From Cyanophora paradoxa CCMP329 (taxonomy: Eukaryota > Plantae > Glaucophyta), in assembly GCA_004431415.1 (NCBI GenBank), contig QPMI01000164.1, positions 1 through 64,000 on the forward strand: a DNA stretch of 64,000 nucleotides. The letters are read 5' to 3'. Made by a program: the position numbers and the translations under genes. A model generated the notes under the pieces. That model did not search any database and was not told where the DNA came from. It saw nothing but the letters and a program-made list of their open reading frames with translations. Shown in pieces: positions 1 to 64,000 of the stretch (position 1 is its first letter; every line of letters starts with the position of its first letter).

Positions 1-3000
1 CAGTTTCGCGGCGAGCTAGCCGAGCTAGCAGTGCGCCCGGCCGGCGACTTATTGCCCAGCGTTCGAGTCCCGGGAAGGGCAGTTGGGGGGAGCGGGGGGG
101 CCTGGGCGGGCCTTGAGCTGCCTTGCGCTGTCGAGGGCGGAAGAGGGGGCCGGGGCGCAGCGACCGCCGAGGCCAACTTTCGCGCGGCGAGGTTCTGGCG
201 GGAGACCAAAAATGTTTTTCATCTCGGCTGATCTAAAATGCACTTCCTACCTGCCCGGTCTCGCGCCAGTCACTCGCTGTGCTCCGCTTTAATTTCGGCT
301 GGACTTGTATGGCATCTGTTCGGTGCGGCCCGATTAAACTAGGGGGAGCGATTGGCGAGAGACCGAAGCGCTTAGCACGAGCTAGTACGCATCTAAATGC
401 ATATCTGTGCTCAGTCTCTCGCGGACGCGGTACAAAATTTTCCTAGATGTATGGTCATAGAAAGGCGAGGAAAAGGCCAGTTTCGCGGCGAGCTAGCCGA
501 GCTAGCAGCGCGCCCGGCCGGCGACTTATTGCCCAGCGTTCGAGTCCCGGGAAGGGCAGTTGGGGGAGCGGGGGGCCTGGGCGGGCCTTGAGCTGCCTTG
601 CGCTGTCGAGGGCGGAAGAGGGGGCCGGGCGCAGCGACCTCCGAGGCCAACTTTCGCGCAGCGAGGTCTGCGGGAGACCAAAAATGTTTTTCATCTCGGC
701 TGATCTAAAATGCACTTCCTACCTGCCCGGTCTCGCGCCAGTCACTCGCTGTGCTCCGCTTTAATTTCGGCTGGATTGTATGGCATCTGTTCGGTGCGGC
801 CCGATTAAACTAGGGGGAGCGATTGGCGAGAGACCGAAGCGCTTAGCACGAGCTAGTACGCATCTAAATGCATATTGGTGCTCAGTCTCTCGCGGACGCG
901 GTACAAAATTTTCCTAGATGTATGGTCATAAAAGGCGACGAGGAAAAGGCCAGTTTCGCGGCGAGCTAGCCGAGCTAGCAGCGCGCCCGGCCGGCGACTT
1001 ATTGCCCCAGCGTTCGAGTCCCGGGAAGGGCAGTTGGGGGGAGCGGGGGGGCCTGGGCGGGCCTTGAGCTGCCTTGCGCGTCGAGGGCGGAAGAGGGGGC
1101 CGGGGCGCAGCGACCCGAGGCCAACTTTCGCGCTGCGAGGTTCTGGCGGAGACCAAAAATGTTTTTCATCTCGGCTGATCTAAAATGCACTTCCTACCTG
1201 CCCGGTCTCGCGCCAGTCACTCGCTGTGCTCCGCTTTAATTTCGGCTGGACTTGTATGGCATCTGTTCGGTGCGGCCGATTAAACTAGGGGGAGCGATTG
1301 GCGAGAGACCGAAGCGCTTAGCACGAGCTAGTACGCATCTAAATGCATATCTGGTGCTCAGTCTCTCGCGGACGCGGTACAAGATTTTCCTAGATGTGGT
1401 CATAGAAACGGGACGAGGAAAAGGCCAGTTTCGCGGCGAGCTAGCCGAGCTAGCAGCGCGCCCGGCCGGCGTCTTATTGCTCCAGCGTTCGAGTCCCGGG
1501 AAGGGCAGTTGGGGGGAGCGGGGGGCCTGGGCGGGCCTTGAGCTGCCTTGCGCCGTCGAGGGCTGAAGAGGGGGCCGGGGCGCGCGACCTCCGAGGCCAA
1601 CTTTCGCGCTGCGAGGTACTGGCGCGAGACCAAAAATGTTTTTCGTCTCTGCTCATCTAAAATGCACTTCCTACGTGCCCGGTCTCGCGCCAGTCACTCG
1701 CTGTGCTCCGCTTTAATTTCGGCTGGATTGGTAATGGCATCTGTTCGGTCCGGCTCGATTAAACTAGGGGAGCGATTGGCGAGAGACCGAAGCACTAAAC
1801 ACGAGCTAGTACGTCTCTAAATGCATATTTGATGCTCAGTCTCTCGCGGACGCGGTACAAGATTTTCCTAGATGTATGGTCATACAAACGGGACGAGGAA
1901 AAGGCCAGTTTCGCGGCGAGCTAGCCGAGCTAGCAGCGCGCCGGCCGGCGTCTTATTGCTCCAGCGTTCGAGTCCCGGGAAGGGCAGTTGGGGGAGCGGG
2001 GGGGCCTGGGCGGCCTTGAGCGCCTTGCGCCGTCGAGGGCTGAGAGGGGCCGGGCGCAGCGACCTCCGAGGCCAACTTTCGCGCTGCGAGGTACTGGCGC
2101 GAGACCAAAAATGGTTTTCGTCTCTGCTCATCTAAAATGCACTTCCTACGTGCCCGGTCTCGCGCCAGTCACTCGCTGTGCTCCGCTTTAATTTCGGCTG
2201 GATTGGTATGGCATCTGTTCGGTCCGGCTCGATTAAACTAGGGGGAGCGATTGGCGAGAGACCGAAGCACTAAACACGAGCTAGTACGTCTCTAAATGCA
2301 TATTTGATGCTCAGTCTCTCGCGGACGCGGTACAAGATTTTCCTAGATGTATGGTCATACAAACGGGACGAGGAAAAGGCCAGTTTCGCGGCGAGCTAGC
2401 CGAGCTAGCAGCGCGCCCGGCCGGCGTCTTATTGCTCCAGCGTTCGAGTCCCGGGAAGGGCAGTTGGGGGGAGCGGGGGGCCTGGGCGGGCCTTGAGCTG
2501 CTTGCGCCGTCGAGGGCTGAAGAGGGGGCCGGGGCGCAGCGACCTCCGAGGCCAACTTTCGCGCTGCGAGGTACTGGCGCGAGACCAAAAATGTTTTTCG
2601 TCTCTGCTCATCTAAAATGCACTTCCTACGTGCCCGGTCTCGCGCCAGTCACTCGCTGTGCTCCGCTTTAATTTCGGCTGGATTGGTATGGCATCTGTTC
2701 GGTCCGGCTCGATAAACTAGGGGGAGCGATTGGCGAGAGACCGAAGCACTAAACACGAGCTAGTACGTCTCTAAATGCATATTTGATGCTCAGTCTCTCG
2801 CGGACGCGGTACAAGATTTTCCTAGATGTATGGTCATACAAACGGGACGAGGAAAAGGCCAGTTTCGCGGCGAGCTAGCCGAGCTAGCAGCGCGCCCGGC
2901 CGGCGTCTTATTGCTCCAGCGTTCGAGTCCGGGAAGGCAGTTGGGGGAGCGGGGGGGCCTGGGCGGGCCTTGAGCTGCCTTGCGCCGTCGAGGGCTGAAG

Positions 3001-6000
3001 AGGGGGCCGGGCGCAGCGACCTCCGAGGCCAACTTTCGCGCTGCGAGGTACTGGCGCGAGACCAAAAATGTTTTTCGTCTCTGCTCATCTAAAATGCACT
3101 TCCTACGTGCCCGGTCTCGCGCCAGTCACTCGCTGTGCTCCGCTTTAATTTCGGCTGGATTGGTATGGCATCTGTTCGGTCCGGCTCGATTAAACTAGGG
3201 GGAGCGATTGGCGAGAGACCGAAGCACTAAACACGAGCTAGTACGTCTCTAAATGCATATTTGATGCTCAGTCTCTCGCGGACGCGGTACAAGATTTCCT
3301 AGATGTATGGTCATACAAACGGACGAGGAAAAGGCCAGTTTCGCGGCGAGCTAGCCGAGCTAGCAGCGCGCCCGGCCGGCGTCTTATTGCTCCAGCGTTC
3401 GAGTCCCGGGAAGGGCAGTTGGGGGGAGCGGGGGGCCTGGGCGGGCCTTGAGCTGCCTTGCGCCGTCGAGGGCTGAGAGGGGGCCGGGGCGCAGCGACCT
3501 CCGAGGCCAACTTTCGCGCTGCGAGGTACTGGCGCGAGACCAAAATGTTTTTCGTCTCTGCTCATCTAAAATGCACTTCCTACGTGCCCGGTCTCGCGCC
3601 AGTCACTCGCTGTGCTCCGCTTTAATTTCGGCTGGATTGGTATGGCATCTGTTCGGTCCGGCTCGATTAAACTAGGGGAGCGATTGGCGAGAGACCGAAG
3701 CACTAAACACGAGCTAGTACGTCTCTAAATGCATATTTGATGCTCAGTCTCTCGCGGACGCGGTACAAGATTTTCCTAGATGTATGGTCATACAAACGGG
3801 ACGAGGAAAAGGCCAGTTTCGCGGCGAGCTAGCCGAGCTAGCAGCGCGCCGGCCGGCGTCTTATTGCTCCAGCGTTCGAGTCCCGGGAAGGGCAGTTGGG
3901 GGAGCGGGGGGCCTGGGCGGCCTTGAGCTGCCTTGCGCCGTCGAGGGCTGAAGAGGGGCCGGGGCGCAGCGACCTCCGAGGCCAACTTTCGCGCTGCGAG
4001 GTACTGGCGCGAGACCAAAAATGTTTTTCGTCTCTGCTCATCTAAAATGCACTTCCTACGTGCCCGGTCTCGCGCCAGTCACTCGCTGTGCTCCGCTTTA
4101 ATTTCGGCTGGATTGGTATGGCATCTGTTCGGTCCGGCTCGATTAAACTAGGGGGAGCGATTGGCGAGAGACCGAAGCACTAAACACGAGCTAGTACGTC
4201 TCTAAATGCATATTTGATGCTCAGTCTCTCGCGGACGCGGTACAAGATTTTCCTAGATGTATGGTCATACAAACGGGACGAGGAAAAGGCCAGTTTCGCG
4301 GCGAGCTAGCCGAGCTAGCAGCGCGCCCGGCCGGCGTCTTATTGCTCCAGCGTTCGAGTCCCGGGAAGGGCAGTTGGGGGGAGCGGGGGGCCTGGGCGGG
4401 CCTTGAGCTGCCTTGCGCCGTCGAGGGCTGAAGAGGGGGCCGGGGCGCAGCGACCTCCGAGGCCAACTTTCGCGCTGCGAGGTACTGGCGCGAGACCAAA
4501 AATGTTTTTCGTCTCTGCTCATCTAAAATGCACTTCCTACGTGCCCGGTCTCGCGCCAGTCACTCGCTGTGCTCCGCTTTAATTTCGGCTGGATTGGTAT
4601 GGCATCTGTTCGGTCCGGCTCGATTAAACTAGGGGAGCGATTGGCGAGAGACCGAAGCACTAAACACGAGCTAGTACGTCTCTAAATGCATATTTGATGC
4701 TCAGTCTCTCGCGGACGCGGTACAAGATTTTCCTAGATGTATGGTCATACAAACGGGACGAGGAAAAGGCCAGTTTCGCGGCGAGCTAGCCGAGCTAGCA
4801 GCGCGCCCGGCCGGCGTCTTATTGCTCCAGCGTTCGAGTCCGGGAAGGGCAGTTGGGGGGAGCGGGGGGGCCTGGGCGGGCCTTGAGCTGCCTTGCGCCG
4901 TCGAGGGCTGAAGAGGGGGCCGGGGCGCAGCGACCTCCGAGGCCAACTTTCGCGCTGCGAGGTACTGGCGCGAGACCAAAAATGTTTTTCGTCTCTGCTC
5001 ATCTAAAATGCACTTCCTACGTGCCCGGTCTCGCGCCAGTCACTCGCTGTGCTCCGCTTTAATTTCGGCTGGATTGGTATGGCATCTGTTCGGTCCGGCT
5101 CGATTAAACTAGGGGAGCGATTGGCGAGAGACCGAAGCACTAAACACGAGCTAGTACGTCTCTAAATGCATATTTGATGCTCAGTCTCTCGCGGACGCGG
5201 TACAAGATTTTCCTAGATGTATGGTCATACAAACGGGACGAGGAAAAGGCCAGTTTCGCGGCGAGCTAGCCGAGCTAGCAGCGCGCCCGGCCGGCGTCTT
5301 ATTGCTCCAGCGTTCGAGTCCCGGGAAGGGCAGTTGGGGGGAGCGGGGGGCCTGGGCGGGCCTTGAGCTGCCTTGCGCCGTCGAGGGCTGAAGAGGGGGC
5401 CGGGGCGCAGCGACCTCCGAGGCCAACTTTCGCGCTGCGAGGTACTGGCGCGAGACCAAAAATGTTTTTCGTCTCTGCTCATCTAAAATGCACTTCCTAC
5501 GTGCCCGGTCTCGCGCCAGTCACTCGCTGTGCTCCGCTTTAATTTCGGCTGGATTGGTATGGCATCTGTTCGGTCCGGCTCGATTAAACTAGGGGGAGCG
5601 ATTGGCGAGAGACCGAAGCACTAAACACGAGCTAGTACGTCTCTAAATGCATATTTGATGCTCAGTCTCTCGCGGACGCGGTACAAGATTTTCCTAGATG
5701 TATGGTCATACAAACGGGACGAGGAAAAGGCCAGTTTCGCGGCGAGCTAGCCGAGCTAGCAGCGCGCCGGCCGGCGTCTTATTGCTCCAGCGTTCGAGTC
5801 CGGAAGGGCAGTTGGGGGGAGCGGGGGGGCCTGGGCGGGCCTTGAGCTGCCTTGCGCCGTCGAGGGCTGAAGAGGGGGCCGGGGCGCAGCGACCTCCGAG
5901 GCCAACTTTCGCGCTGCGAGGTACTGGCGCGAGACCAAAAATGTTTTTCGTCTCTGCTCATCTAAAATGCACTTCCTACGTGCCCGGTCTCGCGCCAGTC

Positions 6001-9000
6001 ACTCGCTGTGCTCCGCTTTAATTTCGGCTGGATTGGTATGGCATCTGTTCGGTCCGGCTCGATTAAACTAGGGGGAGCGATTGGCGAGAGACCGAAGCAC
6101 TAAACACGAGCTAGTACGTCTCTAAATGCATATTTGATGCTCAGTCTCTCGCGGACGCGGTACAAGATTTTCCTAGATGTATGGTCATACAAACGGGACG
6201 AGGAAAAGGCCAGTTTCGCGGCGAGCTAGCCGAGCTAGCAGCGCGCCCGGCCGGCGTCTTATTGCTCCAGCGTTCGAGTCCCGGGAAGGGCAGTTGGGGG
6301 GAGCGGGGGGGCCTGGGCGGGCCTTGAGCTGCCTTGCGCCGTCGAGGGCTGAAGAGGGGGCCGGGGCGCAGCGACCTCCGAGGCCAACTTTCGCGCTGCG
6401 AGGTACTGGCGCGAGACCAAAAATGTTTTTCGTCTCTGCTCATCTAAAATGCACTTCCTACGTGCCCGGTCTCGCGCCAGTCACTCGCTGTGCTCCGCTT
6501 TAATTTCGGCTGGATTGGTATGGCATCTGTTCGGTCCGGCTCGATTAAACTAGGGGGAGCGATTGGCGAGAGACCGAAGCACTAAACACGAGCTAGTACG
6601 TCTCTAAATGCATATTTGATGCTCAGTCTCTCGCGGACGCGGTACAAGATTTTCCTAGATGTATGGTCATACAAACGGGACGAGGAAAAGGCCAGTTTCG
6701 CGGCGAGCTAGCCGAGCTAGCAGCGCGCCCGGCCGGCGTCTTATTGCTCCAGCGTTCGAGTCCGGGAAGGGCAGTTGGGGGAGCGGGGGGGCCTGGGCGG
6801 GCCTTGAGCTGCCTTGCGCCGTCGAGGGCTGAAGAGGGGCCGGGGCGCAGCGACCTCCGAGGCCAACTTTCGCGCTGCGAGGTACTGGCGCGAGACCAAA
6901 AATGTTTTTCGTCTCTGCTCATCTAAAATGCACTTCCTACGTGCCCGGTCTCGCGCCAGTCACTCGCTGTGCTCCGCTTTAATTTCGGCTGGATTGGTAT
7001 GGCATCTGTTCGGTCCGGCTCGATTAAACTAGGGGGAGCGATTGGCGAGAGACCGAAGCACTAAACACGAGCTAGTACGTCTCTAAATGCATATTTGATG
7101 CTCAGTCTCTCGCGGACGCGGTACAAGATTTTCCTAGATGTATGGTCATACAAACGGGACGAGGAAAAGGCCAGTTTCGCGGCGAGCTAGCCGAGCTAGC
7201 AGCGCGCCCGGCCGGCGTCTTATTGCTCCAGCGTTCGAGTCCCGGGAAGGGCAGTTGGGGGAGCGGGGGGGCCTGGGCGGGCCTTGAGCTGCCTTGCGCC
7301 GTCGAGGGCTGAAGAGGGGGCCGGGGCGCAGCGACCTCCGAGGCCAACTTTCGCGCTGCGAGGTACTGGCGCGAGACCAAAAATGTTTTTCGTCTCTGCT
7401 CATCTAAAATGCACTTCCTACGTGCCCGGTCTCGCGCCAGTCACTCGCTGTGCTCCGCTTTAATTTCGGCTGGATTGGTATGGCATCTGTTCGGTCCGGC
7501 TCGATTAAACTAGGGGGAGCGATTGGCGAGAGACCGAAGCACTAAACACGAGCTAGTACGTCTCTAAATGCATATTTGATGCTCAGTCTCTCGCGGACGC
7601 GGTACAAGATTTTCCTAGATGTATGGTCATACAAACGGGACGAGGAAAAGGCCAGTTTCGCGGCGAGCTAGCCGAGCTAGCAGCGCGCCCGGCCGGCGTC
7701 TTATTGCTCCAGCGTTCGAGTCCCGGGAAGGGCAGTTGGGGGAGCGGGGGGCCTGGGCGGGCCTTGAGCTGCCTTGCGCCGTCGAGGGCTGAAGAGGGGG
7801 CCGGGGCGCAGCGACCTCCGAGGCCAACTTTCGCGCTGCGAGGTACTGGCGCGAGACCAAAAATGTTTTTCGTCTCTGCTCATCTAAAATGCACTTCCTA
7901 CGTGCCCGGTCTCGCGCCAGTCACTCGCTGTGCTCCGCTTTAATTTCGGCTGGATTGGTATGGCATCTGTTCGGTCCGGCTCGATTAAACTAGGGGGAGC
8001 GATTGGCGAGAGACCGAAGCACTAAACACGAGCTAGTACGTCTCTAAATGCATATTTGATGCTCAGTCTCTCGCGGACGCGGTACAAGATTTTCCTAGAT
8101 GTATGGTCATACAAACGGGACGAGGAAAAGGCCAGTTTCGCGGCGAGCTAGCCGAGCTAGCAGCGCGCCCGGCCGGCGTCTTATTGCTCCAGCGTTCGAG
8201 TCCCGGGAAGGGCAGTTGGGGGAGCGGGGGGCCTGGGCGGGCCTTGAGCTGCCTTGCGCCGTCGAGGGCTGAAGAGGGGCCGGGGCGCAGCGACCTCCGA
8301 GGCCAACTTTCGCGCTGCGAGGTACTGGCGCGAGACCAAAATGTTTTTCGTCTCTGCTCATCTAAAATGCACTTCCTACGTGCCCGGTCTCGCGCCAGTC
8401 ACTCGCTGTGCTCCGCTTTAATTTCGGCTGGATTGGTATGGCATCTGTTCGGTCCGGCTCGATTAAACTAGGGGGAGCGATTGGCGAGAGACCGAAGCAC
8501 TAAACACGAGCTAGTACGTCTCTAAATGCATATTTGATGCTCAGTCTCTCGCGGACGCGGTACAAGATTTTCCTAGATGTATGGTCATACAAACGGGACG
8601 AGGAAAAGGCCAGTTTCGCGGCGAGCTAGCCGAGCTAGCAGCGCGCCCGGCCGGCGTCTTATTGCTCCAGCGTTCGAGTCCCGGGAAGGGCAGTTGGGGG
8701 AGCGGGGGGCCTGGCGGGCCTTGAGCTGCCTTGCGCCGTCGAGGGCTGAAGAGGGGGCCGGGGCGCAGCGACCTCCGAGGCCAACTTTCGCGCTGCGAGG
8801 TACTGGCGCGAGACCAAAAATGTTTTTCGTCTCTGCTCATCTAAAATGCACTTCCTACGTGCCCGGTCTCGCGCCAGTCACTCGCTGTGCTCCGCTTTAA
8901 TTTCGGCTGGATTGGTATGGCATCTGTTCGGTCCGGCTCGATTAAACTAGGGGGAGCGATTGGCGAGAGACCGAAGCACTAAACACGAGCTAGTACGTCT

Positions 9001-12000
9001 CTAAATGCATATTTGATGCTCAGTCTCTCGCGGACGCGGTACAAGATTTTCCTAGATGTATGGTCATACAAACGGGACGAGGAAAAGGCCAGTTTCGCGG
9101 CGAGCTAGCCGAGCTAGCAGCGCGCCCGGCCGGCGTCTTATTGCTCCAGCGTTCGAGTCCCGGAAAGGGCAGTTGGGGGGAGCGGGGGGGCCTGGGCGGG
9201 CCTTGAGCTGCCTTGCGCCGTCGAGGGCTGAAGAGGGGGCCGGGGCGCAGCGACCTCCGAGGCCAACTTTCGCGCTGCGAGGTACTGGCGCGAGACCAAA
9301 AATGTTTTTCGTCTCTGCTCATCTAAAATGCACTTCCTACGTGCCCGGTCTCGCGCCAGTCACTCGCTGTGCTCCGCTTTAATTTCGGCTGGATTGGTAT
9401 GGCATCTGTTCGGTCCGGCTCGATTAAACTAGGGGAGCGATTGGCGAGAGACCGAAGCACTAAACACGAGCTAGTACGTCTCTAAATGCATATTTGATGC
9501 TCAGTCTCTCGCGGACGCGGTACAAGATTTTCCTAGATGTATGGTCATACAAACGGGACGAGGAAAAGGCCAGTTTCGCGGCGAGCTAGCCGAGCTAGCA
9601 GCGCGCCCGGCCGGCGTCTTATTGCTCCAGCGTTCGAGTCCCGGGAAGGGCAGTTGGGGGAGCGGGGGGCCTGGGCGGGCCTTGAGCTGCCTTGCGCCGT
9701 CGAGGGCTGAAGAGGGGGCCGGGGCGCAGCGACCTCCGAGGCCAACTTTCGCGCTGCGAGGTACTGGCGCGAGACCAAAAATGTTTTTCGTCTCTGCTCA
9801 TCTAAAATGCACTTCCTACGTGCCCGGTCTCGCGCCAGTCACTCGCTGTGCTCCGCTTTAATTTCGGCTGGATTGGTATGGCATCTGTTCGGTCCGGCTC
9901 GATTAAACTAGGGGAGCGATTGGCGAGAGACCGAAGCACTAAACACGAGCTAGTACGTCTCTAAATGCATATTTGATGCCAGTCTCTCGCGGACGCGGTA
10001 CAAGATTTTCCTAGATGTATGGTCATACAAACGGGACGAGGAAAAGGCCAGTTTCGCGGCGAGCTAGCCGAGCTAGCAGCGCGCCGGCCGGCGTCTTATT
10101 GCTCCAGCGTTCGAGTCCCGGAAGGGCAGTTGGGGGGAGCGGGGGGCCTGGGCGGGCCTTGAGCTGCCTTGCGCCGTCGAGGGCTGAAGAGGGGCCGGGG
10201 CGCAGCGACCTCCGAGGCCAACTTTCGCGCTGCGAGGTACTGGCGCGAGACCAAAAATGTTTTTCGTCTCTGCTCATCTAAAATGCACTTCCTACGTGCC
10301 CGTCTCGCGCCAGTCACTCGCTGTGCTCCGCTTTAATTTCGGCTGGATTGGTATGGCATCTGTTCGGTCCGGCTCGATTAAACTAGGGGAGCGATTGGCG
10401 AGAGACCGAAGCACTAAACACGAGCTAGTACGTCTCTAAATGCATATTTGATGCCCAGTCTCTCGCGGACGCGGTACAAGATTTTCCTAGATGTATGGTC
10501 ATACAAACGGGACGAGGAAAAGGCCAGTTTCGCGGCGAGCTAGCCGAGCTAGCAGCGCGCCCGGCCGGCGTCTTATTGCTCCAGCGTTCGAGTCCCGGGA
10601 AGGGCAGTTGGGGGGAGCGGGGGGGCCTGGGCGGGCCTTGAGCTGCCTTGCGCCGTCGAGGGCTGAAGAGGGGCCGGGCGCAGCGACCTCCGAGGCCAAC
10701 TTTCGCGCTGCGAGGTACTGGCGCGAGACCAAAAATGTTTTTCGTCTCTGCTCATCTAAAATGCACTTCCTACGTGCCCGGTCTCGCGCCAGTCACTCGC
10801 TGTGCTCCGCTTTAATTTCGGCTGGATTGGTATGGCATCTGTTCGGTCCGGCTCGATTAAACTAGGGGGAGCGATTGGCGAGAGACCGAAGCACTAAACA
10901 CGAGCTAGTACGTCTCTAAATGCATATTTGATGCCCAGTCTCTCGCGGACGCGGTACAAGATTTTCCTAGATGTATGGTCATACAAACGGGACGAGGAAA
11001 AGGCCAGTTTCGCGGCGAGCTAGCCGAGCTAGCAGCGCGCCCGGCCGGCGTCTTATTGCTCCAGCGTTCGAGTCCCGGGAAGGGCAGTTGGGGGAGCGGG
11101 GGGGCCTGGGCGGCCTTGAGCTGCCTTGCGCCGTCGAGGGCTGAAGAGGGGCCGGGCGCAGCGACCTCCGAGGCCAACTTTCGCGCTGCGAGGTACTGGC
11201 GCGAGACCAAAAATGTTTTTCGTCTCTGCTCATCTAAAATGCACTTCCTACGTGCCCGGTCTCGCGCCAGTCACTCGCTGTGCTCCGCTTTAATTTCGGC
11301 TGGATTGGTATGCATCTGTTCGGTCCGGCTCGATTAAACTAGGGGGAGCGATTGGCGAGAGACCGAAGCACTAAACACGAGCTAGTACGTCTCTAAATGC
11401 ATATTTGATGCCAGTCTCTCGCGGACGCGGTACAAGATTTTCCTAGATGTATGGTCATACAAACGGGACGAGGAAAAGGCCAGTTTCGCGGCGAGCTAGC
11501 CGAGCTAGCAGCGCGCCCGGCCGGCGTCTTATTGCTCCAGCGTTCGAGTCCCGGAAGGGCAGTTGGGGGAGCGGGGGCCTGGGCGGGCCTTGAGCTGCCT
11601 TGCGCCGTCGAGGGCTGAAGAGGGGGCCGGGGCGCAGCGACCTCCGAGGCCAACTTTCGCGCTGCGAGGTACTGGCGCGAGACCAAAAATGTTTTTCGTC
11701 TCTGCTCATCTAAAATGCACTTCCTACGTGCCCGGTCTCGCGCCAGTCACTCGCTGTGCTCCGCTTTAATTTCGGCTGGATTGGTATGGCATCTGTTCGG
11801 TCCGGCTCGATTAAACTAGGGGGAGCGATTGGCGAGAGACCGAAGCACTAAACACGAGCTAGTACGTCTCTAAATGCATATTTGATGCCCAGTCTCTCGC
11901 GGACGCGGTACAAGATTTTCCTAGATGTATGGTCATACAAACGGGACGAGGAAAAGGCCAGTTTCGCGGCGAGCTAGCCGAGCTAGCAGCGCGCCCGGCC

Positions 12001-12749
12001 GGCGTCTTATTGCTCCAGCGTTCGAGTCCCGGGAAGGGCAGTTGGGGGGAGCGGGGGGGCCTGGGCGGGCCTTGAGCTGCCTTGCGCCGTCGAGGGCTGA
12101 AGAGGGGGCCGGGGCGCAGCGACCTCCGAGGCCAACTTTCGCGCTGCGAGGTACTGGCGCGAGACCAAAAATGTTTTTCGTCTCTGCTCATCTAAAATGC
12201 ACTTCCTACGTGCCCGGTCTCGCGCCAGTCACTCGCTGTGCTCCGCTTTAATTTCGGCTGATTGGTATGGCATCTGTTCGTCCGGCTCGATTAAACTAGG
12301 GGAGCGATTGGCGAGAGACCGAAGCACTAACACGAGCTAGTACGTCTCTAAATGCATATTTGATGCCAGTCTCTCGCGGACGCGGTACAAGATTTTCCTA
12401 GATGTATGGTCATACAAACGGGACGAGGAAAAGGCCAGTTTCGCGGCGAGCTAGCCGAGCTAGCAGCGCGCCCGGCCGGCGTCTTATTGCTCCAGCGTTC
12501 GAGTCCCGGAAGGGCAGTTGGGGGGAGCGGGGGGGCCTGGGCGGGCCTTGAGCTGCCTTGCGCCGTCGAGGGCTGAAGAGGGGGCCGGGGCGCAGCGACC
12601 TCCGAGGCCAACTTTCGCGCTGCGAGGTACTGGCGCGAGACCAAAAATGTTTTTCGTCTCTGCTCATCTAAAATGCACTTCCTACGTGCCCGGTCTCGCG
12701 CCAGTCACTCGCTGTGCTCCGCTTTAATTTCGGCTGGATTGGTATGGCA
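1..12749. repeat. Tandem array (satellite) of a ~480-bp unit, ~26.5 copies, running off the left edge
   Basis: The unit landmark CAGTTTCGCGGCGAGCTAGCC recurs at 1, 478, 951, ... 4291, 4771, 5251 (period 480). The array ends at ...GGTATGGCA (12749). Copies differ mainly in homopolymer length. The repeated ORFs are frame-inconsistent between copies, so the array is non-coding. Confidence 0.98.
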
Positions 12750-14039
12750 GTTTGCTGCGGAACTATGTAGCTAACATATATGTGAGTAGCTGAGCAAGAC
12801 TTTGAGCCAGAAACGCAAATCTATTGCGCAGAAGCTTACATCTATGTGATGTCGCTGGCGTAACACTTCCTTAGCTAACGCTTGGGTGCGCGGCGCGCGG
12901 CCGGGGGTGCGCGGGGAGCACGCACTGCACTTCTAGGCACGTTCTGAGTGCATTTGGGATCAATTGCAGCTACGGGCGCGGCGCTGTTGCTCGATGACTG
13001 TCAGCCGGGTGCTCGGCGCGAGCGGCCTTCGCTGCGGGCTTCAAACGCTAGCTATAGCCTGCCTACGATGGCGCAAGGCGCACGAACTGCGCCCAGACGC
13101 CGCCACGACACACGCTGGATTTCGGGTGACGCACTGCGATCCCAGGGCCGAGCGCGCTCCCAGACCTTCTACCACGAGTTAAGATGCGAGCTCCGTCGCG
13201 CGTGGACGGCTGCCGCGAGCGGATTTCGGGCGCGGAGCGCTGGTCGGCCGGGTACGTGTCTTGACCCGGGTACATTCCTTCGGTGACTTTGCCTCAACGG
13301 CACACTGCCGAGCGGCTTCTCTAGCCAGCGCTTGAGCCGCTCCAGCGTTGAGCCGCGTCCTCTAGTATGCTTCCGCGTCTTGGCGGTGCGCAGGGCGACG
13401 CCGGCGGTCATCCGCCGCCGGACTTTGGCGAACCAGGTCCGCGGCCTGTCCCCGCCATCTGCCACGTTCGTGAAGCACTGTGTGCTGACTAAAGAGCTCT
13501 AGGCGGTGCATAGCTTCTCCGCCGAGCGCCAAGCTGCGAAGTCCGAAGCCTTGACAGGTCCGAGCACCCGTTGCTCCGGCCTAGCCGTTGCTCCCGTGCG
13601 CGCTGCGGCCCTCCAGGGAGTTACTAGCTCTCATGGCTTTGCGTAGGTGTGCTCGGCGGCTCTGTGCTCCGCCTTTCCGCAGAGTTCGCTGAAGTGACTT
13701 CCGTACCAAGTCCGGCCGCTATCTCTGGTACGAGCTCCTGCTGCCGCTCGCAGGCGCGCGCCGTGTCTACAAACATTGACTGATGATGAGCAGCAAGCCG
13801 CTGCCGCGCTCGTGGCGTTCGCGAAGGTACGCGCTCGGCCCTTGCCTCGCCTGAGCTTAGCTGAGACTTGCTTCGTTCTTGCAGCGAAAGGCAGGAGCTC
13901 GGGCGTGACAGTCAGGGCGGGCCGGCGGCGCCGGCGCGGTGCGGCGTGCCGCGGCCGGCGCAGTGCGGCCGGCCGGCCAGCCGGCAGTTGGTCGCGGGCA
14001 GGCCGGGCTGGCGCCCCGGCGGCGGGTGGCGCAGCGCGG

Positions 14040-14350
14040 CCGGCCAGCGAGCCGCGGCGGCCCGGCGCCGAGCCGGCCGGCGGCGGGCGGCCGCCGCGGC
14101 CCAGCGCCGGCCGTGGGCGGCCGGGCGGCGCAACGCAGCGCGGCCGGCGGGCTCGGGCGGCGTCACACGCCGGCGCGGCCGGCCGGCGAGCCGCGGCGGC
14201 CCGGCGCCGAGCCGGCCGGGCGGCGGGCGGCCGCCGCGGCCCAGCGCCGGCCGTGGGCGGCCGGGCGGCGCAACGCAGCGCGGCCGGCGGGCTCGGGCGG
14301 CGTCACACGCCGGCGCGGCCGGCCGGCGAGCCGCGGCGGCCCGGCACCGG
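14040..14350. repeat. Extremely GC-rich ~140-bp tandem duplication (~2.2 copies)
   Basis: GCGAGCCGCGGCGGCCCGGC recurs at ~14047, 14186 and 14326 with near-identical intervening sequence. Confidence 0.85.
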
Positions 14351-16250
14351 GCGCCGGCGGGCGCCGGGCGGCACCGCACGCCGGCGGCCGCTCGGCGCGC
14401 GGCGGGCGGGCGGTGCGGCGGGCGGCGCGGCCGGCGGCGCGGCCAGCGGCGCGGCCGGCGGCGCGTGAGCGTGCGGGTGGCGCGGCGCCGCCCCGGCGCT
14501 AGCTAGCTAGCTCGCTAGCTAGTATATATGCATGATGCCAGCTAGCTACTGCCTGCTAGGGAGCCGCCGGCCTTTCTGTAGTGTGTGCAGAATACAGGTC
14601 TTGATTGCATACATGCAGCCTCGGGAGCTCAATCGCAGGGGCGGGGCGGCAAGCGGGTGCGGCGCGGGCGTGGGGCGGCCCGCCTGCAGCAGCTTGCTAT
14701 CTCTGTGTGCGCTGAGCGGGATGCGCTAAGCAGTTGGCTAGGCCCAGAGGCGCCCCAAGCAGAGAGGGACAGGCCCGTACGGCACCGTAGGGCGGCGGCA
14801 AGCGGGTGCCATTACGTACACAGCAGGCGCAGAGCCAGCGTAAGACAGAGAGAACAAGAGAACAAGGACGTCGACAGACAGCAAGCGAGCGCCGCGCAGG
14901 GCAAGCGAGGGCCCAGGGCTAAAATAAGCGGGCCAGTTGGCAACAACGTGGCACCAGGAATAGCAGGCTACAAAGGGTACAAGGCAAGGCAAGCTGCCGG
15001 CTTAGAGCCGACGACCAGGGCTAGCTGGAGTCGGAAAGTGGGCGGCACACGCTTCCCGCTACAAAAAGCCGTCCTCGGCGCTACGAGCTAAAGGCTGAAC
15101 TAAAGCTGCGTAGGCGAGGCTGAACGGACTACGAGCCAAAAGCCGGCTACCGTCCCTGCACAGAAAGCCGTCCTCGCGCCACAGCGGGCGGGCCAGAGGG
15201 GCAAATTAAAATCCATCAGGCCGTCGGCACCAGTATGAGGAACTGGGCCCAACAAGGGAAGTTGGGTGAGGGACCCACGACCTGACGCCAGAGCGCGCGG
15301 AGCGCCGCCAGCCAACCGGGGGCAAACCCTCTAAATCCCGCCGGAGGGGAAAACGAGTGCTAGCGCTAGCACTAAGCTCGAATTCGAAACCGGCGCCGCG
15401 CCACACGAGCCGCCGGGCCGCGGCGGCGCCGGGTCGAAAGTTCCACAGTGTAGAAGGTACTTGACGTAGAGTGTAGTAGTGTAGGACCGCAGGCTCGATC
15501 AGCAGAGCCGCAGCGGTAGAGTACGCGTTGCGGGCCAAGCTCGGCGCAGCTTGCCGCATTGCGTTGCCAAGTGACTCGGCCGGCGGAGTCACAAGGCGGG
15601 GCGATCGGTCAGCACAGTAGAGTGTGCAGCCGCGTACGCGTAGAGCAGGCAAGCCATGAAGAGTAGAGGCGGCGAGCCAGTCGTACGGGTCAGGCTCCGC
15701 AGCAGCAGCAGGCCACTGGTCGCATCATACAGACCCATCGCCAAGGATCCTCCACGATCGGACGGGATGGGATACAGCCATCGAGTCCGCCAGCGTACGC
15801 AGATGCAGCGCGTAGCCGGGCTTAGGCAGGCCACCATCGCGGGACAGGAGACAGCATCAGCGCGGCCCGGAATGATCATCGGTGCTCGCGTGATAGTCGT
15901 AGGCAAGACGTATGGACCTCTCAGCAGCGGAGAGTCGCAAGCGGAGGCTTGGTCGGAATCACCCGGACTAGAGCGCCGGTGCGTGCTGGCTTGGTCAGCG
16001 TGGAATCACCCACAGCTAAGCAGACCGAAACAGCGCTGGCGTCCAGCTGGCATCACCCAGCTGCCAGGTTCAACCGATGCACGGGAATCACCCGACGGGC
16101 CGACGCAGTCGACGCGCGAACGTGAAGACTGGTCGCGGGGCATCACCCAGTGCTGCTTGCTGACGCTCCTCAACAGACAGGTCCGCTGTCCGCCGTCCAA
16201 CTTTAGCTATGGCTGCTCACGTCGTCGTAGGACGTTCCAGAGCGCATCCT

Positions 16251-16712
16251 TTACGCTTCTGTTGACCTCCGCCCGCCGGACAGGCCTCGGTCAGACCTCC
16301 GCCCGCTGAACAGGCCTCGGTCGCTGATCAAACGCCCACGACAGGAAGAAAACGACAGTTCGCACACGCTTGAGATGTGCGTGAAGCGACTGACATCTGG
16401 CTTGACGAGCTGGACGTCCCGGAGAAGGGCAGCTACGTCGTCGGAGCCAGGGCAAGTCTTGGCATCTTGTCTGCCGACTAGGTGCGACAGTGCGCCCGGT
16501 AGGCTTGACAACAGATAGATGCGCTTCCTCGCATAGAGATCGCTGTCAAGTGGAGCTGCGCCGGCTTCCACTGACGCGTACGCAACCCGCAGAGCCGAGA
16601 GAGACGCGGAGCCGCACGTCCTCTGGATGCAGGTGGAGTCAAGTGGAGTGATCCTCACGAGGGATGCCACTCGCCGCCGCTGAGCGTGCCTCGGGAGGTC
16701 CGCAGGCGCCAC
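16251..16712 (-). pseudogene. Possible degenerate gag-like remnant inside the LTR element
   Basis: The ORF contains RIYLLSSLPGALSHLV, loosely like the retrotransposon gag LLxSLP motif. Orientation agrees with the PBS and PPT. Weak. Confidence 0.3.
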
Positions 16713-16935
16713 TGCAGCCGTCGTAGGTGAGACCTCGGCGCGTACTGGGGCCTTGTTATCCCAGGGGCTTTCACGTCGCAGCGGTTTGACTCCATGCGTT
16801 CTTCAGATACACTCGCCACCATTGAGCGTGCCTCGGGCTAGCCGGAGGTGCCATCGCAGCCGTCGTAGGTGAGACCTCGGGCGCGGACTGGGGCCATGTT
16901 ATCCCAGGGCATTCACGTCTTGGCGGGCTGACTCT
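16668..16935. repeat. Two diverged ~142-bp tandem units inside the LTR element
   Basis: CACTCGCC..TGAGCGTGCCTCGGG..GCAGCCGTCGTAGGTGAGACCTCGG..TGTTATCCCAGGG occurs at ~16668 and ~16810. Confidence 0.8.
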
Positions 16936-18188
16936 GTACTTTCTGCAGAGAGCAAAGATTGGTTGACTGGCGCTTCATAGCTGCCTTGCGAGCCTGGCAT
17001 GTCACGAGCATGCGGGCAACTCGACAAAACAAGACGACGACGAAAAGAAGGTATGTTTGTGAAGAATACTCAGTCAGACAGCTTTAATCATCATACCTCT
17101 CACTGCACGTGGACCAGGGAAGAAACGACATGCCACGACGACAACAAGATCATCATTCGATCGGCGTCAACACGCAATTCGATCGTAATGACGACGTGTG
17201 TAGATGTAGAGGGTGTTGCTCAACATACAATACATTTAGTAGTACGTTGTGGTGTCGTCCCCCGATACAATGCAATACAGTTTCACTCGACATGCGCGCG
17301 GGCTGCATCAGCATTTGCTCTTGAGCGCAGCCACGGCACGTTTAGATGACTGTGAGCGCATGCGGCTCAATAGACGGGTTGGCGGACGCTTCCCACTACA
17401 GAAAGAGTGGTGCGCCAGGTCCGTAAGCAAGAAAGGCGCAGTGGCGGGTGGAAAGGCATGAACCATGCGGTTCGTATTGCTAAGCTCTGCCGCATAGGCG
17501 CTTCCCACTACAAGAGAGTGGAGGCCGTACGCGCAAGCCGAGGCAAACGATGGCGTGCTTGTCTAGGGGTTCGGGCAAGAGCGCAGCGTTCGTCCCCAGG
17601 CATACGAGCTAAAAAGTCGAAGCCCAACGCAGCAGCCCCCATGCGCTGAGCGGGATGCGCTAAGCAGTTGGCTAGGCCCAGAGGCGCCCCAAGCAGAGAG
17701 GGACAGGCCCGTACGGCACCGTAGGGCGGCGGCAAGCGGGTGCCATTACGTACACAGCAGGCGCAGAGCCAGCGTAAGACAGAGAGAACAAGAGAACAAG
17801 GACGTCGACAGACAGCAAGCGAGCGCCGCGCAGGGCAAGCGAGGGCCCAGGGCTAAAATAAGCGGGCCAGTTGGCAACAACGTGGCACCAGGAATAGCAG
17901 GCTACAAAGGGTACAAGGCAAGGCAAGCTGCCGGCTTAGAGCCGACGACCAGGGCTAGCTGGGAGTCGGAAAGTGGGCGGCACATGTGACATCTATTCTT
18001 TCGCCGCATCAGTTCTATTTTCCAAATCCCTATTAATTTTATTTTAATAGAGTTCCCTGTCCGGTTTGACACATATTCGACATAGTTAGCGCATTTTTTA
18101 CTATGGCGCCACAGAGATTTTTCTTCACATAGATAGGGCGTAACTCTGTAGCTAACATGTATGTTAAAAGGGGGGGTTTCTCCTAGTG

Positions 18189-18610
18189 ACGGGGCTGAGG
18201 GGCGCGGCGGGCGGCCGCATGCGCACCGAGGACCATCCCCTTGTGCGTGAAGATCTGCGGCGGCGCCGCGGTCGTTCAGGGCGCCGGGCCGCGCGGGCGG
18301 CGGGCGGGGAGGCAAAGGGCGCCCGCTCACCTGCGCGCGCGCGCCCGCTCGAGACGCGCCCCTCCGCCCCGCGCAGAGGCGCCGCGCGCGCACCCGCCCT
18401 TCGACGATCTCCACGAGCTCGTCCTGCGGCGCAGAGCGGCACGCGCGTCAGCCCGCCATGTCCGGTGTGGCCGCGGCCGCGTGCCGTGCGACGATGCTGC
18501 GCGCGATCAGGGACCGACGCGCGGGCCGCAGGCCAAAGGACGCAGCGTCCGCGGGCCTCGTGTCGGATGCAACCCTGACCGCTCTTCAGGTCCGCGCCCC
18601 CGGCCATGGC
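18189..18610 (-). pseudogene. 5' part of a spliced gene interrupted by the putative CACTA insertion
   Basis: Minus-strand exon-like pieces DELVEIVEGR and IFTHKGMVL are bounded by local-style introns (GTGCGC..., CTGAC...GCAG). The last intron runs into the CACTA terminus. Product unknown; start uncertain. Confidence 0.4.
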
Positions 18611-18681
18611 CACAGAGGCGCAGCGGGTATGTACATGTGGTGCTGCAGAAAGTACCATCGATGCGCAGATCAGCGGTCAAT

Positions 18682-20451
18682 ATGGCCAAATCCCTCCTCA
18701 ACATCGCATTGCAGACGTTGAACAATAGGCCTGGCGGGCGCAAAGCGCGAGGGGCGCTAAGAGGCGGCGCGGGCGCGCGCTCGAGCTCGATCAGGCGGCG
18801 AGCGCGGCCAGGGCGCGCGCACCTGGCCTGTAGTTGTCTGCGTCTTCAGCGTTACATACTTCTCGGACTGCGATATGATGACGGGCCGCCGCATGGACAT
18901 CGACCGCTGCGAGCGCGGTGCGTTGCTTGGCGATGTTTCGAGTCCGGCGGACCCGGTTGCATCGGCCATGCTGCTGGAGTCAGCAGCTGGAGCCGCAGGG
19001 CGGCGCGCGACCTTTTCTCTGAATAACCGGTATCCCCGACTCCAACCCCCCCGCGGCCTGTTCGCTTGCGGTGCAGCGCCCGGTTGTCATTCCGGGCCCG
19101 GCAGCACGCTGAGCAGCTCGAAAATCCCAGCATCTGCCCTACAGATACGCTCCTCGCTGTGGTCGATCCCAGCCCGCCGTTCGGCCGGCACAGGCTCGAG
19201 CTCGGCGGGCCCAGTTCGTGGAGCAGTGGCTTTAAGCGCCTGGTATGGAGTAGTCCCTCTGCGGCGCATCCCCGAGCTGCGGGGCAGGCCTCTTGCGAAT
19301 CCGTCTTCACGCCGCTCCGCTATGAGGACAGGAGCAGTGTCGCCGCTTCGAGGCTCAGCAGCCCAGCGTAGCTTATCTTCAAGCACCTAAAGCCCGAGCT
19401 GGGGTGGGGCCGCTCGCGGCGCGGCGCGATGCTCTTCCACGACAGCGCGCTCCAGGCGCTCTTCAGCCACGTCGTCTCCATATGGGAGATCGGTGCGCCC
19501 ACGCCTCGGGCCTGCGCTCCAGCGCGCTTCTACGAGCTGACGGGGGCGGGGGCAGACTCGCTGCGGGGGCAGTTCGTGGAGCGGGGCGGGGTGGAGGCGC
19601 TGGTGCGGGCGGCGGCGAGCGGGCCGCGCATGTCCAAGGCCGAGCGCCTGGCCGCCATCAAGGCCCTCCAGGCCGTCACCGCCGACGGTCCGCCCCGCCC
19701 CGCTGCCCCGCCGGGCGGGCGGGCGGGGGCGTGAAGGGGCGCGCGGGGGGCAGGGACGGAGTCGCGGCGGGTGCTGCGGAGCCTGCGCGCCCTCAAGGAC
19801 GTCCTCCTCCTCTCCCGCGACAACGACGACAGCGCCGAGGAGGTGCCCCGCCCCGCCCCCCGCACCTCTGCCCCCGCCGACCCCGCCCGCCCGCCCCCGC
19901 CCCCGCCCGCCCCCGCCCGCAGGAGTACCAGAGCTACAGTGAGACGGCCCCGCCCCGCCCCCGCCCCGACTCGACCCCGCCCCGCCCGCGCTGACGCGGC
20001 CTGCGGCAGTGCTGCTGGCGAACCTGGTGAAGATCGGTGCGCGCGGCGCTCTGCGGGGCGGCGGGGCGGGGCTGAGGCGGGGCGGGGCGCGGGGGGCAGA
20101 GGAGGGGGCGCGGCGGCTGGTGGCGGAGGGGATGGTCCCCGAGGTCTACGACGACCTCACCAACCCCGTCCGCCCGCCCCGGGGCCCCGGGGCCCCCGGC
20201 CCGCCCCGCGCCGCCTCACGCGTCGGGGCGGGGCGGCAGTTCGTGTCGAACCAGTACAAGGCGCCCGTCGCCACCTGCTTTGCCATGCTCGCCACCGTCG
20301 GTCCGCCCCGCCCCGTCCCCGCAAGCCCCGTCTGCCCGGCCCGGCCCGGCCCGAGGCTCTGGCCCCCGCAGAGGAGGGGGTGGAGGCGCTGCTGGACGTC
20401 GACGGCGTCGCCGAGCTCCGCCACATGCTCTCCTACCCCGTCCGGCCCCCG

Positions 20452-20484
<33 letters not shown>

Positions 20485-22766
20485 ACGCGGGGGCAGTACC
20501 CGGAGGTGCAGTACGCGGGGCTCCTCGGCCTCGCCTCCCTCGCCGCCGCCGTCCGCCCCGCCCCGCCCGCCCCGCCCCGCCCGCGCCTCCCAACGCGGCG
20601 CAGCGGGGTACGGGAAGCGGCTGGAGGGGGACCGCGCCCTCGAGGCCCTCGTGCCCCTCATCGCCCCCAACCAGGCCCGCCCCCCGCCCCCGCCCCGCCG
20701 CCCCGTCCCGCGGCTGAGGCGCGGGGGCGGGCAGGCGGAGCGCGTGCGGGCGCTGGCGGCGTCGGTGCTGGGGCCCTCGCCGGGGAGTCGGGGCGGGTGC
20801 AGGAGCTGCTGGGGAGCGGGGAGGCGGTGCACGCGCTGCTCGCCCTGCTCGAGCTCCGCCGCAGCCCGCAGGCCGAGCGCGCCGCCGTCCTCTGCCTCGC
20901 CGCCCTCGCCGCCAACCCCAAGTACCGGCCCCTGGTGGAGGAGCGGCATGGCCTCCTCGCCCTCCTCCCCTACACCCACGTCCGCCCCGCCCCGCCTGCC
21001 TGCCTGCGCCCCGCCCCGCGCCCCGCCGAGGGCCCCCGCGGGCGCAGCTGGCGGCGACGCCCGGGCGGGGGCGCGCTTCGATGGGGACCTCGCCGTCGCC
21101 GCCGCCAACGCCGTCCGCCCCGCCCCGCCCCGCCCCTGTGTCAGTGCGTGGGCCTGACGTCGGTGCAGCTGTGGCCGGACGACGAGGGGGGTCAGGCGAG
21201 CAAGGTCCGGGCCCTCGTCATGTGGCGCACCCGCGTCAGCCAGGCCGAGGATGCGGCGCGCCCCGCCCCGCCCCGCCCCGCCCCGCCCCGCCCGCCCCGC
21301 GTTGCCCGCGGCTGAGGCGGGCGCAGCGGGAGGCGGCGAGCGAGCGCCGCACGGGGCTGCTCCGGCCCCGCGCCCGCTGGCTCCGCGCCTTCCGCCGCAT
21401 GAAGGAGGCCCGCCCCGCCCGCCCCGCCCCCGCCCCGCCGCAGGCTGAGAGGCGCCGCAGAAGGGGCTGCTGGAGAGGGATGCCGGGGGCGAGGGGCCGG
21501 AGGCGGGGCCGAACGTGTCGGGGAGCGGGCGGCGGGCGGCGAAGCTCGCGGACATCGTCGACGAGCTCTACGAGGCCGTCCGCCCCGCCCCGCCCCGCCC
21601 CGCCCCGCCCCGCCCCGCCCCGCCTTCTCGGGCTGAGATGCTTGTGCGCAGCGGCAGCAGATGGTGCGGCAGGGGGGCATCCGGGAGGAGTCGGACGCGG
21701 AGGGCCGCTCCCTCGCCTCCCGCGCCCGCTCCCGCCTCGCCTCGCTCTTCGCGCCCCACGCCCGCCGCCCCGGCGACGAGGACGACGAGGAGGAGGGGGG
21801 CCAGCTCGAGCTGCCGGACCCCTACCGCCCCAAGCAGCCCGCCAGGCGCGGCGCCGCCGCCGACCCTCGCGAGGGCGACGCCGACGGGGGCGCGGCGGAG
21901 ACGGAGACGGAGGGCGAGGGTGGACCCGGCGCGGTGCGCCCGCGGCCGCCGAAGGAGGGGAAGAAGAACAACAGCGGGCGGCGGGGCGTGCGGGTGCGGC
22001 TCCCCGCCGGCGGCGGGGGCTCGTCGAAGGAGATCCCACGCGGGGACGTGGACGAGGACGGGGCCGGCGAGGCGCACGCGCAGCGCAGCCTCCGCGCCCA
22101 CTCCCACGCCGGCGGGGAGGCGGAGGCGGAGGGCGGGGGCCGGTCGGGGCGGAGCTGGGGGCGCGGCTGGCGGAGCGGCGGCGGGAGCTGCGGGAGGGGC
22201 GGGCGGCGGGGCGCCCGAAGAGCGCCTTCCGCTCCCACGCCGCCGACGAGGCCGACCCCGACGACGAGGAGGAGGGGGCGGGGGGCGAGGCCGGGCACGC
22301 CCCGCACCCGCCGCCCCACCCGCACCCGCACGGACACCCCCACCCGCACCGCCACCCGCACGGGGCGGGGGAGCAGCAGCAGCTGCTGCTGCAGCAGGCA
22401 GCGCAGGCCCAGGCGCAGGCGCAGGCGCAGGCGGCGCAGCTGGCCGGCCTCGCGGGGCTGCCCTTCGGCAACTGGCCGGCGATGCCCCCGCCCTTCGCCC
22501 CCGCCGGGCCCGCCCCGCAATTCTTCCCCGCCCCGCCCTTCATGCCGGCCCCCGGGCCCGGCTTCGTCCCGGCGTACCCCCCGGGGGGCCTCGCCCCGGG
22601 CGCCGTGCCCATGCCCTTCCTGCCCATGTCTATGCCCTTCTTCCCCTTCTCCCCTTTCGCTTTTCCCCTCGCCGCGCCCCAGGCGGGCCCCGCCCACGCC
22701 GTCCCGCCTCCGCCGCCCCTCGTCCGCCGCCAGCCGGCGCCCCCGCCCCGGCCCCCGCCCCGCCGC

Positions 22767-22816
<50 letters not shown>

Positions 22817-23829
22817 GCGGGCGGGGCGGGCGGACGCTGCTGCAGGAGGCGGCGGCGCTGCCGGCGGCCCTCGTGGCGCCCGTCCTCCCCGCAGCCGCCT
22901 CGGCCGCCTCCGCCCTCCGCTCCTGAACCTGCCGCCGGCCCTCGCCTCGCACCGCGCCGCCCTCGATGGCGGGCGGGACGGGACGCCCGACTCGGGGCAG
23001 ACGAGCGGGCGGCACGGGGTCGCCTTCGCGGGGAGGGCCCCCGCCCGCGCCGGCTGCGGCCCTCGCGCAGCGAGGCCGAGGCGGAGGCCGTGCGCGCCGC
23101 CCTGCGCGCCGCCGTCGTCCCAATCGCCAACCGCGCCCCGCCGAGCCCCCGGCCGCCCCGGACGCCCGCCGCGGGAGCGAGGACTCGGTGGCGGAGGGCG
23201 GGGTGGCGGCCCCCGCGGCGGGGCGGCCGGCGGGGCGGCACGCGCGGATGCACGCGGGGGCGCGGGAGCTCGCGGCGCCGGCCCCGCACGGGCCCGTCGC
23301 GCTGCCGCCCGGCCTGGAGCCGCTGGTGACGCCGCGGGGGCCGCCCCCGCGCGGGCGCCCCGCCTCCCCGCCGGCCTCCGACTTCTCCGCCGCCTCCGCC
23401 CCGCCCGCCCTCTTCAACCCCGTGCGCCCCGCCCCGCCCCCGCCCCGCCCACGAGCTTCCCCGCCCCGCGCCTGACGCGCGCGGCAGAGCCAGGCGCACG
23501 TGCCGGAGTGGCGGCGGGCGGCCAACCTCGACACCCTCGCCACTCCGCGCCCGCGGCGCCTGCCCCTCGCCGCCGCCGACGCCGAGCAGGCCTCGCCGCT
23601 GGGCGGCGGGGAGGGCGGGGCGGGGGCCTCGGGGGCGGCGGAGGGCGGCGTACGGCTGCCGATGATCATAGACCTGACGCGGGGCGGGCTGGGCGGGCGC
23701 GGCCTCCGCCGCTCTTTTGCCGAGCGCGCCGCCCGCGCCCCCGACCTCACCGCCCGTGCCCGCGCCCTCCTCGCCCCCGCCACGGGGCCCGGGCCCGGGC
23801 CCCCTCCCGCCCCGCTCACCGCCCGCTAG
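18682..23829 (+). CDS. Multi-exon ARM/HEAT-repeat protein with a long low-complexity (Pro/Gln/His/Ala-rich) C-terminus
   Basis: Spliced exons give armadillo-like repeats: LRGQFVERGGVEALVRAA, RRLVAEGMVPEVYDDL, EGVEALLDVDGVAELRHML, SGEAVHALLALLELRRSPQAERAAVLCLAALAANPKYRPLVEERHGLLALLPY. About 20 short introns. Start MAKSLLNIALQTLNN is inferred; stop TAG at 23829. A few apparent homopolymer frameshifts. Confidence 0.75.
22768..22815 (+). repeat. (CAG)16 microsatellite in the ARM gene (polyQ or polyA)
   Basis: 48 nt of uninterrupted CAG. Confidence 0.95.
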
Positions 23830-24132
23830 CTATCTCTCTGTGTAGGGCCCCCGACTGCTCGCCGCCATCTGTCGATATCCGCCATCTATTTCGCGTGTGC
23901 AGCGCTCTGTTCATTATTTAATCGATAATTTCAGCCGATCGACGTCGGACTGGGCGGGCGGGGGGGAGGGGGGGGGGGGGGGGGGGGGCGAGGGGGGATG
24001 GCGGAGCGGGGTTCCAGAAGGGGATCGGCGGCGGGCCTGCTGGAGGGGACCGGGGGAGGCCGGGCCCGGGAGATCTAGAGGGCCAATAAATACGTTGGAG
24101 CGGGGCGGGGGATCGGGGCCCCGAGGGGGCGG

Positions 24133-25346
24133 CTAGTAGCCGAGCTTGAGGCGGCGGGCGTGGAGGCGGGCGGCGTCGCGCTGCGCCTCGCGGAACTCGG
24201 CGGTGTGCGCCTGCAGCGCCTCCCGCGCCGCCGCCAGCTCCAGCCCCACCGCCGCCACGTCGTCCGCCTGCGCCTCCCGCGCCCTCTGCTGCGCCGCCGC
24301 CTCCTTCTGCGCCGCCTCGCGCCGGTGCTCCTCGAGCACCTCGGTTGCCTCGCGCCGCGTGTACGCCGCCGCCCGCGTGAGCTGCTGCTGGAAGGCCCGC
24401 GATTTCGTCTTCGCCGCCGCCATCGCCCGCTCGTAGCTCTCCACAGACGCCTCGTTCCGCGCGCTCTCCGCCCGCCCCGCCTCCCCCGCCCGCCGCCTCT
24501 CCTCCGCCAGCGCCTCCTGCCGGCTCTGCCCGCCCCGCCCCGCCCCGCTCGGCCTCCGGCGAGGGAGGGACAGGGCGGGGCGGGGCGGGGCGGGGCGGTG
24601 CGGACGGAGATGGCGGCGCGCTGGGTGGCGGCGGCGGCGGCGGCGGAGCCGCGCAGGGACCGCGTGGAGAGCTGCGCCCCCTCCGCCACCTTCGCCTGCG
24701 CCTCGTCCAGCTCCCCCCGCTGCGCCCGCGCCGCCGCCGCCCGCTGCTCCTGCAGCGACCGCGCCGACTCCTGCCTCGCAGGTCAGCCGCAAGCAGCGGC
24801 GGCGGCGGAAGGGCGGGGGGGCCGAGCGCGCCTGTATGGACTGCTGCAGGGACTGCCGGCGTGTGGCGGTGGCGAGCAGCTCCTGCTGCACCTCGCTCTC
24901 CAGGCCTCGGAAGCTCCCCCGCCTCCACTGCCGCTCCGACTCCCGCGCCGCCCGCGTCGCCTCCTCCTTCTCTTTCCTCCTCTGCGCGCTCTCCAGCGCC
25001 TGCGTGATCTTAAAGTCCTCCCTCTGATAGTGCTTCATCCTGCGCGGGCCATTCAGCCGCTGCGGCGCGAAGTACGCCACGGACGGCCTTGCCTGTTGTG
25101 CAGCTTCTGGAGTGCCAACGCTGGCACGGCGCGGGGGCCGGACAGCAGCTCCGCATGGTTGATGGGCCGGTCGTACTTCTCATTTCGCGTTGCCACGCAA
25201 GTGCAATCCCCCGTCTGGAGCCCCGGCGTCAGCATCGCGAAGCTAGTAGTTGCTACATGGAGCTATCCGTTGAAAGGGGCGTGGTCGCTTAGCTGAGCTA
25301 CAGCGCGTGATAGCGAGGCGCCCGGGCGCGGCTGGGAGCGCACCAT
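24133..25346 (-). CDS. Spliced coiled-coil protein of unknown function
   Basis: A/E/R/Q-rich heptad exons (KITQALESAQRRKEKEEATRAARE; YERAMAAAKTKSRAFQQQLTRAAAY; ELAAAREALQAHTAEFREAQRDAARLHARRLKLGY*) separated by typical GC-rich introns. 5' exons uncertain. Confidence 0.6.
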
Positions 25347-25535
25347 CTTGGTCTTGTTGCTGCAAGTACCCGGGTCCGTCTTGTTCCCCCCGACGGCTTG
25401 ATGGCTAGCTCAGTGGCTAGCCGGGCGGCTCAAGCCACATGCAAATTAAACTTTAAAGCTTTGATTTGCAATTGATCATGACGCTGCCAGGCTGTGGCAG
25501 CTGCAGAAGCCTAGCTACAGGCGCGGCCTCGGGCC

Positions 25536-28154
25536 CTAGGAGGCGGCGGGGGCGGCGGGGGCGGCCGGCTCTGCGGGGGCCGGCTCGGCCTGGGCGGCCT
25601 TGGCGGCGGCGCCGATCTTGGCGACGAGGTCCTGCAGCTTCTCCTCCATCCGCTTCATCTGCCGCCCCGGCTCGACCCGGGGCGAGGGGCGGGGCGGGGC
25701 GGGCGGGGCGGACGCGGGCGGTGGTCTCCTCGAGCTGGGCCTGGAGCTTGGCGACGGCGGGCTGCTCGCCGGCCCCCTCGAGGGCCTGGGCCTGGCGCTC
25801 GAGCCAGGGGCGCTTCTGCGGGGCGAACGAGGCGGCGGTCGCCCGCACGCGCCCCGCCGCCGAGGCCGCCTGCAGGCTCACGAGCCCCTCCACCGCCGCC
25901 GTCCGCACTGCCCCGCGCCCCGCCCGCCTCAGCTCGGAGAGTGGTGCGGAGCGGTGCGGGACGGGGCGGGGCGGGCGGACCGCGCTCGAGGGGGGAGGAG
26001 AGGGCCTCGGCGACGACCTCGGCGACCTCGTCGCGCCGCGCGCGCTCCTGCCACTGCCCGCAACGCGCGTACGCCGTGATCGCCGCGCACTTCGCTGCGC
26101 CCCGCCCCGGCATCGCCTCGGGGACGGGGCGGGGCCGGCGGGCGGCGCAGGGCGGGCGGGGCGGACGGACCCTCCCAGCGCTCGCGGCCGTAGCCGATGC
26201 GGGCGCGGAGGAGGTCGAGGGCCTCGCGGCTCCGCACCCGCGCCAGCGCCCGCAGCGCCCCTTCCGCACCTGCCACAGCGCGTCTCAGCGAGGGCGGGGG
26301 GCGAGGAGGAGGAGGATGGGGAGGGGCCGGCGCACGATGGCGCCGAAGCCATTGTCCCCGAGGGCCGCCGTGATGATCTTCAGGTCCTCCGCCGCGTTCG
26401 CAGCCTCCTGCGCCCCCGCAGCGTTAGGCGCCGGGCCAGGGCGGCGTGCAGCGCGGGCGGGCGGGGGCCGGGCCTTGGCGGGGTCGGCGTCGGCGCCGCG
26501 CTGGGCGCCGAGGGCCTCGAGGGCGCGGGAGCGCGCGCTGTAGGCGACGTCCCCGCGCGCCAGCACGCCCCGCACCGCCCGCCGCACCCGCCAGTCCCGC
26601 ACCTGCCCGCGCCCGCCCGCCCCGCCCCGCCCGCGTCAGTCATCCGCGCCGGCCGGCGAGGCCCCGGGCCGGGCAAGGGAGCGTGCCTGCATGGCGCAGG
26701 ACATCATGGGGTTGAGGGCGCGCGGGTGCTCCTCCCGCTCCATCAGCCCCGCCAGCGCCTCCACCGCCTGCCCCCGCCCCCGCCCCGCCTTAGAAGGGGC
26801 GAAGCAAAGCTGAGCGGAGCCAAGTCGGGGCGGACGTGGGGGGAGGGGAGGCGGGCGAGGGCGCGGGCGGCCTCGACGCGGACGCCCATGAACGGCTCCC
26901 GCGCCATCGCGGCGGCGAGGGCCTTGGCGGCCTTGGGCGTGTCCACCTTCGCCAGCTCGCACGCCGCCCACGCACGGTTCCCCACACCGGGCCTGCCCAC
27001 AGCCCGCCTCAGTTCCCTTCGAGCGGACAAGGGCTGGCGGGGCGGGGCGGGGCGGACGCGTTGGCGAGGGTGCGCTCGAGGACGTCCTCGCCGGGGTTGA
27101 AGTCGAGGCGGTGCAGCACCTTCATCCCGGGGTCCACGCGCACCTCCCCGACCTTCCCCTGCACACGCGGGGGTGTGAGAGAGCGAGGCCGGGCGGGGCG
27201 GGGATGCGGGGATGCGGGGCGGGCGGGCCTTGAGGCCCGGGAAGACGAGGACGGCGCGGGAGGCGCCGTCCCTGAAGCGCGCCACCCGCCGGTGCTCCGT
27301 CCCTGCCCCGCCCCCCGCCCCCCGTCAGCGCCCGGCTCCCGGCCCCGCCCCGTGCCGGGCCCCGGGTCCTCGCACCGTTATCCTCGATGAGGACGACGTC
27401 GATGTCGAAGTCGAAGAGGCCGACGCCGCGCGCCGCGCTCTCCTGCGCCTGCGCCAGCGCCACCGTCGCCGTCTTCTCCTCCTCGCTCTGCTCCAGCGTC
27501 CCCTTCAGCTGCGGGTAGCCCCGCCCCAGCACCCACCTGCACGTGCACCCCCGCCCAGCCTCGGAGGGCGCGGCCGGCGCGCAGGCGGGAACGCGGACTG
27601 CTCGAAGAAGCGGGTGAGGTTGAGGCCGCTCTCCGCCTCCAGGCACTTCCCTGCGCCCCGCCCGCCGGCCCGCCCGTCTCGGCTCGACCCTCCTCTCGGA
27701 GGGCGCGGGGGCCGCGGGGGCCGCACGGAAGTCGTCGGTCTCGACGGTGCGGGTCCAGAACTTCTCGAGGTAGGCCTTCACGCCCGCCCAGAAGGCATCC
27801 TCCCCGCACACCTGCCGCAGCATGTGCAGCCTGCCCGCCCCGCGTCGACGCCCCGGGCGGGGCGGGGAGGGGCGGAGGGGGCGGGGGGCGGGGGATGCGG
27901 ACCGCCAGGCGCCGCCGGGGTAGAGGTGCGCGTCGTACATGCTCCACGACGAGTCGTACCTGCGCGCCGTTCAGAGGGCGGGTCGGGGGAGCAGGGGAGG
28001 AACAGGGCGGGGAGCGCGCGTGTTGGTGACGATGGGCCGCACGTACTCCTCGTCCGCCTCCGCAAAGTACGAGTTCGCACACAGCAGCATCTCTGCCCGT
28101 GCGAAGCGCGCCGCGGCCCCGCCGCCTCAGAGGGCGACGCGGGGGCGGGCGGGG

Positions 28155-28187
<33 letters not shown>

Positions 28188-29906
28188 GGACCGTACTCGA
28201 ACTCGGCCTGGGAGCGGTTGTCCTGGAGCCAGCAGCACTCGACGTAGGTGGCCCAGCTCTCCTTGAGCCACGCGTGGTCGAAGTGCCGGATCACCACCGC
28301 GTCCCCGAAGTACGCGTGGCCCATCTCTGGCGCGCCCCGCAGCCAGGTCAGAGCCGTTCGAAGGCGGAGGCGGGGGCGGAGGAGGACAAGGGAGAAGAAG
28401 AAGAAGCGGGGGCAAGGCTCGAAGGCACCGTGGATGACGACGAGGTTGACGAGGTGCTGGTACTCGCGGCCCAGCACGGGGTCCATGAGGAAGCTCTCGT
28501 CGAAGGTGACGAGCGTGAGGTTCTCCATGGCCGAGGCGCCCATCTCGGGGACGAGCATCGTGCTGTAGCTCTTGAAGGGGAACGGGTGCCCCAGGCGCTT
28601 GGTGATCCACGCCAGCATCCCCGGCGTCTCCCCGAAGCTCGCCCGCATGTGCTCCTGCGGGAAGGCAGGCGGGCGGTGGTCAAGGGCCGAGGGCGGGCAG
28701 ACAGCAGCAGGCGGGGCGGGGCGGACCTCCTTGAAGAGGGATGCGGCGACGTAGGAGACGCGTACCCCCTCCACCTCCCCGTCCTCGTACTGCCCGGGGC
28801 CCGCCCCGCGGACCGTCGGCCCCGGGCGGGGCCGCGAGGAACAGAGCAGGAGGAGGCCGCACGGTGCGGATGTCGCCGAGGGCGAAGCAGAAGAGGTAGG
28901 AGGGGCAGGGGAAGTCGAGGCGCCAGTGGCCCGTGACGCTCCCGTCCCCGTGCGCCTCCTCCTCCCGCGCCCTCGCGCCCCCCGCGACGGCCCCCGCCCC
29001 CGCCGGCCGCCGGATGTGTGCCTCGAACGTCGTCCGCACCGCCGGGAAGTCTGCGGGGGGGGCGGGCCTCGCGCGGCGTCCGGGGCGAGCGAGGCGGGGC
29101 TACCAGCGCACCCACGCACGGGAGCCAGAAGCGCGCCCGCTCCGTCTCGCAGTCGGTGTACGCCATCAGCGGGCTGCGTACGCGCGTCCGCCCCGCTCGC
29201 TCGCCCGAACCCCGGCCCGGCGCGGAGGGGAGGCGCGCGCGCACCGCTCGGGGTAGTGCGCGTCCGGCGCGCTGAAGTGCAGCCCTGCGCGCCGCGCTCT
29301 TTGTTATACGCGCGCTCGAGCGCCGCGGCGGGAGGGCGGGCGGGCGGGGGCGCGGGGCGCGCCGGTGATGGGCTTGAAGACGGTGTACGAGACGGTGGCG
29401 ACGCGCTTCTCGCCGCGCGCAAAGGGCTCGGCCCACGTGATGGCGATCTCCTTGCCGTCGTAGCGGAAGCTCAGCGCCTGCTCGCCCTCCACCGCCACGT
29501 CCTCGAACGCCACCGCGTTCAGCCGCAGGCTCCGCGACCCCGCCCGGTTGCACAGCACCGTGATCGCCACCCGCCCCGCCGCCCTGCGCATCGAATCGCT
29601 CATGAGCATCCCTAGCTCGAGCCGGGGAGGTCGCGCGCGCGCCCGCTGTGCACGCCGCCAGCGCGAGGGGGCGTCTCTAGCGGTTCACGGACCGCTGCTC
29701 CCGCAGGTCGGTGAAGTGCATGCTGACGTCGTTGTGGACGGGCTGCAGCGCGAGATCGGGCGCGTAGTGCTCCCGCGCGCCTACGCGGGCAGGCAGTTAG
29801 TCGGAGCGCGTGCGCGGCGCGCGGGAGGAGCACCCGCCATCGTGAATCCATCGCCGCTCGGAGCCGCCTCCGACGCCAGGGCGCGTGCGCACGAACAGCG
29901 AGGCAT
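25536..29906 (-). CDS. M1-family zinc aminopeptidase (PepN-like) with C-terminal HEAT-like repeats and a coiled-coil tail
   Basis: Motifs MAYTDCETERARFWLPCVDFP, GASAMEN (GAMEN), HEMGHAYFGDAVVIRHFDHAWLKESWATY (HEXXH-18X-E) and YDAHLYPGGAW. HEAT-like region, then VAKLQAQLEETTARMKRMEEKLQDL. ATG at 29906, TAG at 25536. Many short introns. Confidence 0.92.
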
Positions 29907-30327
29907 CTTTGCAGGATCAAACAGCGTACCCACGCATGGACTTTTTTCCACGCGGGTCCTTCTCGCCACGCCCCTGACGCGCCTTTCCGCACTGCCGGCC
30001 GGAGCAGGAGCTCTTCAAGCTAGCCTTCCCGCGTCGGCCAGCACTCTCGTCCCGTCCGTCAGGCCCGCGATTCGCCTCGCGAAGCCGTTATCCGAGAGGA
30101 AAGGGCCGTCGAGAATCAGAGTTGCCGGCACCAGCCCAAGCCCCAGCTGCACGTGCTAGCCGCCGGGGTTGCGAGTCGCGGCTCGTCGAGGGGCAAGCTC
30201 GTCGGCGCTCAAGCCGTTCCACAGCGTTTCCGTGACGGCTTCGCACCAGCTTGCGGAGCGGGCCGCGTTCTTGCGGCCGGAGCCACAGGCCGTCGAGGTT
30301 CAAGTCGCGTACGAGTCGCCACCAGAG

Positions 30328-32725
30328 ATGGACCCGCAGGCCCCGACCCTGCGATTCGCCCTGCCGCCGGCGAACGCCGCGCACAGCGAGAGCCTCCCCG
30401 TGCGTGCATCGTTTCGCGCTCCGGACGCGCGGACGCGCGCCGGACGCGTGTTCGCTGATGGCGACCCGCACGCGGCGCAGGTCTGGCAGGGCTTCCTCTT
30501 CAGCTCGGTGGCCCCCATGGGCGCCGCCGTATTCAGTACGCTCCCCGCCGCGTCACCCGCGCTCCCGCCCAGCCGCGCCGCGGGCCGCGGGCCGGGGCCG
30601 ACGCTCGGGCAGCGAACCCGTTCGACGTGGCGCGGGTGCGGATGCAGCTGCAGGGGGAGCGGAGCGCGGCGGAGCGGGTGTACAAGAACAGCGGGGACGT
30701 GCTGGTGAAGGTGGCGCGGGCGGAGGGCATCCGGGGCCTCGAGAAGGGCCTCATCACGGCCCTCTTCCGCGAAGGCTCCAAGAACCTCTTCCGCCTCGGC
30801 GTGCGCTGTGCTGCCTCCCGCTCCGCTTTCCGCCCCGGCCGCCTTGGCGCCCGACGACGGGTGCGGGTGCGCGCAGCTGTACGACCCGATCATGGACGTG
30901 CTGCACAAGCGGGAGGAGGGCCCGGCGCCCATGTACAAGCGCTTCCTCGCCGGCGCCCTCTCCGGCGCCGCCGGCGCCGTCTCCTGCAACCCCTTCGAGA
31001 TCGTCAAGACCCGTCCGCCCCGCCCCGCCCCGCCCCGCTTTGCTTGGTTCGCTGGCTCACGGCGTTGGTGGGCAGGGATGCAGGCGCAGGGCGGCACGGG
31101 TCACCAGCACAACTACACGGGCATCTGGTCCGCCTTCGGCAGCATCGTCCAGAAGGAGGGGGTCCGCCCCGCCCCGCGCCCCGCGCCGAGCGCCTCGCGC
31201 CGAGCCGAGCGCCCGGGCGCGTCCCGGGGCTCACGCGCGGGGCGGGGGGCGGGCGCAGCTGAAGGGGCTGTACCGGGGGAGCGGGGCCTCGGTGCTGCGG
31301 TCGTCGCTGGCGACGGGCATCAACCTGCCCGTCTACGGCATCCTCAAGGAGCGCATCGCGGCGCAGAAGGTCGTCAAGGACGGGCCCGTCGTCGACGCCC
31401 TCGCCTCCCTCTTCGGTCCGCGCCACCCGCCGCCCTCACCGCCCCCGCCCCCGCCCCGCCGCCTGCGCCTCTGACGGGGGCGGGGCAGCCTCCTTCTTCG
31501 TCGCCCTCGCCATCAACCCCGTCGACGTCGGTGCGCCGGCCCCCGCCCCCCGCCCCCCGCCCCGCCCCTCTCAGAGAATGACGCGGGACTTGGTCGGGAC
31601 AGTGCGGACGCGGCTGTTCAACCAGCCGCTGGGGGCGGACGGGCGGGGGGCGCTCTACGCGGGGGGCGTCGACTGCGCCCGCAAGCTGCTCGCCTCGGAG
31701 GGGCCCCTCGCCTTTTGGAAGGGCTTCTTCTCCTCCTTCATGCGCCTCGGGTCGGCTTTGTTTGCTTCGGCCCCGCCCTGCCCCGGCAGCTGCTGACCTT
31801 GGCCGCGGGCGCGCGGGCGCAGGCCGCACTTCGTGCTCACGTTCGTGTTCCTGGAGCAGATGAAGCGCTCCGCCCACGTCTTCCTCGTCGAGCGCCAGTC
31901 CGCCCCCCGCCCCCGCCCCCGCCCCCTTCCCCCGCTGAGGCGGCCCCGGGCGCGGCCCAGGCGGGTGCGGCGGCTGCGGCACGTGTTCGACCACTTCGAC
32001 CTGGACGGGAACGGGCTGCTGGACCGCAAGGAGCTCCACAAGGCGCACGAGGCGGCCCTCCCGCCGGCGGCCATCCCCGCCGACCCCGAGGCCCGCGCCC
32101 TCCACGCCCAGCGCATCAGTCCGCCCCCGCCCCGCCCCCTCCCGCCCCGCCCCGTTTGCTGAATTCGCCCTTCAGAGGAAACGGTGGAGGGGCTGCTGGG
32201 GCGGGCGAACTCGCGGTACGACGGGGCGCTGGACCTGCAGGGCTTCATGGCCGTCTCCCACGACATCAACACCCTCCTCCGCCGCCAGCAGCAGGCCGAC
32301 GTCTTCGCCGCCCTCGGCACGCCCCCGGCCCCCGCCCCCGCCCGTTTCCCCCGCCACGCCCGGGCTGAGGCCTGGGGGTCCGGCTGCCCGGCAGACATGG
32401 ACGGGTCGGGGACGCTCTCGTTCGGGGAGCTCGTCGCGGGGCTGCGGCTCCTCGCCCCGCTCCACCTCCAGAAGATGTCCCGCCCCGAGTACGAGGCGGT
32501 CCGCCACGATCCCCAGCCCGCCCCGCCCTTCCCGGGCGCCGCGGCTGAGGGGGGCGCGGTCTGCAGACGCTGGAGCGGGAGGTGCTGGCGTGGATGAAGC
32601 GGGCGGGGCGGGAGCGCTCGGGCCTCCTCACCTTCGAGCAGTTCGTCGAGGTCGTGGACTCGTCGCAGGCCGACTCCATGTCCTCCGCCATCGCCCACTG
32701 GATCTCCTACCACGACATCTCCTAG
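30328..32725 (+). CDS. Mitochondrial carrier (SLC25; OAC1/SLC25A34-35/UCP-like) fused to a C-terminal EF-hand domain
   Basis: Three carrier signature repeats: NPFDVARVRMQLQGE, NPFEIVKTRMQ, NPVDVVRTRLFNQ, ending WKGFFSSFMRLGPHFVLTFVFLEQMK. The frame continues without a stop into EF loops DLDGNGLLDRKE and DMDGSGTLSFGE plus two degenerate loops. Stop TAG at 32725. Confidence 0.9.
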
Positions 32726-32996
32726 GCCCCCGCCCCCGCCTAGCTAGTGATTCAAATTCGATCTGCGAGCTTCTATACCCGGCCACCGCGGCGGTCTGCC
32801 GCCGGCCCCCATTGTATGTATGTACAGCCGTTTCAAGAGCAGCGTGCATGTGACCTGATCATGAATTGAAAATACGCCTCCTCCTCTGGAGTACATGTCC
32901 ACACCACTAAAGAAACCCGCGGCGCGCGTCCCGAGTAGGTGGGCGGCCGCTCTGCGGATCGCGAGCGCTGGCGCGCGCTGGCCTCCGCGGCGGCGC

Positions 32997-33581
32997 TCAG
33001 ATGTCCTGCGGCGCGCTCAGCGGGAGCGAGGGGCGAAGGCGCCGGGCCCCGGAACCTTGAGGATGTCGAGGCCGATGGGGGCGCGGAGGAGGCCGGCGGC
33101 GGCGCCGGGCTCGCCCATCGCCGCCAGGAGCGCCTGCAGGTGCGCCGTCTTCAAGTGCCTGCCCGCCAGCCCGCCTCAGCGCCGCCCGAGGCCCGAGGAG
33201 CGCGGCAAGACGGGGACACTGCCCATGGCGCAAGTGGGGCCGGCGGGGAGCGGCGGGCGCACGCGTCGAGAGCGGCCTGCGACTCCCACTCCTCGACCAT
33301 GACAACGACGGTCGGGTCGGATACCGACTGGGTCAGCTGCGCGGCGTGAGACACCTGCGGCGCACCGCGCGGCGCGTCCTGCAGCCCACCTGGTACTCTG
33401 CACGCGGGCAGCGTTAGCTGGGCACGCTCAGCGATGCGGGGCGGCTCGCGTGCGCACGGATCGCGCCGGCCTCCTGCTTCGTGGGGACTGCGCACTTGCG
33501 CAGCGCCGAAATGACCTCCTCCTCCTTCCCGGGCTTGCACTCGAACTTGGCAACGACGCGCACGCGTCCCGTGTGCGCCAT
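32997..33581 (-). CDS. ABM (antibiotic biosynthesis monooxygenase / YgiN-like) domain protein
   Basis: MAHTGRVRVVAKFECKPGKEEEVISALRKCAVPTKQEAGAI-QYQ-LTQSVSDPTVVVMVEEWESQAALDAHLKTAHLQ matches the ABM pattern (E-G...E-W-S..AL..H....H). Includes an 8-nt micro-exon at 33390-33397. Confidence 0.88.
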
Positions 33582-33799
33582 TTCCGCAAGACTGTTCACG
33601 TTATAGGGGTAGAGGCAACGAGACGCTCCATTGGTACAAGGCCGCAGCCGCAGCTTGCGTGTTTCGGGAGCATTGGAAGCGCTCTATCATTCAAATTTGC
33701 GCAAGCGCTAGGCCCGGCACCGCCTGCAGCGGCAGCGGCGGCGCACGCGATTGCACGTGGCGGAGCCTGCGAACGAGCGCCGCCTGGAGTCCAGCACTG

Positions 33800-36092
33800 A
33801 TGACAGAGCTCGTCGCTCTGATCTCCGTCCGCGGCGCGACGCATGAGCTCCGGTTCGCATGACGTCGGTCGACGTCGACGCACGAGCGCCCCTGTCGCCG
33901 TCTTGACCGCCCGCGCAGCGTCGAGCCGAGCGCGACTGTCGAGGAAGTGCTTGCGATGCTGCCCACCGACGTCTCCGCGGCGTCCGCCAAGGTGGTGCAC
34001 AAGGGCAGGGCCCTGGAGCGCTCGTGCGCGCTCGGCACGCTCGGAGCCTCGCCGGTGAAGCTCATGCTCGTAGGGCGCGCCCGGCCGAGCGCGCTCGCTG
34101 GGCCGCAGCGGCTCACGCGGGACTCGCGCCGCGCAGGTCGACGGCAGAGGAGATTGAGAGGGTGCAGACGGCGAAGCCCGACGCGGCGCTGCGGCCGCTG
34201 GGCGAGGAGGCGCGGGGCCCGGCGGCGGCGCGGCCGGCGCGGCCGGCGGCGGCGGCGGCGCGGCCGTCCCCCTACGGGTTCGGCGAGCTCCGCGTCCTCC
34301 CGGGCTTCCCCGACGGGGAGGCCGCCATGGAGATCCTGCGCCGCCTGCAGGCCGAGCGCGGCATCCAGGCCCGCCCCGCCCCGCCCCGCCCCGCCCCGGC
34401 CCCTCCTCCCTCCCTCGCCTCACCCGCGCGGCAGGCGATCATGGAGAAGTACAAGTGGCGGGTGGGCGCGCTGGAGGAGATGTACCCCCGGGGCAAGGTC
34501 GGCGTGGACCCCGTCTGCGTCCTGGGGTACAACACGAACCGCGGCCAGTCGATCTCCCTCCGCCTCCGCACGGACGACCTGCGCGGCTTCCGCCACTACA
34601 ACACCGTCCTCAAGGCCCGGCCCCGGCCCCGCGCCCCGCGCCCCGCGCCCCGCGCCCCGCCGGCGCTGACCCTGTCTGGCCCCCTCAGGTCCTCTTCCAC
34701 GGTCCGCCCCGCCCCGGCCCGGCCCGGCCCGGCCCGACGCGGCGCGGGAGCCTGCGCCTGACTCGCGGGCGGGGGCAGAGCTGGCGCACAACGAGCACTC
34801 GGAGCACGACGCCGCCTTCTGGCAGCTCGCCCGGTACCCCCGCCCCGCCCCCCGGCCCCCTCCGCCGCCGTTCCTGAGGCGAGGCGCGTGCGCAGGCGGC
34901 TGGAGCGGGAGTTCGAAGAGCTGGACTGGACGAGGCGGGGCGGGCGGGCTCTCGGCGGGGGCGCCGCCCCCACGAGCTCCCGCAGGCGCCGGGGCGGGGC
35001 GGGGCGGGGTGGGGCCCGGCGGGGCTCGGGGAGGCGCGGCGGCTCGGGGGCGACGAGAGCCTCCGCGGCCTCCTCTCCGCCCGCGAGGCCGCCGGCATCG
35101 CCGCCCAGGCCCGCCCGCCCCGTCCCTGGCCCGCCCTCGCTCGCTCCGCTGAGGCGGGGCGGGCCGGGGCGCAGCTGAGGCTGACGGAGGAGGAGCGCGC
35201 GCTCGCCGCCGGCTGCGGCGCCCACGCCCACGCCCACGCCCACGCCCAGGCGCACGCGCAGGCGCCCTCGCCGCCCCCAGCAGCGGATGGCGCGGGGGCC
35301 TCCCCGCCGCCGCCGCCGGCCGCAGCCCCGGTCCCGCCGCGCATGCCCCCGCGTCCCCGGCCCCGTCTCCGTCTCCGGTTCCCTCGCCCCCTCCCGCGGC
35401 CTCCGTGGCGCCCACCACGGTCCCCTCCCCTCCGCCCGTCACCACCGCCCTTCCCCTCCGCCCGCAGCCCCTCGCCCCCTCCGCCTGCCGCCGCCCCTAC
35501 CCCTCCGCCCGGAGCGCCCTCACCCCCGCCGGCTGCGGCTCCCGCGGGTGCGGCGCGGGGCGTGGAGGAGGCGACGCGGGAGGCGGAGGCGGCGGCGGCG
35601 GCGGCCGGCGACGCGGCGCTCGAGGCGCTCGCGGCGGCCGCCGGGGAGCGGGGGCGGCGCGTGGCGGCGGCGGCGGAGGCGCTGCTGGCGTCGGGGGCGC
35701 CGGGGGCGCGGGCGGCGCTGGAGACGGTGCGCGCGTACGTCGCCAACGCCCTACAGCGCCCGGCGAGGCCCGCTGCCGCCGCATCCCCACCTCCAGGTCT
35801 CCCCCGCCCCGCCCCGCCCGCCCGTTGTCGCAGGATCCGACGGGCGGGGCGGGGGCAGCGCGGGGTACTCGCAGCGGGTGGCGCCGTACCCCGGGGCGGT
35901 GGAGGTGCTGCGGGCGGCCGGCTTCGCGGAGGAGGGCGGGGCCGGGGCCGGTGGGGGCGGGGCGGGGCGCTGGCGCTGCGCTCGGCGGACCCCGGCCTGC
36001 TCTGGCTCGCCCTCGCCGCCCTCGACGCCGCCCTCGCCCCGGCCCCGCCGCCCGGCCCCGAGGGGTCCCCCCACGCCCGCGCCGGCCCTTAG
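33800..36092 (+). CDS. WLM (Wss1-like) metalloprotease with N-terminal ubiquitin-like and C-terminal PUB-like domains
   Basis: GIQAIMEKYKWRVGALEEM..VLGYNTNRGQSISLRLRTDDLRGFRHY..VLFHELAHNEHSEHDAAFWQL (HEXXH). UBL-like N-terminus (KVVHKGRAL..KLML). PUB-like ALETVRAYVANAL..YPGAVEVLRAAGF. Confidence 0.88.
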
Positions 36093-36419
36093 CCTCCCCC
36101 GTCGCCGGTGCCGCCTCGAGCTCCATCTCCCGGCTCCCATGGCCATCCCAACCCTCATCCCAGCTCCTCCTGGCTCCGGCTCCGTCAGAGCCTCCACTCC
36201 ACCCCACGCCACTCGCACTCCACTGATGTTCATGCCAAAAAGAGCAATGAAAACCTTCAATATATTTGCATTGGGGGCGTCGCCCCGGCCCGCTCGCCGC
36301 CCTAGCCTCGGCTCTTCGAATTCCCCGCCGGCCCGGCGAGCTTGCGATCGGGGCCGCAGTGCGCACTGCGCCTGGGAGCCGCGGCGATCCTAGCGGTACA
36401 GTGCGCATGCAGCTTATGA

Positions 36420-39400
36420 TCAGCGCTGCAGGGCCGAGGAGACCATGCTGCGGAACTCTTCCACGCGGAACGGCTTGAGGAGGAACCCCGCCATGCCGGC
36501 GCGGGAGCAGCGCTCGCGGGTCGCCTCGTCGGCGTCCGCCGTGATCGCCACGACGAAGGGCCGCCGCCCGTTGAGGCTCCCCCCGCACGCGTCGCGGTCG
36601 GACAGCTGGAGAATGCGCTCGCACGCCTCGATCCCGCCCATGCGCGGCCTGCATGTTGTCAACAACGTCAGATCAAACGGGGAATCCATTGCAAAAGCGC
36701 TGCAGCGAGAAAATCCAAATTAAAAAAGACGGCGGACATGTTGATGTCGAGGAGGACGACGGCGTGGCGCCCGGCCTCCCACTTGGCGAGCGCCTCCTCG
36801 CCGTCGTCGGCGAAGTCTGCAGCGACGCCCATGCCGCCCAGCAGCCGCCCGATTACCATCCGGTTCATCTGCGGAGGGGGCGGTATTTTGAATTCAGTTC
36901 GATCGAACGTTCTAATCGCCGGCAATCCTCACGATCAAGAAAACGCAGGCTCACAGGATGGTCATCGGCAACGAGAATGGGATTGTATTTGTACGGCGGG
37001 TTCTGGCTCTGAGACTCGCGCCCGGCACCATCGGCAGAGATGCATGCCGGAATGTCGCGGGTGAGACGGCCAGCACTAGCCGATGCATATGGGCGCCTGC
37101 AGCTGCCCCTGTTAATTTCGATCACGTGTACAACCTGCTCTACCGCGGCCGGGGCCACGGCTGAAGCTGCGCCCGTCGGGGGCGAAAGCTGCAGCGCTAG
37201 CTGCGGAGTGAACGGCAGGTGCTGCGCGTGCGCCTGCTGCCCGCACCAGCTGACCGTCCGCCTAACTGGCGAGGCCGCGGCCCCGGCCGGGCTGCAGCTG
37301 AAGCTGATCGCACGTGGCAGCTGCAGCTGCATCGCTCCCGGCACCGCAACGCTAGCCGCGGAGACCGCCGACCGCCACGTCGACGCCTTGAGGAGCGTTC
37401 GCTCGACCCGCGAGTAGGTGAGCGGAGTGGAGAGGACGGCGCGGCCAGCGGCGGCAAGGCACGCGCTCGCCCGCAAGCTGCCCGCGATGAAGCCCGTGCT
37501 GTCGACGCCCATAGCTAAGCCCGTCACGGAAAGATTCGCCGAGTTGACGCTGGACCGACGGGAACCGAATTCGATCGCGAACCCTCCATGGCCACCCGAC
37601 GTCGACGCAATGGAAGAGCCGGCCGCGGATCCGGACGCGTATACGCAAGGCGAGACGGATCCTCGCGTGTCCTCGGCTTCGAATTCAGCGAGGTCCGAGA
37701 TGGACCTGTGCTCGGAAGCCGACTTGCAATTGTCTTCGAATTCCGATCGCGAGTCGCGGCGGATGCCATTGCGCTCGTGCGGGCAAAGGAATACGACCGC
37801 TGGCAGCCCGCTGCTGTCGAAGATATGCGTCAGAAACAAAAATGATTACAGTGCTAGTTGTTCCGCCGGTACCACGCGTACGGCGGGTCGACGTCTGGGG
37901 GTCACCTTGCCGGGAGGAATTGCTCGAGGAGTGCCAAGGCACTCTGCTCCGTTTCTTCAGCCTTCAGAAGCGAGCAGCAGGTCCGCAGTGGTACGATGAG
38001 GTAGTCGCAAGGGGCGCTCTCTCTGTCGCGATCGGAAGATGCCGCCGCCTGCTCCTCGCCAGGAGCCGGCAAAGCGACCATTTCGACAGAAAGGTGGTCG
38101 AGAATGTTGCGAAGCGCGGGGATGACCGCCGCCGACAGGCCCGGGTACAGGGCGGCGCGGCGCAGGTTCGAGCTGACGGGGGCGGCTGCCGTTGAGAGTT
38201 AGCTATAGATCTAGGTACGTGTTTCCGCGGATACATCTTCGAGTTCGTGAACGCAAGCGCGCACGTGCACGGGATGCTGTTGCGTTACGGGAGCTTGCCA
38301 GCGTCTGGTCTGCCATCCAGCCCAGCCGAACGCTAAAGGACACCTTCGTACCCACTCCAAGCTGCGGGAAATGAATAAAGAATCAAAGGTATGATCATGG
38401 GTACATGTACATGTGCATGTACAGAGGCATCTGACTCGCCTTGCTTGTGATACGGACTTCACCGTGCATCGCCTCGACGATCGCTTTCGCAATGCACAGG
38501 CCCTGTTCGATCATAAATTTGAGATGTTCGATGGTTTTATAATTATATAACATGCGCTGCAATTGATTATGATCACACACCAAACCAGTCCCCATGTTGC
38601 AATTGCGCTTCCCGTTCGAATCTCCGACCTTCACACGCTAGCGCTTAGAGCTTGCGGACAGTCCGCATTCGCGAGCTTGCGAACCTGCACAAAGGACGCA
38701 AAGAGGCGGCCAAGGTCCTCCTTGGCAATGCCGCAGCCCGTGTCCTCGACTTCGAACTGGCGAAGATTGTCCGGGACGGGAGTCAGAGCGCTAGCGGCCG
38801 GGCAGAAATCGCAAGAAAGCTCCCTAGGCCTGGACGAGAACCTCGAGCACCTCTAGCAGAGCACCGCATGCTGCAGAGGCCGGCCCGCCCTTGCCCATCC
38901 CGGCGTCATGCTGACAATCGCTTCAGAACGAATGCAAAGCCTGCATATGTAAAACCTGACGTCGACCCGCGATCGATATCGCTCACCGTTGCGTCTCCCT
39001 TCACTGCACGGCATCTGACGATCACGGCGCCCTTGTCCGTAAATTTCTGCGCGGAACAGCGTTAAGAAGCCCCCGCGGGCGGCCGATTGAGCTGATGTTT
39101 CACTGCTGACGCCTCATGATCACCAGCGCGTTGGACGTGAAGTTGTTGAGCACTTGCCGCAGCTTGGTCTCGTCTCCAACAGGGCGCCCGGATCCGAGGG
39201 CCTCGTCGACAGTCACCGAGCAGGCGAGCTGAGGCTCGAGTTAGGACCATGGCCAGCTGCAGCTGGAGCTGCAGCTCATGATCATGATCACATGTACACA
39301 GAGCTCACGTGGACGCCGACGTGGGCACGGGCGGACGAGGCCGACAAAGCGGCGTCGATGCACGCGCGGAGGCCGAACGGGGCGCTTCCGAGCTGGAGCT

Positions 39401-41713
39401 TTCCAGCTTCAATCTGGCTAGGAATATTACCAAACAGCAGGTCGAAGTTAAAATAAACAGCAAGGGAAGCTTCGAAGCGCGCGCGTACTGCGAACCTTAG
39501 CGAAATCGAGGGCATCGCCGATGAAGTCTAGCATGGACTGCCCCGAGAAGCAGATTCCGCTGGCGAGCTCGCGTTGGTCCTCCGTCAGCGGCCGCGACTC
39601 GAGGAGGAGCTGAGTTCCCGCGATGAGGCCGTGCAGCGGCGTGCGGAGCTCTGCACGCTGCCGTCAGAAGCACAAATCAAGCGCAGCAAATGGCGAGAAT
39701 ATGAGAGGCGAGCGCGCCGTGGGATGTGTAGGAGACCCAGGAGGATTTCGCCTGGCTCGCCGCCTCGGCCCTCCCCGCCTTCTCGTTCGCGTCGATCAGC
39801 GCCGCCCGGGCCGCGGCCTGCGCCGCCTCCGCCACGCGAGGGGCGGTCACGTCCTGCGCGGAGGCGTCCGATCGCGAGCGATCGTGAGCTCGGCTGATAG
39901 CCGAGGCCAATTGCAGAAGCCTTCGGGTATACGCGCACCCGCACGAGCCCGAGCCAGTTGGTGATCTTCCCGGTGGAGGGGCAGCGGACGGGCTGGAGGT
40001 GCACGTTCGCCACCCACGGCGTCCCGTCCCTCCTCCGCGCGGCAAACTCGAGCTCCTCGCTGCAGCAGAGTCAGAGAAAATCGCCTTGATCTAAAAATGG
40101 ATTGTATGTATACATATACATGTGCCGCGCGCGCACCATCGCCCAGCGGTCAAAGCAGCGACCAGGTCTGAGTGCGTCTTGCTCCCGGCCTGGACGCAGC
40201 CCAGGATGGGGCACAGCATCCCAACGACCTGACGAAGGCAACCGTAATTAGCAAGGCATGGCAGCCGCAAGTGCAGTACCTCGTGGAAACGGAATCCGGT
40301 CAGGCGTTCGTAGCTCGCATTCCTGATCGTGATTATAAGATCCAGAATTCGAAGCGCAGCGCTCGCGATCAGGGAGCTCGAGACCCTCGCTCACCCGTAG
40401 ATGAGCTTGTTGCCCTCCTCGTTCGCAATAGCCACGCCTTCGTGCGTCGAATCGAGGGCGCTGCAGGCGTGATCATGATCACAGTTACACCCAAAGTATA
40501 TCAATATTAATATTGCACACCTGAGGACTGTGCGCGGAACGTCTCCGGATCCCCGCCAGAGTGCGGATTCGCGAGAGCGATCTCGCCGAGCCCACCGAAG
40601 CGCTGCGGGGGTCTGGTTTACTCGTGCGAGAAACAAACAGCAGAGTTATTGAAAAACAAGCTTAAGATTTTTACCTTCAGCGTTGCTGATCTGTGCTTGC
40701 GCGATGGGAGTTCCGGGTGTGGTGTGAGCGATCAATTATAATATATAGCTGCAGCTGCAGCTGCAGGACGTTAACGAGCAGGCGGACCGCGCTGGCGGCG
40801 GCCCGGATGAACACCCGAGCAGAGGCGTCGAAACACGAACTCGCGCTCCGGACGCCCTCCGCGGAGACACGGATCGTCGCGCTTTTACTGAAACGATTTG
40901 CTTCGTGTTAGAAAACAAAGGATCAACAGAATCTAGAGTACATTCGACACAGTATTTGATTTTAGCGCACCCGTTGCAGACCGCCGAGGCTGTCAACGAA
41001 TGGAGGACAGTTAACGTTGCCGTCGACGTCGGTGTCGCAGGCGAGCTGGCTCGCGATATCGATGGACGCATATGCGGTCGGATCGTGATTGGCCCTCCGC
41101 AGAAGCAAAGGGGGTGCGGTCCGCCGCCGGTCTTGCGGCTGTGTACCACGTCGCTGCTCCAGCTCCGATTGCCCGTCGTCGACGCGTCCTCCAGATGGAC
41201 GGTGACGCGGACACCGGGAGAGGCGCGCGGCCCTCCGAAGGCAGCCTCAACCAGGGCGCCGTACAGGGACGGCTCGGCAGCCGAGTCCGTTGACAGCGCC
41301 AGGTTGTATTCGAAGTCACAATCCGCGAAAGCCTTGCAATTGGCTCCGCAGGCGTGCGCATGCACACGTCCGACTGTACATGTGCATGTGTCTTTCGCGG
41401 CCGGCGAATTCGAAGCAGCCGGACTGGCGGGCCCGCGGCCGCTGCCGCTGCCTTGACCGGCTCCGAGAGCGTGGAGTCGGCCCAGGACCGCCATCCGCAC
41501 CGCAGCAACGTCCTCGCATCCGCGGTCGTCGCAATTGCAAGGGTTGCGCGGGGCGCCGTCCGTACGCGTGGCACCGCCGCCGTTCTCTTGCTGTAGTTGC
41601 GACGGATCGATATCGCGAGCCTTCGGCTTCCACGCGCGCTCGCCCCCCACGGGCACGGCGGCGCCCGCGATGGACTCCGCGAGTGCCTCAAAGGTGAGAT
41701 GGTCGACCTCCAT
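36420..41713 (-). CDS. Hybrid histidine kinase (PAS/PAC-HisKA-HATPase-linker-REC)
   Basis: PAC-like RRRDGTPWVANVHLQPV..ITNWLGLV; H-box AKSSWVSYTSH|ELRTPLHG; N-box GDETKLRQVLNNFTSNAL|KFT; G1 FEVEDTGCGI; G2 GTGL|GLCIAKAIVEAMHG; receiver ILVADDHP..VVLLDINM|PRMGG..VVAITA..GFLLKP. Joining the 40736-41713 ORF as the N-terminus is inferred. Confidence 0.88.
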
Positions 41714-41870
41714 CGCGCCGTCCGCACGCTCTCGCTTTTCACTGAGAGTCAGGCATGCGCGCAGCTGCGTTTTCTGAAGTTCGATATCGATATCGATGCT
41801 CGTTTGGTTAATGCGGACATGTACTACGGTACTATACTATGATATACGTACGTATATGTATGCCGTTCTA

Positions 41871-43797
41871 AATTACCGTACGTGGCTGCGCGGGGCGGTA
41901 ATTCTAGGGGGTAATTTTAATTTGTTTTGTTTTTGGTTAATTACAGTCTCTAGCTATAGACACCAGCACTGCGCATGCGGGGGCTGCCCAGCTGCGGCTG
42001 CACTGCAAGCCTTGAAGGTGCACAGCCGCGGCCGCACATGCATGTACAGGCCCCAGGGGCAAAGTAATATTACCTGGATATAATTATAAAATAGTAACTT
42101 GTAAGCTCCGGACGGTCCGGGCCGTACTACGGTATACGTACTTAATCATTGAATGTTTGCTCCGAGCCTCCGAGGCGCGGCGCTCATATTCGAAACGTGC
42201 CCCTTCGACCCCCTTGTGGTAACACTGGTAAGACAGTGTAGGCTGTGTAGCCTAGTATATATAGTCTGCAGTGACTCTGCACTGACTCTGCACTGACTCT
42301 GCACTGACTCTGTAATTTTTTTGGGTTGCTGTAGCGTGTGGACTCCGGGAGCTTATCATGATCGAGCAATATAATATTGATTGAATCCGCAATATTAATG
42401 CCATACTAGCTATAGGCTATAGCTACAGGTTAGCCAAAAACTACGGTAGCTAGAACATCTTCGTGCTGACTCAGTGACGTCGACGGCGCTGGCGCCGCGG
42501 CGGTCGTCACGACGTGATCACCGGGTACTACGGTATGCTGATTATGATAATGATGATTCCGCGTGCGCCCGGCCCTTAAGCTTTAGAAAGACGTCGACAG
42601 TTCAACTTCAAAGACTCCCTTTAAATTTGGTTTCTCAGACTTACTAAGCTACTCCGAGCCTCGGAGCCTTCGACTCTACAATGAGAGTCTACATCTCCAA
42701 TATTACCTGGATATAATTATAAAATAGTAACTTGTAAGCTCCGGACGGTCCGGGCCGTACTACGGTATACGTACTTAATCATTGAATGTTTGCTCCGAGC
42801 CTCCGAGGCGCTCATATTCGAAACGTGCCCCTTCGACCCCCTTGTGGTAACACTGGTAAGACAGTGTAGGCTGTGTAGCCTAGTAGTCTCAGAGTCTGCA
42901 GTGACTCTGCACTGACTCTGCAGTGACTCTGCACTGACTCAGTGACTCTGTAATTACCGTACGTGGCCGGCTGCGCGGGGCGGTAATTCTAGGGGGTAAT
43001 TTTAATTTGTTTTGTTTTTGGTTAATTACAGTCTCTAGCTATAGACACCAGCACTGCGCATGCGGGGGCTGCCCAGCTGCGGCTGCACTGCAAGCCTTGA
43101 AGGTGCACAGCCGCGGCCGCACATATGCATGCATGTACAGGCCCCAGGGGCAAAGTAATATTACCTGGATATAATTATAAAATAGTAACTTGTAAGCTCC
43201 GGACGGTCCGGGCCGTACTACGGTATACGTACTTAATCATTGAATGTTTGCTCCGAGCCTCCGAGGCGCGGCGCTCATATTCGAAACGTGCCCCTTCGAC
43301 CCCCTTGTGGTAACACTGGTAAGACAGTATAGCACTGTGTAGGCTGTGTAGCCTACTAGGCTAGTATATATAGTCTGCAGTGACTCTGCACTGACTCTGC
43401 ACTGACTCTGCACTGACTCTGTAATTTTTTTGGGTGGCTCAGCGGCTGTAGCGTGTGGACTCCGGGAGCTTATCATGATCGAGCAATATAATATTGATTG
43501 AATCCGCAATATTAATGCCATACTAGCTATAGGCTATAGCTACAGGTTCAACGGTTAGCCAAAAACTACGGTAGCTAGAACATCTTCGTGCTGACGTCGA
43601 CGGCGCTGGCGCCGCGGCGGTCGTCACGACGTGATCACCGGGTACTACGGTATGCTGATTATGATAATGATGATTCCGCGTGCGCCCTTAAGCTTTAGAA
43701 AGACGTCGACAGTTCAACTTCAAAGACTCCCTTTAAATTTGGTTTCTCAGACTTACTAAGCTACTCCGAGCCTCGGAGCCTTCGACTCTACATCTCC
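41871..43797. repeat. Young local segmental duplication with structure ABC-B-ABC (41871-42698, 42699-42955, 42952-43797)
   Basis: Two near-identical ~830-bp copies plus a ~255-bp partial middle copy. AATT microhomology at the B/ABC junction. Internal 11-mer ACTGACTCTGC repeats. Confidence 0.95.
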
Positions 43798-45590
43798 GAG
43801 GGGGGTCGCGAATCATTGACCGCCATCCAATGATCAGTTGCAATTGCAATTACGTGATTGCAATCCACTTGAATCCAGGCCCGCCGCCTGCGGCCGCTGG
43901 CCGGCGCGCGCCCGCGCGCGCTATAGGCTATAGCTAGCGCTGCTTGGATAAATTTTAGTGTGTTTATCGAAAATTGTATAAACACAGGGATTGTTCCTAC
44001 GAACTATATATCGGAAACGGATTGCGCGTGCGCGCACAGGTGCGCATGCCAGCGCTAGCTGCTGCCGCAGTGCCAGCCTGCCACTAGCTGCCTGCCACTG
44101 GCTGCCAGGGCTCAGCGGCGCCGGCTGAGCTGCAGCCTCAGGGCCGCCGGGCCTGCAGCATGCAGAGAGTCCGTCACGTGCACGCGGCGGTCACGAACGT
44201 ACGATAAGGTACGAAATACCGTAGTAAACGGGAATCTTAATTAGCTTAGGCCCAAGCCTTGAAGTAGGCCTAGGGGAACCGTACCGTTAACGTTGAACAT
44301 GAACGTCTACTAAGTATCATAGTATATACCGGTACTAGATCTACGCACGTGCACTGTTCACGTTCAACGGTTACGCACGAATTCTATATATAACTTTCAA
44401 GTTTAGTGTAACTTAGTAAGCACAAGATGATACTGTAAACGTATACGTAGGAAAGTTCGTCGAGACTTAATTTCGACAAAACCCGAGTATCAAATATTCG
44501 TCAAAGCGAGGGTCTGACAGATAGACGAAATAAAGACGCTGTCGAAGATTTCTACGTTTACAGTATTCTGGCCAGTGGTCCAGACCGTCCAGTGAATCAC
44601 ACAGATTCACACTGACCGTCGGACACTGTAGTACTGTACGACGTGTGTACGTATACATGTCTGTGACTTCCGGCCCAAGTTCCGGGTACGTATATCCCCG
44701 TTTCGAGCACGCGCGGCGCCACGTGCATGCGCACGCGTAGGCTGCGTAGCCGAGCGCATGCGCTGATGATGCGCATATTGCGACGGTGACGCGCTAGCGC
44801 TCCGGGACCCGGCTTTCAAAGTTTGCCAGCCTGGCCCAGTGGCAGTCCCGAGTCCGCGGACTGTGCGCCGCACTGCGGCAGCCTGCGCCGGCCCTGCGGC
44901 CCTGCGCAATGCGCATGCGCGCGCGATCATCGGATCGAGGTTTTTTCCGGATATATCACCCTTGAAATGTTTGTTCCGAAGTTCCGAGAACTTCGAATTC
45001 GAAATTCCGACGGTTCCTGCGAAAGGGTCCCAGGATTGTACTATCTTGTAGTATCATTGTATACGTAGGGGCAATCGACTCTGATTCTCTGAAGCGGGAG
45101 TCTGAGAGGCCCAGACTGAGGGACGCACGTTTGTATTACCATTGTTCAAGTGTCGAGCCATTGTTCAAGTGTTGAGCCATTGTTCAAGTGTTGAGACTCT
45201 CGAACTCGAGAGCCTGATGACTCAGTGATGCCATGATGAGGGACGTCGACGCAACTTCACGCCGTGACAGTGCACGTGACGCAAGTTTTATAATTACGAT
45301 CGACAAATCCTAGGCCTGCAGAGGAGTGACAGCTGCAGGACACAGGATTGTTCCGAACCGCGAGCGACTAGTACGTCGCGTCGTCGACTACTACCCGGTA
45401 GTAAGCCTTGCAATTGAAGCTTGCGGGCATTGCGGCCCAACTTGGCAACTGTCGGTCCGACGGTCATTCACGAATCATTTGGCCATGAATTCGACAGGGG
45501 AACAACTGGCTGCCAAGTTCTGGCAAGTTGTGCCAAGTTGGCAACTTGGCAACCGAGTCCGAAGTTCTCCGAACTTCGGAAGTTACTCCG
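43670..45590 (+). repeat. Dispersed repeat family, copy A (old, heavily expanded by micro-insertions)
   Basis: Collinear anchors shared with 50670-53550: TGATTC.GCGTGCGCCC, GTCGCGAATCATT, AGGGATTGTTCCT.CGAACT, TATATCCCCGTTTCGAGC, TGCGAAAGGGTCCC, CCATTGTTC.AGTGTTGAG, GTCCGACGGTCAT, GAAGTTCTCCGAAC. Confidence 0.75.
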
Positions 45591-45687
45591 AACTAGTACT
45601 TCAAGACTCCGGAGCAGTGATGGCGTCATGACCGGACTCCCCCTGGAGGTTGCAGCCGTCGCAGCGGTGGGTCGCGTCTTCAAGGCT

Positions 45688-46122
45688 TCAAGGAGGCGGG
45701 GCCCAGGCGCAGGACCAGGCGGGGCCACGGAGCGAGCTGCGTGACGGCGGCGCGCCAGGCTGCGGCAGGAGGGAGCGCGCCTCGGCGTCGAGGGCCTCGG
45801 CGTCGGCGTCGGCGTCGGCTGCCTCGCCGACCAGCGCGGCGAACCGCTCCTGGACGGCGCGCTGCTCGGAGCGGACGGCCTCGTGCTGCGAGAGGGCCCT
45901 GTCCAGGACGCCCAAGGCGGCGCGGGCGCGCGACCCGGCCGCGGCGACGGCCGCGCGGGCGGCGGAGAGGCGGGCCTCGGCCTCCCGGAGCCGCGCGGCG
46001 GCCGCCTCGCCGCCGCGGCCCAGGAGGTGCGCCGTCCACGCACGGCGCGCCTCGAGCTCGATGGCGCGGGCGCGGACCGCGGAAGGGGAGTAGCAGGGGG
46101 CTCGAGGGGGCGACATCGACAT
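45688..46122 (-). CDS. Intronless small Ala-rich coiled-coil protein (hypothetical)
   Basis: MSMSPPRAPCYSPSAVRARAIELEARRAW...LREAEARLSAARAAV...EALDAEARSLL. GC3-rich codons; divergent from the thioredoxin-like gene. Confidence 0.5.
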   Translation of the reverse strand: MSMSPPRAPCYSPSAVRARAIELEARRAWTAHLLGRGGEAAAARLREAEARLSAARAAVAAAGSRARAALGVLDRALSQHEAVRSEQRAVQERFAALVGEAADADADAEALDAEARSLLPQPGAPPSRSSLRGPAWSCAWAPPP

Positions 46123-46167
46123 CGGTAGCGCGCGCCCCGATCGGCGGGGTTTTTTGGGGGGTGGGCG

Positions 46168-46174
46168 TATAAAA
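46168..46174 (+). promoter_or_regulatory. TATA-like element in a 65-nt divergent intergenic spacer
   Basis: TATAAAA ends 13 nt upstream of the ATG at 46188, in an otherwise GC-rich context. Confidence 0.45.
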
Positions 46175-46187
46175 GAGAAGCCCCCCG

Positions 46188-46457
46188 ATGGACGCAACCG
46201 CCTTGCCCGCCGCCGCCACCGCCCCCGCCCCCGTGATCTACGTCAGCAAGTCCTGCCCTTACTACCACACCGCAATGGAGGAGATCGCCGCGCACCCGGC
46301 GGCCCGGCAGCGCATCGCGCAGGTCGTGGAGGCGTCGGAGGCCCCCGGCGCGGCCGCGCAGGCCGGAGCTCGAGTCGACGGTTTCCCGACGATCGTGCAA
46401 GGGCCCCAGCGATTCTCGGGCCTCTTTCAGGTCCGCGACTGGATGGCTGGGAAGTGA
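46188..46457 (+). CDS. Intronless 89-aa thioredoxin/glutaredoxin-fold protein (CPYY instead of CPYC)
   Basis: Beta strand VIYVSKS followed by CPYY, then a helix, cis-Pro motif VDGFPTI, and terminal RFSG..VRDWM helix. Confidence 0.7.
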   Translation: MDATALPAAATAPAPVIYVSKSCPYYHTAMEEIAAHPAARQRIAQVVEASEAPGAAAQAGARVDGFPTIVQGPQRFSGLFQVRDWMAGK

Positions 46458-46693
46458 AGGATCGCGAGTTGCAAGCTGATTGGCCCACGCCCTTCGAGCT
46501 GCAGCTGTGTTTCGTGTAAAATTCAGAACGTTAACGCGGGCATGCACAGCCACATTTTGTTGCGCGGGGAAGAAGGGGAAGGAGCGGGGCTGACCGGCCG
46601 CGGGCGGGCCGAGCTAGAATTGGCCTGCCTCTCAAGAGCCGCCGGAGGCGCAGCCAGCGCTCGGCGGCATGGACGCAAAGAGGCTGCTTGAAT

Positions 46694-46725
<32 letters not shown>

Positions 46726-47125
46726 CTTCACGTGTTCGGCGGGGGAGACGGGGGGCTCTTTGTTGCTTGGGACGTCCGAGGCCTGAGCTCGGCGCTCGTA
46801 TCGGGCCTGCAGCAGGCCGCCGCAATTGCTGCGGTGGAAGAGGCCGCTCGCGATCGTGTCCCCGAGGCCGTCCCGGCGCGGGCGTACCACCTGCGGCACC
46901 TGATCATCACCATCACCTTAAGATGCATTCATACCCGGGCCCGTGATATCGACCCGCTGACGGTTCACGGGAGGCGCATGGCGGGGCGGGAAGCGATCAG
47001 CATGCCGATGTCCACCGAGGCCCCCCGGCCCTCCCCTCCCCCCCCCCCCCCCCCCCCCCTCCCTCCCCCCAGGCCAGCCCGTTTTACAGCTTGAAGCCCG
47101 TTACGCCTTCCGTAGGTATTCGCAG

Positions 47126-48412
47126 CAGGGTCCGCAGCGAGCCGCCCCGTGCCGCCTTGCCTTTGCGTCACTGACGCGGGCGGTTGTGTTCGAATTCATT
47201 CGGGCAGTCTGTGAGGCTCAGCGCAAGTCCTCTGGAGACGACATCGTTCTGTCAGAGCCCGCCCTGGTCTCCCTCGAGGCCTGCAGCTGCCCGCCCGCCC
47301 TCGCCCATCTATTCTTCCGAGGCTTCCCGATCTTCGGTCCTGGGAATAATATTTAATAGATGGACCCGGCTTGCGTTGTCTGGCATCCCGCTCCTGCAGC
47401 TGCATGTGCCTCTTATTTCGCTCTTGCAATTGCAGGGGAGCTGCACGGTGGAGCAATTGGACGGTCTGGAAACGAGCGGCGGCCGCTTATACTTCCGCTT
47501 GACGTCGACGTCGACGTCGGTCCTGGCCACGGCGGCGGGTGCCGATTCCGACGCTCGTCCGGGGAGCTCGAGTCGCGGCGCGAGCGCGAGGAGCCCAATG
47601 GGATCCCTCAAGCTGAAGGGCCCGATGCCGAAGGCGCCCACAGCGAAATCGCTCGCAGCGGAGCTCATCGGCAGGACGCACTCTTCCCGCTCCCTCGCCC
47701 CCGCCGCGGCGCCCGCGGATCCGGCCGCTGAGTGCCCCTGTTCGGCAACCCGCGCCGCGGCCGCCGCCACGCTGGCCCCCTTCTTGGAGACCATCCTTCC
47801 TCTGCTCCCGGGTGCACACGTTGACGGCGCCGGCGCCGGCGCGCGCCCATCATGTAGAACTCAAATTAAAGTGCGAAACTGACTCGAGCTCGTGATCGCG
47901 CGGGCAGCTTCCGGAACAAAGAGCAGCCGTGGTGGCTACGACTTTAATTACTTTCTGGACGAAATCCGCACCGTCTTCATCGTTTTCGGTAGCGATTTCA
48001 ATGCCGGATCCGCCCTCGTTTCCACTTGCGCGCGACCTGTGCTTACTGGTGCCATCCGCTCCGAAGTGTCGTTCCCGGAGCTCGACACCATCAACCGCTC
48101 GATACAGGAGGGGGCTCAGTGGCATGCGACACGCTTCGCACAGGTCCGTCATTTTCGAATCAGATATTGCGCGAACAGTGCACGTGCCACATATACATGT
48201 GCTCTGCAACCTTCATTTGATTACGAGCTCCGGATCCGGTCTAGGTCACTCGTGCTGTGTATCAGATCGCCAAGGAGCTGGATGGAGACGTCAACAAGGT
48301 TTTCCTTGTGAAGCTTTTTTAATTTGCAGCTCTAGCTTTATTTCTTGTCATGGCCATTCTATCCCACTCGGTTGTTTTCCCTTCTGAACGCTTGTTCCGC
48401 ACATTTCGAATT
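47126..48412 (+). pseudogene. Intron-containing duplicate of an internal 1.27-kb piece (55442-56709) of the cyclase gene
   Basis: Near-identical to 55442-56709, with matching ORF translations in the track. About 6 substitutions and 4 insertions by eye. Lacks the gene start and end. Confidence 0.95.
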
Positions 48413-48633
48413 TTCACATTTCATTTCCTCAGTGACTGGCAGGAAGGCTGGCTGGAACTTTCGGAAGGCTACAGTGATTTGGTAGGAAAGCGTTCGCGAT
48501 CGCCGAGTCGGAGGCGGATTCGGCGCGCCGCCGCTTGTATCGCTGCGAATAGGCGTAACACTTGGGATCGGACGTCCCTGCGCCGTGGATGACTCTCATG
48601 ATCAGTGACGGAACAGATGCGATTAATTAGAAT

Positions 48634-49434
48634 TTAGATTTGATTTTGAAAAACGGTCGCACAGTACATGGCGCGGGCGCTCCAGCCGTTGGGTATACGT
48701 ACCTGGCCATGGAGGGGGATTTCCAGGCCTAGGGCTGCAATGGGCACGAGGAAAGCATGCGCAGCGGCCGCGGGCGCCGTCTCCGCGTCGGCAGCGCGCT
48801 TCACGGAGGGCGAGGGCATAGAGGAGCGCCGCTCCAGGTTGCGCTTGGCGAGGCTCACGCGCAGCTCGCGATCGCCCGCCGAGGCCGGCGCCTGCAGCTG
48901 GAGGTCGGCACCGATGGCCATGGACTTGCGCCGGCGCGCCGCGCCTGCATGCTGTGCGGTGCCCTGCTGTGATCGATATCCCGCGCCTGTCAGCATCGAT
49001 ATATATCGGCGTCCCCCGCGCACGGCGGCATTCGACACGAAGTCAAAGCAACTCACGTTAATGTTCCCAAACGTTAGCTTGCAATTGCTGGCAAAGTTGG
49101 CCGACTGCGCGTACGCGTGCACCGTTGGGTCTGCCGATCGCGAGTCGCGTATACGTACGCGCACTGGCGACGGCTCGAGCTCGAGCTCGGACCGGGGGCT
49201 CAGAGGCGGAGATGGCGTTTCGCTGCAGCCATACGCGTGTGCCGCAGTGTTCAGCGCGTTGAGCAGCCGCGCCAGACGAGATGCTGTGGGTCTGCTGTGC
49301 AACGATCTGCTGAGCATGAACGGACAGTGCTTGGAATCGCTGTCGAACGCGGTGGCCATGGGCGTCTCGCAGCGGCTGTTGCTCGCGCTCGAAAACGGGG
49401 GGAGACTGTCTATATACATAAAAGTGGGCACCAT
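48634..49434 (-). CDS. Hypothetical protein or gene fragment (266-aa ORF)
   Basis: Long open frame with an ATG; no recognisable domain; possible donor CAG|GTACGT near the 3' end. Confidence 0.35.
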   Translation of the reverse strand: MVPTFMYIDSLPPFSSASNSRCETPMATAFDSDSKHCPFMLSRSLHSRPTASRLARLLNALNTAAHAYGCSETPSPPLSPRSELELEPSPVRVRIRDSRSADPTVHAYAQSANFASNCKLTFGNINVSCFDFVSNAAVRGGRRYISMLTGAGYRSQQGTAQHAGAARRRKSMAIGADLQLQAPASAGDRELRVSLAKRNLERRSSMPSPSVKRAADAETAPAAAAHAFLVPIAALGLEIPLHGQVRIPNGWSARAMYCATVFQNQI

Positions 49435-49753
49435 CTAAACCTGACGGCGCGGCCCGCGCGGGTACTACGGTAGCCGCGGCCGCAGCTGCAGCCGCAACCA
49501 AATGTCAATGTTGGAATGTTAACAATATAATGCACACCACAGGCCGCCGGGCAATTTGAAAACGTTAACGGCGGGCCGACGGGGCGCGCACGCACCAGAC
49601 TAGTACTCGGATGATTTATAGCACTGCCGCGCAAAATACAGTCAGCCTATAGCTAGTACTACGGACTTCGTATACGCCGGCAGATCGATATCTACTAGGC
49701 TAGGCTAGAGCGCGGTTTCCGACTCGCGCTCGCGGAGCCGTCTGCTGTCCCTG

Positions 49754-50103
49754 GGCCGTTTCCCGCAGTCGCCGATTTGTATGGGAGCGGGCTTATGTAA
49801 GGCTTACGTAGTTAAAAGATGACGGTGACATCACGTTTGGCATGATGTCATGTTAATTTCGAAGCTAATTCGTAGCTTACGCGGGAGTGACTTTGGCCGG
49901 ATTAACTCCCGCGGATGTAAGCTACGAGCTTAGGAGGGCCTTTCTTTCTAGTGAGGCAGCCAATGGGCTGCCAGTGTCGGTGGGTGCCGCTTCACTACGA
50001 TAACGGAGTGAGCGGCACCCACACGACACATCATACTTTGGCCATCATAGTTTTTTCCCCCAGCTAATTTTCACTACGTAGCTGGCGACTGCGGGAAACG
50101 GCC
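49754..50103. mobile_element. 350-bp MITE, PIF/Harbinger-like
   Basis: Perfect 20-bp TIR GGCCGTTTCCCGCAGTCGCC (49754-49773 and 50084-50103) with CTG on both flanks (3-bp CWG-type TSD). Confidence 0.88.
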
Positions 50104-51147
50104 CTGCCTACTACTAGTATTGCCTAGTACTACGGTACGGTAGTACCTGTAGGCTGTACTACGCGAGTCTAATCATAGTCTGAAGTTCGTCGAGACTTAA
50201 TTTCGAAATTAGACAAAACCTGAAAATCGTGACGAAAATATGGTTCGCCAGCATCATCATATGGGGTATTTTCGTCAACCCCTCGATTGCGCTATATATA
50301 TAGGCTATCGCTATAGGCTATCAACTACCCCGGGCCCGGAGACCGTATACTAGTACTGTACTACGGTAGTACGCGTACGCCACGGTACGCGACGACTACC
50401 CCTAGTACTACGGTACGCGACGTACGCGTACGCCGCGCGCGGGCCCGTGCCACGGTGAGAGGGCCGTGACGTCGACGGTACGAAGCGCTCGAACTTCGGA
50501 ACGGATTGCCGCAGTACCTCTTAAGAGCTCAGCAAAAAAGCCTAGCAAAAAAGACTGGATCGAGACTCTTAATTTGAGAGATCTCTGCAGAATCTTCGGA
50601 AGTTATTTTCGTGAACCCCTTTAATTTCCACACACAAGCTCTGTTCAAAAGACTCGAAAAGAGTCAAATGCATGATTCTGCGTGCGCCCCTTTTCTTTCT
50701 TAGACTTACGTTACAAATTACTTCGGAGTCCGGGCCGGGCCCCGGGCCTAGTCTTCGTCGACTCTTCGTCGACGTCGACGTGCGTCGACTCTTCGACTCT
50801 TGACGGGAGTCGCGAATCATTCTAAATGCCGCGAATTATAGGACTTACTTATTTTAAGACTAGGAAGAATCATTGAACTTCATCCAAGTCTTTGCCAGCT
50901 ATACTATGATAGCTATTATATAATTAGCTACTAGGCTAGCCGCTGAGCGGCCTGAGCCTATAGCTACCTGGTAGTAGCTATAGCCTATAGCCTATAGGCT
51001 GGTACCGGTAGTACTGGTACCTGAAGACGGCGGTAGCGCGAATGCAATGGAGCCTTTATGGAGGCGCAGCCGCGCCGGCCTGCCACTGGGCCAGCCCGAA
51101 AAGTGGATAAACAGAGGGATTGTTCCTGCGAACTTTCGGAAACGGAT

Positions 51148-51385
51148 ACTGTAGGAATTTTCGAATGCTTTTTTAGCCGATGTTTTAAATTGCCGTATAT
51201 TGCCGAGAGGCCGGATTCGGCAATTGTAAGCCACGGCAATTCTGAGGGGGTAGGCCTAAACGGCAGTTTTGTATGGCGCCATAGAGCGGAAATCTGGATT
51301 CGGCAATTTATCGCCACGGCAATTTCGGTTTTAATTGGTCGAATTCGGCAATTTAACTACGCGGCAATTTAAGCATTCCTACAGT
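51148..51385. mobile_element. 238-bp MITE with TIR ACTGTAGGAAT(GCTTAAATTGCCG) and internal CGGCAATT repeats
   Basis: ACTGTAGGAAT (51148) and ATTCCTACAGT (ending 51385). The empty site CGGATTGC in copy A (~44018) and at ~50502 implies an AT duplication, or a TSD-less insertion with TA ends. Multiple CGGCAATT motifs in both orientations. Confidence 0.8.
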
Positions 51386-51593
51386 ATTGCAGTCGAATTT
51401 GCAGAGGTGCCAGAGAGTCGACGTCCGTCCGACGGTCACACGGCGGTCACGTACGAAACTTGAAAGGGGATTCTTAGGGGAACGTCTACGTATATTACGG
51501 TATATACCGTAGTACGCACGTGCACCGGTACCGGTACCGTTCAAGGTTAACCATATATAAATACGCACGAATTTATGAGCACAAGAAGATATT

Positions 51594-52345
51594 GGTGACG
51601 TTCCGGATCCTCGTGTGTACCCTTCTCTCTCTTCTACTTCGCTATTTTTGCCTCTCCCGCCTGGTTCAGCCCCATCGTCTGCCTTCCCTGTCACTACTGG
51701 CTTGCGTTTCGCCCCTCCTCTTATACTGCCGATTCCGAGTCTGAATCCGAGTTCTGCCCCTTTCCTCGTGTCGTCCCTATAGCTAGTTCCTCAGATTAGT
51801 CTTCAGCCGGCGCCGGGCGCCGTCCATTGTTTTACGTATACCAACTCTACAACCTCGATTCCGTTTAGACACTCCGCCAGCTTCGACTCTCCCCTCTAGT
51901 ACTAGTGGTGTCCTACGTTTCGCCTCTCCTACTGTTCTGCCGCCTCGGCCTCCTGCGACTACGCCGACGTATATGTTCTAGCTAGTTCTGCTGTTAGCTC
52001 TATCTTGTCGTCTTCGTCTAGATCTTCGTCTTCGACTGTAGTTCCTCGTGCTCGTTCTCCTTTATTCGCTGCGTCCCCGTATACGTACGCTATACGCGTG
52101 CTCCTCGTCGTTCTAGTGTGACTAGTACTTCTGCGTCGACGTCCTTGAGCTCTTCTAATCCTTCTCCTCATGATCATTCTCGTTCTCCTTATCTTTTGCG
52201 TTCTTCTGATCGTGTCCCTTCTCGTGACCCCTCCTGATTCTGTATTTTGTGCTAGTTTACTGTATCTTTGATTTGTGATTGCTTTGTTGTCCTTAATATC
52301 ACTACCTACGGGGGGTTCGCCCCACTCTAGTCTCTCAAAACAAAA
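51594..52345 (+). mobile_element. Possible retroposed or other insertion, pyrimidine-skewed, with an A-rich tail
   Basis: Flanked by AAGATATT (51586-51593 and 52346-52353), ends in CAAAACAAAAA, and is absent from repeat copy A. Class unknown. Confidence 0.35.
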
Positions 52346-53946
52346 AAGATATTCTGGATCGGCCGCGGGTAAGTATATCCCCGTTTCGAGCGCGTGCGCG
52401 GCGCCACGTGGCACGCGTGCATGCGCATTAAAAAAATATTGCGCACTCGAAGGAGTCGCAGCAGTGCTGCGATGCTGACGTATTATCACGTATATACGTA
52501 CTACGGTACAGTACGTACTACGTATACGCGTGCTCCGAATTAAAAACATTTTCGAAGCCTCCGTCGGCGGCACCGATGATACTACTGCAACGCTTTAATT
52601 TCGAAAAATTGTATCATAGTTGTTTTAGCTTTGGACTCCGAGCTCTCGAGGATCCTCGACCGAAGCTTAAGTTCATCGCGATCGAACTCGCAATCGATTG
52701 GCGAAACGAGCTCTCTCGAGCTTATAAATTAAAATTTTTAAAAACTTAGGCTAGGCCTAGCCTAGCTCCCAGGCTCCTAGGCAGGCCGGGCTGCGCGCGC
52801 GAGCGATTGTTTTTCAGCTTTCAAGCTTTGTAGGGTCCCGTTTGCGAAAGGGTCCCGGCCCCCGGGATTGTATGATCATTGTAGAGCCGGGCAATCGATA
52901 TCGAATCTAGATCTGACGATCGCGAGGCGACGCCCACAAGGGAAGCACGTGCACGTTTGTAATAACTTTGTATTACCGGTACTAGTACCATTGTTCCAGT
53001 GTTGAGAGAGCCTGCTGAGGGACTCGATATCATCTAGTATCGCGATCGACATGTCACGGTGTACAGTATACGTATACCGTGCAACAGGAAAATACTAGCT
53101 AGCTGGACGCTGAAAATTAGTGGAGCCGGAAATTTGTAGCCGCGACTGTGCAGTCTGTGACTCTGTGCGCTACATGTACAGAGCGAAAATCGGGCCTCGG
53201 GCCTCGGCATTTTAACGATTCCGGTTTAAAATTCGGCGAATTCGGCAATTTGAGTTTTACGCCTCCTAACGTTAACGGTAGAGGGATCGGAGATTCGGAA
53301 TCGATACCAGTATCATCTGATGCGCGACGCAGCGCGACTCTGCTCAGCGGCTGCGCGAGCCGTGCAATGCAGAACCACGCGTGCATGCGCATGAACGGCA
53401 AGGTCCGGCACTGCGGCATTGGTCCGGCAGTACTAGTGGTCCGTCCGACGGTCATGCACGCGTACGAATATGCACGGTCATGCAAGGGAAACCGTTGAAC
53501 AACTTGGCAACTGGCAACTTCCGAAGTTCCGAGTCGGAAGTTCTCCGAACCAGCGCGTTTGGGAAACGGGGAGGCCCTGAGGCTCCGGAAAGGCCGAAGG
53601 GGAAATTGGAGCTCGTCTCGGCGAGCACACGCTCCGACGGTCGAACGCGGGCTCATGATGCCTCGGCTGCAGCCTGCAGGTGGTCACATGTACGTAGGTT
53701 TTACGCAGTGATCGACATCATACGGGATGGCGACTGGTGTTGGAGCTGACTCAGTACTAGTGAGCATGCGCAGCGCCAGTTTCTCAGAGATCCAGACCGT
53801 TATGCGTACAATACACGTTCAGCGCTAACTATAGCCTGCTGCAGCTGGCAGCTTTCTTGGCTTGCTTTCTTGGCTTGATGATCATCGCTGATCGGATCAC
53901 CAATTGCGACGTCGCAATATAATTAGTTAGCAGCTCACGACTGACC

Positions 53947-56900
53947 ATGAGCTCGATCAGATCTAGACGTGGTTTGTACCTGCTGGGCGCTCCTGCGCTC
54001 GAGCGCATGCATATGCATGGAGATCTAGATGAGGATCACGTGTACGATTTTGAACGAGAAGAGCTGCCCTCCGGCGATTCAACGAGGCCGGAGACTACGG
54101 TCGCAGGGGAGCCCGTTGCGCCCAGCGCGGAGCCTGCGGCCGTGGCGCCGCATGCGCAGCCGTCCGATCGCGACAGCTGCAGCTGCAGCGAGCTCGATCT
54201 CGAGGCGCCATATGCTTCGACAGAAGCGGCGGCCGCGTCGAGCGGCGGCGCTGGCGCCGGGAGCGGTTCTTATACGGATGTTCACATGCAGCCTGGCCAT
54301 AAAGAAGCAGCTGCAGCTGGCCCGGCGGTGCCGGTTGAGCGCCTATTCCCGTACATCGCGGTGGATGTGCTCGCTCTGGGCGCCGTCAGGGCTCAGCTGG
54401 CCATGGCCACGGGACCCCTTCGCGGCGGTCCGGAAGGCGACGCCGCCGTCGCCTCCGTACCGGGTGCCGCCCTCTTTGTGGACGGTGCGCCGCGGCCCGG
54501 CCTTGGCCATGGCCTGCAGATCCTTGCAAATCGGCTGATCATGATCGAGCGCGGGCGGCCGGGCCTCACGATCGCGAAGTGAGCGGCTTTTCGGCGCTCG
54601 CGCGGAGCCTCGCGCGCTCGAGCTCGGGCGCCGCGGGCGGCGCTGTTGCGTGCGAGAAGGTGCATGGGCTCGCCCTAGGCTAGGCCCCCGCCTCTTCAAG
54701 GCCGTGACAGTGAGACTGACGTCCGCCCCGCCCCAACCCCCGACTTGGCGATCCCATCCCCATTCGAATCCAGCTCGTATCCACACGTGCGCCGCCGCTG
54801 AAATCCCTTTCCGACCCCTGCCCTCCAAAGCCTCCCCCCCCCTCCCGTGCTAACTCCGCCAGCGCCCGCCGGCACCACTTCGAATCTCATTTTCTTGAAC
54901 GCCGGGCGCCTCGCCCGGGCGCAGTGAACGGGTACTTCTCGCTGCTCGTGAGCGCCCTGCACGGCAGAAGCCTCGAGGTCCTCTTCTTCGCGGGGGCACG
55001 TGCACGCTCCGCGGCCGCCCCCGGCCCCCCTCACGATCCCCTCACGATCCGCGGGCGCAGGACGCCATCGTGGCGTTCGCGCCGGCGACCGAGGGGCGCT
55101 CCATGCAGCAGGCCGCCTCCTCCGCCCTCGCCGCTGCCCTGGAGGGTACGGACGTTGACGTCGCGGTGCTTTCGAAGCACTCCCGGCCCGAGGCGCTGAA
55201 CTGTGTGCTCGTCACAGTTCGGGCCATTTCCTTCGAGAAGCAGGGGATCAGGCTCCAGGCGCACACGGGGCTCGGTTCGACGCCGCGTGCACCGCGCGAG
55301 CGCTAGCCCCCGCGATCGCCCGAAATGACTGGCGCGCACCGGCGCCCTCGTGCAGGGGTTGGCGATCTGCTCGTGTACTTCCTGCGCGGCACGGGCCAGC
55401 GCGCGTGGAGCCAGTTGCTCTACGCCGGCGACCTGATGAGCCAGGGTCCGCAGCGAGCCGCCCCGTGCCGCCTTGCCTTCGCGTCACTGATCATGACGCG
55501 GGCGGTTGTGTTCGAATTCATTCGGGCAGTCTGTGAGGCTCAGCGCAAGTCCTCTGGAGACGACATCGTTCTGTCAGAGCCCGCCCTGGTCTCCCTCGAG
55601 GCCTGCAGCTGCCCGCCCGCCCTCGCCCATCTATTCGAATTCTTCCGAGGCTTCCCGATCTTCGGTCCTGGGAATAATATTTAATAGATGGACCCGGCTT
55701 GCGTTGTCTGGCATCACGCTCCTGCAGCTGCATGTGCCTCTTATTTCGCTCTTGCAATTGCAGGGGAGCTGCACGGTGGAGCAATTGGACGGTCTGGAAA
55801 CGAGCGGCGGCCGCTTATACTTCCGCTTGACGTCGACGTCGACGTCGGTCCTGGCCACGGCGGCGGGTGCCGATTCCGACGCTCGTCCGGGGAGCTCGAG
55901 TCGCGGCGCGAGCGCGAGGAGCCCAATGGGATCCCTCAAGCTGAAGGGCCCGATGCCGAAGGCGCCCACAGCGAAATCGCTCGCAGCGGAGCTCATCGGC
56001 AGGACGCACTCTTCCCGCTCCCTCGCCCCCGCCGCGGCGCCCGCGGATCCGGCCGCTGAGTGCCCCTGTTCGGCAACCCGCGCCGCGGCCGCCGCCACGC
56101 TGGCCCCCTTCTTGGAGACCATCCTTCCTCTGCTCCCGGGTGCACACGTTGACGGCGCCGGCGCCGGCGCGCGCCCATCATGTAGAACTCAAATTAAAGT
56201 GCGAAACTGACTCGAGCTCGTGATCGCGCGGGCAGCTTCCGGAACAAAGAGCAGCCGTGGTGGCTACGACTTTAATTACTTTCTGGACGAAATCCGCACC
56301 GTCTTCATCGTTTTCGGTAGCGATTTCAATGCCGGATCCGCCCTCGTTTCCACTTGCGCGCGACCTGTGCTTACTGGTGCCATCCGCTCCGAAGTGTCGT
56401 TCCCGGAGCTCGACACCATCAACCGCTCGATACAGGAGGGGGCTCAGTGGCATGCGACACGCTTCGCACAGGTCCGTCATTTTCGAATCAGATATTGCGC
56501 GAACAGTGCACGTGCCACATATACATGTGCTCTGCAACCTTCATTTGATTACGAGCTCCGGTCTAGGTCACTCGTGCTGTGTATCAGATCGCCAAGGAGC
56601 TGGATGGAGACGTCAACAAGGTTTTCCTGGTGAAGCTTTTTAATTTGCAGCCATTGTATTCCACTCGGTTGTTTTCCCTTCTGAACGCTTGTTCCGCACA
56701 TTTCAAATTGATTCGCCAACCCCATCGCGAAGGACGATAAGGTGCACGCCAGCTTTTGCAGGCCGCAGCGCAACGCGCGATCGAGGCCATCGCTCGCGAT
56801 CGCGATCGAGTGCGTTCGCAGCTGCTGATTGGTATACGCTCGCTTTCCAGGGCGCGTCGGCGCTCCTGTCGTTCGGGAACCCGGGTCGGAGCCACGAGGA

Positions 56901-59900
56901 CGACGCGGAGCGGGCCGTGCGTGCGGCGATGGCGCTGGCCGACTGGTTTGCGGCCAGCGGCTCGCCCTTCGCGGCCGGCATCGCGGGCGGCCCCACCTTC
57001 TGCGGAACGCTCGGCTCCTCGTGCCGAAAAGAACACGCACTTGTCAGCTGTAGCATCGTTGCTTCCGGCGATATCTCCCCGCGCGCTGCTGATCATGAAT
57101 GGTTTCCTGTGTGCGCAGATTGGCGACTCGGTCATTCTCGCAGCTCGCCTGATGGGCGCGGCCCGAGCGAACATCGGCTTCGGCAGCGGCAACGCCCCGG
57201 TGCAGTGGCCCCCGCCATCCCTTCATAGGAAAGGGTCTATCTGTGAAACAGCGTCGCGCTCCCGGCGGCGGCGCAGCTGCTCTGTGAGGTGCTGTGCGAC
57301 TCGTTCGTTGCGGCGAGCATCTCCGCAAGCCGCCGCCCGCTCGTGCGCACCCGCATATGCATTGGTTGCATCCCATCGGAGATCTAGAGTTCCTCGAAGG
57401 CTGATCACGCCGCGCGCTCAAGGGTTTCCGGCTCGACGGGCTGCCCCCGATCCGAGCCAAGGGCTTCAGCGAGCCGGTCTCCGTGTTCCGCCCGCAGGCG
57501 CGTTGGATTCGAAGCCTGCTTCATACATATTTAATTATAAATATAGTAATTAAACCAAAAGACTCGTTCGCCCGCGCTCATCGTGCGCGCCCGATTGAAG
57601 GCGGTGGAGGACGCCCCGAAAGACTTCGACGACTCTCAGAGGCGGCTGGCGCTGCGCCTGCCGAGGCCCACCGTGGCCTCATTTGCCAGCGACGGCGGCG
57701 GCGCCAGCGCCGGCGGCGCTGCCGGTGCCCGGCTATCGGGATCATCCCACTCGGAGCCGGCGTTCCGGCGCTCTCGCTTCCTGGGGCGTCACCCGGCTCC
57801 GATCTTTGGTCGGTGCGCAAGCTGTATGTATATCGTGTAGTTCACCGCGTCGCGCGGCTACGTATACGTGATGGCAGGCGCACGTGCACGTCCGCCATGC
57901 GCTCCATCAAAGTGACTTTCGTTTGCACAGCGACGCCGCGCTCGAGCGCTGCATCAACGAGGTCCGGGCCTGCTCGGCGGGCGGGCAGGGGGGCACCATT
58001 TGCATCGAGGGGGACGCGGGGTTCGGCAAGACCCGCCTTCTGCGCGAGGTGCGGCGTGTCTCGGCTGCGCCGGTCGCTCGCACACGCATGCCGATCGCGA
58101 CTTTGAGCGCTGCTCTCGCTGTAGGTCGCGGCATCGATCGAACCGGAGCGATTCGTCGTGCTGCGTGGCGCGACGGCAGCGACCGAGGTGCCACCCGCTC
58201 TCGAGAAGACGCATGCATATGAATGTGCACACGAACAGGAAACCAACGGATAGATATATATCGCGCGCAGGAAATCACGCCGCTCTACGTGTTTCGCGGG
58301 GTTCTGGTTTCTATCCTCGAGGCACAGGGCGCCGTTGCCCCGAGCGGCGGGCTCGCGAACTCGCGGGAGAGCTGGATTCCCCCCGCGGGGACCGCGCAGG
58401 CCAGCTGGGCGGCAGAGCTGGAACTTCCTACCCTTTGGAACGCCATCTTCGGGGGGGGCAGCGGCGGCATGAGATCGGGCAGGGGAGGTGCGCATGCGTT
58501 CCACCCGAACATCGCTCGAGCGGCATATGTCCGATGGTCGACGTCTGCGTCTGCAGGTCGCGATCGCGATCGCGGTGTGGACCGGAAGAGCTCGTACCAG
58601 AGCAGCTACCAGCCACTCAACGCACAGCTGCTCATCCGTGCGGCCAACACGCTGGCCCGGTCCGCCATCAAGCTCCCCGAAAATGTTAATGTCCGCGCTT
58701 CAAGGCTTCGGTCCCGTCACTCGCCGCCTCCGCCATGCCAGGCTTATCGTCTCGCTGGAGAACGCCAACCATGATCATGAACAGGGCGAACACCGCCGGC
58801 AGGTCGCCCTCATCATCGAGGTGGGAGCCAGCAAGGGCGGCCTTGATCATGAAGCTATTCTTTCTATCGGCTCGTTACTCGTATTTCACGGCAGGACGCG
58901 CACTGGATGGACAGCTCGTCGTGGAAGACCCTTCGCTCGCTGCGGGAGGCCTGCCCCCGACTCCTGGTGCCTGCCCCCTGCGGTCGCGCGTGTTTCTGCC
59001 TCTGTCTCGCCCCTGCCATTCAACTAGACCGTGATTACCACGCCTGCCCACACGGCTCCTTCGATTAGATCGTGATTACCACGCGACCCATCCCACAACC
59101 GCCCGTCGAGTTCCTGAAACTGCAGGGCCAGGTTCATTGATTTCCGCTAGCGCTGCCGGGCGTCCAGCCCACATGCATTGGCCCGCATCTGAAGTCCGGT
59201 CTGTTGCCCAGACGGGCGAAGCGCGATCGCGATCGCTTGCAGGTGGCCACCGGGCTCCCCAAGAGAGCGACCGCGAACCAGCTGCACCAAGCACACCGCT
59301 CTCTCGCCTGAGGGGACTCTACTCGCTCGGATATATGTACAACGCGTTCGGCAGCATGAGGAGGCCGCGGCGACCAGATCTAGAAGCCAACTCTGGAGAT
59401 TCCGAGTGCGCTTGCTATCGATCGCGATCGCTGCGCGCGCTCATTTTCGAGCGCCTGCTTGTGCCGTATTACCACGTGCACCAGGGATCCGGAGCCGGTT
59501 TCGGGGGTGGAGGTTGATGATCATGAACGGGACGGTCGGGTGCGCCCGGCTGCAGCTGGCCGCCGCATTACCAAAAGAGAATTGTTCTCGACAGGCCTCG
59601 CAGGCGTCGCACGACGTCGCGGGGGACGAGGGCGCCCAGCCACGGGCCGATGGCCCGTCTGCGCTGGCGGCGGTGAGCCCGAAGACCCGCCGGCCCGTTC
59701 ACATCCAACTGGGCCCCCTTGCCTGCGACGACGCGCGCATGCTCCTCCTGGTGCCCGAGCGCGCTTGAAATTGTGCAACACATCGAATGTGACAGCTGAT
59801 CATGCATATGGCGCGCCGTGAACCTAGAGCCTCTCCACCCGAATGAACATCTCCTGGCCCGCGGACTTCGTCGAGTCGGTGCTCGAGAAGGCGTCGGGGG

Positions 59901-62900
59901 TGCGGGATCGCCGGGGGCTGCATATGAAAGCGATCTTCGATGTCTGCGCGACTAATCAGAGGCGCCTCGAATGCAGGTTCCGCTGTTCCTCGTCGAGCTG
60001 TGCCGCCAGCAATTGGTGGGCTCTTCGTCGCTCGTATACTAAGCTTACTGCAGATTTAACATTCGGCCTCGCAAACTCAAAATTAATATTGGATGATGCT
60101 TATCAACTGCACGTACTTCAGGCAGCCACAGACACTGAGCTCGAGGCTTTGAACAAGAAATCGGCTATTCCGGAATCGGTGCGACCGAAACCGGATATCG
60201 CAAGGACCCACTTTTCGCTCACACGTGCACATGTACACGCGCACTCTGCAGCTTCAGCAGGTCGTGTTGCAGCACACCGACGGGCTTCCGCCTCAAGCAC
60301 AGGCGCATGCACACTTAAGCTTCTCGTGTAAGCTGTCGAAATTGCCGTTGTGTAACTTGCATCACGGACAGGCCGTGCTCAAGCTGGCATCGATCGCTGG
60401 CTCCGAGTTTACAGCGAGCATCTTGCACGCCATCGATCCTTCAGGTTTGCATTTTGCATCCCATATATGCATCGAGCCCCGGTCGCAATTCAGGTGCGCT
60501 AATGCGCTCGCACACGCAGGAATGAGCGTAAACGCGCTTCACTTCGCGATCCGCCTCCTGTGGCGGGACAACCTCATTGCGGTTTTCAGCGCCAAACCCG
60601 GAGCGCTTTTACAACGCGCGCTGAACGCAGTTGTCGCAGGTGGCGGGCAGCGCGAGCGGGCACCCGCCGCTGGTGGAAGAGCGCGACGCAGAGGCGGCCG
60701 CCGGCGAGCCGCCGGGCTGGCCGCCGGAAGACCTGCGCCTCGACTTCCACCACCAGCTCGTCAAGGTCCGCGTCGAATTCGAGAGTTCTCAATTGGATTC
60801 GCAGCTGCCGTCGAGCCCCTCGAGCTCGATATCGAATGCTTGCGCCCTCTTCGCAGGAAACCGTGTACTCTGCGACGGCGCACAGTCTTCGGAAGGAAGT
60901 CCACAGGCGCTACGCCGAGCACCTGGAGAAACTTGACGGGGCCACTGCGCACGCCAAGGCTGCTAGCGCCCTCGCGTGCGTGATCGAATTGCAGCAGGCG
61001 TACTGCTCAGCCGTCGTTGACAGTGCTCGTGGGAGGCTGACGCTGTCGACGTCGCGCTTTTACGCCGAATGCAGGCATCACTGGCGCTGCGCCGAGAATC
61101 TGCCGAAATCCCTCGGGCACCTCTCAAACGCGGTGCTTTGTAGATTATATACAATGCATGACATGATATGGCTGAAGGCAAGTGTTGCACAGGCGTGGCG
61201 GGCCGTGCGAACAAATGCTCTCAAAGAAGCTTCGGCGATGCTTGCGGGTGCGTATCGATATCAGCGTTGGCCATAGGCATGGTCCGAAGCGTGCCCAGCA
61301 CATGTCTGCGCCAACCCTGCGGCAGACGTCTGCGCCACGATTGACGACAGCGGCCTCGCGGGGCCCAACACGCGCCCGCTGCCGGCCGCCATGCGCATGG
61401 CGTGCTGGGGAGCGCCCGTGGGCCGCCGCACCTCCGTGCGCCGCTCCGGATCCGGATCCCAAATTAAATTAAAGTCGCTATTCACGGGGCAGCCGTTCGC
61501 TGCTGACGGGGCACGCCGCTCGCCCCGCCAGGTCTCTGCCGACGCCGACTGCGCACTCGACTCTGCGGGCTGGGCGCGGTGGCGCACGACGCGGGACCTC
61601 GCCTGCGGCGCCCTTGCCTCCATCGCCTACTACAACGGCAGAATGGACCTCAGCCACGAGCTCGCCGCGCGCTCTCTTTCGCGCCCTCTCTGCACTTCTT
61701 TCTGTCTCTTCTGAAGCCCTCGAGCTCTCAGGTGGCCGTGCTGGGGAGCCTCGGCGAGGCGGTGCCGGAGCGCAGGGCCTCCCTCTTCGGCGTGGCGCGG
61801 CTGCTCGCCCGCCTCGCGCGGCTCGGGGGGCGCGCCGCCGCCGACGCCGCCGCCGACGGCCGCGGCCTGCCGCCCTACGCCGCCGACCGCGACTGCCGCG
61901 AGGTCGCCCTCGACTGCCTCCTCCTTGTCATGTGGTGCCCACATGGCGAAGTCCGACCACATATAGCACGCACCACGTCTCTCAGAGCTTCTGCTGAAGG
62001 GCGGGAACGCAGGATCAACATGCGGAAGGGGAGGCAGGGCGGCCCGCAGCAGACGGAGGGCGGCGGGCAGCCGCAGGCGCGCGGCTTCGAGCTCGCGGCC
62101 TTCGCGATCGCCCGCTGCGTCGAGGTCTCCTGCGCGACGCCCAAGCACGTGCGCGCGAGAGCTCGCCGCCCGGCCCGGCGCTTTGCTTCGCACGGCCCCG
62201 ACCGCGCTTGCGCAGCTCCGGACCACGCAAGACGCGAGGATCTTGTCAACCTTCTCAACCTTCCTCGACAGTCCGCACCTCAAGCTGCTCCCGTCGATGC
62301 GATCGCGCGTCGCTGTTGACACTGGTCGCGATCGCCACGCGCGCCAGTTGTCGGCATGTCGAAGGCAGCCCGAGGGGTCCTTCAGCGTGCGCGGGAGCAC
62401 GCCGTCGCGGTCGGCGACGACACGGTACGCTGCTCTAGACACGGTCGATGTCGAACCGAGTCGCCGAGCTGGCGCAGAGCCGCGCCTTCGTGGCGTCGCA
62501 CACGGCGATGCAGGCGTGCCGCCACGGCCGCTTCCTCGAGGGCTGCGCCGAGTTCGAGGTCGTATTCTCGTGCGCGCGAGCTTGATTGCGATCACGGACG
62601 CCTCGCGATCGGACTTGCCGCAGCGCTCGCGTCTCGCAATCGCGATCGCTGACGCGTACGGCCTCGTCTGCAGGCTCGAGGGAGCGAACCCGCGCATCAA
62701 GCTGGACGCCGGCGTGATCTACGCCCTCACTTTCGTTCTACAGGCGCGCACTGCCCGGTCGTGTTTTGGCCGTCGACCTCGCAGCAAGCGCGATCCGACT
62801 TCGCTGCCGTCCGCATGCGCAGGGCCAGTACGCGGCGGCGCGGAAGACGTGTGCCGAGCTCGTCGGCATCTCCGAGCACCTCGGGATCGATGGCCGCGGT

Positions 62901-64000
62901 GCGGGGCAGATCCAGACGCGCTTGATTGTTACTTCGCTTGTCCGTTTCATTTGTTTCGAGATCGCTGACTCGGCTAGGCGCGCGCAGTGGTCCAAGTGGT
63001 GGCGCTGGTGGACGCCTCGACGGCGCTCCTCGAGGGGCGCGACGCCCACGCCGAGCACGTCCTTCGCTTCATCGAGCCGGTGAGCCCGATGCGCACCAAC
63101 TCGCAGTCGTGCACGTCACGGCGTGGCCTCGCGCCACTCGCGCGCGCGCGGCCGACGTCGACGCGAAGCGGATCCCTAACGTGAGCGATATGCGCGCGGC
63201 AGCTCGACGATTTCATACACCAGCAGGAATGGTGCGCCCTGACACGCTTTTGCAATCCCTCGCGCGAGCCTCTGTAAGATTGCTGACCCGCAATTCAGGT
63301 GGTACTACCGGTCTCTCGACATCTTCCGTGGCGTCTGCGCGTGGCGCGCCGGCGATGCAGCTGGAGCCGCCGCCAGCTTCGAGGGCGCCTTCGAGTGCTG
63401 GCGGGACGAGGCCAAGACCGTCACCTGGCCCGCCCTGCGTGCGCCCTGGCCCAGTATGCCATTCGCGCCGCCTTGCCACCCTGACACCTGAGGCCTACCT
63501 CTGGCCGCGACCAGTTTTGATATCGGTCCTCCTGGATTTCGCGCTCTGGTGGCAGTCCGACACGGCGGCAGCGCTCTCTGCCGCCCTCAGCACTGCCCGA
63601 CCGAGACCTCGAGCTCGCCTCGGGTCCGTGCTGTACCTGTCTCTCGGGTCGCTCGAGGGCCCCAACAAAATTAATCTCTCCACTTGTGCAGGGCCGTCGC
63701 GCGGCTGCGGGCGCTCGCGTGCGGCGGCTCGCCCCGGGCCTCCGTCTTTGATGGCGATCTCGAGGCGGAGCGGGCACACGCAGCCCGCGTCGTCGCACTC
63801 GACACGGTGCGGACCCGGACCCGGCCCATCACTTTCGTCCCGCCGCGAAGGCGCGTAGCTGACGCCGACGGGCCGCGCGCGATCAGGCCTCGAGCCTTTC
63901 CGCGGGCGCGCGGGCGCGACGGGCGTCGGCTGCGCGGCTCTCCGACGTGGACCAGGGCTCCTCCTCCGACGTCGACGCCTTCACCGTCCTCGTGCGTCCG
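53947..64000 (+). CDS. Soluble adenylyl cyclase (ADCY10)-like protein: tandem class III cyclase domains, STAND/AAA P-loop and helical C-terminus; 3' end beyond the window
   Basis: C1: ALFVD..SGFSAL, VNGYFSLLV..LFFAG|DAIVAF, GDDIVLSE. C2: LDEIRTVFIVF, GDVNKVF..DDK, FGNPGRSHEDDAERAVRAA, GIAGGPTFCGTLGSSCRKEH, IGDSVILAARLM. P-loop: GTICIEGDAGFGKTRLLRE (~57992). Later FHHQLVK|ETVYS..RKEVHRRYAEHLE. Many introns. Confidence 0.87.

Follow-up and report, generated by a model that had tools for sequence, protein, structure and literature searches.

What process writes short palindromic strings into the DNA of the glaucophyte Cyanophora paradoxa, and does it do so faster than point mutation? The question is raised by an intergenic tandem duplication whose copies differ by insertions of the form W-C-W'-G-W and W-W'-W, in which W is a trinucleotide and W' its inverted copy. 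A preliminary description of the locus, made by eye, had interpreted them as the footprints of departed transposons and as the dominant mutation type. We refer to these insertions as scars, of an 8-bp and a 6-bp class according to the letters that they add to a single W. All scar statistics come from one 64-kb window of one strain (CCMP329, contig QPMI01000164.1, positions 1 to 64,000), which is the whole stretch of DNA analysed; the features discussed are listed in Table 1.

Table 1. Features of the window, with positions counted from its first letter.
Feature	Positions	Strand	Remarks
CACTA-type right end; minus strand reads CACTAGGAGAAAC	17985..18188	-	Candidate agent family, unlinked to scars
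Intergenic block saturated with both scar classes	41800..45700	.	Collapse removes 18% of letters
Copy 1 of young intergenic tandem duplication	41871..42698	.
5-bp indel GCG-CG-GCG	42175..42182	.	Copies 1 and 3, not middle copy
8-bp scar W-C-W'-G-W, W=TGA	42467..42477	.	Copy 1 only
5-bp indel GCC-CG-GCC	42567..42574	.	Copy 1
13-bp complex insertion, flank duplicated and inverted	42675..42687	.	Copy 1
Partial middle copy	42699..42951	.	Matches 42066-42313
8-bp scar, W=TCT	42887..42897	.	Middle copy only; neither full copy has it
8-bp scar, W=TGA	42935..42945	.	Middle copy only
Copy 3 of duplication	42952..43797	.
4-bp indel GGC-C-GGC	42965..42971	.	Copy 3
6-bp scar W-W'-W, W=CAT	43122..43130	.	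Copy 3
10-bp complex insertion including inverted 5-bp flank copy	43327..43336	.	Copy 3 only
8-bp scar, W=CTA	43353..43363	.	Copy 3 only; not in copy 1 or middle copy
8-bp scar, W=GCT	43437..43447	.	Copy 3; single substitution at 5' edge
8-bp scar, W=GTT	43546..43556	.	Copy 3
Duplicated cyclase-gene fragment (second natural experiment)	47126..48412	.	6-bp scar at 48229
Old collinear paralog of 41800..45700 block, both classes	49400..53900	.	11% of letters removed
Adenylate-cyclase/ATPase gene	53947..62800	+	6-bp scars in introns; 8-bp class nearly absent
Source of the fragment, inside cyclase-ATPase gene	55442..56709	+	6-bp scars at 55488, 55634 (introns)

Scars in a young tandem duplication and in sequencing reads

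Alignment of copy 1 with copy 3 reproduced the 9 indels and 1 substitution initially counted between the ~830-bp copies, the sole substitution being a T/G difference at 42327, immediately 5' of a scar. All nine motifs of the preliminary description were present, each facing a single W in another copy. The middle copy added a tenth polymorphic site to the list, at 42935, where it carries the 8-bp scar TGA-C-TCA-G-TGA. Across the three copies, the indels comprise six 8-bp W-C-W'-G-W and one 6-bp W-W'-W insertions, two 5-bp and one 4-bp indels, one difference in a TA run and two complex indels. A single W in one paralog corresponds to a full scar in the other at 7 sites in this duplication, and at 3 in a second pair of sequences considered below. 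At 42269-42312 there is a short array of an 11-bp unit with CACTG, inside which the middle copy carries a scar.

The W-CG-W and W-C-W indels had been proposed to hold terminal bases of a departed element. They are real indels, but GC-only strings, and their motifs show no enrichment at 36-64 kb where W is not GC-only. The 42175 indel is equally readable as a plain GGCGC tandem duplication; that at 42567 would fit an 8-bp-type left end joined via a shorter GC microhomology, and that at 42965 a 6-bp-type join via GC microhomology. Since tandem-duplication or shorter-microhomology readings fit the three GC-only examples, these strings are no evidence of element bases.

The differences were compared with Logan short-read contigs from four runs (2012, 2019, 2024), leaving out the homopolymer repeats 46684-46732 and 47020-47075. 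Two unique stretches rich in scars, 43763-44474 and one from 44534 to at least 45609, showed zero differences from the contigs of the four runs, and alternative alleles of paralogous copies were recovered at 42327 (8-bp), at 42567 and 42806 (5-bp) and at 47171 and 47310 (6-bp). A long-read consensus or assembly artefact, which the many 1-bp homopolymer differences in the assembled satellite might suggest, is almost certainly not the source of the scars, as the motifs and both alleles recur in the short-read contigs of the four runs; the same holds for deletions from pre-existing motifs, on grounds given with the motif counts below. No new scar was found among the 2012-2024 runs in 5.9 kb, a comparison of low power.

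A fixed three-base unit with untemplated spacers

The preliminary description predicted an excess of x=C, y=G among 11-mers of the form W-x-W'-y-W. This combination accounts for 78 of 147 such 11-mers, against a Markov expectation of 4-6, with the remaining 15 combinations holding 1-15 each. Counting by class covered 36-64 kb, left out duplicates and GC-only W, and yielded 51 W-C-W'-G-W (0.6 expected, 85-fold) and 257 W-W'-W (8.3 expected, 31-fold), identifying the 6-bp class as the main class despite its one example in the duplication. An excess of 31- to 85-fold is impossible by deletion, and four motifs are confined to a single one of the three copies; thus, the scars were built by insertion.

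The view that the unit is fixed at 3 bp, with W on both sides, was borne out. Enrichment occurs at k=3 only, versions with a 4- or 5-bp W are essentially absent (with a k=5 W-W'-W count of 0), the modest excess at k=2 is likely a by-product of k=3 scars, and palindrome arms extend beyond 3 bp at the chance rate (58/219 and 68/219). The C/G spacers are likewise not templated by the flanks, as had been claimed: flanks of the kind needed for templating occur at just 4 of 55 sites, and the spacers are strand-symmetric. W is mildly biased and may be nearly any trinucleotide, with no strict target word (32 of 32 classes in 6-bp scars, 25 in 8-bp scars); its middle base is A/T in 70% of the 8-bp class vs 50%, and the reconstructed sites are not palindromic. 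Palindromic sites were not hit preferentially, with 16 four-unit runs where about 14 were expected; slippage or repeated hits may explain the 11 runs of five or six units.

These features bear on short-range polymerase template switching, or fold-back synthesis at double-strand breaks, which would insert an inverted copy of the flank. Such synthesis produces short inverted insertions (PMC11724301) and may account for the complex indels at 43327 and 42675, but we consider it very unlikely to have written the scars. Fold-back inversions in the literature span 2 to about 150 bp and require prior inverted microhomology (PMC11724301), whereas the arm here is fixed at 3, the flanks are non-palindromic and whole blocks of the window are spared. 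Insertions of this origin would also vary in length with every base templated by the flank, which the fixed 3-bp arm and the untemplated C/G do not match. A literature search for this scar grammar found no description.

Distribution of scars and their weight against substitutions

We measured scar load as the share of letters removed by collapsing scars. By this measure, scars appear to account for 11-18% of intergenic letters (Table 1), and for 5-7% of the letters in the histidine-kinase-like gene and the cyclase gene, both large signalling genes. Collapse removes about 1%, a background level, from the gene block at 20-36 kb as well as from the young LTR element. The satellite contains 0 scars and loses nothing, although it is a weak control, because its differences are mostly 1-bp homopolymer changes resembling consensus errors, and a young 350-bp MITE within the scarred block also contains 0 scars. 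As these young mobile insertions (MITE, satellite, LTR element) carry few or none, scars accumulate with time. By eye, the 20000-36000 region is a GC-rich housekeeping-type block with an M1 aminopeptidase, a mitochondrial carrier and CCCCG-rich introns.

Within the scarred region, the intergenic blocks 43560-45640 and 50440-53640 are old, collinear paralogs, each expanded independently of the other by scars and by other insertions. Collapsing scars raised the match score between the paralogous blocks from 251 to 296 bits (random deletion 0-160). Their global alignment was too gapped for event counts.

The two scar classes occupy different niches. The 6-bp to 8-bp ratio is 150:2 in the two genes against 95:51 in intergenic DNA (Fisher p 5e-16), and the 8-bp class is nearly excluded from introns (1 vs 61). 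A hybrid 7-bp class is present only where the 8-bp class occurs, with 20 in intergenic DNA vs 4.8; the excess of about 15 compares with 139 expected if one enzyme nicked both ends independently. This niche split and hybrid deficit indicate that two agents, or two coupled modes, are needed, and the initial proposal of one element making all classes was not upheld. A single transposase family might still make both, if flush or one-base-inside nicks were coupled at both ends by chromatin or by element subfamily. This would explain the unit length and join logic common to both classes and the small hybrid class found only alongside 8-bp scars, but the hybrid deficit, the near exclusion from introns and the difference in W spectra, notably at the middle base, make it rather unlikely.

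Scars are purged from conserved exons. In the cyclase gene, whose exon limits were set by tblastn hits and hand-read splice sites (spliced genes being searched exon by exon), we found 1 scar in conserved exons vs 20 expected (p 3e-8), against about 10 six-bp scars per kb outside exons. Two low-complexity exons contain 6-bp scars in frame, and scars thereby enter proteins as in-frame dipeptides. This cyclase-ATPase gene belongs to a large C. paradoxa family of at least 10 paralogs, with 60-71% identity over one exon, and the ten best relatives of one exon are all C. paradoxa proteins in EukProt. Several introns of the gene seem to begin with GC or other non-GT letters. The hybrid histidine kinase-like gene, read by eye on the minus strand at 36400-41700, contains 60 collapsible 6-bp scars and none of 8 bp.

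The claim that scars are the dominant mutation type stood in the young duplicate, but neither in a second pair nor in the long run; nor is it general in the window, where the satellite lacks scars and the gene block at 20-36 kb is at background. The second pair, a duplicated fragment of the cyclase gene and its source, shows 6 substitutions, of which three lie within the last 60 bp, against 3 scars and two indels of other kinds. For the long run, we counted 31 8-bp scars with one mismatch vs 10 in a simulation without substitution. A uniform-age model gives about 0.05-0.14 substitutions per base vs 0.03-0.04 scars per base, a rough estimate that imprecise repair at birth would lower on the substitution side. 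This suggests that, in the long run, substitutions exceed scars 2-4 fold by events, and that scars lead by letters added. The young duplicate deviates from this ratio (binomial p 0.0003-0.025), which suggests that its scars came in a recent burst or that the locus is a hot spot.

Probable excision footprints and their candidate agents

We consider it likely that the insertions are excision footprints, left by cut-and-paste DNA transposons that duplicate 3 bp of target, and that the flank hairpins formed on excision were opened and joined via this duplicated target. The inserted element would lie between two copies of W, with little target preference. On excision, the transposase would nick the non-transferred strand, and the freed 3'-OH of the flank would attack the opposite strand, forming a hairpin on each flank as in RAG, Transib and hAT chemistry. 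Host repair would open each hairpin 3 nt beyond its tip, overhangs ending in W' and W would anneal, and fill-in would complete the join. A nick flush with the element end would yield W-W'-W (+6), and, for an element that starts with C at either end, a nick displaced inwards by one base would yield W-C-W'-G-W (+8), strand-symmetric as seen. The hairpin and microhomology geometry put forward in the preliminary description reproduces both main classes exactly. Two element families are probably involved: a flush cutter active in intergenic DNA as well as in introns and flexible exons, and a C...G element restricted to repeat DNA between genes, for which the CACTA/CMC type is the best candidate.

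CACTA, named earlier as the agent, is a candidate: the window contains one CACTAG-type end, but no filled site matching a scarred paralog was found among the window paralogs or the four runs. The element to which this end at 18188 belongs has its other end outside the window, an exact search of this end in metagenome contigs gave 0 hits, and it is unlinked to the scars, which would preserve one C of the element per 8-bp scar end. We found no intact C...G element with TIRs and a 3-bp duplication in the window, where the TIR search hits were one G...C MITE and two AT-flanked MITEs, and recognised no transposase gene there. Both a CACTA-type end and a MITE with a 3-bp duplication are nevertheless present. 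The published assembly (99.94 Mb, PacBio-based, probably haploid) was described in a paper that reports little repeat expansion and does not mention transposon footprints (PMC6704402), and TEs are methylated in this genome (PMC12344493). Little repeat expansion and methylated TEs fit uneasily with the very many excisions needed.

Low repeat expansion (PMC6704402), the extreme uniformity and density of the scars and the lack of a filled site in the window would suit a transposon-independent enzyme that makes breaks with a 3-nt stagger, which would then be filled in, closed as hairpins (in one mode after addition of a C) and religated. This part could be played by a transposase that is domesticated or acts without an element, by a resolvase able to form hairpins or by a topoisomerase-like nuclease, although we judge this reading unlikely. 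Such an enzyme must combine fill-in, capping and fixed C addition, and we know of none that does. A transposon, by comparison, gives the duplication and the C/G for free, and elements with 3-bp duplications and of CACTA type occur in the window.

Among known systems, the elements of the hAT superfamily have an 8-bp target-site duplication. The scars resemble the footprints of Ac/Ds, interpreted under the hairpin model of Coen et al., in that palindromic P-nucleotide insertions and microhomology joins occur at the empty donor site (PMC5873905); hairpin opening, P nucleotides and microhomology joins are established there (PMC5873905; PMC4561436). Ds footprints are, however, heterogeneous, with 28 types in 128 excisions and the palindrome centred on the complement of a flank base (PMC5873905), whereas the scars have a 3-bp unit, an absent apex or a fixed C, and two dominant products. 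The apex required of a hAT footprint occurs at 4 of 55 sites, and there is no enrichment even at k=4 or 5. Flank hairpins are known for both hAT and RAG (PMC2803484), and flush-sealed hairpins in V(D)J coding joints give even palindromes, as does W-W'-W. Transib and RAG differ in their 5-bp duplications (PMC2803484) and variable coding joints, against the uniform 3 bp here; the k=5 count of 0 does not match a Transib/RAG footprint.

PIF/Harbinger elements (Tourist, mPing) share the 3-bp duplication and the use of duplication-derived microhomology at repair (PMC4561436). Their excision is mostly precise and leaves no inverted copy, and they have restricted targets and G...C ends, whereas scars take any W and imply C...G. 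The TWA/CWG targets of such elements are rare among the scars (TAA/TTA 4 of 286, CAG/CTG 23 of 286), and the products are insertions. Tc1/mariner elements leave element-end bases between target copies, and Sleeping Beauty nicks inside the element (PMC7351741), but they target TA only, with no hairpin and no inverted copy; a TA duplication around 2-3 element bases does not describe scars whose W is any trinucleotide. CACTA/En-Spm (CMC) elements have the 3-bp duplication, C...G termini and short footprints. In morning glory, reported CACTA footprints measure 3-5 bp, and Tgm9 excision can be precise, in contrast to the +6 and +8 found here, and a literature search found no report of a fixed W-C-W'-G-W product from CACTA. 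Scars thus work like the hairpin footprints of hAT and RAG but do not match hAT, Transib, Harbinger or mariner, with CACTA as a candidate.

Schwarz-Sommer and Saedler are said to have proposed in 1985 that genes acquire small insertions, some of them in frame, from visits by transposons. Excision footprints are known allele by allele, and diversity by footprints from single alleles, whereas scars occur here at about one per 50-100 bp over tens of kilobases, a uniformity and density for which our literature search found no match. The old proposal that such visits are a main source of small-scale diversity can be tested genome-wide in this cultured, probably haploid alga. The uniform grammar also reports on how the DNA is cleaved: should the 8-bp scar be the work of a CACTA/CMC transposase, the nick position is fixed for a superfamily whose biochemistry our literature search did not find described. 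Tentatively, and with rather less confidence than in an excision origin, we propose that one or two hairpin-forming 3-bp enzymes, either transposases or an element-free nuclease, write fixed 6- and 8-bp insertions in bursts faster than point mutation, supplying more noncoding letters than substitution changes and adding dipeptides to flexible protein regions, with the 8-bp product reflecting a nick, so far undescribed, that falls one base internal to the element end. In Cyanophora, failure to collapse scars biases alignments and gene models as well as indel models and repeat dating.

We additionally noted several mobile and repeated features in the window. The satellite at 1-12760 has a unit of about 480 bp in some 26-27 units, the first of which show either about 4% divergence or a poor consensus. 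A motif near 18146, in the CACTA-type end, recurs at 12764, right after the satellite, which may be cargo of the same element. Some 200 bp from the CACTA-type end lies a 3.3-kb LTR element (14708-17984) with 342-bp LTRs that differ by one 1-bp indel, a TGTG 4-bp duplication and no long pol-like ORF. The 350-bp MITE (49754-50103) is Tourist/Harbinger-like, with perfect 20-bp TIRs beginning GGCCG and a CTG 3-bp duplication. Related small TIR elements lie at 51148-51385, whose empty counterpart in the old paralog is at about 44019-44024, and at 44430-44566, of very high copy by contig depth; their ends read as ACTGTA...TACAGT between AT and AT, or as TAC...GTA without duplication. A Pfam search of eight window ORFs gave nothing informative. 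Finally, a divergent pair of small intronless ORFs at 45688-46457, parts of which are multi-copy by contig depth, consists of a coiled-coil ORF and an 89-aa thioredoxin-like ORF with a CPYY motif, which matches a C. paradoxa gene model.
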